A DNA stretch of 64,000 nt from Candidatus Poribacteria bacterium (lineage in GTDB: Bacteria > Poribacteria > WGA-4E > WGA-3G). The position numbers and the translations under genes were made by a program. The stretch spans positions 3,699,687 through 3,763,686 of the forward strand of contig CBDBPM010000002.1 in NCBI GenBank assembly GCA_965208735.1, given 5' to 3'. The notes beneath the pieces were generated by a model, which worked only from the letters and a program-made list of their open reading frames with translations, was not told the origin of the DNA and ran no database searches. Of this stretch, positions 1 through 64,000 are shown piece after piece (positions within the stretch are counted from its first letter, which is position 1; each line of letters begins with the position of its first letter).

Positions 1-388
1 GGATGTCAACAAGCAGAGTTCCGAGTTCTTGCAACTGTTTTAAATTCACCAAACGCCCATTGATATGGCAGCGACTTCTACCGTTCGCACTGATTTGCCT
101 TGAAAGAATCACCACATCGGATGGGTCTAACAGGTCGTTAAATGCAAAATCAGTGTGCCACATCGGATGCGTATCGTCAGGTGCGACACTCGCTTCTACT
201 TTTGCAAAATCGGCACCTTCGCGTACTATGTCGGCGGAGGCTCTCTCACCTAACACCAATCCAATTGACTTGAGGATAACCGATTTACCAGCACCTGTCT
301 CACCTGTAAAGATATTCAATCCGGATGCCAGTTCCAAGTCAAGTTCATCTATGAGGGCAATATTGCGGATAGAGAGTGTTTCTATCAT
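1..388 (-). CDS. recN: DNA repair protein RecN, N-terminal part; the gene continues beyond the window start
   Basis: Reverse-complement translation from the ATG at 388-386 gives MIETLSIRNIALIDELDLELASGLNIFTGETGAGKSVILKSIGLVLGERA..., the SMC-like Walker A N-terminus typical of RecN. It lies immediately downstream of nadK on the same strand, the classic nadK-recN arrangement. The + strand ORF 3-458 is its antisense. Confidence 0.8.
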   Translation of the reverse strand, partial: MIETLSIRNIALIDELDLELASGLNIFTGETGAGKSVILKSIGLVLGERASADIVREGADFAKVEASVAPDDTHPMWHTDFAFNDLLDPSDVVILSRQISANGRSRCHINGRLVNLKQLQELGTLLVDI

Positions 389-487
389 TAGTTGTCAGTT
401 ATCAGTTTTCAGTTGCCAGAAAGAGGGTATCGTTGTAGAACACCCTTTCAGCAATTGATATTCCTGTTGATTACTGCGGACTATTGC

Positions 488-1498
488 TCATATCCCTTTG
501 ATTCTTTCACCCAACATTAGTTTTTCACGCAAGGCTCTGTAGTAACTATGATGTTGCGAACGGATAAGTTGAATTGTCCGTTCTGCTCTCTCTACTTTTA
601 TGACCGCGCCTGCAGTGAGGCTGTGCGTCTCGCGCTGGCCATCTACAAAAACATCGACGCTCTGATACGCGGCACGCATCTTGACGGTTATCTCAGCATT
701 ACCATCAGCGATAAACGGACGTACGGTCAAACTATGCGGTGCTATAGGTGTCAGAAGGATCGCCTCTAACTGCGGTGCAACGATAGTGCCAGCACAAGAG
801 AGCGAATATCCAGTCGAACCACTCGGCGTTGCGATTATCAATCCATCAGCATTATACGGTATAAAGAGTTCGTCGTCAATATACGCGTCTAATTCAATGA
901 GACGCGTATAGTGCCGAATAACAACATCATTGAGCGCGAAAGCTCGGAACGTTTTTTTTAATTTTCCTTGCGGTTCGGTAAAGTGGGTTTCGGCCTTCAC
1001 GTTCCTGTCCGTATATCCGCCCTCCATTTCATTACGGGCTATGGTTTTATTAGAATCTGCAATTTCTTCTTCCGATTCGGTCAGGTCTACTTGGGGCTGC
1101 CCATCCACAACGACTTCTAACATCATACGATGCTCTATCCTATAGTCTCCCGCCAAGGTCGCCTTCAAAGTCGGATAGAGTTGATCAAGCGAGGCATCCG
1201 TCAAAAACCCAAGCGTCCCAATATTAATCGCTAAGATAGGCACATTCTCAATCTCTGATGTATGTGCTGCGCTCAGTAGTGTGCCATCTCCACCCAGAAC
1301 GAGAAGCATATCCGCTTCTTCAACGACCTCCGTTTTGGAGATACCGGTTTGTGGATACCCTAATTCGACGGCTTGTTCCTCTGGCAGCAGCGGGATAATT
1401 CCGCGTTCTTTTAGCCACGTAGACACATCTTTAACGATACCTGCTGCGTTCGCTTTGGTCGTATTGACAAAGAAACCGACTGTTTTTATTTTTTTCAT
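488..1498 (-). CDS. nadK: NAD(+) kinase
   Basis: GGDGTLL motif, NIGTLGFL, DGLIIATPSGSTGYSLSAGG. At 336 aa it is longer than usual because of an acidic insertion (about 45 aa) in the middle. Confidence 0.85.
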   Translation of the reverse strand: MKKIKTVGFFVNTTKANAAGIVKDVSTWLKERGIIPLLPEEQAVELGYPQTGISKTEVVEEADMLLVLGGDGTLLSAAHTSEIENVPILAINIGTLGFLTDASLDQLYPTLKATLAGDYRIEHRMMLEVVVDGQPQVDLTESEEEIADSNKTIARNEMEGGYTDRNVKAETHFTEPQGKLKKTFRAFALNDVVIRHYTRLIELDAYIDDELFIPYNADGLIIATPSGSTGYSLSCAGTIVAPQLEAILLTPIAPHSLTVRPFIADGNAEITVKMRAAYQSVDVFVDGQRETHSLTAGAVIKVERAERTIQLIRSQHHSYYRALREKLMLGERIKGI

Positions 1499-1541
1499 CT
1501 CGTCATGCGAAAGGGTTTGCTATTAGAAAAAAGATCGTCCT

Positions 1542-2675
1542 TTAATTCTCCAAGCGTGTAAATAAAAGAATAACGCCACCGCCGACGAGAAAAGCCCCCA
1601 CAGTGATGAGCAGGTTCATATCAAGCTGCGGTAATATGTAAGCGGTATCTATGCGTTCCCCGTCAATCATTGCGAACTCGCGGAAGGGCCATAATCCGTA
1701 AAGTGAACCCACCATCAATCCGATCAGAAAGGCAACTGTGAGATTGCGGTACCGTTCCAATAAATAGTTGAGCAACCGTGTAAATGCCAGAAGTCCAAAC
1801 AGACATCCGAGCGCAGCAAAAGCGAGTATCAGAACACTTCCTAACATCGCCTCGCTTAAAGTACTACCATTGATCAACCCTGGAACACCCTCTATCAGCG
1901 TATTTATCGCCGTTAAAAGCGGGAAATAGACCCCGAGTGCAAGCATCAGAAAAGAACCGCTAATACCGGGCAGGATCATCGCTGAAATTGCGAGTACCCC
2001 GCTTCCGAAAAAGAGCCCGAGTTCCCAATACGTTGGAAACCCATCTGTGTGTCCTTTATTGTTATCCATCACTGCCGCGTTCTCGGTTTTATGGGCAACC
2101 CGTTCTAATTGCTGTTCGCCTGTACCGATAGAGAGGCTTAATATCAGGGCAACGGCAATCAATAGGACTAACAATTCCTTCCAGCCGAACGCTTTTAGCA
2201 TTCGCAACGGAACGAGAATAGATGTTAAAATCAAACCGCTAAAGAAGCCATAAGTCGCGTCATGATGATTGTTCAGCAGATAGACAATCAGTTTCGACGT
2301 AAGCAATAGGGCAGCGATCGCGCCGATGCCTAACAGTGCCAGAAAGCCGAAGTCAATACGGCGAAGCTCGGCTCCTGCTTCCGTGAAGGCAGATTTTTTG
2401 AATCTTAGTACCCCAAGTAATTTTTTAACCGTTGAAAGCCCGATACACCGTAATGCGCCAATGAGTCGCTCATAGATACCTAAAACGAGTGCAAGGGTCC
2501 CGCCACTCATACCGGGGATAATATTAGCAATACCTATCAGAAATCCGTTAACAAGAAGTCGGAGTGAATTCATATTTTGGTTGTCGGTTGTCCCATCTGA
2601 CGAACCGTCGTTAATGCCAACAATCTCACTGGCGAATTCAGACGCTGTAACTCGGTAGCAGCAGGCAGGTTTCAT
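1542..2675 (-). CDS. Polytopic membrane protein, DUF368-like, with two PGxSGG/PGISGS half-repeats
   Basis: Hydrophobic 377 aa ORF with an internal duplication carrying IPGMSGGT and LPGISGSF motifs that resemble the PGxSRSG repeats of the DUF368/UppP-like fold. The N-terminal roughly 35 residues are hydrophilic, so the true start may be the downstream Met. Confidence 0.5.
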   Translation of the reverse strand: MKPACCYRVTASEFASEIVGINDGSSDGTTDNQNMNSLRLLVNGFLIGIANIIPGMSGGTLALVLGIYERLIGALRCIGLSTVKKLLGVLRFKKSAFTEAGAELRRIDFGFLALLGIGAIAALLLTSKLIVYLLNNHHDATYGFFSGLILTSILVPLRMLKAFGWKELLVLLIAVALILSLSIGTGEQQLERVAHKTENAAVMDNNKGHTDGFPTYWELGLFFGSGVLAISAMILPGISGSFLMLALGVYFPLLTAINTLIEGVPGLINGSTLSEAMLGSVLILAFAALGCLFGLLAFTRLLNYLLERYRNLTVAFLIGLMVGSLYGLWPFREFAMIDGERIDTAYILPQLDMNLLITVGAFLVGGGVILLFTRLEN

Positions 2676-3837
2676 GATTTTGGATAAATTATACTACAAA
2701 AATGATTTTCTGTCAAACGGTTATATGTGAATTCTATTAGTTCCAGAGGTTTTAAGTTATCGGTAGTGAGCATTAGAATTTTCAGTGTTATACATACTTT
2801 CTGAAAATGAACCGACCTCAATAAATTAACTGTCTGTTAACTTTATTTCACCGCCCAATAGCCTTGATTTTTAGACTGGAAATCTGATGATTTTATGAAC
2901 ATTTCATGAACATGCCATAAAAAATTGTTCACGATTCTTATCGGTGAATTTGTAAGGCTTTCAGACCGCTTGGTACATAGGTTTACGGAATTCTAAAATT
3001 CTGTATTTTCGGAATTTTCATGAACAATTGGGCAATATTTTTTTGAGAGAACTCTGCTTCAATGTGCCACAAATCTAATGGATACGGGAAATCACAGCAC
3101 TTGATAACTTCGGATTATTTTTAGGTTGTTCATAAAACGTAATTTTTATTTGTTACACTTTGTTAACTATTTGTTAATTCCAAAGGTAATTTCGCGCACT
3201 TAGAATTTCTCTCAAAAACTACAATATATATGATAACATATTTAATCTAATAAAATCAAATTTATTCAATAGGACAGGCTTGTTTATATAGCACCCGCCG
3301 GAGTGCAAGAGAGACCCCCTTTTTTCTATAGATATATTGCTCTGCTGGAGCAAAAAGATTTGTTGATAGATATGGGTTTCTCGTGTCAGAAGTGCGATAT
3401 TGCTTCGCAGTGGGAATGTCAATGTAGGGATTCTTGTGGTAGGCGGAACGATAGGTGTATAAACCTTTTCGATTTCCCTTTTGACAAGATATTTACATAT
3501 CCATCTGACAGGGTAACATCTGACACAATTGTATCCATCGGACAGCCCCTAATTTTCGCTTGCAATTTACTATGAATTTGTATATAATACTTCACATAGA
3601 TTTATGATTGAGAAGAAATAAAATAGTAGGAAATTACGGTAATGTCGATTCCTTTGGTGTTAGGAGCAATGTTTGGAACAACTCGCTTTCTGCATTGTAG
3701 CACGAAGAAACATCTGACTGACGGTGAGGATTTGCTTGCCTATTGGGAAGGTGTAACTGGTTTTATTTTTCTACCGTTCAATATTTAAATGGGGATGCTT
3801 TATATTCAAATCTTAAAATTTGCTCTGGGAGGTAGGC

Positions 3838-6708
3838 ATGAGACAAACTGTCGCCGTTAAAGGCGCGCGAGAAAACAATCTACAAAACATTGAACTTGAG
3901 ATTCCGCGGGACCAACTCGTCGTCGTTACTGGCATCAGCGGTTCGGGTAAATCTTCATTGGCATTTGATACTGTTTATGCAGAAGGACAGCGCCGATTTC
4001 TGGAATCGATGTCCACGTACGCTAAACGCTTTATTACACAACTCAAAAAGCCAGATGTTGATTTCATTGATGGCTTGTCCCCTGTTGTCTCTATTGAACA
4101 GAAAACAATTACGATGAACCCGCGCTCCACTGTTGGGACAATGACCGATTTGCAGGACTATCTCCGTATGCTCTTTGCAACGATCGGTGTTGCGCATTGC
4201 CCCTATTGTGAAGTCGAGATTCCTATCCGTTCACACTATCAGATATTGGAACGGATGCTCTCTCTGCCAGAAGACACTGAGGTAGAGATTCACGCGCCAG
4301 TCTTCAAAATCTACGGTGAAGATTACGATTACCTTTTTGACGACATTCGCACGAAAGGATGCAGACACGTCAAAATTGACGGTATTGAACACGACATCAG
4401 CGAGGAAATTGAACTCGATCCAGATCAAGAGTACGATCTCCAAGTGATTGTTGACAAATTCTATGTCAAAAAGGATATTGATAAACAGGTGCTCGCCTCC
4501 CTTGAACACGCGATGCTCGTAGGCGAAGGGTTCATGCGTTTTGATGTCCAGTTTCCCGAAGATGCCGAAGCAGACGCGATACAGTTGTTGGAAGGTTTCG
4601 GATGTCCGAAACACGGCATAATCATGGCTGAACTCGGAGCGCATCATTTTACCTTTAACGAACCGACGGGCGCGTGTGTAACCTGCTCGGGACTTGGCAC
4701 CTACTTACAGGTACACCCAAACCTACTCGTCCCCGACAGGACACGGAGTATTGCCGATGGCGCGTTCGTCCACCAAGCATTCAACTACGACCCAGATAGA
4801 TGGGATGGCAGGACAATGTACAGCCTCGCTGCCCACTATGAGTTTGACCTCGACACGCCTTTTGCAGAACTTCCGGAAGCGGTTATTGATATCCTCTATT
4901 ATGGCACACACGGCGAAGAATTCCCGATCCGACAACCCGAAGGCGCGAAACCTGTTGAAAAACGCCACCTCGGTCGGAAAATCCGTTTCGACGGGATTAT
5001 TACCCGAATTGATAGACACTATCGCCGCTACCGAAAACAGGGCGAGGCGCACTCCGGTATGGAGGAATATCTCCGAAAAGTGATGGTAGAGCGCACCTGT
5101 CCCGATTGCAACGGTGCCAAGCTCAAGCGACAGCGGCTCCTTGTTACTATTGACGGCCAAACCATCCACGAAGTCGGTGAATTACACTTTGAAGAACTGA
5201 GAGATTTTCTGCTAAGTATTAAAGGTGTTCCCGAAAAACAGCGAGAAGCCGGCAAGCGCGTCATTAATGAACTTGTGACGCGGATTAACCTCCTCCTCGG
5301 CATCGGACTCGATTATCTCAACCTCAATCGTCGTGCCGCAACGCTCTCCGGCGGGGAATCGCAGCGTATCCGTCTCTCCACACAGATCGGATCCGGGTTG
5401 ATGGGTATGCTCTATGTCCTTGATGAACCGAGTATCGGTTTGCATCCAAAGGACAACGCTAAGATGATTGAGACCTTACGGAAACTACGGGACATCGGCA
5501 ACACCGTTATCGTCGTTGAACACGATGAAAGCACAATTCGCGCCGCAGATCATATTATTGAACTCGGACCGGGACCCGGTGTCCACGGCGGGCAGGTCGT
5601 CGTTCAAGGTGAACTTAAAACGGTACTTGACTGCCCTGAATCTTTGACAGGTCTCTATTTGAGTGGAAGACAAGAGATCCCAATGCCAGAAGAACGCCGC
5701 GGCTTAAACGGTAAGTTCCTAAGTATTACTGGTGCCAGAGAAAACAACCTCAGAAGCATTGATGTGGATATTCCGGTGGGTGTCTTTATCTGCGTTACCG
5801 GTGCTTCCGGTTCTGGCAAGAGTACCCTCGTCAACGAGATTCTCTATAAGAGATTACATTCTATCTATCATGACAGTCGGACGCTCTACGGTACACACGA
5901 TGAACTTGAAGGGCACGAACACGTCAGCGATGTGATTAGCATCGATCAGTCACCCATCGGGCGTTCCGCGCGTTCTAATCCTGCCACATACATCAAGTTT
6001 TACGATAATATTCGTAAACTCTTTGCCAGCACGCCTCTTTCACTCTCAAGAGGTTATACCGCCTCACGATTCAGTTTCAACGTCAAAGGTGGACGGTGTG
6101 AAGAGTGCCACGGTGAAGGCACAATCACCACGCAGCTTCACTTTATGCCGGATGTTGAGGTCGTTTGTCCGACCTGTAAAGGCGCACGTTACAATGAAGA
6201 TACGCTTGACGTTACTTACAACGGCAAGAATATCTCTGATATCCTTAATATGTCAATTGAGGAGGGCGTTGAGTTCTTCGCCGATCAACGACTGATTAAC
6301 CATAAATTGAGTGTCTTGAACCAACTCGGTATGGGGTATCTCCAGATCGGACACCCTGCTACGATCCTCTCCGGTGGTGAAGCACAGCGGATAAAGTTGG
6401 CAAGCGAACTCGGCAAACTCAAGTATGGCAAGCACAATCTCTATATTTTGGATGAACCGACCACCGGACTTCACCTCGCGGATGTACAGAAACTCTTGGA
6501 CAGCCTTAACCGTCTCGTCGATAACGGACATACTGTGCTTGTGATTGAGCATCATCTGGATGTCATCAAAACTGCAGATTACGTCATCGACCTCGGTCCT
6601 GAGGGCGGACATAAAGGTGGGGAAGTATTGGCGCACGGCACCCCTGAAGAGGTCGCAGCAGTTGAAGCCTCCTTCACGGGGCAATTTTTGAAGGAATATC
6701 TTATCTGA
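3838..6708 (+). CDS. uvrA: Excinuclease ABC subunit A
   Basis: Two ABC ATPase modules ([22 protein letters not shown] and [13 protein letters not shown]), zinc-finger Cys clusters and LSGGE signature motifs, about 956 aa. Start refined to the ATG at 3838, which is preceded by GGGAGGTAGGC. Confidence 0.9.
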
Positions 6709-6729
6709 TTTATGATCAGGTGATGCAAA

Positions 6730-6912
6730 ATGAGCAAAGACGTGTTTGATGGATTCAATGTGAACATATTTCTTGATGAGGACGGCGATTACTTGGCACA
6801 TTTTGTTGAGATGCCCAATGTATCGGCATTTTCAGATACACCCGAAGGGGTATTAACGGAACTCGCGATCGCTTGGAAAGGTGTAAAAGAAATAGGACTT
6901 ACGCATTTTTGA
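6730..6912 (+). CDS. Small HicB-like (UPF0150 fold) antitoxin-like protein, orphan
   Basis: The 60 aa sequence FNVNIFLDEDGDYLAHFVEMPNVSAFSDTPEGVLTELAIAWKGVKE matches the HicB N-terminal/UPF0150 pattern (edDGgyva.vpdlPGc.sqGdT.EEAl.n..eAi). No HicA-like partner ORF is adjacent. Confidence 0.4.
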   Translation: MSKDVFDGFNVNIFLDEDGDYLAHFVEMPNVSAFSDTPEGVLTELAIAWKGVKEIGLTHF

Positions 6913-7487
6913 CTGCCTCCCGTTCTGTTAGATGAGCATTTTCGGAAAACACAGCGTTCTGGTGGCACAAACTAAGAAGTTTGTGCTACAAAAGAGCAGC
7001 AGGCGTCCGTCCTACCTCTGTCAAATAAGGCGCGAGTCGGGTCTATAGGCAGCTCTGCGCGTTTCAGAGTTTTTCAGAGTATTCAGAGTCAACGCTGAAG
7101 TTCGTTTGGTTTTGCAAAGGTTGTAAACATACACTATGACTACTTTCTGTGCGTTTTCCGCATACGGTGCTCAGAAGTTTACTCTGAAAATTTTGTATTT
7201 GGCGAAGGCATGTTCTTTCTGGTGAATGTGAACGCGAAGTGAACGCTAAAAAAGATCTATGCTTTCAGAGTTTATACGTTTGTTAATATTTTGTTGCGAT
7301 GTCAAAGAGATTATGCTGAATCCCCCTCTCTATATTATCGTCCGTTAAGTGTTCATGAAGTGGGTATCGTTCACAGGTTTCGTAATTCAGGTGGAGGGAG
7401 GCGAGGAAGCTGCGTAAGTCCTAAATAAATGACAACTTGCGTTATTTTATTCAGAGGAAAAGCCACGCGAGTTTTTAAGGAAAAGCT

Positions 7488-9311
7488 ATGAAAAACGTCC
7501 TAATTATTGCCTTCTTGCTAATCTCAATTCTGTTTTCTCTAAGTGGATTTGCTCAGAATTACATGAAGTGGGGACTACCTGAACATGCTATACTTCGTCT
7601 TGGGAAAGGGCAAATTTACGACCTAAAGCATTCGCCAAATGGCAACCTGATTGCAGTAGCAACCTCTATAGGCGTTTGGATATATGATGCTCATTCTGGC
7701 AAAGAAATTAGATTGTTTCAAAAGCACGGTTATGAGGTTCATTCAGTGGCATTCTCGCCAAATGGCAAAATGCTGGCAAGTTCCGGTTCCGATGGTATCC
7801 ATCTTTGGGATCCCTCCACCGGTCAACATTTAACTACTCTTAAAGATAATGCACCGAGCGGTACAAAGAATTTGGTATTTTTTTCCCCTGATGGACGAAC
7901 ACTGGTTAGTACAAGGGATAAAATAATTAGATTTTGGGATGTGGTTAATAAGACTGTTTCTAAAACCCTTACAGGGCATACATGGCAAATTTTGTCGCTC
8001 GCTGTTTCACCAAACGGAAAAACTGTAGTTAGTGGATCTTCGATCATTGGTGAGAAACCACAGAGTAATGCCCTGCGTTGGTGGGATGTTGAAACTGGAA
8101 GAATGTTGTTTTTTTCAACAGCCATGGATTCAGCAGTTACTGCTCTGGCGTTTTCGCCTAATGGAAAGATACTAGCTTGCGCGAATAGCTTGTCGGAAAA
8201 TCCAAACATCTATTTATTTGATGGTGTTAGCGGTGAGATATTAAGGACGCTGCCCGAACTCCATGGTAAAACTATAAGCTTAGAATTTTCTCCTGATGGC
8301 AAAATGCTAGCCAGTACTGGATGGGATCGTACTATCCGCCTTTGGGATCCACACACTGGGCACCATATCCATACGTTTAGAGGATACGTAGGGTGGTTAT
8401 CGTTTTCGCCTGATGGTAAAACCCTTGTGAGTGGTGAGGATGGCGCAATCCGGTTTTGGGATACATCAACGAAACAACAGCGTTTTAGTGTCTCTGGTCA
8501 CTGGAATAGTATAGGTGCGTTGACGTTTTCACCCGATAGTAAAATGCTAATCAGTGGTGGTTATGAAACTTCCATGATTCAGAAATGGGATGTATCTACG
8601 GGCGAACTCATGTCTACCTTAACACTAAATAGAGAACTTATTTTGGCTTTTAATGCGAAACGCGGTTTATGTGCTAGCGTAAACATTGATGCAGATCCTA
8701 ATAAAATTCATATCCGTGACATTGATACCGGTCAACTTCGCGCTTCAATGGACTATCAGTTTCTCTCACCACGAATTTCAGGTGTTTCACCACTAACATT
8801 TTCACACGATGGAGAGACAATAATTGTTTTGAACGAACAAGAAATTGGTGAAAAACAGGTGTTGGAATTTTGGGATTTATGGCTTCATTCCGTTAACTTT
8901 CAGTTTGTGCCACATGAAAATGAAATTTTCAAATATTCTTATTCTACATATACTGAGGTTACGGCTCTTGCCTCTTCACCAGATAACACGCTTCTCGCTA
9001 CCGCTGTACGAGGTCGGGTTGCCCTTTGGAAGTTTGGCACCGACGAACTTATTCTGTCTTATCCTGAATTTGGTGGCCTTAGTTGCTATGCGTTGGCATT
9101 TTCCCCTGATAGCAAAATTCTTGCTGTCGGAGACTCTTTGGATATCCGTTTAATTGAAGTGGATACAGGAAATCTTATAACAACCGTGTCCAAACATAAC
9201 AACAGGGTTAAAGCGTTGGCATTTTCCGCTGATGGCAAAATTCTTGCGAGTGGAAGTCAGGACGGTACGATTTTGGTGTGGGACTTAGATAAAGTTATGA
9301 AGAGCCGGTAG
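7488..9311 (+). CDS. Secreted WD40-repeat beta-propeller protein
   Basis: N-terminal signal peptide (MKNVLIIAFLLISILFSLSGFAQ), followed by about 14 WD40 units that each carry an FSPDGK.LASG..D..I..WD motif. Confidence 0.8.
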   Translation: MKNVLIIAFLLISILFSLSGFAQNYMKWGLPEHAILRLGKGQIYDLKHSPNGNLIAVATSIGVWIYDAHSGKEIRLFQKHGYEVHSVAFSPNGKMLASSGSDGIHLWDPSTGQHLTTLKDNAPSGTKNLVFFSPDGRTLVSTRDKIIRFWDVVNKTVSKTLTGHTWQILSLAVSPNGKTVVSGSSIIGEKPQSNALRWWDVETGRMLFFSTAMDSAVTALAFSPNGKILACANSLSENPNIYLFDGVSGEILRTLPELHGKTISLEFSPDGKMLASTGWDRTIRLWDPHTGHHIHTFRGYVGWLSFSPDGKTLVSGEDGAIRFWDTSTKQQRFSVSGHWNSIGALTFSPDSKMLISGGYETSMIQKWDVSTGELMSTLTLNRELILAFNAKRGLCASVNIDADPNKIHIRDIDTGQLRASMDYQFLSPRISGVSPLTFSHDGETIIVLNEQEIGEKQVLEFWDLWLHSVNFQFVPHENEIFKYSYSTYTEVTALASSPDNTLLATAVRGRVALWKFGTDELILSYPEFGGLSCYALAFSPDSKILAVGDSLDIRLIEVDTGNLITTVSKHNNRVKALAFSADGKILASGSQDGTILVWDLDKVMKSR

Positions 9312-9374
9312 CTCTGATTCTGTATCCTCTTGAAGATGGTTTTAACGCCTAAATGTAGAAAGATGTGTTACATT

Positions 9375-9404
9375 GAATTTCCCCTTGCAAATTTAATTCC
9401 AAAT
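9375..9404 (+). promoter_or_regulatory. Candidate sigma70-type promoter for the uvrD/gatCA operon
   Basis: TTGCAA (9375-9380), an 18 nt spacer, then TATACT (9399-9404), about 110 nt upstream of the TTG start. Confidence 0.35.
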
Positions 9405-9512
9405 TGTGTATACTTTATAGCATGAAATTAGGGCACTGTACCAGCTGCTCGTGAATCTGTTACAGCACATTGGTATGTGCCTCTTTAAACACTGTGAGAC
9501 AAGGGGTAGAAC

Positions 9513-11675
9513 TTGACCGATAACTTATTAAGATCCTTAAATGATGTCCAACGCAAAGCAGTCCAACATGTTGAAGGTCCGGCTCTTTGTCTTCTTTCTG
9601 CTGCTGGTAGCGGCAAAACGCGCGTCATCACACACCGTATCGCCTACTTGATTGCACACTATGATGTTTCCCCTTTCCGTATTCTTGCTGTAACCTTCAC
9701 CAACAAAGCGGCAAATGAAATGAAAGAACGACTTGATGCCCTAATTGGCGAAAATATTAGTAAGGATATTTGGGTGTCAACCTTCCATGCGACTTGTGCT
9801 CGAATCTTGCGACAAGAAATTGATAAATTAGAGGATTATACTCGCTCCTTTACAATTTTTGACACGACTGACCAGGTTGTTGTTGTCAAAGAGGCTCTAA
9901 AGAAACTTGGACGCGAAAACAGACAATATAACCCGCGCGCTATTCTGAGTCATATTAGCCGTGCTAAAAACGATTTTCTCAAACCCGCTGCTTATGCTGA
10001 CATTGCAGGTGACTACTTTGAAGAGATTGTCGCGCAGGTTTACCCCATATATCAAGATTTGCTCTGTCGAAATAACGCCCTTGATTTCGATGACTTGCTT
10101 CTCTTGACTCTAGAATTGTTTGATGATCATCCGGATGTGCTTGAACGCTACCAACACAAGTTTAAGCACATCCTTGTTGATGAATTTCAAGATACCAATC
10201 AGTGTCAATATCGGATTGTGAAACAATTGGCTAAACCGCACGGAAATCTCTGTGTTGTTGGTGATGACGATCAATCTATTTATGCCTTTCGTGGTGCTGA
10301 TATTAGAAATATTCTCAACTTTGAAGAAGATTACAAGGATGCCGAAGTATTCCCTTTAGAGCAAAACTACCGATCTACAAAAAATATCTTAGATGCGGCG
10401 TGGAGTGTAGTGCGCAACAACAAGGCTCGGAAAAAAAAGCGGCTTTGGACTGAAAACGACAAAGGGGACCCTGTCTTTTGCTATGAAGCAGTTAACGAAA
10501 ACGACGAAGCTAACTACGTCGCCACGCAGATTGAAAATTTGCACGTGGAGGGGGTTGACTACGCGGACTTTGCCATTTTTTATCGGACTACCGCACAATC
10601 CCGAGTCTTTGAAGAGGCATTCCGAGCAGCAAACATTCCGTATCAGATTGTCGGCGGTGTCGGTTTCTATGACCGAATGGAAATTAAAGATCTTCTTGCC
10701 TACCTCCGTGTAATATGCAATCCTGACGATTCAATTAGCCTCCGACGTATTATCAACATTCCAGGGCGCGGTATTGGCATGAAAACGATTCAGCGGCTCA
10801 TTGATTTTGCAGCCAGCGAACGGATCTCCTTGTTTGAGGCAGTCAAGCGCGTTAATGAGATCTCACAAATTAGTGGTGGTATTAAGACGAAGGTGAAAAA
10901 GTTTAATAACATCTTTGACAGCTTAAGTGACGATATCCTACCTTCCGATGCCTTATATCATATTTTACAAACTACAAAATATCTTGAAAACCTTGAGGGT
11001 CAGAACACCCTTGAGGCGCAGGGTAGAATTGAAAATATTGAACAACTGATTAATGCAATCACTGAGTACGAAACCTATTCCTCTGCCCCGTCTCTTGCTG
11101 ATTACCTAGAAAATGTTGCCCTTACAATGGATGTAGATGCTATGGAAACTGACGAGACGAATGTAGTACCATTAATGACTCTGCATAGTGCTAAAGGCTT
11201 GGAATTTCCGTTTGTTTTCATCGTCGGTGTGGAAGAAGGGTATCTCCCTCATCAACGCTCCATTGACGCGGCAACAGCAGCGGAATTAGAGGAAGAACGT
11301 CGTCTTTGCTACGTCGGAATAACACGAGCGATGGAGCGTCTCTATCTTGTTCATGCGGATGCGAGACGAATATTTGGTAATTCAGAATATCGTACTCCAT
11401 CACGCTTTATCTCTGAGATTCCCGATCAGCTCATCAAGCATGTTGACCGGTACCATTCTCCATTTCACGAATCGACGGGCTTGTATGAAGAGGTACCTGA
11501 GGATGCAGATGATTACTCGGTTGACCAGATTGTCCATCATCCGCAATTCGGAAGGGGTAAGATAACGAAAGTCACTGGTGCTGGGCAGAATGTTTATATC
11601 ACTGTTCGGTTTAGTCGTGCTGGCATGACAAGGCGATTCGCCGCTTCGCTTGCCCCGCTGACAATGTCTGATTAA
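9513..11675 (+). CDS. uvrD: ATP-dependent DNA helicase, UvrD/PcrA family
   Basis: Superfamily 1 helicase motifs: AAGSGKTRVITHRIAYLI (motif I), TFTNKAANEM, VDEFQDTN, and the C-terminal VTLMTLHSAKGLEFPFVFIVG. TTG start preceded by AAGGGG. Confidence 0.85.
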   Translation: MTDNLLRSLNDVQRKAVQHVEGPALCLLSAAGSGKTRVITHRIAYLIAHYDVSPFRILAVTFTNKAANEMKERLDALIGENISKDIWVSTFHATCARILRQEIDKLEDYTRSFTIFDTTDQVVVVKEALKKLGRENRQYNPRAILSHISRAKNDFLKPAAYADIAGDYFEEIVAQVYPIYQDLLCRNNALDFDDLLLLTLELFDDHPDVLERYQHKFKHILVDEFQDTNQCQYRIVKQLAKPHGNLCVVGDDDQSIYAFRGADIRNILNFEEDYKDAEVFPLEQNYRSTKNILDAAWSVVRNNKARKKKRLWTENDKGDPVFCYEAVNENDEANYVATQIENLHVEGVDYADFAIFYRTTAQSRVFEEAFRAANIPYQIVGGVGFYDRMEIKDLLAYLRVICNPDDSISLRRIINIPGRGIGMKTIQRLIDFAASERISLFEAVKRVNEISQISGGIKTKVKKFNNIFDSLSDDILPSDALYHILQTTKYLENLEGQNTLEAQGRIENIEQLINAITEYETYSSAPSLADYLENVALTMDVDAMETDETNVVPLMTLHSAKGLEFPFVFIVGVEEGYLPHQRSIDAATAAELEEERRLCYVGITRAMERLYLVHADARRIFGNSEYRTPSRFISEIPDQLIKHVDRYHSPFHESTGLYEEVPEDADDYSVDQIVHHPQFGRGKITKVTGAGQNVYITVRFSRAGMTRRFAASLAPLTMSD

Positions 11676-11696
11676 TAAGGAGATACTCTACGAAAA

Positions 11697-12029
11697 ATGG
11701 CAACGATTACGACGGAAGGCGTACGCCATGTCGCAAACTTGGCACGCCTTGAATTTAACGATGAAGAGACAGAACACTTTACCGAGCAACTTGCCCGAAT
11801 TCTGGAATATATCGGGAAGTTGAATGAACTTGAGACAGATGATGTGCCACCGACATCGCACATCCATCCGCACCAAGTTTTCATTATGGGTTCGCAAGAG
11901 GGGGCAGCGCATGTCGCCAAACCAGATGTTGTCAAGCCTTCCTATCCCCGCGAAGAAGTCCTCTCTAACGCACCTGAACCTGAAGAAGGATACTTCGGCG
12001 TTCCCAGAGTAGTTGATAGGGATTCTTAA
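11697..12029 (+). CDS. gatC: Asp-tRNA(Asn)/Glu-tRNA(Gln) amidotransferase subunit C
   Basis: MATITTEGVRHVANLARLEFNDEETEHFTEQLARILEYIGKLNELETDDVPPTSH is the canonical GatC sequence. RBS TAAGGAG. Confidence 0.85.
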   Translation: MATITTEGVRHVANLARLEFNDEETEHFTEQLARILEYIGKLNELETDDVPPTSHIHPHQVFIMGSQEGAAHVAKPDVVKPSYPREEVLSNAPEPEEGYFGVPRVVDRDS

Positions 12030-12173
12030 GCGAAGCTCAGGCAACGCGCCGAACCGCAAAGAAAATTAAAAAAAGTTACAAAGAACGATAGTCCGTAATG
12101 AAATGGAGGACGGGTTACGTAAAGGCGGTTGAAGTAACCAACCCGCCTGACCGAACCGCAAGGAAAGTTAAAA

Positions 12174-13649
12174 ATGCTTTATGAATTGACGGCACATGCT
12201 TTACACGAGAAACTCAAAGCGCGTGAGATTACCGCTGTGGAACTCACAGAATCTGTCTATGCGCGTATTACTGAAGTGGAGTCGCATGTCAAAGGCTATT
12301 TGACGCTAACGAAAGATTTGGCTTTGGAGCAAGCGAATCGTGCCGACGCGGGATTTCAAAACGGAGATGAGATGCCGCCGCTCGCGGGTATCCCAATCGC
12401 GATTAAAGATGTGATATGCACCAAAGGTGTACGGACAACCTGCGGTTCTAAAATCCTCGAAAACTTTGTGCCTCCATACAATGCGACCGTCATGGCGAAA
12501 CTCTACGAGCAGGGCGTTGTCATGGTCGGTAAAACGAATATGGACGAATTCGCGATGGGGTCCTCTACCGAAAACTCGGCGTATCAAATTACCCATAACC
12601 CATGGAATCTGGACACTATTCCTGGCGGTTCAAGTGGCGGTTCTGCCGCAGTTGTATCAGCGGATACGGCAATCTGTTCACTCGGTTCAGACACGGGTGG
12701 TTCGATTCGACAACCCGCAGCACTCTGTGGGGTCGTCGGGATGAAACCGACGTATGGGCGCGTCTCTCGCTATGGACTCGTCGCTTTTGCCTCTTCACTC
12801 GACCAGATCGGTCCGTTTACCAAAGATGTTACCGATTGTGCTTTGTTGCTCAATGCTATCTGCGGCAGCGACGCGATGGATGCTACCTCCGTTGATGTCC
12901 CCGTGCCTGATTTTACGCAGGGTCTCATTAACGACGTAAATGGTTTAAGAATCGGTGTGCCGAAAGAGTATTCCACACCGGCATTGGACACAGAAATTGC
13001 AGATAGTGTTCAAAATGCGACTGCTGTTCTTGAAAGCCTCGGGGCGACCGTTGAAGAAATATCCTTGCCACATACGGAGTATGCAATCGCGACGTATTAC
13101 ATCATTGCCCCCGCTGAAGCGAGCGCGAATCTCGCAAGATACGACGGAGTCCGTTATGGATACCGCAACGAAAACCCTGAAGATCTAATCGGGATGTACA
13201 AAAAGACGCGAAGCGAAGGGTTTGGCGAAGAAGTAAAACGTCGAATTATGCTCGGTACTTTTGCCCTGAGCGCCGGTTATCAAGATGCTTATTATAAAAA
13301 AGCACAGAAGGCACGGACGCTGATCAAATCTGATTTTGATGCCGCATTTGAGAAGGTTGATGTTATCGCAACACCTACCTCGCCGACACCAGCGTTCAAA
13401 ATAGGAGAGCGGATTGCGGATCCGTTGCAGATGTATCTTTCTGATGTTATGACAACGCCTGCAAGTCACGCCGGGTTGCCCGGTATCTCTGTGCCGTGCG
13501 GCTTCGTCCAAAGCGGGCTGCCGGTCGGATTGCAACTCCTCGGCGCGCCTTTCGCAGAAGAGAAAGTGCTGCAAGTTGCCTATACTTTTGAACAGAATAC
13601 CGAACATCATCGGCAGAAACCACAAATCCAGATGAATGGAGCTGTTTGA
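12174..13649 (+). CDS. gatA: Glutamyl-tRNA(Gln) amidotransferase subunit A
   Basis: Amidase signature ([13 protein letters not shown], Ser-cisSer-Lys region). GatA-like over its full length. Confidence 0.9.
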
Positions 13650-13651
13650 CA

Positions 13652-14134
13652 ATGAACACCGTGATAGCACCGCTTGGCGGGCTCCTTGGTGCAATACTTG
13701 GTGGTGTACTTTGGGCAAAGTATATCCAGTGGACAGGACACACCGCTGGCTTCATTGCTATCGGTATCGGTCTATTGACTGGGGTAGGGATACTCTTTAC
13801 AAGTAGCCGATGCCTTGAGCGTGAGGCAAGAACAATGTGGCGTGTTGTCAGTATTGCCGCTGCATTCTTCGCGATACTCGGTATCTTTATCGGAAAATAT
13901 CTGGATGTCCAGTGGAATGCGGTTGCACAAATCGCGGAGCAACTCAGCCGGGAGCATAATATATCATTGGAGCAAGCCATGCCGACAGCGACAATTGTGT
14001 TTAAGGGGCAATCTGTCTGGGAACTGATGCAGGCGCGGATGATTGGCATCTATGACCTGCTTTACGGTGCAGCAGCTGCCTTTATCGCTTTTCGCATCCC
14101 AAATATTCAGCGATTACGAAACTTTTTTTATTAA
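13652..14134 (+). CDS. Small integral membrane protein, translationally coupled to gatA
   Basis: Its ATG overlaps the gatA stop (TGACAATG). About four predicted TM segments. No recognisable family. Confidence 0.5.
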   Translation: MNTVIAPLGGLLGAILGGVLWAKYIQWTGHTAGFIAIGIGLLTGVGILFTSSRCLEREARTMWRVVSIAAAFFAILGIFIGKYLDVQWNAVAQIAEQLSREHNISLEQAMPTATIVFKGQSVWELMQARMIGIYDLLYGAAAAFIAFRIPNIQRLRNFFY

Positions 14135-14227
14135 TTTGGGCTTACATAAATTCCATGTTTCTGCAGCTCGATTTCCAACCGCGCCCTTCCAAAGCGCGAC
14201 AGAAACATGCCTGCAGGAGGAGAAAAA

Positions 14228-15679
14228 ATGAAACTTCTAACAATACGTTCTGGAAACCTACAAACTTCAGCCAAAATCTCTTTTCACATTTTGTTATCTA
14301 TATTTCTGGTCTGCATGTTCCTGCCACTCAGTTGGAGTTCGGAAGAGACAGGAAAGACGGCTGATGATAAACTGCTGGAGAGCATCGCGCTCTTTTCAGA
14401 TGTCTTGGCTTATGTCCAACAGTCTCATCTTGATACACCCGATAGTAAAGAGATCATAGAGGGCGCAATCAAGGGGATGCTTCGCGAATTAGATCCATAC
14501 AGCCAATTTATTCCGGATTATCTTGAATTTCAGACCCAGAACCAAGGCAAGTACGGCGGGCTCGGTATGGTCATCGGTTTTCGGGAAGATATGTTGACTG
14601 TGGTTACACCCTTTAAAAATAATCCGGCTGCGTTGGCGGGCGTTCAGAATGGGGACATCATCAGTCGCATTGAAGGCGAATCTACAGCCCCACTGTCCTT
14701 GAGCGATGCTGTAGACCAGCTCCGTGGTGAACCGGGAACCCCTGTTTCTATCACAATCATACGAGAAAACGAGAGTCGCCCGATTGAACTTACCATTACC
14801 CGTGACGTCATCCGGATTCCGAGTGTTGAACAAGATATTATCGGAGATAACATCGGATACATCAAAATCAATCAATTCCTTCAAACAACAGCAAATGATG
14901 TCGATAATGCCCTCGCTGAGTTCAATGCAAAAAATGTCCGTGGCGTTATCCTTGACCTCCGCTCAAATCCGGGTGGTCTACTTTCTTCCGCTGTTGATAT
15001 CGCCAGCGATTTTCTGACACCCGGTCAACTCATTGTTTACAGTCAAGGGCTTGAATCACGAGAGGACTTCCCCGCGAAAGGAATAAAAAGAGAGAATTTT
15101 CCACTAATTGTCCTCGTCGACAATGGAAGCGCGAGTGCCTCTGAGATCGTCGCGGGGGCTATCAAAGACCATGGGCGCGGGCTCGTCATGGGCGACAAGA
15201 CCTTTGGAAAAGCATCTGTCCAACGTGTGTTCCAGTTGCGTAATTCAAAAGCTGCCGTGAAACTAACCGTTGCGCGTTATTATACACCCAACGGCGTTGA
15301 TATTGATAAAATTGGCATTATCCCCGATGTCGAATCAGCAGGATTTAGTCGTTCTGAACAACAGATGCTGGAGTCGAAACTCCAAAATCATGAGAAACTT
15401 AAAGCCTTTATAGAAGAGAATGGCGATGACGTGTTAGAGAAACTTGCCGCTGCTGAACACGCCGCTCGCGACGATCTGCAAGCCGCAAAACAGCGACGGA
15501 GTTACCAACGCTTGAGCGACGCGCTTGCTGAAGAGCAAATTGTTCTGAGTGATTTCGGCATTAAATTCGCACTTGCGCGGATCACGGAAACATCCCGTGA
15601 CGAACTGATGCACGATCCGCAGATTGTCGCCGCTATGGATCAGTTGAAGGTACTTGAACTCTTTGGAAATAAAAACTAA
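14228..15679 (+). CDS. ctpA: Carboxyl-terminal processing protease, S41 family (CtpA/Prc-like)
   Basis: Signal peptide/TM at the N-terminus, a PDZ segment (GLGMVIGF...AGVQNGDIISRIEG), and an S41 catalytic region (VLDLRSNPGG, VLVDNGSASASEIVAGAIKDHGRG...GKASVQ). Start set at the ATG that follows GGAGGAG. Confidence 0.8.
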   Translation: MKLLTIRSGNLQTSAKISFHILLSIFLVCMFLPLSWSSEETGKTADDKLLESIALFSDVLAYVQQSHLDTPDSKEIIEGAIKGMLRELDPYSQFIPDYLEFQTQNQGKYGGLGMVIGFREDMLTVVTPFKNNPAALAGVQNGDIISRIEGESTAPLSLSDAVDQLRGEPGTPVSITIIRENESRPIELTITRDVIRIPSVEQDIIGDNIGYIKINQFLQTTANDVDNALAEFNAKNVRGVILDLRSNPGGLLSSAVDIASDFLTPGQLIVYSQGLESREDFPAKGIKRENFPLIVLVDNGSASASEIVAGAIKDHGRGLVMGDKTFGKASVQRVFQLRNSKAAVKLTVARYYTPNGVDIDKIGIIPDVESAGFSRSEQQMLESKLQNHEKLKAFIEENGDDVLEKLAAAEHAARDDLQAAKQRRSYQRLSDALAEEQIVLSDFGIKFALARITETSRDELMHDPQIVAAMDQLKVLELFGNKN

Positions 15680-15691
15680 CGGAGGAATTAG

Positions 15692-17152
15692 ATGCCTGAA
15701 GTCCAAACACCACTATCAAACTATATTAATAGTGAGTGGCAAAAATCAGAGGCGGCTGAACTGATTGACGTTACGAATCCAGCAACTGGAGAAGTCCTCG
15801 TCCAAGTACCGCTTTCACCCGCTGAAGAAGTGCATCAAGCTGCGACTGCTGCTGCCGAAGCACTCCACGAGTGGCGACGTACCCCGCCTGTTCAACGCAT
15901 TCAATATCTCTTTACCTTAAAAAATCTCCTTGAGGAAAACTTAGACGACATCGCGAGAACGATTACGTTGGAGTGTGGTAAGACAGTTGACGAGGCAAAA
16001 GGCGAAATGCGACGTGCTATCGAAAACGTTGAGGTGGCGTGCGGCATCCCGACGCTCATGCAAGGCACGAACTTAGAGGATATCGCCACCGGTATTGATG
16101 AATTCATGATTCGTCAACCCGTCGGCGTATGTGCTGCGATCGCGCCTTTTAACTTCCCAGGGATGATTACCTTCTGGTTTTTACCTTACGCGATTGCTTG
16201 CGGCAACACTTACATCGTCAAACCCTCCGAAAAAGTACCGCTCACGATGCAAAAGATATTCCAACTGCTTGAGCAGACAGGATTGCCTAAAGGCGTGGTC
16301 AACCTTGTTAATGGCGGACGCGAGACTGTAGATGCTATCTTAACACATCCAGATATCCGCGGCGTTAGTTTTGTCGGTGCGACTGAAACCGCAAAAGCCA
16401 TCTATGCGAAAGCCGCTGCAAACGGGAAACGTGTCCAGTGCCAAGGCGGTGCGAAAAATCCACTGATTGTGCTGCCAGACGCTGATCCACAGTTTACTGT
16501 GAATGCTACAGCGGAGAGCGCGTTCGGGTGTGCCGGTCAACGCTGTCTTGCGGCATCCCTTGCACTTACTGTCGGTGGTGCGCGGAATTGGTTTACAAAA
16601 GCCATCGCTGATACCGCTACTGATCGGGTTGTCGGAAACGGATTGGAGGATGGGGTCGAAATGGGGCCCGTTATCACTGCCGAAAGCCAGAAGCGAATTG
16701 AGGGGCTAATTCAGGCAGGTGCTGATGAAGGTGCACAGGTTCTTGTTGATGGTCGGTACCCAAGCATCTCCGGTGGTGAAAACGGTAATTTCATCCGTCC
16801 GACGATTCTTAACGGTCTTAACCCGGAAGGCGAGATCGCCAAGACTGAAATCTTCGGACCCGTTTTAGGGCTTATCCATGTTGAAACGATTGACGATGCA
16901 ATTGAACTCATCAATAGCGGCAGCTACGGCAATATGGCATGTCTCTTTACGAGTAGTGGCGCGTCTGCCCGAAAGTTCCGCTATGAAGCAGAGATCGGAA
17001 ACATCGGCATTAACATCGGTGTTGCTGCGCCAATGGCATTCTTCCCCTTCAGCGGTTGGAAAGATAGTTTCTTCGGCGACCTCCACGGTCAGAGTTGGGA
17101 TGCTGTAGATTTCTTCACACAGAAGAAAGTCGTCGTTGAACGCTGGGCGTAA
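15692..17152 (+). CDS. mmsA: CoA-acylating methylmalonate-semialdehyde dehydrogenase (IolA/MmsA)
   Basis: Near-collinear match to the IolA/MmsA pattern: [100 protein letters not shown]. Confidence 0.85.
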
Positions 17153-17183
17153 TTTTCATAGCAGTATTTTTTCCAATTCGGTA

Positions 17184-17216
17184 GGCGCGCTTTGCAAGCG
17201 CGCCGATATTTTTTGG
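17184..17216. terminator. Bidirectional rho-independent terminator between convergent mmsA and the 17286-19271 gene
   Basis: GGCGCGC tttgcaa GCGCGCC stem-loop, flanked by T-runs on both strands (TATTTTTT on each side). Confidence 0.6.
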
Positions 17217-17285
17217 AAATACTCTGTCTTTTCGACTTTGCTGGCGAGGCTTAATCTCGCCTTATAGTGCTTATCGCGTTCATGC

Positions 17286-19271
17286 TCACCACGGCTGCCT
17301 ATATGACGGCGAATTCGCGAAACGTTCCATCCCCAATTCCAAATCAATCTCTGTGTTCGGTGGCAGCTGGACACGGAGATACATGCCATTGACCGGAACT
17401 GTTCGCACTGCCTGACCGATGTTAGCGCGTGCTGAAGTGAAGTTGTGCTCACCCATCGCACCTGCTTGCACAATAACTTCCCTTGATGCTGTTTTATTCA
17501 GATTGACAAGCTGCAGTCCGGTTGTATTCGCTGTCATTTTTGTAACCAATGCACCAACATCTGGTGGAAGTCCCGGTCGCTGCTGTTGTGCGTCAAAGTG
17601 CCGCAGCCGTGTCACGAACATGCCTCCGTTGTAATGCGGTAGCGGAGTGCCACAAGTAAGTTGAACCAACCCTTCACACGTAATTGGGTTACGTCGCTGG
17701 AAATAGGCATCTCCATAACTGGCTGGATCTTCATCGTCGTTATCCATAAAATTCAGACGTGCCTCGACTTGCGAGAGGTTGTGATTGAGGATCGCTTCTG
17801 GGTATTCAGGATATTCACCCCGCATATATGCCAACCATGCACCGTCATGTCCACCGCTATCCTTCGTATGATGCCAAGCGTTGATGTCAAATTTCGATCC
17901 CGTCTTTTTAGCGATGTTCTCTGCGCGTTTTTGATCTGTCTGATCCATTGACAGTGCCCATAGATGCGCAACATCCGAGGCGTGCATCGGCATGAATTCA
18001 AACCAGCCGTCCACCTGCAAAGCCGTGCCACCCTCGTTTGTAATTGGATACTGCAACCACGAACCCGGAACATAGTTAACCTTACCCGGATCGCCATACT
18101 TCTGTGGGACGTAGAGTTGATCGTTCTGCTCAATCCCTCTCTCAATTAAAACGTCAATCTGTGAGCGCGGAAAATCAAGATACGCCAAATCTCGCCAGAG
18201 CAACGCCGCATTCTGTCCAGCGATACTTACTGCTTGTCCGACGCTATGCCATCCATGCGGCCAACTCCACCCATAGTATGAACCATACCACTTACCGTCT
18301 ATATGTTCACCAATCTTACCTGAAAGTCCGACATTGTCTGGAACGATTCCGCCGTTTTCCGCTGTACGTTCTATCCACGCCTCAACATATTCCCGTACCC
18401 ACGCTTTATATTTATCTTCACCGGTTAGGAGATAAGCATTGGCAGCAAGCGTCGTGGCGGCGAGGTTGACGACTGTATCTCCGACACCTTGCCGTTCCCT
18501 GATAAGCTGCCCCATGCGTATGCGCAGTGCCTCATTTTCCCGCACCGCTTCATGGCTCGTGCCGCCCGGTATATCGTAGAACGGCATATTATAGCCGTCC
18601 CAGGGCCAATATGGGTGTCCAGCAAAAGCCCAAAACGCCGGTCCTTTACTACCGTTCATAGCGCACTTGATGATTTTGTGCTGCGGGTCGTAGTTCAGTG
18701 CATCAGGGTCTTCGTTCATAAAAAACCCCGCAAACCGTTTTGCCCGTTCAATGTGCTTAGGGTTTGACGGGTCCGCCATGCAGAGCATATAAAAAAGGTA
18801 GTTTCCCTCGCTTTGATGAAACCAGTCATAACCGGGTTGATACTCCTTCACGACCATCGGGTAACCGTGACCGGTACCATATCGCGCCATATCATTTGTG
18901 ATGACATCGAATTCCGTATCTGCGTCAACCAAGAATTGCGTATCACCACCGAGCATATAAAAGAGGGGCCAGTTATGAAAACTTTCATAAGCATCGTCCA
19001 ATCCGTCAATACTCTGAAAGTCTGGATTCGTTGGCCAGAGCAGTGTGCCATCTGGACGCGTATATTTCTGTAAGACTTCTGGTCCTGCTGCGTTCATTTT
19101 ATCAATGAGTTCGCGTTCAAGGACTGCCCACGTCGGTGGTGTTTGGATGTGCGTCTGCGCTTCAATCGTTGGAAACACGATTTTTACCCCTGACATTTGG
19201 ATTGCAATTGGTTGCAGTATATCATATTTTCGTGTATTCGTGAAACTTATGTTTTTGGGCACCAGAGACAT
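17286..19271 (-). CDS. Large hypothetical protein, possibly a polysaccharide-active (alpha/alpha)6-type enzyme
   Basis: Uninterrupted 661 aa ORF with uniform codon usage. Aromatic- and Trp-rich (WSWPHGWHS, DGWFEFMPMH), as in glycoside hydrolase or lyase folds. No family identified with confidence. Confidence 0.55.
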   Translation of the reverse strand: MSLVPKNISFTNTRKYDILQPIAIQMSGVKIVFPTIEAQTHIQTPPTWAVLERELIDKMNAAGPEVLQKYTRPDGTLLWPTNPDFQSIDGLDDAYESFHNWPLFYMLGGDTQFLVDADTEFDVITNDMARYGTGHGYPMVVKEYQPGYDWFHQSEGNYLFYMLCMADPSNPKHIERAKRFAGFFMNEDPDALNYDPQHKIIKCAMNGSKGPAFWAFAGHPYWPWDGYNMPFYDIPGGTSHEAVRENEALRIRMGQLIRERQGVGDTVVNLAATTLAANAYLLTGEDKYKAWVREYVEAWIERTAENGGIVPDNVGLSGKIGEHIDGKWYGSYYGWSWPHGWHSVGQAVSIAGQNAALLWRDLAYLDFPRSQIDVLIERGIEQNDQLYVPQKYGDPGKVNYVPGSWLQYPITNEGGTALQVDGWFEFMPMHASDVAHLWALSMDQTDQKRAENIAKKTGSKFDINAWHHTKDSGGHDGAWLAYMRGEYPEYPEAILNHNLSQVEARLNFMDNDDEDPASYGDAYFQRRNPITCEGLVQLTCGTPLPHYNGGMFVTRLRHFDAQQQRPGLPPDVGALVTKMTANTTGLQLVNLNKTASREVIVQAGAMGEHNFTSARANIGQAVRTVPVNGMYLRVQLPPNTEIDLELGMERFANSPSYRQPW

Positions 19272-19584
19272 TCAATTGTCCATTTTTCGATCGAATTTTC
19301 ACCCCGGGCCCGGTAGGTTCGGTTTTTGCGGCGTACACGCCCAGATGCGAAGTGCATCGCGGTGTACTCACCCAAATTTTGCCCACACGCGGAGACCAAA
19401 TTTGTCTTTGCTTTACATTTGCGACTTGCATTCCAACCGAACCGGGTTCTAAGAGAAAATCTTGACCACTTCAAATCCTCTTGAATCCCATCTCAACCCC
19501 AGGTCCGGTAGGTTCGGTTTCCTAACCGAACCGGCTCCTTCAAAAAAAGATGTGAAACCCAATAATTTCTTAAAATTGAATGCC
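19265..19584. repeat. Composite intergenic repeat carrying CCGGTAGGTTCGGTTTCCTAACCGAACCGG hairpin units and a conserved 3' module (family shared with 28.7-29.2 kb and 46.8 kb)
   Basis: TCCATTTTTCGATCGAAT...CCGGTAGGTTCGGTTTT at the left end; GCATTCCAACCGAACCGG and CCGGCTCCTTCAAAAAAAGATGTGAAACCCAATAATTTCTTAAAATTGAATGC at the right end are near-identical to 29118-29174. Confidence 0.6.
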
Positions 19585-19710
19585 CTGATCATAGTTAGGT
19601 TTTCCTTGACATCTGGTCTCTTGTTATGATATGTTAATTCAGTAAAGTATATTGATTTGTATTACGTTAACTTGTGGTAAAAAATTACCGCTCGGAGTCT
19701 GGATGTACGT

Positions 19711-20583
19711 GTGCCAACTGATTTGCCATTAGGGATGGACATCTTAGAAATGACAGATAGTGAACTTTATGAAATAGGGATTAAAATCCTTACTGCTAAA
19801 CTCGGTGACTCTGAGGTGCCACGGTTTATTCGGCAGTGCAATCCCGGTAAAGGCGATTACTCTGTTGATCGACATAAATTGCTGGCAAATCAGCCCGGCA
19901 TTGACACCATTGTCAAGCGGATCCAAGATAGACGTGCGGCAAGGGAAGCAGAAGAACGCTCGCGTGCTAAAAGGTTTGCTATGCCTCAAAGTGAAATCCA
20001 AAAAATGACAGATATTGAGATTTCTGAAATCGGAAATCAGGTTCTTATCAATAAACTTGGCACAGCTGGATTGATAGGGTTTATCAGGATTTGCCAGGAA
20101 CTTAACGGTGGTTATCCTCGGGGACTGATTGAAAGTAGTGAAGAGGCTAAAGAATACATTAAACTTTACACTGCAAGCTTGATCTTAAATCCTAAAATAG
20201 TCGAAGACTACATTAAACGCGGCAATGCCTATAGTTACATTGGTGAGCATGACAAAGCCATTGCTGACTATGATCAGGCGATAAAACTCAAACCTAATTA
20301 TGCCAAAGCCTATTACAATCGCGGCAACGCTTATCGTGATAAAGTTGATTTTGACCAAGCTATCGCCGACTATACCAGAGCAATAGAACTCGAGCCCGAT
20401 TATGTTGATGCCTATTACAATCGCGGTAAACTTTACGATGAGATAAATGCGTATAACAAAGCCATTGAAGACTTTAGCACAGTGATAAAACTTGACCCTG
20501 AACATGCCGATGCATATAACTATCGTACTACGGTTTACCGCGATAAAGGCGAGTATGACAAAGCTAGGGAATCAGTCAGATAA
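19711..20583 (+). CDS. TPR-repeat protein with a duplicated N-terminal about 70 aa module
   Basis: The N-terminus has two copies of an (L/I)xxMTDxE(L/I)xEIGxx(I/V)LxxKLG...FIRx module, followed by at least five TPR units (AYYNRGNAYRDKVDFDQAIADYTRAIELEPDY...). GTG or ATG (19735) start. Confidence 0.7.
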   Translation: MPTDLPLGMDILEMTDSELYEIGIKILTAKLGDSEVPRFIRQCNPGKGDYSVDRHKLLANQPGIDTIVKRIQDRRAAREAEERSRAKRFAMPQSEIQKMTDIEISEIGNQVLINKLGTAGLIGFIRICQELNGGYPRGLIESSEEAKEYIKLYTASLILNPKIVEDYIKRGNAYSYIGEHDKAIADYDQAIKLKPNYAKAYYNRGNAYRDKVDFDQAIADYTRAIELEPDYVDAYYNRGKLYDEINAYNKAIEDFSTVIKLDPEHADAYNYRTTVYRDKGEYDKARESVR

Positions 20584-20610
20584 AGAAATTCTTCTTGTGA
20601 AGGAGGGCGA

Positions 20611-22239
20611 ATGAACGATAAATCCGATTCTCAAAATGAACTTAATAGGGTTTTGGAAAAGATTCAAGAAATAGTAAAAAAGTCCGCTGATGGAGATTAC
20701 ATCTATCGGGGTGAACCAGAACTGCATCAAGAACATCCTTATCATGGAAAGGTTTCCTCAAGCCTGTATCGCTCGTCATTGACTGATTCTGTAATGGAAG
20801 AGGGTATAGAAGAGTACCGTAAAATTATTGAATCTCAGATTGGGAACAGGGAACGGTGGACTTTGGAGTTGGCGAAAGAATATTTATATGAAACTGGCAG
20901 CGAAACAATCAGCGATTTTGAAATCTTAGCGCGACTCCAACACCATGGTGGTAAGACCAATCTTATAGATTTCACAACTGACTACCTGATTGCTCTCTTT
21001 TTTGCCTGTGATAGATCCTATCATAAAGATGGCAGGGTTATCTTACAAAAAAGAGAATCGGAAGATTACCAAGCGGAAACACCTTCAGAAGCAATTAAAC
21101 GGGTGGAATCCCAAAAAAGTGTACTGCTCCGGTCGCCAAAAGGTTTTATCAATCCAGATGTTGTGGTGATTATTCCAAAGGAACTCAAATTTTCCGTGCT
21201 AAACTATCTTGAAAAGCACCACGACATATCTACTAAAAAGATTTACAAAGATATCCACGGATTTGTAAAATGGTTAGGCGGATACATTGATCCTATGGCT
21301 GAATTTGGTAAAGGGGTAATTTGTCAAAATAGGGCGAGTTTAGGAAATAACATGCAGGAGAAATTGAAATGGTATGAAAAAGCTTATGAGCATTTTACCG
21401 AAGCATTGAGACTAAAATCAGATTTCACCGAAGTTTATATTCATCGCGGAGCTGTTTTTCGCGATGTTGCCCAGTTTGATCCTGCTCTTAAAGACTTTAA
21501 TACTGCAATAGAAATAGTCCCTGAGGCTGCCGATGCGTATAACGAGCGCGGAAGATGTTATGCTAAAATGGGTGATACTGAAAAAGCACTAAAGGATTTC
21601 AACATTGCTATAGATTTGAATTCAGAGAAGGCAGATTTCTATAACAATCGCGGTATAACTTACAAAGATATGGGTGAAGTTGACTTGGCAATGAAAGATT
21701 ATAATAAAGCAATAGAACTAGATCCAGAATTTCCCGAGGCCTATAACAATCGCGGCATAGTTTATGACGAGAGAGGTGAACTTGACTGTGCTATCAAGGA
21801 CTATAGTAAGGCAATAGAACTCAAATCTTATTATGCGAATGCCTGTAATAATCGCGGTCTGGCCTACCGAGAAAGGGGTGATGTTGATCTTGCCATTGAA
21901 GACTTTAGAAATGCAATTATAGGAGAGTATGATTTTGCTGAAGCTTACTACAATCTCTGTGAAGCCTACCTCATCAAAGGTGATTTTGAGAGTGCTTATA
22001 CTGACTTGGCTACACTAGCAATGCTAATGTCGTCTCCCTATGCGTATTTTGCTTGCGGTATAATCGGGTTGTGCCAACAGCAATGGGAAAAGGCTAGATC
22101 AGACTTTACTGTTGCTACGGATAACGGATTGGATATCGTCGCTTTATTTTATAAAGATTATGGAGGCATTGAAGACTTTGAGCAGAAGAATGATCTTCAG
22201 TTACCGGAAGACATCGCGACGATGTTGAGGCAGCAATAA
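20611..22239 (+). CDS. FRG-domain protein fused to a C-terminal TPR array
   Basis: N-terminal YIYRGEPELHQEHPYHGKVSSSLYRS ... LARLQHHGGKTNLIDFTTDYLIALFFAC fits the FRG-domain (PF08867) pattern: FRG ... L.PS.fR ... QHyG.PTrLlDwT...A.yFA. The C-terminal half is at least seven TPR units plus a tail shared with the next gene. Confidence 0.7.
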   Translation: MNDKSDSQNELNRVLEKIQEIVKKSADGDYIYRGEPELHQEHPYHGKVSSSLYRSSLTDSVMEEGIEEYRKIIESQIGNRERWTLELAKEYLYETGSETISDFEILARLQHHGGKTNLIDFTTDYLIALFFACDRSYHKDGRVILQKRESEDYQAETPSEAIKRVESQKSVLLRSPKGFINPDVVVIIPKELKFSVLNYLEKHHDISTKKIYKDIHGFVKWLGGYIDPMAEFGKGVICQNRASLGNNMQEKLKWYEKAYEHFTEALRLKSDFTEVYIHRGAVFRDVAQFDPALKDFNTAIEIVPEAADAYNERGRCYAKMGDTEKALKDFNIAIDLNSEKADFYNNRGITYKDMGEVDLAMKDYNKAIELDPEFPEAYNNRGIVYDERGELDCAIKDYSKAIELKSYYANACNNRGLAYRERGDVDLAIEDFRNAIIGEYDFAEAYYNLCEAYLIKGDFESAYTDLATLAMLMSSPYAYFACGIIGLCQQQWEKARSDFTVATDNGLDIVALFYKDYGGIEDFEQKNDLQLPEDIATMLRQQ

Positions 22240-22271
22240 CTCTAAAACCCATCGAATAGGGGTATAGTGAA

Positions 22272-23105
22272 GTGGTAACGCGTAAACCTAATGATACCGA
22301 GTCATATTACAATCGTGGCATCGCTTACTACGAAAAACGTGAGTATGATAAAGCCATCGCAGACTTTAGCGAGGTCATAAAACGCGCACCCAATCATGTT
22401 GATGCTTATTACAATCGCGGCAATGCTTATTGGGATAAAGTTGATTTTGACGAAGCCATTGCAGACTATACCAAGGCGATAGAACTCAAGCCCGATTATG
22501 CCGAAGCCTATTACAAGCGCGGTAGAATTTATGCTGAGGACGATGAGTATCACAAAGCCATTGACGACTTTGGTATGACGATAAAGTTTGACCCTGAACA
22601 TTCCAACGCGCATGGTTATCGTGCTGACCTTTACCGTGATATAGGCGAATACGACGAAGCCGTTGCGGGGTATAACATGGAAATGGAACTCCGCCCCGGT
22701 GCCCCCGAGGTCTATTATAACCGTGGAAACACTTACGCCGCAAAAGGTGAATATAACAACGCCATTGAAGACTTTAGCAAAGCGATAGAACTAAATCCAG
22801 AGTTTGCAGAGGTTTATGTCAAACGCACTTTAACTTATATCCGAATAGGCAAATTTGATCGCGCCATTCAAGATTATGACAAGGTGCTGGATCTCAAACC
22901 AAAATCTATTGCATTCTACGCGGCTCGTGGTATAATATCTCTACAAATAGAAGAATGGGAAAGTGCTAAATTAGACCTGATTTTTGCCAGAAATTTAAGA
23001 GTGAATATCATCAATATATTCCATACAATGTACGAAAACGTTGCTGACTTTGAAGAAAAAAATAATGTGCAGTTGCCGAAAGACATCACGGCAATGCTGA
23101 CGTAA
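22272..23105 (+). CDS. TPR-repeat protein, paralog of 19711-20583 and of the C-terminal half of 20611-22239
   Basis: TPR units with 80-90% nucleotide identity to stretches of the first TPR gene. The C-terminal tail (NVADFEEKNNVQLPKDITAMLT) is paralogous to the tail of the FRG-TPR protein. GTG start with a weak RBS. Confidence 0.65.
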   Translation: MVTRKPNDTESYYNRGIAYYEKREYDKAIADFSEVIKRAPNHVDAYYNRGNAYWDKVDFDEAIADYTKAIELKPDYAEAYYKRGRIYAEDDEYHKAIDDFGMTIKFDPEHSNAHGYRADLYRDIGEYDEAVAGYNMEMELRPGAPEVYYNRGNTYAAKGEYNNAIEDFSKAIELNPEFAEVYVKRTLTYIRIGKFDRAIQDYDKVLDLKPKSIAFYAARGIISLQIEEWESAKLDLIFARNLRVNIINIFHTMYENVADFEEKNNVQLPKDITAMLT

Positions 23106-23160
23106 CAATAAGCATAATTCCTGATTCATCAATTTTTGGAAGACTATAACAGGGGAGCAT

Positions 23161-24363
23161 ATGCTGGCACAAACTATTTCCGATATCATAGAATGCAAGC
23201 AAACAATTGAAAATCATAGGTTTGACGAAACCGCGACTAAACAGTATATTGTTCTCCCTATTCTCAGATCCTTAGATTGGCAAGATGACAATTTATATAC
23301 GTTAGAGGTGTTTCCAGAAAAAAGAGTTGGCGATGGAAAAGTTGACTATGCTTTGCAACATGATCAAACCTCTTTGGTATTTGTTGAGTGTAAACGTTGG
23401 GGCACAAGCATTGAGAAATATCAGGCACAAATTTGCCAGTACGCTTTTCAAGCAGGAATAGAAATAGCCGTTATCACCAACGGAAAAATATGGGACTTCT
23501 ACCTACCTAATCTAACAAGTACACCTGACAGGAGGATTATACCATGGGAAGATAGGATTTTCTGTTCCATTGATCTTGAAATACAGCAGGAAGCAGCATC
23601 CGACTTCCAAAAATATCTCTCCAAGTCTAATGTTGAACAGGGGAAAGCAAAGGTGGAAGCGCGAGAAGCGTTTCAACCCCGATTGTCCGATACTCCTTTA
23701 CCACGGCAGAATTATGGATTACCGATTCTGAAAGCCTTAGAAAGTCTTGGAGGTTCTGGAGCGACCCACCGAGTATTAGAATTGGTCTATCAATTCATGG
23801 ATTCGGCTAATGAGCTGCGAGAAATAGATAAGTCTCTTCGATCAGACGGTCAGTTTTATTGGGATAATCGGACCCAGGACATGCGACGAGAATTAATCAG
23901 TAAAGGTCTAATGAAAGATGATTCTCCGTGGGGTATTTGGGAAATCTCTAATGCTGGGCTTGAATACCTCTGTGATATGGATGTCCAAAAATCACCACGA
24001 TCCCCAACCCTGAATACTTCTTCGCACGAACATGGGGCTGAACCTTCTGATACTCCGCTTCCACGAACGAGCTATGCTTTACCTATTTTAAAAGCCTTAA
24101 TCCAGCTTGGTGGCTCTGCAATCACCAGTGAGGCACTCAAAACAGTTCGCCAATTAATGGAAAACGAATTGAAACCAATAGACCTATCACAACGTCCAGC
24201 CGGACATTTGTATTGGGAAAACCGTGTTCACGATATGCGACGAGAATTGATAAATAGGGGTCTAATGGTAGCCAATTCTCCGCGCGGAATTTGGGAAATT
24301 TCTGATGCCGGGCGTGAGTATCTTATTAATCTTAATAGTAAGGAAAATTTAGACAGTGGATAA
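23161..24363 (+). CDS. Restriction-endonuclease-like protein: N-terminal HsdR_N-type PD-(D/E)xK nuclease domain plus two tandem Mrr_N-like winged-helix domains
   Basis: GDGKVDYALQHDQTSLVFVECKRW...IAVITNGKIWDFY fits the HSDR_N pattern (rpDYvl...vvEaK...iiTNG..w.fy). The C-terminal half is two repeats of about 110 aa (DTPLPR..Y.LPILKAL..LGGS.....L..V.Q.M.....E...R..G..YW.NR..DMRRELI..GLM...SP.GIWEIS.AG.EYL) that match the Mrr N-terminal wHTH pattern. RBS GGGGAG. Confidence 0.7.
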   Translation: MLAQTISDIIECKQTIENHRFDETATKQYIVLPILRSLDWQDDNLYTLEVFPEKRVGDGKVDYALQHDQTSLVFVECKRWGTSIEKYQAQICQYAFQAGIEIAVITNGKIWDFYLPNLTSTPDRRIIPWEDRIFCSIDLEIQQEAASDFQKYLSKSNVEQGKAKVEAREAFQPRLSDTPLPRQNYGLPILKALESLGGSGATHRVLELVYQFMDSANELREIDKSLRSDGQFYWDNRTQDMRRELISKGLMKDDSPWGIWEISNAGLEYLCDMDVQKSPRSPTLNTSSHEHGAEPSDTPLPRTSYALPILKALIQLGGSAITSEALKTVRQLMENELKPIDLSQRPAGHLYWENRVHDMRRELINRGLMVANSPRGIWEISDAGREYLINLNSKENLDSG

Positions 24364-25180
24364 TACAACTAAACCTGTTATAGCAGCTCCAACAGCGCGT
24401 GCGGAGTCCGATCTTGACGGTGCGAGAAACATCCTTGCGGATGCCCTTTACGAGATGGGGTATGATGGCACGTTAGTAGACACTCTGATAGAAAGAAATG
24501 TCATTGATTTCAGTACTGTTGACTACACAAGCCATATCAAGTACCAACTTAGAGAACGTTATGGAGAATCTATTTTATGGGATGATAGTCTTGAAGATGC
24601 TGTTGCCGTTGAGGTTTTAACAGTTTCTTTAACAGGTGAACTGGGAAAAAACTGGAGTGCCTCTAAGAACGACACTTTTCAAGAACGTATCCGAGATGTG
24701 ATCGGAAAATTAATTGAAAAGTTAGGGCTAAAGGTAGTTTTGCGCTATGATTTAGTAAAGAATGGCACCTTATCCGAAGAATTGGAAAGTGTTAAACAAC
24801 ATTTGACAGTTGATTATGGAGAATTTAACTCTGATCTCCCGTATGTTGATCTTGTAATTTATACCGCCGAAAATTCGCGTGTTATTGCTGTAATCTCGTG
24901 CATAATTAATTTGAAACCCCGAATTTTTGACACAGTTTATTGGAGACTCAAATTTCGGGAAGACGAAGATAAAGCCTCTATCAAATTCTATCTCGTCACA
25001 ACTGATATAGACGAAACTCTGAAGATTGCAGACTTACCGGAAAAAAGACGAGCCATTTTAGAGGCAGAACTTGATGGCATCTATGTACTAACAGCATCGG
25101 AATTTCAGCAAAGCGATAAGGTTAAACTGTTTGAACATTTTATTGAGGATTTTAAACAAGCCATAGAAGAGAGTCAATAA
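24356..25180 (+). CDS. Hypothetical protein, translationally coupled to the nuclease gene
   Basis: Overlaps the upstream stop by 8 nt. 274 aa, acidic, no recognisable family. The segment PYVDLVIYTAENSRVIAVISCIINLK could be a degenerate D...(D/E)xK motif, but this is speculative. Confidence 0.55.
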   Translation: MDNTTKPVIAAPTARAESDLDGARNILADALYEMGYDGTLVDTLIERNVIDFSTVDYTSHIKYQLRERYGESILWDDSLEDAVAVEVLTVSLTGELGKNWSASKNDTFQERIRDVIGKLIEKLGLKVVLRYDLVKNGTLSEELESVKQHLTVDYGEFNSDLPYVDLVIYTAENSRVIAVISCIINLKPRIFDTVYWRLKFREDEDKASIKFYLVTTDIDETLKIADLPEKRRAILEAELDGIYVLTASEFQQSDKVKLFEHFIEDFKQAIEESQ

Positions 25181-25184
25181 CCTA

Positions 25185-26078
25185 ATGAAAATAGCAAATG
25201 CCCCGTGTTCGTGGGGTGTGCTTGAGTTTGAGTTAGACGGTGAAGCACCCAACTATACACAAGTATTAGACGAAATGCACGCCATCGGTTACATCGGCAC
25301 CGAACTCGGAGATTGGGGGTTTATGCCGACGAATGCCGGACAGCTTCGCGACGAACTTGCGAAGCGGCAATTAACACTGTTGGGCGCATTCGTAGCGGTC
25401 GCGCTCGCCGATACGAAGACACACGCAGTTGGTGAAGCAGCAGCACTGCGTCACGCCCGTTTGTTAGCAGATGTCGCTGGCGACACGCCGTTCATCGTGC
25501 TTTCAGATGATAACGCCACCACAGAACTACGTACCCGTTATGCCGGTCGTGTCCGGCCTGAACACGGGTTGACACCTGCAGAGTGGGATACCTTTGTACA
25601 GGGCGTACACCGTATCGCGCAATCGGTGAAAGACGAAACAGGACTTCGCACCGTTTTTCATCCGCATTGTGCAGGGTATATAGAGACAGCAGCAGAAGTG
25701 GATACATTGATGGAACGCACCGATCCGAGCCTCATTGGGTTGTGTTTTGATACCGGGCATTACCGATTCGGTGGCGGTGATCCACTTGAAGCGTATACGC
25801 GTCATGCAGACAGGATATGGCACGTCCATTTCAAGGACTGTCATCCTGACATCGCTGCCCGTTCTCGAAAAAATGAATGGGATTACTTTGCATCTGTCGG
25901 AAACGGTGTTTTTTGCGAATTAGGCAACGGAGAGGTCGATTTTCCGTCATTCCTTGCAGAATTGCGAAACCGGGATTACGACGGTTGGATCGTTGTGGAG
26001 CAGGATGTCCTACCGGGGATGGGGAGTCCTTACGAGAGCGCGGAACGGAATCTGCGGTACCTAAATTCGATTCTATAG
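25185..26078 (+). CDS. iolE: Inosose dehydratase-like sugar phosphate isomerase/epimerase (xylose-isomerase-like TIM barrel, IolE-like)
   Basis: AEVDTLMERTDPSLIGLCFDTGHYRF...RIWHVHFKDC...DGWIVVEQD parallels B. subtilis IolE ([26 protein letters not shown]...RIKHVHFKDV...GWIVVEAEQD). Confidence 0.7.
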   Translation: MKIANAPCSWGVLEFELDGEAPNYTQVLDEMHAIGYIGTELGDWGFMPTNAGQLRDELAKRQLTLLGAFVAVALADTKTHAVGEAAALRHARLLADVAGDTPFIVLSDDNATTELRTRYAGRVRPEHGLTPAEWDTFVQGVHRIAQSVKDETGLRTVFHPHCAGYIETAAEVDTLMERTDPSLIGLCFDTGHYRFGGGDPLEAYTRHADRIWHVHFKDCHPDIAARSRKNEWDYFASVGNGVFCELGNGEVDFPSFLAELRNRDYDGWIVVEQDVLPGMGSPYESAERNLRYLNSIL

Positions 26079-26126
26079 CAGTGGATATTGAAATTAATAC
26101 ACAGCGTGGGAGTTAGGAGACCTTTG

Positions 26127-27146
26127 ATGAACAACCCTTCAAAAATTGGTGTTGGTGTTATCGGGGCGGGACGTATCGGTAGACTTCATATTGAGCATCT
26201 TGCACAGCGTATACCAGAAGCCGAACTGCTCTCGATTTGCAGCTTGAACCCCTCTGGTGCCGAATCCCTTGCTGAACAGTTTAAGGTCCCGAAAGTGATG
26301 ACCGATTACAAGGCTCTCTTGGCAGATCCGCAGGTTGATGCTGTGCTTGTCGCCTCTTCAACGGATACGCATGTCGAAATCAGCCAAGCCGCCGCGAAAG
26401 CAGGGAAACACATCTTTTGCGAGAAACCGATCGCGTTTGACTTGGATCAGATTGACGAAACCTTGGCGATTGTAGAAGAGGCAGGCGTGAAGTTTCAGAT
26501 CGGTTTTAACCGTAGGTTTGATGCAAGTTTTAAGCGTGTGCGTGAAGCGGTTGCCTCTGGCGAGATTGGCGAGCCGCACATCATACGTATCACGAGCCGC
26601 GACCCGGCACCACCGCCGATTGAATACGTCAAGGTCTCCGGCGGGATTTTTCTTGACATGACGATCCACGATTTCGATATGGCGCGGTATCTGATCGCGG
26701 ACGAGGTTGTTGAAGTCTACGCAGCGGGCGGCGTGCGCGTTGATCCGAAAATTGGCGAGGCAGGCGATATTGACACAACGGTTATCACCCTACGATTCCA
26801 GAATGGGGTTATCGGAATGATAGATAACAGTAGAGAGGCCGTCTACGGCTACGACCAGCGGGTTGAGGTATTCGGTTCAAAGGGGATGGTTACGGCGGCG
26901 AATCCACCGAGGGATACTGTTACCTTCAGCGGTAGTGAGGGCAGTCGTGCTGCATCGCCCCCCTACTTTTTTGTGGAACGTTATCAGCCCGCATTTCTCG
27001 CGGAATTGCAAGCGTTCTTTACATGCATCCAAGAAGACACACCACCACCCGTCACAGGGGCAGATGGTCGCGCACCTGTCGTAATGGGTTTTGCAGCGTT
27101 GAAATCGCTGCGCGAAAATCGTCCAGTCCTTTTGTCGGACATTTAG
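26127..27146 (+). CDS. iolG: myo-Inositol 2-dehydrogenase-like Gfo/Idh/MocA oxidoreductase
   Basis: N-terminal Rossmann GVIGAGRIGRLH, EKPIAFDL, GFNRRFD and RITSRDPAPPP segments fit the IolG pattern. Start set at the ATG after AGGAG. Confidence 0.7.
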   Translation: MNNPSKIGVGVIGAGRIGRLHIEHLAQRIPEAELLSICSLNPSGAESLAEQFKVPKVMTDYKALLADPQVDAVLVASSTDTHVEISQAAAKAGKHIFCEKPIAFDLDQIDETLAIVEEAGVKFQIGFNRRFDASFKRVREAVASGEIGEPHIIRITSRDPAPPPIEYVKVSGGIFLDMTIHDFDMARYLIADEVVEVYAAGGVRVDPKIGEAGDIDTTVITLRFQNGVIGMIDNSREAVYGYDQRVEVFGSKGMVTAANPPRDTVTFSGSEGSRAASPPYFFVERYQPAFLAELQAFFTCIQEDTPPPVTGADGRAPVVMGFAALKSLRENRPVLLSDI

Positions 27147-27169
27147 TGGTAAGGGTCTAAGCAGATGCC

Positions 27170-27898
27170 CTACTCACCGCCGACATCACCGACTTCGATT
27201 TCGATCTCATCTCGATTTCGGACACGCTCCACGAGACCGTCGCGGATGTCCACAATCCGGTCAGAGACATCAAGCATTTTCAGGTCGTGCGTTGCCGAGA
27301 TTACAGTGACACCCTGCTCGTTATTCAGGTGTTTAATGAGATCAATGATCTCGCGTCCAGTAATTGTGTCGAGGTTTGCTGTCGGTTCATCAGCGAGGAT
27401 AATGCTTGGATCGTTGGCAAGTGCTCTGGCAATAGCAACGCGTTGACGCTGACCGCCTGAGAGTTCATCAGGGAGATGGTACATCCTGTCTCCTAAGCCT
27501 ACCATATCCAGCAACTTTTCCGCTCTTTCATTGCGGTCTTTCTCAGAAATCCCAGCGAAAATCATAGGTAGCGTTACGTTTCCGTGCGCGCTCCGAACAT
27601 GCAGCAGGTTGTAACTCTGAAAAATGTAGCCCACGCGGTGGCACCGAAACGCCGCAATCTGTCTTTGTGACAGTTGGGACATGTTTTGACCATCAATGTA
27701 GACCTGTCCTTCTGTAGGGCGGTCGAGCGCACCGATCATGTTAAAGAGGGTAGATTTACCTGAACCGGAGGGACCCATAAGCGAGATATACTCGCCGCGT
27801 TCAATCTCAATGTTGATGCCATCCAAAGCACGAAGAATGTTTGAACCCATGCGATATTCTTTGACAACATCTTCAGTTTTCACAACGATATCATTCAT
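27170..27898 (-). CDS. ABC transporter ATP-binding protein (LolD/MacB-type)
   Basis: Walker A GPSGSGKST, signature LSGGQRQR, Walker B ILADEPT. Classic short N-terminal TEDVVKEY...L.G..L motif. Confidence 0.85.
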   Translation of the reverse strand: MNDIVVKTEDVVKEYRMGSNILRALDGINIEIERGEYISLMGPSGSGKSTLFNMIGALDRPTEGQVYIDGQNMSQLSQRQIAAFRCHRVGYIFQSYNLLHVRSAHGNVTLPMIFAGISEKDRNERAEKLLDMVGLGDRMYHLPDELSGGQRQRVAIARALANDPSIILADEPTANLDTITGREIIDLIKHLNNEQGVTVISATHDLKMLDVSDRIVDIRDGLVERVRNRDEIEIEVGDVGGE

Positions 27899-27913
27899 AA
27901 TTTTCCTCCGTGC

Positions 27914-28591
27914 CTATACCTCGGTACGCATCGCTTCAGCTGGTGGGAGTTTCGCAGCACGCCACGCGGGGAACGATGAACCGATGACTGCCAAAATCAT
28001 ACCGAGTACACATCCAATCAGAATGACAACTATTACACCAAGCTGCATCGGTCCATTTTCAGGCTGTGCCGGTAATAGCGGGAAATAGAAAAATAGGTCT
28101 AACCCATAGTCTTTAAGTCCTAAAAGTACTGCACCCAGTGTTCCGAGGAGTGCACCGATCAGTGCCCCGGAGAACCCTTGGAATCCTGATTCAAGTAGGA
28201 ACAGTCTAACCACGAAGCCGTCTAATGCACCGAGACATTTCATTGTGCCGATCTCGCGAAAACGCTCTGTTACTGCCATCAGCATTGAGTTTGCGATACC
28301 TACCACACAGACAATCAAAGACATAACAATGAGCCATATATCTTTTGTGGAAATACCTTGTTCCGTTGTCTCTTCAAAAGTGTTAATTGTTGATTGTCGT
28401 CCGCTCTCCTGTAGCGCAATGCCGATTTCGTTGTTCGTCCATACCGAAACCAGAAACGCGATACCCAGTGTAATGCCTGCTGTCGTGATTATTGAACGGC
28501 CAAAACGGATTTTCAAACTCTGAAAGCTAATTTTTAGCGATTCTACGAAAGGCAGATCGATCTGTTCTTCAATTGGTGTTCTTTGTTGCAA
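27914..28591 (-). CDS. FtsX-like ABC transporter permease (short form)
   Basis: Four predicted TM helices with the FtsX-like permease C-terminal pattern (MAVTERFREIG..K.LGA). Adjacent to and co-oriented with the ABC ATPase. Confidence 0.65.
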   Translation of the reverse strand: MQQRTPIEEQIDLPFVESLKISFQSLKIRFGRSIITTAGITLGIAFLVSVWTNNEIGIALQESGRQSTINTFEETTEQGISTKDIWLIVMSLIVCVVGIANSMLMAVTERFREIGTMKCLGALDGFVVRLFLLESGFQGFSGALIGALLGTLGAVLLGLKDYGLDLFFYFPLLPAQPENGPMQLGVIVVILIGCVLGMILAVIGSSFPAWRAAKLPPAEAMRTEV

Positions 28592-28696
28592 ATCTCTGTC
28601 TCCTTATTTTTAGGTATCTATGAAGATATTGTATCAAATTTACAATTTCAAGTCAAGTTTTTCATGCATATTGCATACGCGACAGAGTTATTCAGT

Positions 28697-29174
28697 TCTC
28701 CATTTTTCGATCGAATCTTCACCACCAGAGCCGGTAGGTGCGGTTTTGCGGCGTACTCATAGGGGTCAATTTAAGAAAAAATAACCGTCGTTGCCACCAG
28801 AAACGGTAGGCACCATTTGAAACTACACTGGATTTTACGCAGAAACCTTGGATACTTCTAAACTGCTCTTTAGTCCCGTAGGGACGGTATCTATGTAGTA
28901 CGTGTATGAACCTAAACCCTCAGCCCCGTAGGGGCGGCATCTGTATAATAGCGAAGGTTCTATAGATGTCACCCCTACGGGGTTCAAGACTTCTGGCAAT
29001 ATGTGTCTACAGAGATATCGTCCCTACGGGACTAAAAAACATGTCTGTTTCTCTTAAATTGACACCTATGGTGCGGTTTCGCGGCGTACTCGCCCAAATG
29101 CGACCTGCATTCCAACCGCACCGGCTCCTTTAAAAAAAGACGTGAAATCCAATATTTTCTTAAAATTGAATGCT
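28697..29174. repeat. Mosaic palindromic repeat element (MITE/REP-like) with four periodic GTA/TAC-loop hairpins
   Basis: The left arm is shared with 19265- and 46767-. The centre has hairpins A 28871-28886 AGTCCCGTAGGGACGG, B 28921-28936 AGCCCCGTAGGGGCGG, B' 28969-28984 and A' 29018-29032 (the reverse complement of A), spaced about 50 bp apart. The right arm 29118-29174 is near-identical to 19530-19584. Confidence 0.7.
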
Positions 29175-29197
29175 TCTGGTTGACTACCTCTATAGCA

Positions 29198-29226
29198 TTG
29201 ACTTTTCAATTTTTCGTTGTTATACT
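29198..29226 (+). promoter_or_regulatory. Candidate sigma70 promoter for the 29250 gene
   Basis: TTGACT (29198-29203), 17 nt spacer, TATACT (29221-29226), 24 nt upstream of the ATG. Confidence 0.5.
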
Positions 29227-29249
29227 GACGCAAAGGCAGGTACAAACCG

Positions 29250-29858
29250 ATGCTCCAAAAGATTTTATTTTCTCTGCTACTATCCCTATCTGTCGGTATA
29301 TTGTGTTTGGGTACGCCGATTTCTGCACACGACGCTTTCTATCCACACCATCGCGAAGATTTTGAGAACATGGCGCGCCGTCGCGAATTACGGACAACTG
29401 TCCTTCTTAGCACGGCTGCTTTTCTCTGTGTGCTTGGAGTAGTCGTCTACGTTGCCTTGCGAAGAAGCACAGATGATAATGATGTTGACGAAGTTGATGC
29501 GAAAACGGTTCAGGAGAGCTTGACGGATGCCGCAAATCGAGCCGCGCGTGCTGCGCGACAGGTACTTGACACCACAGGAGACATCACAGAAGCTGCCACA
29601 GCATGCTTCACAACCTATGCTGAGGCATTTGGTATGACATGGCGACGACCTTCTTATGAACAGCCTCGTCCTGAATTAGTGCCTTACCAGATGCGAGGCA
29701 AAATTGGGGCGGATGTCGTTACCCTCAGCATTGATACGCAAGTCGTTCAATTGAAGGTAGAACACGTGCCTTCTAAAATAGGTTTGAGTTCGCAGGGATC
29801 ATCGAAAAGTGTGAATGCAACTGTTGTACTGGAAAGATCTGATAAAGGAGAAGAATAG
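29250..29858 (+). CDS. Hypothetical exported/membrane-anchored protein
   Basis: Signal peptide (LLLSLSVGILCLGTPISA) and a second TM segment. No family recognised. Confidence 0.5.
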   Translation: MLQKILFSLLLSLSVGILCLGTPISAHDAFYPHHREDFENMARRRELRTTVLLSTAAFLCVLGVVVYVALRRSTDDNDVDEVDAKTVQESLTDAANRAARAARQVLDTTGDITEAATACFTTYAEAFGMTWRRPSYEQPRPELVPYQMRGKIGADVVTLSIDTQVVQLKVEHVPSKIGLSSQGSSKSVNATVVLERSDKGEE

Positions 29859-29876
29859 AGGATTGCTGGTTACTTC

Positions 29877-29932
29877 GTAGGAGCGAGCTGTGCTCGCGAT
29901 CTTTGTAGGAGCGAGCTATGCTCGCGATCTTT
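29877..29932. terminator. Two tandem 28 bp hairpin units between convergent genes (candidate bidirectional terminators)
   Basis: GTAGGAGCGAGCTGTGCTCGCGATCTTT repeated twice (29877-29904 and 29905-29932, one mismatch). Each unit is a GCGAGC/GCTCGC stem followed by TCTTT. Confidence 0.45.
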
Positions 29933-29997
29933 CGGAAAAAACGTTAACGCCTGTAAACGAAAATCAAAATCAAAGCCGAAAACTGAATAGCCTTGGG

Positions 29998-30753
29998 TTA
30001 CTTCGTGAGTCGGTTGATGAGTGAGGCACTATAGCCTGCACCGAAACCGTTATCAATGTTAACAACGGTAACACCGGACGCACAACTATTTAGCATGCCT
30101 AACAAGGCAGCGAGTCCACCGAAACTTGCACCGTAACCGATACTGGTGGGTACAGCAATGACGGGACAATCCACCAACCCACCGACAACACTCGGAAGCG
30201 CGCCTTCCATCCCTGCAATGACGATGATAACGCGAGCCGTCAGAAGTTTTTCGTGATTGCTGATGAGGCGGTGTAACCCTGCCACGCCGACATCATAAAG
30301 TCGTTCCGGTGCATTTCCCATCATCAGTGCCGTTTCAGCGGCTTCTTCTGCAACCGGTAGGTCGGATGTGCCAGCAGAAACAACGAGAATCCCTGGTGTA
30401 CCTTCTTCTTCAGATTCGGAGACGGTAATTGTGCGTCCAAGGACGTTATAGCGTGCCGCAGGTTGGATTGCTTTTACGGCTTCGTACATGTCAGGGGTCG
30501 CGCGAGTCGCAAGGAGGGGGTGCCCAGCAGCGAGGATGCGTTCACTGATCTGCTTGACATGTTCAACTGTCTTCCCTTGACAGAAAATGACTTCCGGGAA
30601 CCCTGTACGAAGCTGACGATGGTGATCAATTTTTGAGAACCCTAAATCTTCAAACGGAAGCGTGCGGAGAGATTGCAGCGCGTCATCCACTGCAATCTCT
30701 CCACCTTTAACCTCTTCAAGCAGGGTTCTTAACTTTTCAATTTTCATTGACAT
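29998..30753 (-). CDS. larB: PurE-like LarB-family protein (nickel-pincer cofactor biosynthesis type)
   Basis: N-terminal [27 protein letters not shown] plus a C-terminal PurE-like [18 protein letters not shown]...[27 protein letters not shown] segment. Confidence 0.55.
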
Positions 30754-30939
30754 CCTCCCACAGATAAATCAGTGGGATTCCTCCATTCCTGCTTCAACGT
30801 CCACAGCCTCCAAAGTGAGGTCTTACACGAACTCCACAGGCGTTTAGACTCTCCGCCTGCCCGACGGCGAGTAAGTTGGTGGCAGGAGAGGTGGAACTGG
30901 TCCCACCACAGTTAAAGTTAGCATCCAGAAAAGAGACCC

Positions 30940-31350
30940 TTAGGCTTTCTCTGTAGTCTCTTCGTCGGTTCCGCCATTGCCACCAACGCCCGGAATGGAC
31001 TCGGCGATTTTAGCGCGAACATCCGCAGAAACTTTACGACCTGTTTCCACGGCACCCTTCACCTGTGCTCCTGCTTCTTGGAGACGTTCTTTTGAGGTAT
31101 CTACGATGCCATGAACGCTCTCTTTGCCCTGTTCCACGATGGTCTGAGCACCTTGTCGCGCGCTATCGGCGGCTTGATGCGCGAGTTCAACTGTCCGGTT
31201 TTTCGCATCAATTGAGGTGTCGCGAATTTTCTGTCGGGTCTCCTTGCCCGAACTCGGGGCATACAGCAGACTGACGACTGCACCTGCCATAAACCCGGTG
31301 AAAAAAGCGAAAACCATTGTTAGCCCGTTGTTCTGTCCGTTATTACTCAT
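30940..31350 (-). CDS. YtxH-like membrane-anchored stress protein
   Basis: N-terminal TM helix, then an apolipoprotein-like coiled-coil rich in A/Q/K/E, typical of YtxH family proteins. Confidence 0.55.
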   Translation of the reverse strand: MSNNGQNNGLTMVFAFFTGFMAGAVVSLLYAPSSGKETRQKIRDTSIDAKNRTVELAHQAADSARQGAQTIVEQGKESVHGIVDTSKERLQEAGAQVKGAVETGRKVSADVRAKIAESIPGVGGNGGTDEETTEKA

Positions 31351-31584
31351 TTTTTTATCCTTTCTACTCGGTTAAATCTATTTAGATGTCGCTTACAAGC
31401 CAAAACTTATAATTAAAAAGAATGGTGCCACTTGCAAGCCAAAACTTAGTGTTAAAGTTTACGAAAATCAGCGTTAAAAGTTTCAATTCTTGTGTTTATC
31501 TCTTGGTGTAATTTAAAATGCGTTCCATTGTAATTAAACGTTTAAGGCTTCACAAAGTTGACATTCAGAGTTTGCTCAATTCGC

Positions 31585-32142
31585 TTAGTCGTTAGTCGCT
31601 TCGGATATTGGTGTATCTTCTTCTGGCGCAGATGGCTGTGTGATAGTGAAACTGTCCCATCCAGCTTTGATGCCTTGCCACAAACTTACGATATCTGCAA
31701 GTGAGACTGCTATCTGGTTACGGAAAAACGTCGCTTGCTCAATTGTCTGTCCGGAAAAACCACTCACTTTCTGAACCAATTCTTCAAGTTGTTGAATACT
31801 TTGATTCAGAGCACCACTCATTTCTTGGATATTATGCACAGTCGGTTGAATTTCCGATTCGCTGATCCCTTGTAAGGACGCTGTCAACCCGTTTAGATTT
31901 TGTAGTAGTTCGGGGAGTTCCGCATTTACCGCTTTCACCGTCTTATCCACATCAGTAATCAATTCCCCGATTTCCTGGTTGATCATGTTTTCTGCTGAGT
32001 TCAAAGTGTTTCGGATGCTATTTAGCGAATTGCGAAAACTACCAACTGCCGCGCAGAGATACCCTACAAGTGCCGTAAGCGCAAGTAATAAAACGCCAAG
32101 GCTAAATTTCCAAAAAATAGAACCAATAAAATTCCAATCCAT
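31585..32142 (-). CDS. DUF948-like membrane-anchored coiled-coil protein
   Basis: N-terminal TM segment and a long helical region. Commonly paired with YtxH-like genes. Confidence 0.5.
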   Translation of the reverse strand: MDWNFIGSIFWKFSLGVLLLALTALVGYLCAAVGSFRNSLNSIRNTLNSAENMINQEIGELITDVDKTVKAVNAELPELLQNLNGLTASLQGISESEIQPTVHNIQEMSGALNQSIQQLEELVQKVSGFSGQTIEQATFFRNQIAVSLADIVSLWQGIKAGWDSFTITQPSAPEEDTPISEATND

Positions 32143-32234
32143 AATTCTTCCTTTACATGATCACTGTAGAACACTACCCTATGATAGATGAATTTTCAGA
32201 CGTATTTACTATAAAAGATACGTGTCCTACAAAC

Positions 32235-34892
32235 TTAAATTTGAAGCTGTTTTTTCACAATTTCACCCGCTGCGTCAATTGCGGCGTTCACTTTACTCGG
32301 ATCTTTGCCGCCACCTTGTGCGAGTTCAGGACGGCCACCGCCGCGACCATCTGCTAACTGTGTTAATTCAGAGATAATTTTGCCTGCTTGCAAACCACGA
32401 TTTTTCACCAAGTCTGAGGTTACACCAACCACAAAAGCGACCTCATTTCCAGTCACAGCGGCAAGCGCAACAACACCGGATTCTAAGCGGTTTTTCAGTT
32501 CATCAACGAGCCGACGCAAACCGTCTCTATCTGTGTCTGCAACACACGAAGCGACAACCCTAACATCTTCTACAAGTGTCGCGTCTTTAACCAAAGCATC
32601 AACGTTACCAAGCGCGTGCTGGCTTTTGAGTTGCTGAAGCTGCTGTTCCAACTCCCGTTGTTCTTGCAATAGCCGTTCGATCCGTTCGAGCAAATCCGTT
32701 TTCGGTGCTTTTAACAGACCCGCCGCGTTAGAAAGCAGCGCAGTTTCTTCTTGAATATTAACCGCCGCTGCACTACCCGTCAGTGCCTCAACGCGTCGGA
32801 CACCTGCGGCGATGCTGCTCTCACTCATAAGTTTCACGAAACCGAGTTCGCCAGTTGCACCGACATGCGTGCCACCACAGAGTTCAACGCTATAGTCTCC
32901 AGCTTGCACGACGCGGACGATGTCTCCATACTTATCCCCGAAGAAGGCTAACGCGCCTTTCGCTTTCGCAGCGTCCAGTGGCAGTTCATTGATAGAAAGC
33001 GGGTCATTTCCACGGATTTTTTCGTTGACGAATGCCTCAATGTCACGTAACTGCTCCGCTGAAACAGATTCGTAGTGTGAAAAGTCAAACCGGAGTCTAC
33101 CGGCTTCAACGAGTGAACCTGCTTGCCCGACATGTGTGCCGAGTATCTGCCGTAATCCACTGTGTAGAAGATGCGTTGCGGTATGGCTCACTGCAACAGC
33201 ACTTCGGTGTTCGGTATCAATCTTTGCGTGCACAGCAGTATAGGGTGTAATTTCACCCGCAAGTACCTTGCATTTATGGACAACCAGATCAGCGGAAGGT
33301 CTGAGTGTGCCTTGTACAGCCAATTTTGCGTTTTGGCTCTCAATTGTGCCGACATCGCCGACTTGCCCGCCAGACTCGCCGTAGAAAGGCGTGCGATTTA
33401 ACAGCACGAACACCTCGTTGCCCTCTTGCGCACTACCTATTGATTCTGCGTTGGCAATTAAAGCGACGATCTCTGCGTCAATGTGGTCTTGCGTGTAGCC
33501 GACAAATTTCGTTTCACCGTGCTCTTTGAGGACTTCTGCATAAACGGAAATCTCTTCGTCTTTCGCACCGCCTTTCGCTTCCCATGCGGCACGTCCACGC
33601 GACCGTTGCGCTTCCATACTCTCTTCAAATCCAGCATCGTCAACAGTGAACCCACGCTCCCGAGCGAGCATCTCTGTCAAATCGAGTGGGAAACCAAACG
33701 TATCGTATAACTCAAAGGCGCGCTGTCCATCAAGTTGTGTGCTATCTTTTTCTCTGAGTGTATCAAAGGACTGGTCAAGGAGTTCCAAGCCGCGTTCAAT
33801 CGTCTGATGAAAGCGGTTTTCTTCACCCTGAATCGTTCGGGTAATAAATTCACGGCGCGGTAGAACGTCGGGGAATACATCACCGAGCAATCCAACGACG
33901 TTATCAACGAGTCGGTAGATAAAGGCTCTGTTCATCTCTAATTTTTTGCCGTAAAGTACGGCACGTCGTAGAATCCGACGGATAACATAACCGCGTCCCT
34001 CGTTAGACGGCATCACACCGTCACCGATCGCGAACGTCAAGCACCGGATATGATCAGCGATGACCCGATGCGGTAAGCCGCGTTCATCATCAAAATAGGC
34101 GGTGTCTGTCATATCAGCAATGGTTGACAAGAGCGGTGTAAAGAGATCTGTCTTGTAGTTTGAATCGACACCTTGCAATATAGAGGTAATCCGCTCAAAA
34201 CCCATGCCTGTATCTACATGCGTCGCAGGCAGCGGCTCAAGCGTGCCATTTTCGCTCCGATTGTATTGGATGAACACCAGATTCCAGAATTCTCGGAACC
34301 GATCGCTGATGTTAGGACCGGTGTCTGGATCATTTGCGGTTTCGGGGTAGGCTTCAACACCCATATCAACGAAGAGTTCGCTACACGGACCACAAGGACC
34401 CGTCTCTCCCATTTCCCAGAAGTTATCCTTATCGCAGCGACGGATACGCGAGAGCGGTAGATCTGTCTCTTGGAGCCAGATTTTTTCTGCTTCGTCATCT
34501 TCGAGATATACCGTTGCCCAGAGACGTTCCTGCGGAATCTGCCAGAGTTCAGTTACCAATTCCCACGCAAAGGCGATCGCTTCCTGTTTGTAATAATCGC
34601 CAAATGACCAGTTTCCTAACATCTCGAAGAAGGTATGGTGGCTTGGCGAATAACCGACCTCCTCAAGATCGTTATGTTTACCGCTGACGCGTAGACATTT
34701 TTGCGTATCAACAGCACGCGTGTACTCCCGCTGCCCGATACCGAGAAACACATCTTTGAATTGGTTCATACCGGCGTTGGTAAACAATAACGTCGGGTCA
34801 TCTGCGGGTATCAAGGATGCACTCGGGACGATCGCGTGTCCGTGTTTGTGGAAGTATTCTAAGAAACTGGCTCTGATTTCATCTGATGTCAT
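32235..34892 (-). CDS. alaS: Alanine--tRNA ligase
   Basis: Class II aaRS motifs (FTNAGM, WSFGDYYK), editing domain HTATHLLH...CGGTH, C-terminal DHHA1 (GGGRP..AQGGG). 885 aa. Confidence 0.95.
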   Translation of the reverse strand: MTSDEIRASFLEYFHKHGHAIVPSASLIPADDPTLLFTNAGMNQFKDVFLGIGQREYTRAVDTQKCLRVSGKHNDLEEVGYSPSHHTFFEMLGNWSFGDYYKQEAIAFAWELVTELWQIPQERLWATVYLEDDEAEKIWLQETDLPLSRIRRCDKDNFWEMGETGPCGPCSELFVDMGVEAYPETANDPDTGPNISDRFREFWNLVFIQYNRSENGTLEPLPATHVDTGMGFERITSILQGVDSNYKTDLFTPLLSTIADMTDTAYFDDERGLPHRVIADHIRCLTFAIGDGVMPSNEGRGYVIRRILRRAVLYGKKLEMNRAFIYRLVDNVVGLLGDVFPDVLPRREFITRTIQGEENRFHQTIERGLELLDQSFDTLREKDSTQLDGQRAFELYDTFGFPLDLTEMLARERGFTVDDAGFEESMEAQRSRGRAAWEAKGGAKDEEISVYAEVLKEHGETKFVGYTQDHIDAEIVALIANAESIGSAQEGNEVFVLLNRTPFYGESGGQVGDVGTIESQNAKLAVQGTLRPSADLVVHKCKVLAGEITPYTAVHAKIDTEHRSAVAVSHTATHLLHSGLRQILGTHVGQAGSLVEAGRLRFDFSHYESVSAEQLRDIEAFVNEKIRGNDPLSINELPLDAAKAKGALAFFGDKYGDIVRVVQAGDYSVELCGGTHVGATGELGFVKLMSESSIAAGVRRVEALTGSAAAVNIQEETALLSNAAGLLKAPKTDLLERIERLLQEQRELEQQLQQLKSQHALGNVDALVKDATLVEDVRVVASCVADTDRDGLRRLVDELKNRLESGVVALAAVTGNEVAFVVGVTSDLVKNRGLQAGKIISELTQLADGRGGGRPELAQGGGKDPSKVNAAIDAAGEIVKKQLQI

Positions 34893-35008
34893 TATGTAGA
34901 TAGACTCCTATGATTCCTATTCCAATTATAATCAATTCTTGTAGAGAAGTCAAGGCAAAACGGATATAAAGATGCGGTTGGATTGTTTGTATAGAATGCC
35001 TTCACACG

Positions 35009-35689
35009 TTAAAAAATTTGTTCCAAGACCTGCCGAACAATGTCAGATCCGAACCCGCGCCGCGCCAAGAATCCGTGGAGTCGTCGTTTAGCAACGTGGG
35101 TTGGCAGTCGTTTATACTGTTTCGCTCGTTTTTGTGCAATTTCAAGCGCGACTTTTGTTTCGTCCTCGGTTTCTACCGTCGCTATAACTTGTTCAGCGGT
35201 CTCTCTGTCGATCCCTTTGTCAACCAGTTCACGCTTAAGCAGCGTTTTTCCTCTCGGATTTGATTTTTGTCTACGGACTATCCAATTCTCTGCGTACTTC
35301 CGGTCGCGAATATGTCCTGAACGAATCAATTCCACAATAGATGTTTCAATTGCGTCTGATGAAAAACCTTCTCGTTGAAGTTGCCGTTCTATTTCACTCT
35401 TAGTATATGTTTTCCGTTTTAGTGTGAGGCGGGAATCTTCTGACGCGTCCGTTCTGGTGTTCTCTTTCTCTTCACGGAGCAGCCTTAACGCATAGTTCTT
35501 CGCGCGCATGACTTCATCCGCTGCAATTATCTTTTCGATGACTTCGGCTTCAATCTCTAAGCCGATACGCAGCCCAAATTTTTCGACCAGGGATGCGTGA
35601 ATCACAACAAACGGCGCACTATCAAGGAAAAGTTGTTGATGTGAGGGCAATTCAGGGGATGCCTGAATATCAGTGATTTTCTGTTTCAT
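35009..35689 (-). CDS. recX: Regulatory protein RecX
   Basis: Three-fold helical repeat pattern with ALRLL.REEK..RT and LKRELVDKGIDRE segments. In the conserved position upstream of alaS. Confidence 0.65.
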   Translation of the reverse strand: MKQKITDIQASPELPSHQQLFLDSAPFVVIHASLVEKFGLRIGLEIEAEVIEKIIAADEVMRAKNYALRLLREEKENTRTDASEDSRLTLKRKTYTKSEIERQLQREGFSSDAIETSIVELIRSGHIRDRKYAENWIVRRQKSNPRGKTLLKRELVDKGIDRETAEQVIATVETEDETKVALEIAQKRAKQYKRLPTHVAKRRLHGFLARRGFGSDIVRQVLEQIF

Positions 35690-35845
35690 AGTGGCTCTCG
35701 GCTTTCGGAGACCATCAGCAGTCAGAAACCTAAATCAACGCTGAATGCATATATGGCGTTCAGCGGGTAGGGTTGTGGCAGTTACCATTTCTGCTACTGC
35801 CACAGCTCCCTCTTTGCCGAAAGCCGACTGCTGATGGCTATTCGT

Positions 35846-36478
35846 CTATTCGCCGCCGTTACTGCCTGCCCAGAGGGCACCGCGTTGCAGGAGTGTTCCA
35901 AACATCTCGTGCTGGCACGCCGAGGCATCATGACCGAGCGCGAGGTAGAAAACTTTGCCTTCGCCCCAGTTCTTCGTCCATGCCACTGGTGCCGCGGCAC
36001 CTTTCCACAAGGCTGATGCAAGCACATGGTTCCGAGGATCGTAATCGAGGATGTACTGCTCATCCGTCACGACGAATTCGTCAAGGCCTTCGGTGATTTC
36101 ATGCTCGCCATCAACGATGCTGACTTGGTAGTCGCGGTAACGCGGATGTGTAACAAAATAACCACCGACCATTGAACGGTATTCTGGACAGCCGCGGAAC
36201 GAATCTGCCGCTGAATGGACACCGACATACCCCTTACCTGAAGCGACATGGTTGAGCAAACCGTTCTTTTGCGCGTCCGAAATCTCGCCGACTGTGTAAT
36301 AGAAAACGATAAGATCGTACGGGTCCAAATTCGGTGAAACAAGCGCGTCAAGGTCTTCCTCGACTCTCGTGATCTCAAATTCATCTCGCTGTGAAAGCAC
36401 GTTCACGATTGCGTCGCTACAGCCTTTCCAATCATGAATCGCGCCACCCGCGAAAACAAGTGTGTTAATTTTTCCCAT
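35846..36478 (-). CDS. ThuA-like (type 1 glutamine amidotransferase-like) protein
   Basis: Matches the ThuA family pattern: LVFAGG..HDW, GYVGVHSAADSF, YFVTHPRYRDYQV, ALGHD. Confidence 0.6.
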   Translation of the reverse strand: MGKINTLVFAGGAIHDWKGCSDAIVNVLSQRDEFEITRVEEDLDALVSPNLDPYDLIVFYYTVGEISDAQKNGLLNHVASGKGYVGVHSAADSFRGCPEYRSMVGGYFVTHPRYRDYQVSIVDGEHEITEGLDEFVVTDEQYILDYDPRNHVLASALWKGAAAPVAWTKNWGEGKVFYLALGHDASACQHEMFGTLLQRGALWAGSNGGE

Positions 36479-36637
36479 TAGTTTAGTTAGCCTCCTTGCT
36501 ATATGATATTGCTATTATATCACACGTGCAAAAATACACACAAACTTTTTTTAGTGCCTTAACGCTTCTTATAGGAGCGACTTCCCGGTCGCGCCCTCAC
36601 TGACTGCTGATGGTTGAAGGCTAACCGCCACTCTGAT

Positions 36638-36666
36638 TTGCATCACGAGATGTCTTGTGATATAAT
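36638..36666 (+). promoter_or_regulatory. Near-consensus sigma70 promoter with extended -10
   Basis: TTGCAT (36638-36643), 17 nt spacer, TGaTATAAT (36658-36666). It is followed by the AGGACTTACGCA repeat and the CCCCCTGATAAGGGGG hairpin. The nearest downstream ORF (coaD) is about 370 nt away. Confidence 0.5.
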
Positions 36667-37032
36667 GAAAGGAGTTAGGACTTACGCATTTTCTCTTAAA
36701 GTCCCCCTGATAAGGGGGATTTAGGAGGTTAAATACAACAAAATATACCCGTTCTCTGTTCAATTTGCGTAAGCCCTAGGAGTATTAGAAACATCTGCTG
36801 CCTCGGTATATCTGCTGCCAAAAGGGAATTAGAATGGAACTCAAAAGCGTTTTGTCTTGATCGGTTATTGTAGTCGGTGTTCTCATCGGTATATTCGTTA
36901 TACTTTCATTACGCCGGTGGAACATTGATTACCCACGACCAACGCCGCGGACAGTTGAAATCCCAAACGCAATTCGACAGAGATTCGCAGAGCCGTCCGA
37001 AAAGCCTTAGTTTCATCAGAAAGGAAACCGTA

Positions 37033-37545
37033 ATGCCAAAAAAAATTGCCATCTTCCCAGCGAGTTTCGATCCCGTCACAAACGGACATGCCGACCTTAT
37101 TGACCGGATTTGCAATCTCGGTGTCTTTGATGAACTCGTCGTTGCTATCGGTGTGAACCCCGCCAAACCCGCACGTTTCACGCTTGAGGAACGCACCGAG
37201 ATGCTTGAAACCGTCATTCAACCCTATCCGCAAGCCACGATTGATGGGTATACCGGGTTGACAGTACATTACGCACAGACACGCGGCGCGTGTGCTATTA
37301 TCCGCGGACTACGCGAAATCTCAGATTTTGAATGGGAATTCAAGATGGCACGGATGAATCAGCAGATTGCACCAGACATTGATACCCTCTTTATGATGGC
37401 GAACACGCAGTACGCACATATCAGTTCAACGCTCGTGATGGAGGTCGTCCAGATGGCACAGCGGAAGGTCAGCGAGGAGAAGTTAAGGGAAATGGTCCCA
37501 GAAATCGTCGTCGAATTTATTAAACGAAAATTTGATGTGCTGTAA
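37033..37545 (+). CDS. coaD: Phosphopantetheine adenylyltransferase
   Basis: IAIFPASFDPVTNGHADLIDR (the PPAT H/T-x-G-H motif) and ISSTLVME. Start set at the ATG after AAAGGAAACC. The long upstream extension in the ORF track is rejected. Confidence 0.9.
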   Translation: MPKKIAIFPASFDPVTNGHADLIDRICNLGVFDELVVAIGVNPAKPARFTLEERTEMLETVIQPYPQATIDGYTGLTVHYAQTRGACAIIRGLREISDFEWEFKMARMNQQIAPDIDTLFMMANTQYAHISSTLVMEVVQMAQRKVSEEKLREMVPEIVVEFIKRKFDVL

Positions 37546-37555
37546 ATAGTTGTTA

Positions 37556-37692
37556 ATTGTCGGTTTTCAGTTATCAGTTAAGGATTCCGCTTTCGGAACT
37601 ATCCCTCCAAACTTAGAGCACCTTAGAAGGCAGTAAATTGTTACATGAAACCTCTTAACCGATAACTGACGACTGATAACTGACAACTGTTA
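37556..37692. repeat. Long imperfect inverted repeat built from CAGTTATCAGT-type units between convergent coaD and the TonB receptor gene
   Basis: The left arm TTGTCGGTTTTCAGTTATCAGTTAAGG (37556-37584) pairs with the right arm CTTAACCGATAACTGACGACTGATAACTGACAACTG (37638-37675). A related copy, CAGTTGTCAGTTATCAGTTTTCAGTTGCC, lies at 391-420. Confidence 0.5.
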
Positions 37693-40062
37693 AAACCGAT
37701 TGTCCAGACTCAAACTCACATTGAAACCCGGTGCGTTTACACCGGAACCGTGTGGACGATACCGCTGATTGAGCAGGTTTTCAAGGGATAATGTCAAACG
37801 TGTGTAGTCAAAAAGCTTGACACCACCGCGAATGTTCAGTGTAAACCATCCCGGTGTCCCTGCGTCTATAGCGGCACCGTTGGCATCAAATTTAACTTCC
37901 GCTGGATCGCGCGTCGATCCTTGGATTCGTGGGTCGCGGATGTCGCTCCGGTTCAACCGTCTCTGTTCAGCTGCGGCACGCACAAAGAACATCGCCCAAT
38001 ACTGCGTATTCAGCGGTTCCCACTGGATACCAACGATGCCGTTCAACGGAGGTTCTCTTCGGGTGCGTGCTTCCCAAGGCTTCTCAGGATCAGGTGCTTC
38101 ACCACCAATCGTGAGGACTTCCCCACGCAGTAGTGCTACATTACCAAAAACCGATAATGCCGGCTGAATCGGAACAAGTCCGGCTAATTCAACCCCCTGA
38201 AACTGTGCTTCATCGATGTTATCAAATACGAGTACATCAATATCCTCGTACGTTTTGATCAGGTCTTGATGCAGTTGAGGAATCTCTTGGCCCTCGTATG
38301 CCTCTTGAACAGGTTTGCGTCCAACTAAACCGCTAACCCGGCTGTAGAACAGTGTTAAGGCACCACGGAAGTAGGAGTGTTGTGCCTTGAGACCGCCTTC
38401 AACTGTCCATGAGCTTTCAGCATCCAAATCCGGACTCGGTGCCGTGACACCCTCATTGGTGACTTCCACTGCTGTTGTGTCATTTAGGGAAGGCGCACGG
38501 AAGGCTGTGCCAAAACTGCCGACAACGTTCAGATACTCCGTCAAACCAACCACTACCCCGGCACTTCCTGTTAAACTGCTGTCGAATACGTTGAACTCGT
38601 CAAAAGCCGGATCTCGGACGGAAAGGTCTGCATTCGTTTGATAAAACGTAGCACGTCCACCGAGTGTGAGTTCGACACGCTCGTGCACCGTAATTTCATC
38701 TTGAAGATACAGACTCGCATCCCAGAACTGAGAACCGTTAATGAAGCGTCCTTTTTCATTGTCAACATCTTCCGTGCCACCATCAGTTTTAACGGTCTGA
38801 CTCTGGATCGTATCGAAATAGAATTCAGCACCACCGACCAAACGTTGCTTCGGAAGAATTGAACTCACCGCTTGCGCACTCAAACCGATGGTGTTAACCG
38901 TATCATATCGCTGCCGTCGCGCTGTTGCACCACGGACCACCTCGTTGCGTCCCTCTTTTTGGCGATGATAAGAGGCTGTCACTCGGAACGCGTCAATGTT
39001 CGCTTCTACTGGGTTAACTATGTAGTTGGCATAAACGAGGTCGCGATCTTGTGGTTCAAAAAAGAACTCGGCAAACTCTTGCGGTGCGATTTTATCATAC
39101 CGCGGTGTTTGCGGCTGTCGCCACATCTGGTAAGCAATGTTGATATTGCTTGTATCGTTCAGTTGATACCCCAATTTTGCATCGGCGTTAAAGGCTCTCC
39201 AACCTAAGGGACCTTCAGTGTCAATGAGCCATCTGTCGGGAATATTGTCCTTTGATAGTGCACTCACCTCATCATAATCATAGAGTTTCACGCCACTCGG
39301 CATATCGTCCACTATTTCATACTTCCGATTCTTGTAGTGGAGGTCATACCCGCTTCCGGGTGTTATATTGCCGTAGTCTCGCACACCACCCCCAACAATG
39401 AATCCGAGTCGTCCTTGGTTCCCTGATACTTCTAACCGCCCAAGTTTTTCCTGTGTGGCAGTTGAGTAACGAGCAAGGAGTCGTGGATGTATAGCCAAGG
39501 TTTCTTGCGATGGATCAATCAGAACATTTTTGGTAAAGAAACTGACAACACCACCCATCGCACCACTGCCATATAGCATGGAACTTGAACCGAGTAACAC
39601 CTCCGCACGTTCTAACATCTCTGGCGCGATTGTTGCGGTGTATTGATTGGGTCCCGAACGGAATGTTGAATTGTTGAGGCGGACCCAATCAACTTGTATC
39701 AACGTCTGGTAACCCGTTAAGCTTCGGAGCATCGGTGATCCTTGTCCGACTGTTGTTTCCTGAGCGATTACGCCAACGGAATCACGAAGTAGGTTGGACC
39801 CATGTTCTGCGTTGGACCGCTCCATCTGTTTTAAATCGAGAACAGTGATAGCATTAGGCGTTTTGAAAGGCTCTTTCTCAGCGCGTGTAGCGGTCACCGT
39901 TACTTCCTCCACCTCCACAACTTTCTCCGCTTCCACAACTTTTTTGTCAGATTTTTTATCAGTATGTTTTTTCGCGAACGTAGGTGGAATCCAAATTACG
40001 GATAGCCAAATTACAAATAGAATCAAGCTTGTGATAAGAAAAAGATGAAGCGATTTTGGCAT
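37690..40062 (-). CDS. TonB-dependent outer-membrane receptor
   Basis: Signal peptide, plug domain (TVTATRAEKEPFKTPNAITVL), a long beta-barrel with a C-terminal aromatic residue (..NRF), 790 aa. Confidence 0.85.
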   Translation of the reverse strand: MPKSLHLFLITSLILFVIWLSVIWIPPTFAKKHTDKKSDKKVVEAEKVVEVEEVTVTATRAEKEPFKTPNAITVLDLKQMERSNAEHGSNLLRDSVGVIAQETTVGQGSPMLRSLTGYQTLIQVDWVRLNNSTFRSGPNQYTATIAPEMLERAEVLLGSSSMLYGSGAMGGVVSFFTKNVLIDPSQETLAIHPRLLARYSTATQEKLGRLEVSGNQGRLGFIVGGGVRDYGNITPGSGYDLHYKNRKYEIVDDMPSGVKLYDYDEVSALSKDNIPDRWLIDTEGPLGWRAFNADAKLGYQLNDTSNINIAYQMWRQPQTPRYDKIAPQEFAEFFFEPQDRDLVYANYIVNPVEANIDAFRVTASYHRQKEGRNEVVRGATARRQRYDTVNTIGLSAQAVSSILPKQRLVGGAEFYFDTIQSQTVKTDGGTEDVDNEKGRFINGSQFWDASLYLQDEITVHERVELTLGGRATFYQTNADLSVRDPAFDEFNVFDSSLTGSAGVVVGLTEYLNVVGSFGTAFRAPSLNDTTAVEVTNEGVTAPSPDLDAESSWTVEGGLKAQHSYFRGALTLFYSRVSGLVGRKPVQEAYEGQEIPQLHQDLIKTYEDIDVLVFDNIDEAQFQGVELAGLVPIQPALSVFGNVALLRGEVLTIGGEAPDPEKPWEARTRREPPLNGIVGIQWEPLNTQYWAMFFVRAAAEQRRLNRSDIRDPRIQGSTRDPAEVKFDANGAAIDAGTPGWFTLNIRGGVKLFDYTRLTLSLENLLNQRYRPHGSGVNAPGFNVSLSLDNRF

Positions 40063-40359
40063 GACGGTATTCTCCTCTGATTTTTTTATAAGGTGTGTTG
40101 TCCGAACATCCGATACGTCCGCAACCTATGTTTGGCATGTATGCAAATTGTATGCCATCCAAGATTTTACGTGAAATTGACGAATTTTAACCCATTTCCG
40201 CCATAATTTGTGCTATAGTGTTCATTTATTGGACGGTTTTTTATCAGCTATTATACAGCATATCCGCATCTCGCGTCAAAAATTAACGCTTGCATTTTGC
40301 CATAGGTTGTGATAGGTTATATTCAATATAACTCCGTAAATCCAAAAGAGGTTCAACAA

Positions 40360-41388
40360 ATGGTACATTTCAGATTGACTTTCGTTTTAATGGCATTCGC
40401 GATACTGTTTACTGGGATCGCTGTGCCAGAAGATCAAGATACACAAAAGGGCGGCACGATCATAGGGGATATTAAAGACACAACACTTCTTGAAAAATCG
40501 CTTAGTGGGGTTCGGGTTGTATGTGTAAACGCAGACGGTGCGGAATTTGAGACACAGTCTGATAAAGACGGCCATTTTGAACGTGCGGGTTTACCCGCTG
40601 CTCAGTATGTTGTCAATCTCTATAAACCCGGATACGAAGACCGTCTGGGAAAACCCGTTTCAGTTATTGATGATGGACGGCATTATGTCCCACTGACGAT
40701 GAATATATCCAAGAATCCAGACGATAACAGCAACCGAGGCGGTGTCCTTCGGTTCCGGGCTCACAATCGCACTAAACCCGGAGGTCCAATAGAGGGGCTT
40801 GAGATTATAATTACCGGAGCTGTTGGCGTTAATCCGCCAGTAGTGACGGGTATTTCTGGCGTACACGGACAATATCAAAGTAACAAATTGTCTCCGGGTA
40901 CCTACATCGTAACGCTCATCAAAAATGATTATCATGTCGTTTGCCCAATGACTGTTCATCCCGATAAAATCACCGAGACCGGTATATCCCTCTCAATTCC
41001 CGATAAAAACACAGATGCCAATGTTCCACAAGCACAGGAAGCGGAATGGGCAAACGCAAAAAACGTTATCCACGGTAGGATTCATGAGATGATTCCGCTT
41101 CGGCCCGCCTTGAGTGATGTTAAAGTTGTCATTGAGAGCGTAGACAGGATTGTGTTTAGTGACACATCCAACGCCGACGGAGAATATGAGTGTCGTGGCT
41201 TGTCGCCAGGTCGCTATCTCATTAGCCTCCATAAAGAGGGATATATTGAGAAAAAAGGGATGCCTCTAATTGTTACGAACAATGGAAACCATGGCGTATG
41301 GGTTACTGAAGAAGGCATGTTTATCAGTTATGCCGTGGTTGCAGACAAAAGTATCTTTAAACTCACACACGGAATGCGGAAACAATAA
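40360..41388 (+). CDS. Secreted protein with repeated carboxypeptidase-regulatory-like (CarboxypepD_reg) domains
   Basis: Signal peptide, then three repeats of G.I.D......L.GV.V......G......D.DG.F....L.A.YV..L.K.GYED..GKPVSV. Start set at the ATG 40360 after AGAGG. Confidence 0.6.
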   Translation: MVHFRLTFVLMAFAILFTGIAVPEDQDTQKGGTIIGDIKDTTLLEKSLSGVRVVCVNADGAEFETQSDKDGHFERAGLPAAQYVVNLYKPGYEDRLGKPVSVIDDGRHYVPLTMNISKNPDDNSNRGGVLRFRAHNRTKPGGPIEGLEIIITGAVGVNPPVVTGISGVHGQYQSNKLSPGTYIVTLIKNDYHVVCPMTVHPDKITETGISLSIPDKNTDANVPQAQEAEWANAKNVIHGRIHEMIPLRPALSDVKVVIESVDRIVFSDTSNADGEYECRGLSPGRYLISLHKEGYIEKKGMPLIVTNNGNHGVWVTEEGMFISYAVVADKSIFKLTHGMRKQ

Positions 41389-41463
41389 AATCGCTGAGTA
41401 AATGTGCTTTTTAACGTCTTTATTGAAGACGGGTCTGCTGGGGCATTTAAAAAGGAAAGACAG

Positions 41464-42705
41464 ATGACGCATTTTAGGGCAACCCTCATTTTAATTGCGT
41501 GTGTAGTTTTATATCTCGCTGGCGCAACTGCGCAGGAATCAGACACACTGGGTGAAAAAGGCACTGTCCATGGATATATTACAGATACAACCCCGGCACA
41601 GCTTCCTATTGTTGGTGTGCGTGTTCAGATTGACAACGGAAAAGGGCATATTTTTGAAACAACGTCTGCCGAAACTGGTGAATTCGTATACAGAGATATA
41701 CCGGCAGATGATTATCTGATTAATATCCACAAGTCTGGATACCAGAGTCGAAATGGGAAACCCGTGTCGGTCACAAGTGGTGGCGTTCATTATGTTCCCT
41801 TTACAATGAACAAAAAGGAGAGTATATTCACCCGACTCCAAAATTGGTTCAGCCCGAAAGAGACGCAAGGCGGCACGCTTCAATTACAGGTTACAACGCT
41901 ATCTCCGCAATCTGTTCCGATTGAAAACGCTGAAGTTAAAATTTCAAAAATTCGTGGCAAGGGCACCTTCTCAAATAGTATCCAAATCACAGACGCGAGC
42001 GGACAGTGTCGGTACGACAATTTACCATCGGGACTCTACTTCGTTACCGTTCGTAAGGACGGTTATCATACTACAATTTCGATGACTGTTCAAGAAAATC
42101 GGATGACCACTGCCGCTGTAAAATTTCCCATTTCTAATGGGACCGCGGACGCTAACGTTTTACCTTCACAGGAAACAGACACAAAATGGGTGATTCGTGG
42201 TAAAATTTTTGATACCAACTTTCAACGAACCCCGGTAAGTGGTGTCGAAGTCAATATTAGGGGTGGAAACTTGAAATCCCCTAAGAACGCTTTATCCAAT
42301 GCGGATGGCGAATATGAGTTTTCTTTACTTCCAGGACGCTACAGCATTTACCTTTATAAATATAAAGACGGGTATGAGGACGCAATCGGTCTTCCTGAAG
42401 TAACTGCTGCGAGTCGGCAAAACAGTGTCACTGTGATTAAAGAAGGTATGTTCGTTGTTTACGAGGCTGTTGCGAATGGGAATGTGCTTGAACTTAAACA
42501 CGGTATATCGAAAGAACAGAAGAGTTTTTTCGAGAAATATGGGAGAACGATTCTGGGCACGCTTTTCTCTACAATCATGGCTAGTATATTAGGCTGGTCC
42601 TTTCAAGCCTTTACAAGGCACTTAAACAGACATCAACGGTCCTTAAACGAACGTCGACGAAACTTACACAAACGTCAACGTCAACAGTACTTAAACGAAC
42701 GTTGA
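41464..42705 (+). CDS. Secreted CarboxypepD_reg-like repeat protein, paralog of 40360-41388, with a repetitive basic C-terminal tail
   Basis: Same domain pattern (GYITDTT...GVRVQIDNGKG..FET.T...GEF....IPADDYLINIHKSGYQSRNGKPVSV). The C-terminal 40 aa (HLNRHQRSLNERRRNLHKRQRQQYLNER) is encoded by degenerate tandem DNA repeats. Start set at 41464 after AAGGAAAG. Confidence 0.6.
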   Translation: MTHFRATLILIACVVLYLAGATAQESDTLGEKGTVHGYITDTTPAQLPIVGVRVQIDNGKGHIFETTSAETGEFVYRDIPADDYLINIHKSGYQSRNGKPVSVTSGGVHYVPFTMNKKESIFTRLQNWFSPKETQGGTLQLQVTTLSPQSVPIENAEVKISKIRGKGTFSNSIQITDASGQCRYDNLPSGLYFVTVRKDGYHTTISMTVQENRMTTAAVKFPISNGTADANVLPSQETDTKWVIRGKIFDTNFQRTPVSGVEVNIRGGNLKSPKNALSNADGEYEFSLLPGRYSIYLYKYKDGYEDAIGLPEVTAASRQNSVTVIKEGMFVVYEAVANGNVLELKHGISKEQKSFFEKYGRTILGTLFSTIMASILGWSFQAFTRHLNRHQRSLNERRRNLHKRQRQQYLNER

Positions 42706-42728
42706 CGAAAATACAATCAGGAGTCAAT

Positions 42729-43730
42729 ATGTCAAAACAGAAATTAAATTTTGCATTCATCGGATGTGGTGGCAACGCACGCGGACACGGACGTAGTGTC
42801 TCAAGTGTTGAAAACGTAGAGATTGTCGCCCTTGCGGATCCGAGTGCAGGTTCACTCGATGCCTTCAAGGAAACTGTCGGGTTAGACGATTCGCTACCTA
42901 CCTATGCCGACCACGTTGAGATGTTAACCGCTGCCAAACCCGATGCTGTGGTTATTAGTTCACCGCACGGACTCCATTTCCAGCATATCATGGACGCGCT
43001 GGATGCTGGATGCCATGTCCATACCGAAAAACCGATGGTTTGCACGGTGGATCATGCGAAACAGGTAATTGCGAAAGTTGAAGAGACCGGTTTGCACCTG
43101 ATGATTGGCTATCAAAGACATCTAAGCCCGACCTATCAATACTGCCGCAATGTCGTCCAGAGCGGTGAACTCGGACGCGTTAATTTTGTCTCCGCGCATC
43201 AATCACAGAATTGGTATCGCAATCAGCAGGGAAAATGGCGACAAGATCCATTTCTCGGCGGCGGTGGTCAACTCAACGATTCAGGAAGTCACTTAATTGA
43301 CATTCTGCTCTGGGTGTTGGAATCAAGTCCTGATACCGTCTTCGCCATGATAGACAACTTAGATATTGAAGTTGATGTACTCACGGCGATGTCAATCAAA
43401 TTTGATACCGGTGCCTTGTGCAATATCAGCATTGTCGGACACGCTTACGGTGGGGTGCGAGAAGCATTTTCTATCTGGTTGGAGGAAGGCGCGTTACATC
43501 TTCGTGAAGGCGAACTCCTTCGTCAGGAACAAGATGGTAAACCGCAACCCGTTGACGAATCTGAGATGCCGGCATCAGGGAATAAGGATGTTGCTTTCAT
43601 TGAGATTATCCGTGGTGAACGGACAGAGAACCCGATTGGTGTTGAAAACGGGTTGCGTGTTATCCAATTAACCGAAGCCGCATGGCAATCCGCCGAACTC
43701 GGTAGACCCGTCAAGGTGGATCTGAGTTGA
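42729..43730 (+). CDS. Gfo/Idh/MocA family oxidoreductase
   Basis: NAD(P)-binding Rossmann N-terminus (FAFIGCGGNARGH) and the HTEKP motif. Start at the ATG after AGGAG. Confidence 0.8.
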   Translation: MSKQKLNFAFIGCGGNARGHGRSVSSVENVEIVALADPSAGSLDAFKETVGLDDSLPTYADHVEMLTAAKPDAVVISSPHGLHFQHIMDALDAGCHVHTEKPMVCTVDHAKQVIAKVEETGLHLMIGYQRHLSPTYQYCRNVVQSGELGRVNFVSAHQSQNWYRNQQGKWRQDPFLGGGGQLNDSGSHLIDILLWVLESSPDTVFAMIDNLDIEVDVLTAMSIKFDTGALCNISIVGHAYGGVREAFSIWLEEGALHLREGELLRQEQDGKPQPVDESEMPASGNKDVAFIEIIRGERTENPIGVENGLRVIQLTEAAWQSAELGRPVKVDLS

Positions 43731-43734
43731 GCTA

Positions 43735-44484
43735 ATGCTTAATGTCCAAAACCTGTGCAAATCTTTTGGAAAAAAGCCGTTTCTTACAGAACTCACGTTC
43801 CAGGTAGCAGCCGGTGAGTGCCTCGTTCTGCTTGGCAGAAATGGTGCAGGTAAAACGCTCCTGCTCAACATCTTGGCGACTTTAGTCAAACCGACCTCCG
43901 GGACCGTCTCTATTAACGGCGTTGATGCATTCGCAAACCTGAAACAGGTGCGTCCATCTATCGGGTATATCCCAGTCGGGTTTGAGGGGTACCCTGAGTT
44001 ATCTGTCGCGGATTATCTCAATTTTTTCGCCGCTGCTTACAAATTGGAGAAGCGCGAACGTGCCTCAGCAATTGATACTGTGCTTGAATTAATGGACATC
44101 CAACACCTGCACAACGCTAAAATTGGTGACCTGTCAACAGGAGAAAGGCAGCGACTCTTATTCGCTAAAACTTTTCTGCATGAGCCGCAGCTGTGGCTGC
44201 TTGATGAACCGCTTACGCCTCTTGATCCGAGTGGACAGGTCGAGATGGTGGAGCTCCTTAGAGAACTCCAAGCAATGGGCAAGACAATCATACTTGCTAC
44301 CAATCGCCTCGAAGATGTCTCTAAGGTGTACAGTACTGATTCGCAGCGCGAAAACTTCATCGGAATACTGGACAGCGGTAAGTTTGCTGTTTTCAAAAGG
44401 TTTAGCGAGTTACAGGGAGAGGTTACGGAAACCGACGGTGCAGACAGTCTCTCGCCAGATTGGTTTAATGAACTTTTAGCGTAG
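43735..44484 (+). CDS. ABC transporter ATP-binding protein (no cognate permease nearby)
   Basis: Walker A GRNGAGKT, signature LSTGERQR, Walker B LLDEP. Confidence 0.8.
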   Translation: MLNVQNLCKSFGKKPFLTELTFQVAAGECLVLLGRNGAGKTLLLNILATLVKPTSGTVSINGVDAFANLKQVRPSIGYIPVGFEGYPELSVADYLNFFAAAYKLEKRERASAIDTVLELMDIQHLHNAKIGDLSTGERQRLLFAKTFLHEPQLWLLDEPLTPLDPSGQVEMVELLRELQAMGKTIILATNRLEDVSKVYSTDSQRENFIGILDSGKFAVFKRFSELQGEVTETDGADSLSPDWFNELLA

Positions 44485-44534
44485 CTTGCAAGCTAAAACT
44501 TGCTCTACAAAAGTGTGGAGGTTACAAAAACATA

Positions 44535-45308
44535 ATGTCAGATATAGGAAAATTCTTTCAAGAAAACGGATACTATTTCGCTAAGGGGGTCTATTCACCC
44601 GAAGAGATCAAAGCGATGGAAGGCGACTTTGATCGCGTGGTGGATCAGCTCCTTAAAAGCGATGAAAATGTCAACGCACGCTGGGGTGGCAGATTAATGG
44701 ATGCCCTTGACGGCGGCGAATCCGTTATTATCCATACGCACAATATCCAGAGTTTTTCTGGGGTCTGGATGCAGGCATTCGTGCAGGAGAAGTTTCTGGA
44801 TACCACCGAAGCCATCATCGGACCGGATATTATGCTTCACCATTCCAAACTTTTCTGTAAACCGCCAGAGAAAGGTGCACCTTTCCCAATGCACCAAGAT
44901 TGGCAATACTTCCCCTCTGTCAAAGACAGCATGATAGCTGCTATCATTTATGTATCAGAAGCCACCGATGAGATGGGGTGTGTTCGGGTCTACCCTGGTT
45001 CCCACAAGCAGCTCGGACGCACTGACGGTATGATGGGAAGTGGCGCGAATGTTGAAATTACGGAAAAATATCCGATTGAGGACGCGACTGTTTTGGAAGC
45101 GGAACCCGGAGATGTGCTTTTCTTTAGTTACTTCACCCTACACGGCTCGATGCCGAACCATTCCAACAAGACGCGGAAAAGCGTTCTCGTTCAAATGCAT
45201 GCCGGAGACGATGAGATTGAATCCGAAAATCGCCACACCAACGTCCAATTGGTACTGCGTGGCTGGAACCATCTCGCAACCCGTTCTTCTGTGGGTGGGA
45301 TTAAATAA
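44535..45308 (+). CDS. Phytanoyl-CoA dioxygenase (PhyH)-family Fe(II)/2-oxoglutarate oxygenase
   Basis: HxD...H facial triad candidates (PMHQDWQYF ... TLHGSMPNHS) and PhyH-like overall length and pattern. Confidence 0.65.
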   Translation: MSDIGKFFQENGYYFAKGVYSPEEIKAMEGDFDRVVDQLLKSDENVNARWGGRLMDALDGGESVIIHTHNIQSFSGVWMQAFVQEKFLDTTEAIIGPDIMLHHSKLFCKPPEKGAPFPMHQDWQYFPSVKDSMIAAIIYVSEATDEMGCVRVYPGSHKQLGRTDGMMGSGANVEITEKYPIEDATVLEAEPGDVLFFSYFTLHGSMPNHSNKTRKSVLVQMHAGDDEIESENRHTNVQLVLRGWNHLATRSSVGGIK

Positions 45309-45393
45309 ATCAAGGAGCATTTTGGGCTACTTGGTTATTGGGTGGGTCTAACTGTTTTTAAGGCTTTAACCGTTGAAGCGTCTTCCACATTTT

Positions 45394-45693
45394 TTAAGGA
45401 ATCCCGGGTTGATAGTTAAGCAAAATCAAGGGGCTGCGTAAGTCCTATTAGAAAAATGAACATAGCCCGTAATGAAATGGAGGAGCGGATCTACGGACTC
45501 TCGCTGCGAGGCAAACTTCAAATTCCAAACCCGCTCTGACCGAACCGCTTTTAAGGAACCCTGGGTTGATAGTTAAGCAAATCACTGGGTTGCGTAAGTC
45601 CTATTAGAAAAACGAAACGTAGCCCGTAATGAAATGGAGGGCGGCACTACGGAATAGCACTTCAAATTCCTAACCCGCTCTGACCGAACCGCA
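45394..45693. repeat. Tandem duplication of an about 150 bp intergenic element that ends in an SD-bearing leader (GACCGAACCGCAAGGAAAATTAAAA-ATG)
   Basis: Unit 1 is 45394-45548 and unit 2 is 45551-45693, with about 85% identity. Both contain TGCGTAAGTCCTATTAGAAAAA and TAGCCCGTAATGAAATGGAGG. Single diverged copies lie at 12085-12173 and about 52750-52840. Confidence 0.7.
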
Positions 45694-45708
45694 AGGAAAA
45701 TTAAAATT

Positions 45709-46704
45709 ATGATTAGAGTTGCAAAAATTAGTATGGCGCATGTCCATGCTGGTGGCTACGCCCGAAAACTTCACGAAAACCCCGAAACCGAACTCGTCGC
45801 TGTTTGGGACGAAGAAGAATACGGCGGAAAAGAGGCTGCGGAGCAATACGAAGTTCCCTTCTACACAGATCTTGATGAAATCCTCAGTCGCGACGATGTA
45901 GACGCTGTCGCTGTTGACGCGATTACGTCTGACCATCCGCGTGTCATGATTGCTGCCGCTGAAGCCGGTAAACACATCTTCACTGAGAAGGCACTTGCGA
46001 TTACCGTCGCTGAGTGCGATCCGATTATTGATGCCGTTGAGAAAGCCGGTGTAAAATTCATGATTTCGCTGCCTTCGCGTGCGAACCCTGAAATCCTGTT
46101 TGCGAAAAAGGCAATCGACGATGGACTGCTGGGGGACATCACATTCGGTAGAGGACGGATTGCACATTCCGCCGCGCTGGATAGCTGGTTCAGCGGCACG
46201 AGCGCATGGTTTGCGGATCCCGAACGCGCAGGCGGTGGGGCACTCTTCGATTTAGGATGCCACCGTGTTGATGTTATTCGATGGTTAATGGGTGAACCTA
46301 AGAGTGCTATCGCCAAAATTAACAACTTTACAGGCAATTTCCCGATTGACGATAACAGCGTCTCGGTTGTTGAATTTGCAAACAAAGCACTCGGCGTGAT
46401 TGATGTCGCGTGGACGCACCGTTCAGGTCCGAACATGCTTGAGATTTACGGCACAGAGGGCTCGTTTGCCGCCGGACACGGCGAAATGCATTTTGAAACC
46501 CGCAAACTCTCTGATGAAGAAAAAGCAGAATACATCGCCAACGCACCGGCTGCACCCCCCGAACCGATGCAACAGTGGATCAACGCTATTCTTCGCGACG
46601 AACCGATGACGATTACGATTCAAGATGGACGGAACCTCACAGAGTTGATGCAGGCAGTCTATATGTCGGCTGAACAGGGACAGTCAATTGATTTTCCGCT
46701 CTAA
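45709..46704 (+). CDS. Gfo/Idh/MocA family oxidoreductase
   Basis: Rossmann N-terminus, HIFTEKA, typical C-terminal alpha/beta domain. The ATG is 8 nt after the AAGGAAA supplied by the repeat. Confidence 0.8.
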   Translation: MIRVAKISMAHVHAGGYARKLHENPETELVAVWDEEEYGGKEAAEQYEVPFYTDLDEILSRDDVDAVAVDAITSDHPRVMIAAAEAGKHIFTEKALAITVAECDPIIDAVEKAGVKFMISLPSRANPEILFAKKAIDDGLLGDITFGRGRIAHSAALDSWFSGTSAWFADPERAGGGALFDLGCHRVDVIRWLMGEPKSAIAKINNFTGNFPIDDNSVSVVEFANKALGVIDVAWTHRSGPNMLEIYGTEGSFAAGHGEMHFETRKLSDEEKAEYIANAPAAPPEPMQQWINAILRDEPMTITIQDGRNLTELMQAVYMSAEQGQSIDFPL

Positions 46705-46766
46705 GTCGCTATGCTAAACTCACGTTATAGTAAAGTCTATAATTACTTGGACACTGCTGTAGTACA

Positions 46767-46913
46767 GGCGGTAGGTTCGGTTTCCTAACCGTACCATAGG
46801 TGTCAATTTTAGAAAAAATAACCGTCTTGGGACCAGTCCCGGTAGGTTCGGTTTCCTAACCGAACCGGATTCTACGCGGAAACCTTGAAGACTTCAAAGA
46901 CCTCTTGAGTCCC
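46767..46913. repeat. Copy of the GGTAGGTTCGGTTTCCTAACCG hairpin repeat family (left arm of the 28.7 kb element)
   Basis: GGCGGTAGGTTCGGTTTCCTAACCGTACCATAGGTGTCAATTTTAGAAAAAATAACCGTC...CCGGTAGGTTCGGTTTCCTAACCGAACCGG...GAGTCCCGTAGG aligns with 28735-28885. A degenerate inverted partner (ACCTACGG) lies at about 47172. Confidence 0.65.
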
Positions 46914-47299
46914 GTAGGTGTTTTTGCTGTGGTGTTTCCCTTAGGTTGAACGGCGTTGAAAAGGTTGATGTTGATATGCCAAGCACACCTGAAAGTCAAT
47001 AGTTTGCCATATCCATTCAAGAATGGAGTGAAACCCAACTTTACGCTGTCAGGATTCCGGGAACTTCCAAGCCAAAACGTTGGGTTTCACTCGGTTTCTG
47101 GTGAATGTGGTGTACTTAGAGAAAGTTGTGTTTTTCTATGATTTTCAGTGTTTTGATAGCATCCGTTCAACCCAACCTACGGTGTTAGGATTGTTTTTTC
47201 TAAAATCGACCCCTAACCTACTATGTATACTTGTGATGTGCGAAAAGTATAAAAGAAAATAAAGACGAACAGGTTACCAGTATATCTAAGGCAGGAACT

Positions 47300-47524
47300 T
47301 TGGAGGAGATAGCCGACTATTGGGACACGCATAGCTTGGCTGACCACTGGGATGAAACACATGAAGTCAATTTTGAGGTTCGGATGCAGCGAAAGTGTCG
47401 TGTAACACTTACCCCAGAAATCTATGAAAAAATTGAAAAACAAGCCCTTGAACAGGGAGTCTTACCGGAAACTTTGGTTAACTTGTGGTTAGCTGAACGC
47501 CTCCACGCGATCGAATCATCGTAG
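47300..47524 (+). CDS. BrnA/CopG-like antitoxin-like small protein (orphan)
   Basis: The C-terminal RKCRVTLTLTPEIYEKIEKQALEQGVLPETLVNLWLAERL fits the BrnA-type pattern K.vtiRLd.dvl.w.K.qA...G.gYQTlIN..Lre.l. No BrnT-like toxin ORF is adjacent. Confidence 0.4.
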   Translation: MEEIADYWDTHSLADHWDETHEVNFEVRMQRKCRVTLTPEIYEKIEKQALEQGVLPETLVNLWLAERLHAIESS

Positions 47525-47587
47525 ATGACAATCGCCTGGCACAACTATAAGTTGTCCCATTCCATTTAAGCAGATTGAATAACGAAT

Positions 47588-47610
47588 ATTATTCAGAAAT
47601 CCCCTGATAA
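47588..47610 (+). terminator. CCCCTGATAAGGGG hairpin downstream of the 47300 gene (second copy of the 36703 hairpin)
   Basis: ATCCCCTGATAAGGGGTTTCC. Stem of 4-5 GC pairs, loop TGATAA, followed by TTT. Confidence 0.35.
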
Positions 47611-47734
47611 GGGGTTTCCTCCAAGAGAAACGTCTGATTGGGGCAATACTCTCCATGTGTGGATACCGTTTTTTTACATGACAACCTATCCGGCGGGGAG
47701 ATGTAAACCCCGCTAATAAGAGGCGATATAAAAG

Positions 47735-48544
47735 ATGAATTTCAAACAAAAGTTAGCATATATGGCAATCGGTTGTGTATTTACGTTAGTAGGCTACCTC
47801 CTTGCTACACTCGGTGCGGGTGGGTTCAACCCACAAAACGCAACCGCACAAGACAATATGAAACAGGTAATTGATGAAATCATCACTCGGAAATTAAAAG
47901 TTGTCAATTCCGAAGGTAAAACGATTGCTATCTTGGGTGAAGATGAAAACGACAACGGCACCTTATTTATATTCAACAAAGCAAGTGGCTCCAGGGTGGG
48001 TTGCGACTTTGATAAGAATGGAGATGGCAGACTGTTTATCGGTAACAAATCAGGTAAACCCGTCGTTGGCTTGAGTGCTTTTGAGGGATACGGGACCTTA
48101 ATAATTGGCAACAAATCAGGTAAAATTGTCGCTGGTTTAGGTGTTGAAGACGATGCCGGCATCCTATCTATCGCCAACAAAAATGAGATAGAAGTTGCTA
48201 CCTTGAAAGGTTATCTCGGATCTGGCAGTCTGTCTCTCTCCAACAAAGAAGGGATGACCAGGGCTGTGTTGGCAGCAAGTCCCAGTAGTTACCTACCCTC
48301 AATTTATAGGCAGAGGGAAAGAGAAGGGGAAGATGGCGTAACCTTGAGTTACGGCTACGAAGACTCCGGTTTTCTATCTATCTCTAACAAAAACGGGCAT
48401 GAAGTTGCGACATTGGGTGCTACTTCAGACGGTGGCATCCTGTCCATCTATAACAAAAATTCTAAAGTCTCTGCTCGGGTTGGAATAGACACCCATGGAT
48501 GGGGCGGATTCCAATACTTTAAGGGAAAGTGGAGAACCCATTAA
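47735..48544 (+). CDS. Membrane-anchored protein with periodic G.L.I.NK.G repeats
   Basis: N-terminal TM helix. Then at least six repeats of about 24 aa (GTLFIFNKASGSRVG / GRLFIGNKSGKPVVGL / GTLIIGNKSGKIVAGL / GILSIANKNEIEVATL / GSLSLSNKEGMTRAVL / GFLSISNKNGHEVATL / GILSIYNKNSKVSARV). Confidence 0.55.
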   Translation: MNFKQKLAYMAIGCVFTLVGYLLATLGAGGFNPQNATAQDNMKQVIDEIITRKLKVVNSEGKTIAILGEDENDNGTLFIFNKASGSRVGCDFDKNGDGRLFIGNKSGKPVVGLSAFEGYGTLIIGNKSGKIVAGLGVEDDAGILSIANKNEIEVATLKGYLGSGSLSLSNKEGMTRAVLAASPSSYLPSIYRQREREGEDGVTLSYGYEDSGFLSISNKNGHEVATLGATSDGGILSIYNKNSKVSARVGIDTHGWGGFQYFKGKWRTH

Positions 48545-48584
48545 CCTTTACCGTTTTTGAATCGAAATCCAATTATGTAGCAGA

Positions 48585-48902
48585 ATGGAGAGTACAATGA
48601 AATTATTGTCAGAAGATACTAAGGTTGTGAATGCACTTAAGCGTATCTTATTAGGAGAAGACTACTTTTACTTCAAATATAATGAATCAAAGTCAAAAGA
48701 CTACGATTTTTTACATGTTGATGTAATTGATGATAAACCTGATAATGCTAATATGCACAGGAGTTGTATAGTGGAAGAATTAGAACGCGCTTCTAGACGT
48801 TTCTTTAGAGGAGTATATGATTCAGGTCCAAGAGATACTCGTCGGGGAGATTTAGACAAGCAATGGGGTTATTTCAGAATACGTGAACGTAAAAAACCAT
48901 AG
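48585..48902 (+). CDS. Small hypothetical protein (AT-rich ORF)
   Basis: 105 aa ORF with an AGAATGGAGAG RBS-like sequence upstream. No similarity recognised. Composition differs from the neighbouring genes. Confidence 0.35.
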   Translation: MESTMKLLSEDTKVVNALKRILLGEDYFYFKYNESKSKDYDFLHVDVIDDKPDNANMHRSCIVEELERASRRFFRGVYDSGPRDTRRGDLDKQWGYFRIRERKKP

Positions 48903-48988
48903 AGGAGGCACAGAATCTCCACAGTTTTGTGTCTGAAATTACTTATTGCGCTACTTTATCTGCCCACTAACCCAAATTGAGGAATATC

Positions 48989-51484
48989 ATGCAGGACTAT
49001 CAACCAATTTCCCTTACCGACTTATGTAATGTAGGTGCAGAGATTATCGGCGAGAACGCAACGCCGAGCGTCGGGGCACAGACGTTCCACGGGCTTCCTT
49101 TTGAAATCGCTGAGGGTGAAGCCTGTTTCTTGGGCTTCGGTGAAGGTATTAACGCCGATTCTATCCAAGTTCCTATCAGTGCAAGTCCGAAGCGGGTGAT
49201 TTTTGTGCATCGGCTGCTTGAGTCACGCATTCCTGAAGGTGAACCGATCGGCAGGCTGATTGCCAATTATGTTTTCCGGTACACCGATGGTGAAACGGTC
49301 AGCGTGCCAATTCGCGAACGCTTTGAAATTGGCAGTGTACCGCAAGGATGGGGACAACAGACCTTCCTTGCGATACCTGACCGGCAAGAAAGTTTAGCAT
49401 CGCGGCACGAGGGACCTTGGGGGTCCGCAGGCAACCGACAAACGGAGGTGAGCCAAGGGACACCGCGCGACTACTATTTATGGACCTGGAAAAATCCGAG
49501 GGACGGCGTTGAAGTCGCATCCATTGAAATCCAGCCGCAAGAACGGCGTTTTATTGTTGCAGGGATTACGCTCGGTTATCTCAACGAAGACCCAATACCG
49601 CGTCGTCCACGCCGCGAAGTCAAAATCACGCTTCCGCAATCTGATGATGCCGACAAACCCTTTGATATGGAAGTCAATGTTGATCGTGGTGTTGCGACCT
49701 ATCCGTACCCACTACCCGAAAACTCACCTGATGCGTTTATCAACGACGATTTCAAGGGTTGGGGTGAATCTCAAAACAACAAAAGCAGTCCTGCCTATGT
49801 TGAAGTGTCCGCGACGCCATCCGCAAGTGTTGAAGTCAAAAACCAAGGTGAGACGCTTGGCACTGTCAATTGGGGAGAAGTCGAAGAAAAAGGAGTTGTT
49901 CAGCCTAACGAGCGTGTCAAAGTAGAGGTCATTGACTCTGGCAGGAACTGGGTATATACCACTGTAATTGACGACGATACGAACAAACCGGTGCCGTGTC
50001 GTGTCCATTTCCGTTCACCGCACGGCGTGCCGTACGCGCCGCACGGGCACCATGCGCACGTCAACTCAAACATGGGGACGTGGCACGTGGATGTCGGTGG
50101 CGATGTGCGACTTGGACAGATTAGTTACGCCTACATTGACGGCACGTGTCAGGGATGGCTCCCTCGCGGTGAAGTTATCGTGGATGTCGCCCGCGGCTTT
50201 GAATATACGCCTTTGCGAACGACCGTCAACATAGAACCCGGACAACGCGAGTTAACACTCCGCTTAAAGCGGTGGTGCAATATGAACGCTGAACGCTATT
50301 TCAGCGGCGACACGCACGTCCATTTCCTCTCCACGCAAGGCGCGCATACCGAAGCACAAGGCGAAGACCTTGGCGTTGTCAATCTTCTCCTTTCGCAATG
50401 GGGACACCTCTTCACGAATACCGAAGAATTCATCGGGAGACCTACGACCTCTGCCGATGGACGGAGCATCGTCTACGCGACGCAGGAGAATCGCCAGCAT
50501 GTCCTCGGTCACCTCACACTGTTGGGCTTGAAGGAACAGGTCGCACCGTGGTGTTCGGATGGTCCCGGAGAAGCGGAACTCGGTGGAAATATGGAGGTCA
50601 CGCTCTCACACTGGGCAGATGCGTGTCACGCACAGGGTGGCACCGTTGTTTTACCCCATATTCCGAACCCAAATTGCGAACCAGCGACGCTTATCGCTAC
50701 GGGACGCGTGGATGCCGTCGAATACCTCACCAACGCTATGTATGGGCATCTTGAGTACTACCGTTATCTCAACTGTGGCTATAAATTGCCACTCGTCGGT
50801 GGAACGGATAAGATGACGAGCGATGTGCCAGTCGGTGTCTATCGCACTTATGTTCACATTCCTGACAACGAGGAATTCAATTACGATAACTGGTGCAAAT
50901 ACATGAGTGCCGGAAACACATTCCTCAGCGGCGGTCCCATGATCCGCCTGACCGTCGATGGACAGCCAATCGGTAGCACGATTAACCTACCCGGTAACGG
51001 TGGCACTGTTGAGGTTGAAGCCTCTGCGGATTCCATCTTCCCGATACACACCTTGCAGATTGTGCAAGCAGGACAGGTCGTCGCTTCCACTGAGGACAAG
51101 GATGGTAAAGCGCATTTACACCTGAAAGCGAACCTGAAAGTGGACAAACACTCATGGATTGCGGCGCGATGCGGTGGACCTAACTACGCACAAGCCGTCC
51201 CGCACTACGATGGGTGGGGACGCGGCATCATTGCACACACCTCCCCAGTCTATATTGCAGTCGGCGGCGAATGGTGGATGTTCGACCCAGAAACGGCAAA
51301 CTATATGCTGACCTTGATTGAGGGTGGGTTGTCCTATATCCAGCAGACAGCGCGTCATCATGAACACGGCACTGTAACGCACCACCACGGCGAGGATGAC
51401 CATCTGGAATTCCTTTCTCGTCCGTTCCAAGAAGCACGACAGGCAATCCATCGCCGAATGCATCAGTTGGGTATCCCGCATTAG
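48989..51484 (+). CDS. Large protein with a C-terminal PHP/CehA-McbA-like metal-dependent hydrolase region
   Basis: GDTHVHFLSTQGAHTE (the HxH metal motif), further His clusters (HIPNPN, HYDGWGRG) and a histidine-rich tail (HHEHGTVTHHHGEDDH). The N-terminal 400 aa are unassigned. Confidence 0.55.
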   Translation: MQDYQPISLTDLCNVGAEIIGENATPSVGAQTFHGLPFEIAEGEACFLGFGEGINADSIQVPISASPKRVIFVHRLLESRIPEGEPIGRLIANYVFRYTDGETVSVPIRERFEIGSVPQGWGQQTFLAIPDRQESLASRHEGPWGSAGNRQTEVSQGTPRDYYLWTWKNPRDGVEVASIEIQPQERRFIVAGITLGYLNEDPIPRRPRREVKITLPQSDDADKPFDMEVNVDRGVATYPYPLPENSPDAFINDDFKGWGESQNNKSSPAYVEVSATPSASVEVKNQGETLGTVNWGEVEEKGVVQPNERVKVEVIDSGRNWVYTTVIDDDTNKPVPCRVHFRSPHGVPYAPHGHHAHVNSNMGTWHVDVGGDVRLGQISYAYIDGTCQGWLPRGEVIVDVARGFEYTPLRTTVNIEPGQRELTLRLKRWCNMNAERYFSGDTHVHFLSTQGAHTEAQGEDLGVVNLLLSQWGHLFTNTEEFIGRPTTSADGRSIVYATQENRQHVLGHLTLLGLKEQVAPWCSDGPGEAELGGNMEVTLSHWADACHAQGGTVVLPHIPNPNCEPATLIATGRVDAVEYLTNAMYGHLEYYRYLNCGYKLPLVGGTDKMTSDVPVGVYRTYVHIPDNEEFNYDNWCKYMSAGNTFLSGGPMIRLTVDGQPIGSTINLPGNGGTVEVEASADSIFPIHTLQIVQAGQVVASTEDKDGKAHLHLKANLKVDKHSWIAARCGGPNYAQAVPHYDGWGRGIIAHTSPVYIAVGGEWWMFDPETANYMLTLIEGGLSYIQQTARHHEHGTVTHHHGEDDHLEFLSRPFQEARQAIHRRMHQLGIPH

Positions 51485-51704
51485 ATAATCGTAGGGGCGA
51501 GGTCACCTCGTCCCTACAGCAAACGCATTCCAAAATCCTAAGTGGACAAATCCGTAATTTTAGACAGTTCTTGTAGGTTGGGTTGAACGGTAAAAGACAG
51601 ATAACTATCAGGTTTCAAAGGAGATACGGTTTTCCAATAAACCGTCGATAGAGATAGGCATAGCGAAACCCAACAATCCAACGACACCATCATTGGGGGT
51701 AAAC

Positions 51705-52679
51705 ATGCCGAAAGAATTAATAGCCGTTGCGCCACGACAACCCGTTTTGCAAGAATATGAGGACGGTCCCGTTCCCGCAGGCAGCGTTCGAGTTCAAGTC
51801 GAATTCGGTGCCCCTAAACGCGGCACTGAACTAACAGCGTACTACGGATACAACAACGCAAATTTTCCACTCAGACTTGGGAATATGTGCGTCGGAAAAA
51901 TTATTGAAATCGGAGACGATGTTGAAGGTTTCACTATTGGGGAACGCGTTTCCAGCCACGGGCATCTCAAGGAGACACACACATGGGACGCAAACCGGCT
52001 TCTCAAAATGCATGATCAGATGACATGGAAAGAGGCGGTCTGCTATGATCCATTACACTTCGCAATGTCCGCAATTCGTGATGGCAAGGTCCGTGTTGGC
52101 GAGAGGGTGGCCGTCTTTGGACTCGGTGCCATCGGGTTGATGACAGTACAGATGGCGCGGATCGCGGGGGCGGATTTCGTCGCTGCTGTGGACCCGATTG
52201 AAAGACGGCGGAAAGTCGCTGGAAAGACTGGCGCGGAACTTGTTATTGATCCGATCGCCTCCAATACTGGCGAAGTGCTCAAAAAAGCGACCGGGGGGCT
52301 TGGCGTTGATGTGGCTGTGGAAACGAGTGCAATCTACGAGGCACTTGATGATGCACTTCGCAGCGTCACCTTTGAAGGAACAATTGTCTACGCTGGGCGC
52401 GCAAAAGCATGTACAGGTGGGCTCGACCTCGGTGCTGTCGCGCATGTCAATATTCCGAATATCATCTTTGCACGCGCCAACAGCGATCCGAACCGCGATC
52501 ATCCGCGCTGGAATTTCAAGCGTATTATTGATACCTGTTGGAAATGGCTCGCAGAAGGGCGATTTGACTGTGAAGATGTCGTTGATCCGGTTGTGCCGTT
52601 TGAAGATTCAGTCGAGGCTTACATAGAGATGGACAATCATCCTGAACGGAGCGTTAAATTGGGAGTTTCCTTCGGTTGA
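51705..52679 (+). CDS. Zinc-dependent medium-chain dehydrogenase/reductase (threonine/sorbitol dehydrogenase-like)
   Basis: GERVAVFGLGAIGLMTVQMARIAGA Rossmann motif and an MDR N-terminal catalytic domain. Start at the ATG 51705. Confidence 0.75.
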   Translation: MPKELIAVAPRQPVLQEYEDGPVPAGSVRVQVEFGAPKRGTELTAYYGYNNANFPLRLGNMCVGKIIEIGDDVEGFTIGERVSSHGHLKETHTWDANRLLKMHDQMTWKEAVCYDPLHFAMSAIRDGKVRVGERVAVFGLGAIGLMTVQMARIAGADFVAAVDPIERRRKVAGKTGAELVIDPIASNTGEVLKKATGGLGVDVAVETSAIYEALDDALRSVTFEGTIVYAGRAKACTGGLDLGAVAHVNIPNIIFARANSDPNRDHPRWNFKRIIDTCWKWLAEGRFDCEDVVDPVVPFEDSVEAYIEMDNHPERSVKLGVSFG

Positions 52680-52841
52680 GGTTTTTTACTTCTTCGGTTT
52701 TCGCTCTGTACTTCGCTTCGCTTACGTGCAGGTTTCTGGTGATGCTAAAGACGTAGCCTGCAACAACGGCGCAGGCGGATCTACGGCAAATAACGTTATT
52801 TAACCAATTCACCTAATCGAACCGCAAGGAATAATTAAAAA

Positions 52842-53732
52842 TTACTGATATGCAATTAAAAAAATGCCGAGGACCATCACAATAGCGGCGATGAATCGGC
52901 GTTTTGTGTAAGTCTCTTTCAGGGTGTACCCACCGAGCAAAACAACGAAAATGACAGAACACTGCCGAACCGCGGTCACATAACTGACCTTTTCTGTCAT
53001 CAAGACGTAGAGGATGAGCGAATAGGATACCAACGAAAGTACAACAACAGCGAGCGCACGTTTCCATTCTGTGCGTCCAATCTCGGCAATTTGCTGGTGT
53101 GGAAACCGGGCAAGGCAGGACAAACCGTAAAGGACTTGCGAAATACTATTCTCCATTAAATAGTAGGTCACGGCTCGCCACAAGGGAGCATCCATCGAGT
53201 AGCGATGAAATTCAGACATCCCTTGCTTGTCTATCAGTGAATACCCAATGACGCTTGCCAGGGTTGCGTAAGCCCAGAGAGCATCAGGTTTGCCAAGGTA
53301 ACGAAACAACGTCTTGAACTGGATGCGCGCCTCGCGTTGCTGATAGAGTATTATGGATGCCATTACACATAAGATGCCGACCATGCCTTGTGCTGAAATT
53401 CGTTCCTTCAAAAAAAGAAAGGCAAAGAGTGGCAAGAAGGCTGGTGCAGCACGTGTAATTGGATAAACAAACGAAATCTCGCCAACTGTATAAGCGTGCG
53501 TCAAAAACAACTTGTATAACAGGTGGACAAAAGCGGAGCCAAGAATATAGATCCATACCGGTTTCGGAATTACCGGTTGCTTGATACCAAAGGCAATGAA
53601 CGCTATTACTATGGTGTAGAATCCACACCAGAAAAAGAGGATTCGTGTATCTCTACTGGATTTGCTGTAGAAATTCCATAAGGCGTGGCAAAATGCTGAC
53701 AGCAGAATTAAGGCGATTGAAGTAGAAGCCAT
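52842..53732 (-). CDS. EamA/DMT-family transporter
   Basis: Ten predicted TM helices arranged as two EamA-like halves. Confidence 0.7.
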   Translation of the reverse strand: MASTSIALILLSAFCHALWNFYSKSSRDTRILFFWCGFYTIVIAFIAFGIKQPVIPKPVWIYILGSAFVHLLYKLFLTHAYTVGEISFVYPITRAAPAFLPLFAFLFLKERISAQGMVGILCVMASIILYQQREARIQFKTLFRYLGKPDALWAYATLASVIGYSLIDKQGMSEFHRYSMDAPLWRAVTYYLMENSISQVLYGLSCLARFPHQQIAEIGRTEWKRALAVVVLSLVSYSLILYVLMTEKVSYVTAVRQCSVIFVVLLGGYTLKETYTKRRFIAAIVMVLGIFLIAYQ

Positions 53733-53799
53733 AGGACCCCTTGTTATTTGTAGTCAACGATCTTGTGTCGTTCTTTTTCTAATTCCACAGGAGATAATT

Positions 53800-54792
53800 A
53801 TGTACAAAAAATGGAAAAAACACCAGCCTTTTATTTTATTTGGGTTTGTCTTTGGCGTACTTGCCCTCACAACAACCGTTACGCTCACCCAAGAATCGTG
53901 GTTTCCTTCTGAATGGGGTGCTGATGACCGACGGGGTGCCGTAAACCGATTAACGCCAGAGAAAGTGTTGGAAGCTGCGGGTTTGATTAAAACTGGTGAA
54001 GTTTATCAACTCGGCAGAGTCTATGAGAGTGGCATCCCTGTTTTCGGGACACGACACTATAGCCTGCGGATTCCAGCGATGTCCGGTCCTCTTGGTGAAA
54101 ACAAAACAACGTGGTTTGAGGAAATTTTCAGCGGCGAGATCGGTCAGATCGGCACCCAATTTGACGGACTCGGTCACATCGGTATCGGCGATCTCTACTA
54201 CAACGGCTTGGACCAGCGCGATTTCGCCAAAGCCGAAGGGCTCACGGAACTTGGTGTTGAAAACGTGGGTCCTATTGTAACACGCGGTGTCCTGATTGAT
54301 GTTGCTGGCTATAAAGGCGTTGAATGCCTCGGCGATAGTTATGAAATTACGCGCGCTGATCTGGAAGGTGCCTTGAAAAAACAGGGAGTCGAGATTACTC
54401 CGGGTGATGTCGTTATCATCCATACGGGTTGGGGTAAATTCTGGATGACGGACAATGATCGCTACGGGACCACTGAACCGGGCATCGGGTTGGAAGCGGG
54501 ACAATACCTCGTTGACCAGAAAATTGTGATGCTCTGTTCTGATAACTGGGGTATTGAGGTCGTCCCGAACCCTGATGAGTCCCTCGCCTTTCCGGTGCAT
54601 CAACTGTTTATCGTCAAACACGGGATTTACAACCTTGAGAACATTATCACAGAAGAGTTAGCGGCGGCGAAGGTCTACGAATTCGCCTTCAGTTTCGCGC
54701 CCTGCGTCTCAAAGGCGCGACGGGTTCCCCCGGCAATCCGATCGCCATTCGATAGTTGCTTATGGTGGGACAGCAGCCTTGCTGTCCCATAA
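53800..54792 (+). CDS. Cyclase-family protein (kynurenine formamidase-like fold)
   Basis: N-terminal TM/signal segment and a GTQFDGLGHIG motif that resembles the cyclase-family HxGTHxDAPxH region. Confidence 0.6.
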   Translation: MYKKWKKHQPFILFGFVFGVLALTTTVTLTQESWFPSEWGADDRRGAVNRLTPEKVLEAAGLIKTGEVYQLGRVYESGIPVFGTRHYSLRIPAMSGPLGENKTTWFEEIFSGEIGQIGTQFDGLGHIGIGDLYYNGLDQRDFAKAEGLTELGVENVGPIVTRGVLIDVAGYKGVECLGDSYEITRADLEGALKKQGVEITPGDVVIIHTGWGKFWMTDNDRYGTTEPGIGLEAGQYLVDQKIVMLCSDNWGIEVVPNPDESLAFPVHQLFIVKHGIYNLENIITEELAAAKVYEFAFSFAPCVSKARRVPPAIRSPFDSCLWWDSSLAVP

Positions 54793-54978
54793 CACTTCTT
54801 TTTTCTCCATCCACATCTGCACAAATCCGTGCAGTCTTCTCTCCGTTTGCCCCATTTCGTGCAGATAGTATCCACGCTGAACCCACTAAATCCGTGATAT
54901 TTCCCATTTTTCCCATCGTTTTAAATTGGCACAGAATTTGCTATTTACCTGACAACATAACTTTAGGGGAGATGTTCC

Positions 54979-55956
54979 ATGAAATTGCTACGTATTTTCT
55001 GTTTATGTTGCCTGAGTTTAGGACTGGTGTATTCTGTCTCTGCGAAACCACTCACAACCGAAAAAATTATCTTTTCGTCTTATCGAAATGGCAACTCGGA
55101 AATTTATATGATGAATCCCGATGGCAGTGAACAGGTTAGATTAACCAATCACCGAGCAGACGATTTCAGTCCGGTTTGCTCACCAACAGGGGAAGAAATC
55201 CTCTTCGTTTCTGATCGAGGCGGCGAGCGTGATCTCTATATTATGCGTGCTGATGGACACGGAGAGCGACCTGTATTTCGCACAGCACCCGCATATAGAG
55301 ATGATCCCGCTTGGTCCCCTGATGGAGGAAAAATTGCTTATATTCAACTTAACCGTGAGACTAAAAGGACAGCCGTCTATACTGCCAAGGCAGACGGAAC
55401 GTCGGTAAACCGCATTGTCGAAATGGAAAAAGCGGATGGTGAAGAGCCCATTTGGTCCCCGGATGGAACAGAAATTGCGTATGTTGTGAGGGACGAGATT
55501 CGTTGGGCGAGCCGCCAGATCCGATTTATCAACCTAAAAACCGACAAGCAAGAGACACTCCAACTCGATGGTCACCAGCGAATGTTTCAACCGGCATGGT
55601 CACCGACTCACAACAAAATCGCCTTTGTCTGGCGCAGACCGGAGTTTGCACAACAGTCCATATTCATCGTCAATCGCGATGGTAGTGAACTTCAACAGAT
55701 TGTTGATGATGTGAGTATTGTCATAGGGATAAAAACACTCACTTGGTCGCCGTCTGGCGATGAACTTGCCTATTCCCAAACAATTGACGGTAAAACTCAG
55801 ATTTTCAAAATCAATGTGGTAACGCTCGAAATCGCGCAACTTACGCACGATGGAAGCAATTATATAGGTAATTGGTTTGACCCGTTGGCTTTACCCGTCT
55901 CACCGCAGCCGCAGTTACTCACGACCACATGGGGTGAAATCAAAAGTTCGGATTGA
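54979..55956 (+). CDS. Periplasmic TolB-like beta-propeller protein (PD40 repeats)
   Basis: Signal peptide and multiple PD40 units (FSP.CSPTGEEILFVSDR...DLY, PAWSPDGGKIAY, PIWSPDGTEIAY). Confidence 0.7.
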   Translation: MKLLRIFCLCCLSLGLVYSVSAKPLTTEKIIFSSYRNGNSEIYMMNPDGSEQVRLTNHRADDFSPVCSPTGEEILFVSDRGGERDLYIMRADGHGERPVFRTAPAYRDDPAWSPDGGKIAYIQLNRETKRTAVYTAKADGTSVNRIVEMEKADGEEPIWSPDGTEIAYVVRDEIRWASRQIRFINLKTDKQETLQLDGHQRMFQPAWSPTHNKIAFVWRRPEFAQQSIFIVNRDGSELQQIVDDVSIVIGIKTLTWSPSGDELAYSQTIDGKTQIFKINVVTLEIAQLTHDGSNYIGNWFDPLALPVSPQPQLLTTTWGEIKSSD

Positions 55957-56128
55957 ACCTGAATGATTATATTGCTTTCCTCTTATGTAGCATAGACTGT
56001 TAGTCTGTATTCCCGTATGCCAACGTCCTTCATAACATTCGGTAATGCGACAACACTATTCACCTGAAAAACGCATCAAGGAGGTGTTCATTGTGGTGCC
56101 CCAAATTTTCCAACAGACTGTTTTGAAA

Positions 56129-56611
56129 ATGAACAGATTTGCTTTTACTTTACATTTCGCGTTTATCGCAAGCATTTTACTGGCAGGGTGCACGGCACCC
56201 GCACATTTGAGGCAGAGGGCGCATCCCTCTACTTCAGAGCTCTCACCAGATGAGAAGATGCAGCAAACTATAGGCAGATGGAAAGGTACACACATCTCAA
56301 AGGCTGTTCAGAAATGGGGAGCACCAAAGGAAGTTAACGATGACGGGACGGGTTGGCAGACCTATATTTGGCACGTACCCGTGCAGGGGTTCTTAGCTGG
56401 ACAAGAGGCAGATATACCGGGATTTCAAATCCGACAAGACCATCAATTCTATTCCCAACGCCGTCCGAGTGGCATGCAGGGAGTAGGTGGAGTCTATGGG
56501 TCAACAGGTTACACCTACGAACTCACATTTTATACGCGTCCAGACGGCATAATTTCCAAAACTGACACCAAAAAGAATTATGACCCTGCAAGCGAACTCA
56601 AGTGGAAGTAG
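56129..56611 (+). CDS. Lipoprotein (paralog A)
   Basis: MNRFAFTLHFAFIASILLAGC lipobox. Shares ISKAVQKWGAP...YIWHVP and YELTFYTRPDG segments with 57262-57717. Identical 5' leader TTTTGAAAATGAACAGATT. Confidence 0.6.
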   Translation: MNRFAFTLHFAFIASILLAGCTAPAHLRQRAHPSTSELSPDEKMQQTIGRWKGTHISKAVQKWGAPKEVNDDGTGWQTYIWHVPVQGFLAGQEADIPGFQIRQDHQFYSQRRPSGMQGVGGVYGSTGYTYELTFYTRPDGIISKTDTKKNYDPASELKWK

Positions 56612-56653
56612 AGGTATTTAGGCTATTCACAAATAAAACGGAGGTGAAAACCA

Positions 56654-57232
56654 ATGTTGAGTAGAATCTGCTCTTTATGTGTATGTGTGGCAATCGGAGT
56701 GTGTTTACTCACGGTAGGGTGTGCACCACTTCCAAGACGAATAGAGACTACACACCTATCCTGCAAGGCGTATCCATCGCTTGTTGACGGTGATCTTGCC
56801 ACAAATAGCTTCCTGAAGGTAAAAGGCTTTGTTGAAAAGGATAACACTGCTTATAAGCACAGTCTCCGATATGGCGATTGGGTGGAAGGTAAACATAAGG
56901 CTGAGGCATTGATTCAACTTGATACGCTTACGCCTGTCGCTTACATTCAGGTGCATCCAATTTCAACCATTTATCGTCTCTCGGTAGACACATCGACGGC
57001 AGAGATCGCGCATGAAAAATTACATCATTTTGAGCCAGTGACGAGTCATAAGATTGCAAGATCCGAGAACGGCGCAGTGATACGCATTGATATCGACAGA
57101 CCCGTTCGGACGCTGCGAGTTTCTATCTATGCCAATCGTGATTTAGCGGGTGCTACACGAGAACCAGTAACTGGTAGAACTAAAGTGTCCTTTGAGGATG
57201 TTGTGATTCGGGAAATTCGGGTGTATCAGTGA
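56654..57232 (+). CDS. Lipoprotein
   Basis: Signal peptide with LTVGC lipobox. RBS GGAGGTG. Confidence 0.55.
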   Translation: MLSRICSLCVCVAIGVCLLTVGCAPLPRRIETTHLSCKAYPSLVDGDLATNSFLKVKGFVEKDNTAYKHSLRYGDWVEGKHKAEALIQLDTLTPVAYIQVHPISTIYRLSVDTSTAEIAHEKLHHFEPVTSHKIARSENGAVIRIDIDRPVRTLRVSIYANRDLAGATREPVTGRTKVSFEDVVIREIRVYQ

Positions 57233-57261
57233 TGGAAACCAAGACAATAGGAGTTTTGAAA

Positions 57262-57717
57262 ATGAACAGATTCACATTTGCTTTATACTTTGTGTTTATC
57301 GCAAGCCTCTTGGCTGCAGGGTGTACGGCACCATCATTTTTGATGAACCCACCAGAACCGTCACCACCATCACCGGATAAAAAAGCACAGCAAACCGTGG
57401 AAGCGTTAATGCGGAAACCCATTTCAAAGGCGATTCAGAAGTGGGGCGCACCACATGGTCTCAGTGACGACGATGCAGGAACGCGCATCTACATCTGGCA
57501 CGTACCCGCGCAGGCATTTCTTGCCCCACAAGATAACAGCACCCTTTCTCGACGATCTCCCAAGGTTTTGAACAAGGCGACAGAGACCCCGCTGCCTACA
57601 GATGACATTTACGAACTGATGTTTTATACACATCCAGACGGTGTAATTTACAAAACACTCACGAAAAAGGAGCAAGCCTCCGCGTTTTCTTCAAGGAACT
57701 TTAGCGTCACAAAATAA
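57262..57717 (+). CDS. Lipoprotein (paralog A')
   Basis: MNRFTFALYFVFIASLLAAGC lipobox. Paralog of 56129-56611. Confidence 0.6.
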   Translation: MNRFTFALYFVFIASLLAAGCTAPSFLMNPPEPSPPSPDKKAQQTVEALMRKPISKAIQKWGAPHGLSDDDAGTRIYIWHVPAQAFLAPQDNSTLSRRSPKVLNKATETPLPTDDIYELMFYTHPDGVIYKTLTKKEQASAFSSRNFSVTK

Positions 57718-57721
57718 CACA

Positions 57722-58531
57722 ATGAAACTACCAACAATTTCCATCGCATCACATCGCGTCACGCGACTCATCATCGGCGGCAATCCGTATAGTGGCATCT
57801 CACACCACTCCCCTGCGGCATCGAAAGCCATGGAGGACTACTATACGACGCTGCAGATTATGGCAGACCTCCGGCAAGCAGAGGAGAACGGAATTAACAC
57901 CGTCCTCGCTCGTGCTGATCGGCATATCATGCGTACCTTGAATGAATATTGGAACACAGGCAGTACAATCCAGTGGATTGCCCAGACACCTAAAGATACA
58001 GAATACGCGAACCTCAACGAATACCTCCAGATTATTGCGCGCTATAAACCGATTGCCATCTACCATCACGGTGGCACGACCGATAAGTTGTACGCAGAAG
58101 GACGACTCGGTTCATTACGTGAAGGTCTCAAACGCATCCGGGACCTCGGTTGCGCGGTCGGACTCGGCACGCACGATCCACAGATTCTCAAGTATTGCTA
58201 CACTGAAGGATATGATGTTGACTTTTATGTCTGTGCGTTATATAATCATACAAGGCATAGAGAACTCTATCTGCCGGATGATCGGTACGCAGCGTTCGCC
58301 GCTATACAGGCGATACCGATACCGATAATTGCTATCAAAGTATTAGCCGCTGGTAGAAACGAACCGCGTGATGCATTTCAACTTGCACTCGAAAATATAA
58401 AGCCCACAGATGCAATGGCGGTTGGAATGTACACCCAATTTCAATCCGACCAGATTCGCCAGAACGCGCGAACTGTTGCAAAATTATTGTCTGAATCAGG
58501 ATTATCGGGATTAGAGGATTTACAGGATTAG
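57722..58531 (+). CDS. Hypothetical protein
   Basis: 269 aa ORF packed tightly after the lipoprotein genes. No family recognised. Confidence 0.5.
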   Translation: MKLPTISIASHRVTRLIIGGNPYSGISHHSPAASKAMEDYYTTLQIMADLRQAEENGINTVLARADRHIMRTLNEYWNTGSTIQWIAQTPKDTEYANLNEYLQIIARYKPIAIYHHGGTTDKLYAEGRLGSLREGLKRIRDLGCAVGLGTHDPQILKYCYTEGYDVDFYVCALYNHTRHRELYLPDDRYAAFAAIQAIPIPIIAIKVLAAGRNEPRDAFQLALENIKPTDAMAVGMYTQFQSDQIRQNARTVAKLLSESGLSGLEDLQD

Positions 58532-58643
58532 AGAACAGATCGTTAGTGCTTTGTCGACTTTGAAATTGAAGGGAGTCAGGCTCGTAGTAGGGCAATTCAT
58601 TGCCCGTCACGGCTGCAAGCACATTCCAGAAAGACCCAACACA

Positions 58644-59297
58644 ATGAACCGAATCGTAGAACCAGAAGTCATGGATACACAGGAAGCCGCAGAAGCCTAC
58701 GATGCGATGGAGCACGGTGAGGTTGATCAGGCTTTCGTGGATCGCGTTATCGCACTCGGTGCCAGCACCGGACATTTTCTCGATGTCGGTACCGGTCCCG
58801 CACAGATTCCAATCCTACTCGCCCAACGCTGTCCCGATATCCACATCACCGCTATTGATTTATCCGAAGAGATGCTAAAAATAGCGAAATGCCACGTCGC
58901 AGATGCCGGTCTCACTGATCGGATAACCCTTAAACGCGTCGATGCCAAAACCTTACCCTACCCCGACAACACCTTTGACGGACTTATCTCCAACAGCATT
59001 GTCCATCACATCCACGACGCGATGAAAGCACTCCAAGAGATGGGCAGAGTTGCCCGTTCCCAAGGAACAGTCCTTATCCGCGACCTCATCCGTCCTGAAA
59101 CACCCGCAGACGCACAAGCCTTTGTGGATCTGTATGCTGCAGATGATACCCCTTATCAACAGAAATTGTATTATGACTCCTTCCTTGCCGCCTTTACCAT
59201 TGCTGAAATCAACGAGATGCTGACACAGATGGATATGCCGGATGCCGTTGTCCTCCAAAGCACTGAGCGGCATTGGTCTATTGAACGTGCTGGATAA
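58644..59297 (+). CDS. Class I SAM-dependent methyltransferase
   Basis: FLDVGTGPAQIPILLA is the SAM-binding motif I (E/DxGxGxG), followed by motif II/III-like segments. Start set at the ATG 58644 (MNRIVEP). Confidence 0.7.
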   Translation: MNRIVEPEVMDTQEAAEAYDAMEHGEVDQAFVDRVIALGASTGHFLDVGTGPAQIPILLAQRCPDIHITAIDLSEEMLKIAKCHVADAGLTDRITLKRVDAKTLPYPDNTFDGLISNSIVHHIHDAMKALQEMGRVARSQGTVLIRDLIRPETPADAQAFVDLYAADDTPYQQKLYYDSFLAAFTIAEINEMLTQMDMPDAVVLQSTERHWSIERAG

Positions 59298-59526
59298 GTG
59301 TTGCAATTTTAGTGGTGTAAGCAATTTCGCAACTGAGACAGGCTAATACTTCTGGAAAAGGTTTGGTCATTCAATTTTTCATGTTTGAAACCAAATTAAC
59401 AGGATTGGTAGGACAATAGGTTAAGGTTTCAAGTTCCTGCTATGGGGGTCTCATCAGAAAACTAAATCGCCCGTAGGTGAAAAACTGTATCCTTTCCTTA
59501 GTTTTCGTATAAGTTCAACAGACTAT

Positions 59527-60084
59527 TCAATTACCCACTAAACTGCATTCTCCAAGGATTACGTAAAAAAAACTTTTACCTGTATTTGTATAGGTGCCTT
59601 TACGCAATCCCCCAAACTTTACGTCCCGCCAATCTCCGACGAATGAGGTATTCTGTCGTATCACATACCCCCGTATTTTTACAAAATCACCCACCTTGAG
59701 ATTATTCAGCGGATCGACCGCTGGCCTACGGAGGAATTTACAAAGGACTTCAGCAGAAGGATTACTGTTGTTACCCGAATAAAGCTTCGAGTCATCAACA
59801 TGCAACCAAATGGAATGATCGAATTGGTTAATGTAGTTATCCGATTCTTCTTTATGGTGTTGTTTTATAGTTCCTGTTACTATGAAGAATTTTGTAGAGG
59901 GAAATCCATAGGTTTCGTCTGCGTGACTTGCATCCCTCATATAATGAGACATCAATTCTGTAGCACTCACGGATCGGTCTACAAAACGCTTCTGTGTCTG
60001 TGATTCACAACCCTGCAGCATACCTATTTCTAACGCGAATAGAACAAATACCATAATTTTACTAAAAAATTTCATCGGAAACAT
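59527..60084 (-). CDS. Lipoprotein, hypothetical
   Basis: Signal peptide with LQGC lipobox. The start may be the ATG at 60075 (MKFFSK) rather than 60084. Confidence 0.5.
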   Translation of the reverse strand: MFPMKFFSKIMVFVLFALEIGMLQGCESQTQKRFVDRSVSATELMSHYMRDASHADETYGFPSTKFFIVTGTIKQHHKEESDNYINQFDHSIWLHVDDSKLYSGNNSNPSAEVLCKFLRRPAVDPLNNLKVGDFVKIRGYVIRQNTSFVGDWRDVKFGGLRKGTYTNTGKSFFYVILGECSLVGN

Positions 60085-60307
60085 GCCCCCATCGGTTAGT
60101 AAACTACCTTTTTAACACCAAAAAGGTTCTGATAATAGAAGGTTTAGAGAAAATAATGATGCTATAGTAGATCGAAAACCCTCCAACCGGGCACTATTGC
60201 ATTTTATTATGAAAATAATATCATATTATGCCGAAACTATCAAGAACCGAATCGGGCAGGCTATTTAATTTTCGGTTTCGTTCCTTGTCCGGATCGGCCG
60301 AAATGGC

Positions 60308-60336
60308 TTGACATTCGTCTTGAAATGTGTTAATAT
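60308..60336 (+). promoter_or_regulatory. Near-consensus sigma70 promoter with extended -10
   Basis: TTGACA (60308-60313), 17 nt spacer, TGtTAATAT (60328-60336), about 40 nt upstream of the 60375 ATG. Confidence 0.55.
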
Positions 60337-60374
60337 GTGATTATTGAATTTAGAGCAAAGGATGTGAAAGAAGA

Positions 60375-62159
60375 ATGAACGATGGGTTTGACGATGAACG
60401 GGACTTGTCGCAAATCCCAAGCGAAGTTACGACTCGTGTGCTGAAATTAGACGTACGGCAACACGATATTCATCGGAACCTGAGAAGTATTGGGGAGGAA
60501 ATAGCAGCTTTCTATCTGGATGGACTCAAAATCCTGCATGATGGAAACTTGCAGACTGCGGCAAGTCTCTTAGGACATCTTGCTAAGGAAATTGATAGTG
60601 GCTTAAAAGATCTTCTGCCGACAAAAGAGGATACTAAGAAAATATTTAAGCGGCTTGATGGAAAAGGTTTTGCCCAACCAAAACAAATTGCATTAATCTT
60701 AGCTGCTCTAAACTTAGATATTGATAATTTGCAATCGTCCACGCCGTTGACAAACCAGGACCGAGCGCGAATAGAGAATCATCTCAGAAGCAGGGGATTA
60801 AGTCTATCAAAAGAACTTGCTTCAATACTTATAATACTCAATCTGGATGCTAATAATTTACCATCGTCGGATGTTGCAAACCGTGTAGATATTGCTATCC
60901 GATGGATAGATGTTTCGATAAGGTTTAACGACTTTGACCACGATCATGGTGTTGGAAAACCTCCACGGCCCCTGGAAGAATTTATGCCGCTTTGGGAAAC
61001 TTTTGAAAGTGTTCTGGCAAATCTGGTAGGGACTTATCTCAATTTTTCCTCTCATGTAATAGATCAAATTCTTAAACACGAGGTCCCTACTAAGGAGGTA
61101 AAAAATTCTCTCCCCAACATGGTAAAACTTGATCCGTTGGAAGCTGGACCAGGATATCGGTATTTCTTTGAGCAGCTTCCCCACCGTGGGTGGTTAGAGC
61201 CGCTGAGCAATATTGGGTATTTCAATCCAAAATATAATCCTGCTCCTCAGGAAATACCAGATCAGCCGGGATACTATCGTATCCCGGTCTGGTATGCTTT
61301 GGAATACCTGGTGAAGGTTGCCGATCAAACTAAAAATCGACGATCCAACCAAATAGTCAACACCTTGGTCAAAATTATAGATGCAATTATCTACTATACT
61401 AATGACAATGGAGAGCGGATTGAGAATGATCGGACAGACCTGCAGACTATCAAAATTATAGGAACGCTTCCTATAAACCTATTAGAACCTCAGCATATTA
61501 CTTTCATAGAGACAGCATTGAAATCCAAATTGAAGTATGGGACAACAGTAGATCAAGAAATAGGTGAAACAATTCTGCCCAAGCTTCTTGATGCGGAAAC
61601 TCAAAAGTTAACCCTCATGTTGCTTGCAATAATTTTTGAGGCGAACTCCGTTGATCGAGAGATTCAACCCATAATGGACGAATATTGGCTTGAGGATGCA
61701 TTGAAGAAATATGGGCACACCATCGCGAATTTATGTGGCCTTGAGGCAGCACAGATTGCACTCACACAGATCCGAGCACTTGCTGCCGAAGATTCTTCTG
61801 TGTTTCACTTTATACACCCCGTTGAGAGCGATCTTTCGCGCCTCTCTCGTGCAGATTACACTGAACTTATCGTAAGTTTTACCAGTAGTATTTTTCAATC
61901 TGCTGAACCTGTGAGTATTACGGAAATAATTCAAAGCTTGCTACAAGAACGGTACGTCATTATTAAACGGATCGCACTTAAGGCTATCACGCACCATTAC
62001 GGCGACTTGAAACATCTATTTTGGGGGTGGGAGGGCAATCCCCTTGATGAGATTGGATTAGAAACCGAAATATCCCAATTAATTCAAGCCAACAGCTATA
62101 CATTTAATGAAGACGAAATGGAGCAGATACTACAATGGATAGAATCAACCCAATACTAA
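60375..62159 (+). CDS. Large hypothetical alpha-helical protein (operon gene 1)
   Basis: 594 aa ORF downstream of a strong promoter. Internal repeat PKQIALILAALNLDIDNLQSS / SKELASILIILNLDANNLPSS. No nucleotide-binding or catalytic motif recognised. AT-richer than the core genes. Confidence 0.6.
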   Translation: MNDGFDDERDLSQIPSEVTTRVLKLDVRQHDIHRNLRSIGEEIAAFYLDGLKILHDGNLQTAASLLGHLAKEIDSGLKDLLPTKEDTKKIFKRLDGKGFAQPKQIALILAALNLDIDNLQSSTPLTNQDRARIENHLRSRGLSLSKELASILIILNLDANNLPSSDVANRVDIAIRWIDVSIRFNDFDHDHGVGKPPRPLEEFMPLWETFESVLANLVGTYLNFSSHVIDQILKHEVPTKEVKNSLPNMVKLDPLEAGPGYRYFFEQLPHRGWLEPLSNIGYFNPKYNPAPQEIPDQPGYYRIPVWYALEYLVKVADQTKNRRSNQIVNTLVKIIDAIIYYTNDNGERIENDRTDLQTIKIIGTLPINLLEPQHITFIETALKSKLKYGTTVDQEIGETILPKLLDAETQKLTLMLLAIIFEANSVDREIQPIMDEYWLEDALKKYGHTIANLCGLEAAQIALTQIRALAAEDSSVFHFIHPVESDLSRLSRADYTELIVSFTSSIFQSAEPVSITEIIQSLLQERYVIIKRIALKAITHHYGDLKHLFWGWEGNPLDEIGLETEISQLIQANSYTFNEDEMEQILQWIESTQY

Positions 62160-63853
62160 CATCCATCGAAAATGATGAAAGGCGCGCAAAATCAGTAGCG
62201 TATAGTAGGCGAAAATGGCTGTCTAAACTTTTGAAAACCGGCAACCAAAAGGTTATCGACGCTTACGAAAAATATGATCGCCTTTGCCCAGAAAACACTG
62301 AAAATTCTGGGATTATGCCTAAGTCCGGAGCAATTGGTCCAGTGAGACCGTTGGCAGTCAATGAACTTTCCAAGATGTCAAATACTGAAATTGCTGATTA
62401 TCTAAGTCATTACAAAGAGCAGGAAATCATCGGTTTGTCCGTTTTAACCGGGCGTGGACTTGCAGACACACTTTCGGAATGTGTAGCAGCGAACCCGCAG
62501 CGGTTCACGGATAACCTACTACCTTTCCAAGATGTTCGGAATCTATACCAATCTTCTCTACTGCGGGGTTTCTTGAATGCGTGGAAGGATAAGAAAACAT
62601 TTGATTGGGCTGCACTGCTTGGATTTATACGTTCTATTCTCGTATCAGAATACTTTTGGAATGAGCAATACGAGGATGGTTTTAATTATAGGAATTGGGT
62701 TCTTTCTGGTGCAGCAGATTTGATAGCAGAAGGCACAAGGGATGATACACACGCGTTTGATACACAACTCTTGCCCCTTGCTGAAGAGATTCTTTTGATT
62801 CTTGTAGATAAGGCACAGCAGAGTGTTTCAACCCTTGATAATCTTCCCACCGATGTTCTAAATTCAGACAGAGGTAGAGTGTTTTCAGCAATGGTAGGCT
62901 ATGCCTTGCGATTCGCCCGTACCAGCCAGTCTGAGTACACAGATTGCCGATGGCCCTACGCCATCAGAGCAGATTTCACCAAAAGATTAGATCGAAGCGT
63001 TGAACCCTCGTTTGAATTCTCTTATACGCTTGGCTTTTATCTACTCTATCTGTCGTATCTTGATAAAGAGTGGGTTCACCTCAACATAAATCATATCTTC
63101 CCACAGCGTAATGAAGACCATTGGCAAGCCGCTTTTTCCGGGTACTTGTTGCGCCCGGGAGTCCGAAAGGAGTTTCATTCTCTACTCAAAGCACACGGAC
63201 ACTATCAGAAGGCATTGAGCACCCACTTTGCTGATGCAGAGGTGTTGGATGGGCTTGTTCGGCATATTTGTACGGGTTGGATCGAAGACAGCGAAACCTT
63301 AGACGACAAAACCAGTCTCATTTATCAGTTGATACACAGTGGCAATCCAAATTTGCTTGCGGGTGTAGTCTACTTTTTCTCTCGACGTGCTGATAACCTA
63401 TCTGATAAAGTGAAAGTAAAGGTTATACCGGCGTGGCGTGCCTTGTTTGAAGTCCTTTCCCAAAGCAGTAATGAAGCAGCATATCAGAATGTTTTAGTTC
63501 CGCTATTAGGATGGCTCGGACTCATTGACAAAATAGACGCGGAAGTACTCACTTGGGTAAAACTATCCACCAAATATATTGACAGAAGTCCCCAACCTGT
63601 TAATTTGGAATTATTTGTTCAAGCATTATTGAAGAAGGCACCAGAGATGCCAAAGGAGATAGGGGAAATTTACCTAGGAATTCCTGCAAATGTCTTATCG
63701 CGTTTATGGCCCGGAACGCCAGAAATTACCCAAACTGTCCAGATTGTGTATGAAAAACAGCATAAGAAAATTGCTGATGCCATCTGCAATCGGTTTGCGG
63801 AAGCTGGGTTTGATTTCTTAAGGGAACTTTATGAAGAATATCAACGTCGATAG
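62135..63853 (+). CDS. Large hypothetical protein (operon gene 2), overlapping gene 1 by 25 nt
   Basis: 572 aa ORF. Its start overlaps the end of gene 1, consistent with translational coupling. No recognised domain. Confidence 0.6.
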   Translation: MDRINPILTSIENDERRAKSVAYSRRKWLSKLLKTGNQKVIDAYEKYDRLCPENTENSGIMPKSGAIGPVRPLAVNELSKMSNTEIADYLSHYKEQEIIGLSVLTGRGLADTLSECVAANPQRFTDNLLPFQDVRNLYQSSLLRGFLNAWKDKKTFDWAALLGFIRSILVSEYFWNEQYEDGFNYRNWVLSGAADLIAEGTRDDTHAFDTQLLPLAEEILLILVDKAQQSVSTLDNLPTDVLNSDRGRVFSAMVGYALRFARTSQSEYTDCRWPYAIRADFTKRLDRSVEPSFEFSYTLGFYLLYLSYLDKEWVHLNINHIFPQRNEDHWQAAFSGYLLRPGVRKEFHSLLKAHGHYQKALSTHFADAEVLDGLVRHICTGWIEDSETLDDKTSLIYQLIHSGNPNLLAGVVYFFSRRADNLSDKVKVKVIPAWRALFEVLSQSSNEAAYQNVLVPLLGWLGLIDKIDAEVLTWVKLSTKYIDRSPQPVNLELFVQALLKKAPEMPKEIGEIYLGIPANVLSRLWPGTPEITQTVQIVYEKQHKKIADAICNRFAEAGFDFLRELYEEYQRR

Positions 63854-63901
63854 TTTTCCTGATTTAACTCATAAATTCCAATGAAAAGGGGTGTGAATTT
63901 G

Positions 63902-64000
63902 ATGTTGGAACAAACACAAATCTTAAGGTATTCTTCATCAGGTGGACATGGTTTTGCAGCGGAGGATGCAAATAATTTGAAGGACAAGCTCCGAGATAAG
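63902..64000 (+). CDS. 5' end of an ORF that continues past the window end
   Basis: The ATG at 63902 follows AAAAGGGGTG. Only 33 codons are visible. Confidence 0.3.
   Translation, partial: MLEQTQILRYSSSGGHGFAAEDANNLKDKLRDK

Follow-up and report, generated by a model that had tools for sequence, protein, structure and literature searches.

The question raised by this locus is what kind of leader precedes a Gfo/Idh/MocA oxidoreductase gene of Candidatus Poribacteria, since a preliminary description had recognized there a tandemly duplicated element of about 150 bp, with dispersed single copies elsewhere, and had proposed that it delivers a ribosome-binding site (RBS). Within the 64-kb stretch of DNA that was analysed, here referred to as the window, the array (45394-45708) consists of two tandem 157-nt units followed by the ATG of the gene served by this leader (45709-46704, forward strand). 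All four motifs by which the two units had been defined are present in both, in the places reported for them, and the second unit runs into AAGGAAAATTAAAATT-ATG of the oxidoreductase gene as described. In a global alignment of 45394-45550 with 45551-45707, 132 of the 157 positions are identical, with a replaced block of 9-12 nt and a 1-nt indel; Tandem Repeats Finder, applied to the window, missed the 157-nt array, presumably on account of the indels. Unit 1 (45394-45550, forward strand) is composed of a locus-specific upstream leader module (45394-45456) and a first core copy (45457-45548; nhmmer span 45457-45558, E = 1e-10), which has no AAGG...A-run tail, as the junction of the duplication comes after ...CCGAACCGC. 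Unit 2 (45551-45708, forward strand) carries the upstream module and a complete core (45612-45708, nhmmer E = 3e-20), with a TAG at 45620, a hairpin, P1, at 45622-45642, CCGCAAGG at 45689-45696 and the tail AAAATTAAAATT, followed by the ATG at 45709. About 15 nt 5' of the TAG tag of unit 1 resides the motif TGCGTAAGTCCTA, followed by TATTAG (45435-45447, forward strand), and a second copy of the motif is found in unit 2 (45591-45603, forward strand). Of its 24 copies in 958 kb of fetched DNA, 8 are located just 5' of an element; the motif is a putative promoter. The 5' 60 nt or so of the 157-nt unit are specific to the Gfo/Idh/MocA leader and are kept in the orthologous loci L073 and L040, each of which has a single unit. 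Judged from these alignments, the two units are a lineage-specific, local tandem duplication of the leader of one gene. The dispersed unit is thus shorter than the 150 bp originally assumed, as only the 3' 95 nt or so of each 157-nt unit belong to an abundant Poribacteria-specific family of dispersed repeats.

An nhmmer profile of this element identified five copies in the window. Allowing up to three mismatches, TAGCCCGTAATGAAATGGAGG gave four matches (0.00 expected), and CGAACCGCAAGGAA with up to two mismatches gave eight (0.51 expected). The copy previously reported for the gatC-gatA spacer is real: a complete element (12083-12173, forward strand, nhmmer E = 4e-18) ends in AAGGAAAGTTAAAA-ATG, with the ATG at 12174, between gatC (11697-12029) and an amidase-family gene (12174-13649) that is read as gatA, a name which rests on its position after gatC, the only match being to the Pfam Amidase family. 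The same arrangement occurs in loci L064 and L079. In the window, an isolated copy of the 3' tail, GCCGAACCGCAAAGAAAATTAAAAAAA, is located in the same spacer (12047-12074, forward strand), 102 nt 5' of the tail of the full copy. Another complete element (956-1047, reverse strand, nhmmer E = 8e-22) lies in frame within the ORF of NAD kinase, together with a degenerate second copy of the tail, CTGACCGAATCGGAAGAAGAAATT (1061-1084, reverse strand), which is translated and is likewise found 102 nt 5' of the real tail. The preliminary description had passed over the NAD kinase copy, the additional tail in the gatC-gatA spacer, the translated copies and the covarying hairpin discussed below. It had correctly placed a partial copy near 52750-52840, but this copy (52754-52840, forward strand, nhmmer E = 4.5e-9) is of a different type, type B, in which another 5' hairpin, TAGCCTGCAACAACGGCGCAGGC, replaces P1 while the 3' half is normal; it is flanked by convergent genes, is not followed by a gene start and is kept in the orthologous locus L070. 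A tail-only look-alike, AAGGAAAATTTAGA (24340-24353, forward strand), in which the GTG of an ORF (24356-25180) comes 12 nt after AAGG, may be a remnant of the element. Other genes in the window do not share the RBS of the element.

Outside the window, the repeat of about 95 nt is a Poribacteria-specific family with many copies per genome of this sponge-associated phylum. A search with the 17-mer CCGTAATGAAATGGAGG returned more than 118 loci; of the 118 that were fetched, 102 came from 40 named Poribacteria species genomes and two from unclassified MAGs, and the nhmmer profile identified 211 copies in the 958 kb of fetched DNA, the five of the window among them. Extrapolation from the counts in the window and in the fetched loci suggests hundreds of copies per genome of 5-6.7 Mb. 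The element is also present in a phage: the contig IMGVR_UViG_3300012932_000188, which encodes a terminase, a portal protein, a protease and a major head protein, has at least seven full copies, each of which ends at a start codon. A search of the literature on Poribacteria in combination with repeat, intergenic, MITE or palindromic elements yielded no description of this element.

The anatomy of the family is as follows. A short A-rich 5' edge and a (G)TAG tag, whose A and G are conserved to at least 90%, lead into P1, GCCC-GUA-AU-GAA-AU-GGA-GGGC, with a conserved 3x3 internal loop. The loop nucleotides are invariant (internal loop GUA/GGA and GNA triloop) and the stem covaries: among 79 non-redundant copies P1 is 98% paired, all four outer pairs have changed on both sides, and the inner pair is U-A in 67 copies, C-G in 12 and mismatched in none. 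P1 is followed by the linker GGCGGAUNU and by P2, a long hairpin of irregular shape with a variable centre; its pair 44-83 was observed as C-G (35 copies) and as A-U (25 copies). Covariation with G-U pairs extends to the base of CCGC, and the many G-U pairs of P2, at which the other strand would have mismatches, point to the sense strand. The 3' end is formed by the invariant tail CCGCAAGG-WAWAWT-AAAAA, which abuts the start codon; the 8 nt of CCGCAAGG and positions A2 and T6 of the hexamer are conserved to 98-100%, with A2 and T6 at 99% each. In type-B copies a second 5' hairpin with a conserved loop of its own occupies the place of P1, and its stem changes are compensatory. In a short form (L004, L078), P1 is joined directly to an AGGAG RBS, some copies contain an optional nested module, and some single copies are split by a nested insert. 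As for the structured leaders that the preliminary description had proposed to look for, the covarying hairpin is there, and no Rfam 15 covariance model matched the window at gathering score, the single match in 45300-45800 at a permissive E-value being a chance one to sar (E = 1.3). As a whole, the copies do not fold into lower minimum free energies than dinucleotide shuffles (mean z = -0.3), and with the first alignment RNAalifold recovered nothing beyond P1 and a CC-GCAA-GG mini-hairpin. A flanking pair for the CCGCAAGG mini-hairpin was rejected, as its flanks co-vary as A..A and U..U, which are not pairs. Similarly, "TTGCAGGCT...", which had been considered as a promoter 5' of several copies, turned out to be the reverse complement of the type-B hairpin.

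The arrangement of the copies is also characteristic. Among the 211 copies there are nine head-to-head pairs and 29 same-strand neighbour pairs, of which about 20 are truly tandem and some are single copies split by a nested insert; type A and type B copies also occur back to back, separated by a conserved spacer. The two ends of the element are unrelated, without terminal inverted repeats, and its flanks share no constant direct repeat but instead variable-length duplications of its own tail. A MITE with inverted ends as the general form was rejected because of the low number of head-to-head pairs relative to the true tandem pairs. Copies truncated at the 5' end exceed those truncated at the 3' end by about three to one. 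The element seems to spread anchored at its 3' end, often in tandem and apparently favouring sites that are tail-like. Copies at orthologous loci are retained from species to species; in them, P1 and the tail stay conserved and the centre drifts.

Commonly, the element ends at a gene start. In 92 of 180 evaluable copies from about 40 Poribacteria genomes, a long ORF begins on the same strand 10-17 nt after AAGG, so that the proposal of a dispersed leader ending at start codons holds well beyond the three loci from which it had been drawn. In 73 of these 92 the start is located at exactly +12, and 71 of the 73 are ATG; GTG or TTG at the canonical distance is found in 7 of the 92 host copies and in one phage copy. 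About one third of the copies have no start codon at this distance, among them the upstream units of tandem arrays and the copy at 52754 between convergent genes. The downstream genes are diverse: 65 non-orthologous ones match 98 Pfam families without a common pathway or function, and some of them are housekeeping genes, for instance coaBC, nuo subunits and the amidase-family gene that follows gatC. In pairs of orthologues, the empty allele has a classical AGGAGG RBS and the filled allele has the element up to the ATG; in one such pair a GTG start in the empty allele is an ATG in the filled one. In L067, a TTGACA-17-TATACT promoter is located 5' of a tail-only RBS, and in the orthologous L066 elements reside between that promoter and the ATG. 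These allele pairs show that the element takes the place of the native Shine-Dalgarno region as far as the ATG.

The original claim that the element supplies an RBS is a matter of interpretation. AAGG is located at -16 in the element. Among 567 other Poribacteria genes, its most frequent position is -13/-12 and that of GGAG is -11, so that the spacing to the ATG in the element is 3-4 nt longer than usual; 43% of the tails read AAGGT, which leaves a Shine-Dalgarno sequence of only 4 nt, and the tail would also fit a -10 box. Nor can the tail be equated with the ordinary RBS of the organism, because the RBS of other genes is GGAGG, AGGAG or AAGGA at a spacing of 6-8 nt. The predicted unpaired probability of positions -16 to -1 is 0.66 for the element and 0.51 for other Shine-Dalgarno genes (Mann-Whitney p = 8e-7, computed on the window -20 to +3 with predicted means of 0.61 and 0.51). 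We infer that AAGG works as a Shine-Dalgarno sequence and that P1 acts at the RNA level, and with moderate confidence we interpret the element as a portable 5' leader and translation-initiation cassette. According to this model, it would be transcribed with the downstream gene, either as its 5' UTR or as an intercistronic spacer, and would act as a self-contained cassette for initiation. AAGG(A) would pair with the 3' end of 16S rRNA, and the A/U-rich 12 nt would hold the start codon unpaired. The structured upstream domain would insulate the initiation region from its surroundings, and through P1 it may in addition stabilise the mRNA, process it or provide a binding site for a factor.

An alternative, which we consider unlikely, is that of selfish, non-autonomous mobile DNA. 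P1 with its tag and the tail would then be transposase or recombinase sites on single-stranded DNA, and the copies would be found at gene starts only through an A-rich, RBS-like target and loss elsewhere. The conserved (G)TAG preceding P1, as in REP elements, a tail conserved far beyond the needs of an RBS, frequent tandem arrays and short tail duplications, the excess of 5'-truncated copies and the copies in a phage would all be in line with mobility. The same applies to the polymorphism in presence and copy number among close relatives, as seen in NAD kinase alleles, to the orthologue pairs with and without the element, and to recipient sites or empty alleles that are often already tail-like (the native CAAGG of NAD kinase, L004, L052 and L067). 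However, neither terminal inverted repeats nor a constant target-site duplication is present, head-to-head pairs are rare, orthologous copies are retained across species with P1 and tail conserved, and the G-U pairs of P2 indicate the sense strand. Moreover, a target preference alone leaves unexplained the loss of the native Shine-Dalgarno sequence and the fixed distance of 12 nt to the ATG.

The high conservation of CCGCAAGG and the hexamer beyond what an RBS requires would similarly fit a -10 box 6 nt from the ATG. In that case WAWAWT would drive a leaderless mRNA beginning at the A of the ATG, P1 and P2 would represent the 3' end of the upstream transcript, a terminator or an insulator, and the whole would be a terminator-plus-promoter cassette. 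A2 and T6 correspond to the signature TAnnnT, the hexamer ends exactly 6 nt before the ATG in 76 of 177 tails, 20 of the tails contain TATAAT itself, and none departs from the G at -14. Tail-only alleles without AAGG keep TATAATTAAAAAC-ATG (L112) or AATAATTAAAAAT-ATG (L007), six of 73 copies also have a -35-like hexamer, a U-run gives P1 a terminator-like shape in 24 of the 211 copies, and head-to-head pairs leave just 20-50 nt for an upstream promoter. Scans of the leaders in the window and of 73 upstream flanks with the sigma-70 consensus gave weak matches only. Yet a -35 is not consistently present, and just 43% of the tails have a T at hexamer position 1. Poribacteria genes are overwhelmingly Shine-Dalgarno-led, and TA[AT]A[AT]T at -12 is rare among them (6 of 567 other genes, against about one at other offsets). 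About 20 genes have their start codon inside the element, 5' of the tail, and must therefore be transcribed through it; the GTG and TTG starts at the canonical distance and the covariation including G-U pairs down to the base of CCGC also argue against this explanation, which we regard as distinctly improbable. To a similar degree we doubt a bolder model in which the element is a mobile leader that homes to start codons, copying from its 3' end, inserting at tail-like sites and overwriting the resident RBS. It might do so via an RNA or single-stranded intermediate, as intact A-rich 3' ends, truncated 5' ends and head-to-tail arrays would allow, and it would rewire initiation for several percent of the genes across the phylum and its phages, with P1 as the handle for a global RNA-binding regulator.

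Finally, a cis-regulatory RNA of a large post-transcriptional regulon, in which P1 would be the site where a global RNA-binding protein or nuclease controls translation or decay, phage mRNAs included, appears very unlikely in view of downstream genes that share no function, the lack of an Rfam match and an overall fold of ordinary stability, even though the invariant loop and covarying stem of P1, the type-B hairpin with conserved loop and compensatory stem in its place, the short form with P1 directly on AGGAG, the occurrence in a phage and two GGA motifs (in P1 and in the Shine-Dalgarno sequence) about 62 nt apart would speak for it. Such paired motifs presumably recall dual sites of the CsrA type. 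A regulon of this kind can coexist with the leader cassette that we favor.

Some copies have become part of proteins. In the NAD kinase ORF (488-1498, reverse strand), the in-frame element encodes a segment between the two Pfam domains, and alleles of this gene carry no, a partial, one or two units, resulting in lengths of 292, 302, 321-339 or 370-373 aa; in the allele of L122 a 102-nt unit is present twice. Altogether, in-frame internal copies (about 6 of 180, among them those in NAD kinase, L059, L067 and L090) and N-terminal extensions (about 20 of 180) are a small minority. For several genes the sole canonical in-frame start is located within the element: CoaBC and an MT-A70 methylase begin with an ATG at -62, in P1, and in three of four orthologous genomes an ABC ATPase begins with an ATG at -29. 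A peptide search for exonised copies yielded at least 13 tiny ORFs. Coding selection on the element was rejected, as two of the three frames are open in 56% and 46% of the copies and many copies have stops; the element is compatible with coding but is not a coding sequence.

If our interpretation is correct, several percent of Poribacteria genes, and likewise at least seven genes of one phage, would take their translation start signals from one interchangeable cassette. A single motif would then predict start codons, operon sub-structure and possibly co-regulation, and would offer a handle on the organisation of gene expression in an uncultivated, ecologically important phylum of sponge symbionts. 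For the annotation of MAGs, it matters that the copies create spurious small ORFs, N-terminal extensions and length-polymorphic proteins, and in NAD kinase a non-coding repeat has become protein sequence within a housekeeping enzyme. The element would also mark Poribacteria phages and help to assign viruses to hosts in sponge viromes.

How does this family compare to known repeats? REP/BIME/REPIN sequences with their RAYT transposases are G+C-rich, 20-40 nt long, mostly located 3' of genes and typically arranged in inverted pairs (PMC2817692, PMC3733652, PMC3116915). The Poribacteria element shares with them the high copy number, a compensatory hairpin and a GTAG-like tag before it, but its P1 is the first fifth of an oriented 95-nt unit 5' of genes, and its copies are mostly single or in direct tandem, inverted pairs being rare. 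Small intergenic repeats of high copy number and partly modular build are also known as Correia elements in Neisseria and as BOX elements in Streptococcus pneumoniae; both are transcribed together with neighbouring genes and can change their expression (PMC3184786). The Poribacteria element is similarly small, high-copy and partly modular; however, neither of the two is known to end at a fixed distance from a start codon or to replace an RBS. Correia elements, in addition, have terminal inverted repeats and a TA target duplication. Rickettsia palindromic elements, repeats of about 100-150 nt, are kept in frame inside genes, where they add a peptide segment (PMC3184786), and in-frame fusions to genes are mentioned for Coxiella MITEs (PMC5896051). 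Like the Rickettsia elements, the Poribacteria element can be in frame with the ORF kept; besides NAD kinase, at least four further internal cases are seen, as well as N-terminal extensions. However, it does not form a palindrome as a whole, resides mainly in 5' leaders and is in frame in a minority of its copies.

The best reading is that the element is akin to REP2 of Neisseria and to IR-A of Borrelia plasmids, in a class that features rather than homology define. REP2 and IR-A/IR-B are 120-180 nt long, have internal stem-loops near the 5' end, are devoid of terminal inverted repeats and form a class of repeats that carry an RBS and an ATG 5' of ORFs (PMC3184786, which for the original descriptions points to Parkhill 2000, Morelle 2003 and Dunn 1994). 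In the Poribacteria element, terminal inverted repeats are likewise absent according to the alignments and a repeat search, P1 is a 5' stem-loop, and an RBS-like sequence, whose role as RBS is inferred, and a start codon are found at the 3' end before the ORF. As for a promoter inside the repeat, it gives weak sigma-70-type matches and has a tail that resembles a -10 box. Distinctive are its 5' hairpins, which are modular (A and B), a nested module that only some copies contain, and the frequency of tandem arrays. REP2 occurs in about 26 copies per genome upstream of co-regulated virulence genes (PMC3184786), whereas the Poribacteria element reaches five copies in 64 kb and 211 in the 958 kb of fetched loci, precedes functionally unrelated genes and spans a whole candidate phylum and a phage. 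It thus provides a high-copy example of this rare REP2-like class and could reveal how such repeats spread.

In front of the Gfo/Idh/MocA gene, two tandem units of 157 nt are arranged head-to-tail (45394-45708), as had been claimed in a preliminary description of this DNA, and all four sequence blocks quoted there occur in both. In a global alignment, the units are identical at 132 of 157 positions, with one block of 9-12 nt replaced and small indels; Tandem Repeats Finder did not report the 157-nt array at this position. Unit 2 ends in ...GACCGAACCGCAAGGAAAATTAAAATT and, as described, runs into the ATG of the ORF 45709-46704, in which three Gfo/Idh/MocA Pfam domains were matched; the gene upstream of the array encodes a PhyH dioxygenase. 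The proposed repeat size of about 150 nt did not hold: alignment of the five copies in the window revealed that what they have in common is limited to the 3' ~95 nt of the 157-nt unit. The 5' ~60 nt of each unit (TTTTAAGGAAYCCYGGGTTGATAGTTAAGCAAA...TTGCGTAAGTCCTATTAGAAAAA) are the own leader of the Gfo/Idh/MocA gene and are kept in the orthologous loci L073 and L040, each with a single unit, indicating that the tandem duplication was a local event in the lineage of the window. Within this leader, a promoter-like TGCGTAAGTCC followed by TATTAG, a putative promoter, is located about 15 nt 5' of the TAG tag of the shared element. This motif belongs to a dispersed 13-mer, TGCGTAAGYCCTA, that points toward the nearest gene and invariably precedes an A/T-rich TAnnnn stretch; it occurs in the window at 6893-6905(-), 7411-7423(+), 36676-36688(-), 36766-36778(+), 45435-45447(+) and 45591-45603(+), and the 958 kb of Poribacteria DNA contain it 24 times, in 8 cases immediately 5' of the leader element. 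In appearance it is a promoter or operator motif of an unusual kind, without normal -35 spacing.

In the window as a whole, TAGCCCGTAATGAAATGGAGG occurs 4 times (0.00 expected) and CGAACCGCAAGGAA 8 times (0.51 expected). The copy claimed in the gatC-gatA spacer was confirmed; it separates gatC (11697-12029) from a gene at 12174-13649 that matched only the Amidase family of Pfam and is read as gatA from its position after gatC; locus L079 (OX639973.1) is nearly identical to the window across this spacer. Near 52750-52840 a copy does exist (52754-52840), but its 5' part differs from that of the others and is of a second type, B. A fifth copy, absent from the preliminary description, is located on the minus strand at 956-1047, in frame within the NAD kinase ORF. 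Other genes of the window have GGAGG, AGGAG or AAGGA at 6-8 nt as RBS, and the tail, the 3' end of the element, is not common to them; a tail-only look-alike with AAGG-N12-start geometry, AAGGAAAATTTAGACA-GTG at 24340-24358 before the ORF 24356-25180, may be an element remnant.

When one genome per species was searched for the 17-mer CCGTAATGAAATGGAGG, at least 118 loci matched. Among the 118 matches listed, 102 belong to 40 named Candidatus Poribacteria genomes and 2 to unclassified MAGs with the full element present; 14 (Clostridia, Rhizobium, Bacteroidota and others) consist of the 17-mer alone with no element and were discarded as chance. This distribution places the window in Poribacteria. 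With an nhmmer profile built on 80 standard copies, 211 copies were found in 958 kb of fetched DNA, 92 of them without the exact 17-mer, and 5 in the 64-kb window. Thus, the similarity extends well beyond the three loci originally noticed, and the density suggests a few hundred copies per genome of 5-6.7 Mb, an extrapolation from fetched loci biased toward copies. Rfam returned no match to the element in the window, nor at a permissive threshold in 45300-45800, and no description of it was found in the literature searched for Poribacteria repeats.

Viral contigs were scanned as well. At least seven full-length copies (nhmmer E = 1e-14 to 8e-19) reside on IMGVR_UViG_3300012932_000188 (33.9 kb; loci L138 and L130, 11587-33869), presumably a Poribacteria phage, whose genes include, by PHROGs, a large terminase, portal, head-maturation protease and major head protein. 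They are located at 1293-1381, 4971-5064, 6563-6654, 7446-7538 and 9680-9772 in L130 and at 1275-1365(-) and 4086-4179(-) in L138, on the strand of the next ORF and with the 3' end at its ATG or GTG, and their P1, the 5' hairpin, shows an additional compensatory variant, GCGC/GCGC. The remaining viral matches, to one motif, were attributed to chance. The phage copies indicate that the element moves between replicons and that its position at start codons is a property of the element itself.

The proposed position upstream of start codons was upheld. In 92 of 180 evaluable copies a long ORF starts 10-17 nt after AAGG, and 71 copies have an ATG at exactly +12; many of the 59 other copies are upstream tandem units, are followed by a short duplication of the tail before the ATG, or precede ORFs cut at the locus end. 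The strand of the element is always the sense strand of the gene downstream, and several copies lie between two cistrons (gatC-gatA; a nuo-type junction in L045). For 65 non-orthologous downstream genes, 98 Pfam families were matched, including ABC transporters, nuo subunits, epimerases, xylose-isomerase-like proteins and Gfo/Idh/MocA.

The element starts with an A-rich AAAAC and the (G)TAG tag, followed by hairpin P1 (GCCC-GUA-AU-GAA-AU-GGA-GGGC) and the linker GGCGGAUNU. A long helix, P2, with ACGG, AAGGAA or AAGAA as 5' strand by subfamily and CCGA, UUCCU or UUUAA as 3' strand, encloses a variable centre of ~25 nt, usually with a small hairpin of its own; the tail is composed of CCGCAAGG, WAWAWT and an A-run. 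Across 79 non-redundant copies, P1 is paired at 98%, with two-sided changes in four of four outer pairs (e.g. C-G in 58 copies, U-A in 19), an inner pair that is U-A in 67 and C-G in 12 copies with 0 mismatches, and a nearly invariant 3x3 internal loop GUA/GGA and GNA triloop. When the partners were slid by 1-3 columns as a control, pairing fell from 79% to 30-45%. The P2 helix, at 66% pairing, is the less regular of the two; at its pair 44-83, 35 copies have C-G and 25 have A-U. Two of its pairs include 17-24 G-U cells, which would be C-A mismatches on the opposite strand, pointing to the sense strand. The whole-element fold showed no unusual stability (mean z = -0.3). In the 21 type-B copies, P1 is swapped for the hairpin TAGCCUGC-AACAACGGC-GCAGGC, whose stem shows compensatory changes (GUCCC/GGGAC and GCAG/CUGC). 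An extra module, GUUUUUGCUUGGGUGUUUCUUCAG, directly follows GGAGGG in 24 copies, sometimes with more material nested inside, and in a short form P1 is joined straight to an AGGAG RBS (L004, L078). The extra module is optional and 24 nt long (GTTTTTGCTTGGGTGTTTCTTCAG), at a fixed point just 3' of P1 in these 24 of 211 copies (e.g. L040 5780-5900, L003, L024, L027, L028, L037, L080 3823-3993, L106, L070 6890-7070); it is polymorphic between orthologous leaders, is interrupted in some copies by 60-150 nt of nested material, and together with P1 gives a U-run after P1 with the look of a terminator. Back-to-back type-B and type-A pairs (L089 7520-7714, L103 4448-4641, L075 7800-7991, L095 6886-7094) share a conserved 20-nt spacer (CTGTCTTGGGTAAAC...) as a recurring composite, of which often just one copy faces a gene start.

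Some copies are part of the coding region. Besides NAD kinase, at least four reside in the same frame inside long ORFs (L059, L067, L090, L095), and in about 20 more cases the downstream ORF, without a start codon in the usual position, extends unbroken back into the element. CoaBC (L046), an MT-A70 methylase (L087) and other proteins have the ATG of the P1 loop, at -62, as their sole canonical in-frame start. An ABC-transporter ATPase has no canonical start at the usual place in four orthologous genomes (L031 ~1506-1640, L085 5162-5300, L107 6656-6790, L110 5061-5190); in three of them an ATG of the variable region, at -29 and after AAAGG, is the apparent start of the protein, whose N-terminus is then MKTHLTEPQGKIKN..., and L031 has no ATG at -29. 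Genes starting inside the element imply that transcription runs through it. With 56% and 46% of copies stop-free in two of the three frames, the element tolerates translation and is not a coding sequence.

Gain and loss can be followed in NAD kinase, whose orthologues (78-99% identity) differ in length at one site only, between two domains: proteins of 292-296 aa are without the element, one of 302 aa has the tail only (TEPQGKLKK), those of 321-339 aa have one unit (window allele, 336 aa), a type-B-like unit is present at 330 and 365 aa, and the 370-373 aa proteins carry the 102-nt unit twice in identical form. In alleles without the element, CAAGG (Gln-Gly) is already found there. For 17 element-bearing genes, an orthologue in another fetched genome is without a detectable element; 13 groups were read. 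In the truly empty alleles the RBS is of the ordinary kind, e.g. GGGACAAGGAGGATTCCCACGAG-ATG or ATAGGAGGTTACTGGAAAGT-ATG, and it is gone from filled alleles, where the element reaches the start codon; in one group, two empty alleles start with GTG and the filled allele with ATG. About half of the "empty" alleles retain a tail-like AAGGAAAATTAAAA, in L067 downstream of a TTGACA-17-TATACT promoter of its own; such sequences represent remnants deleted at the 5' side or else preferred targets. Among neighbouring copies we counted 29 same-strand pairs (~20 truly head-to-tail, some others being one copy interrupted by a nested insert), 9 head-to-head and 1 tail-to-tail. Short tail duplications are frequent, and 5'-truncated copies are ~3 times as common as 3'-truncated ones. 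Near-identical head-to-tail arrays (L044 1183-1690; L023 1915-2096; L025 5642-5865; L122, the NAD kinase dimer) differ in period: L044 has a 104-nt unit five times, and the two-unit arrays elsewhere have periods of 89, 131 and 102 nt, suggesting frequent local amplification.

The best-supported reading, held with moderate confidence, is a putative portable leader and translation-initiation cassette; the initial interpretation as a leader was right in outline, with supply of an RBS as its putative function. The element would be transcribed with its gene, as starts inside it and comparison of L066 with L067 suggest, and AAGG(A) would pair as a Shine-Dalgarno sequence with the 3' end of 16S rRNA, the site of the anti-Shine-Dalgarno. 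The A/U-rich 12 nt might hold the start region open; the predicted unpaired probability at -16..-1 is 0.66 versus 0.51 in other Shine-Dalgarno genes, and the mean over -20..+3 is 0.61 versus 0.51 (Mann-Whitney p = 8e-7). The structured upstream part may isolate the start region from whatever precedes it and, if the promoter-like TGCGTAAGTCC-TATTAG is used, P1 would lie near the mRNA 5' end at the Gfo/Idh/MocA locus; hairpins in this position are known to stabilise transcripts. Counting against an RBS are the AAGG-ATG distance, 3-4 nt longer than in 567 other Poribacteria genes, and AAGGT in 43% of tails, and the conservation of CCGCAAGG and of hexamer A2 and T6 (98-100%) exceeds what an RBS requires. 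Purely selfish DNA, with P1 and tail as recognition sites of an enzyme, appears unlikely; neither inverted termini nor a fixed target duplication were found. Even less probable is that the tail is the -10 box of a leaderless-mRNA promoter: its conservation fits a TAnnnT box exactly 6 nt from the ATG, but genes starting inside the element are transcribed through it. A regulon with P1 bound by a global factor, which could coexist with the leader reading, is the least probable, and the Pfam matches of the 65 downstream genes revealed no common pathway.

Other repeats were observed in the window. A second family resembles classical REP, in that a G+C-rich palindrome (TGTAGGAGCGAGCTATGCTCGCGAT; 29873-29932, ~36570-36600) comes after a GTAG tag; it forms a 28-nt tandem pair in the window, with comparable copies at other Poribacteria loci (L059 ~4230-4260, L076 ~2450-2480). 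A third dispersed intergenic family has the palindrome CCGGTAGGTTCGGTTTCCTAACCGAACCGG and shared flanking blocks (19263-19583, 28683-29173, 46762-46898, 47012-47038), one copy being just 3' of the Gfo/Idh/MocA gene. Long internal repeats at 7743-9267 and 20141-22842 are coding; judged from translated motifs, one set (~120-nt spacing) resembles WD40-type and the other (102 nt) TPR-type repeats.

What makes the leader element of interest is the scale of the family, its phage copies, its turnover inside a housekeeping enzyme and its unexplained start-codon anchoring. It does not fit the MITE or REPIN classes: terminal inverted repeats and a target duplication of fixed length, expected of the former, were not found, and its copies, mostly single or in direct tandem, lie 5' of genes instead of in inverted pairs 3' of them. 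The closest described kind, likened by features and not by sequence, is the rarely documented one of Neisseria REP2 and Borrelia IR-A/IR-B, repeats of 120-180 nt without inverted termini that carry 5' stem-loops, promoter, RBS and ATG and are located immediately 5' of ORFs, sometimes fused to them (PMC3184786). Similarly, the leader element is without inverted termini and has a 5' stem-loop and an RBS-like 3' end with ATG before ORFs; promoter matches inside it are only weak and of sigma-70 type, the tail being -10-like. It persists in frame inside genes like Rickettsia RPEs, and its GTAG-tagged covarying hairpin is reminiscent of REPs. In contrast to REP2, however, it is far more numerous and modular, spans a candidate phylum and a phage, and precedes functionally unrelated genes.
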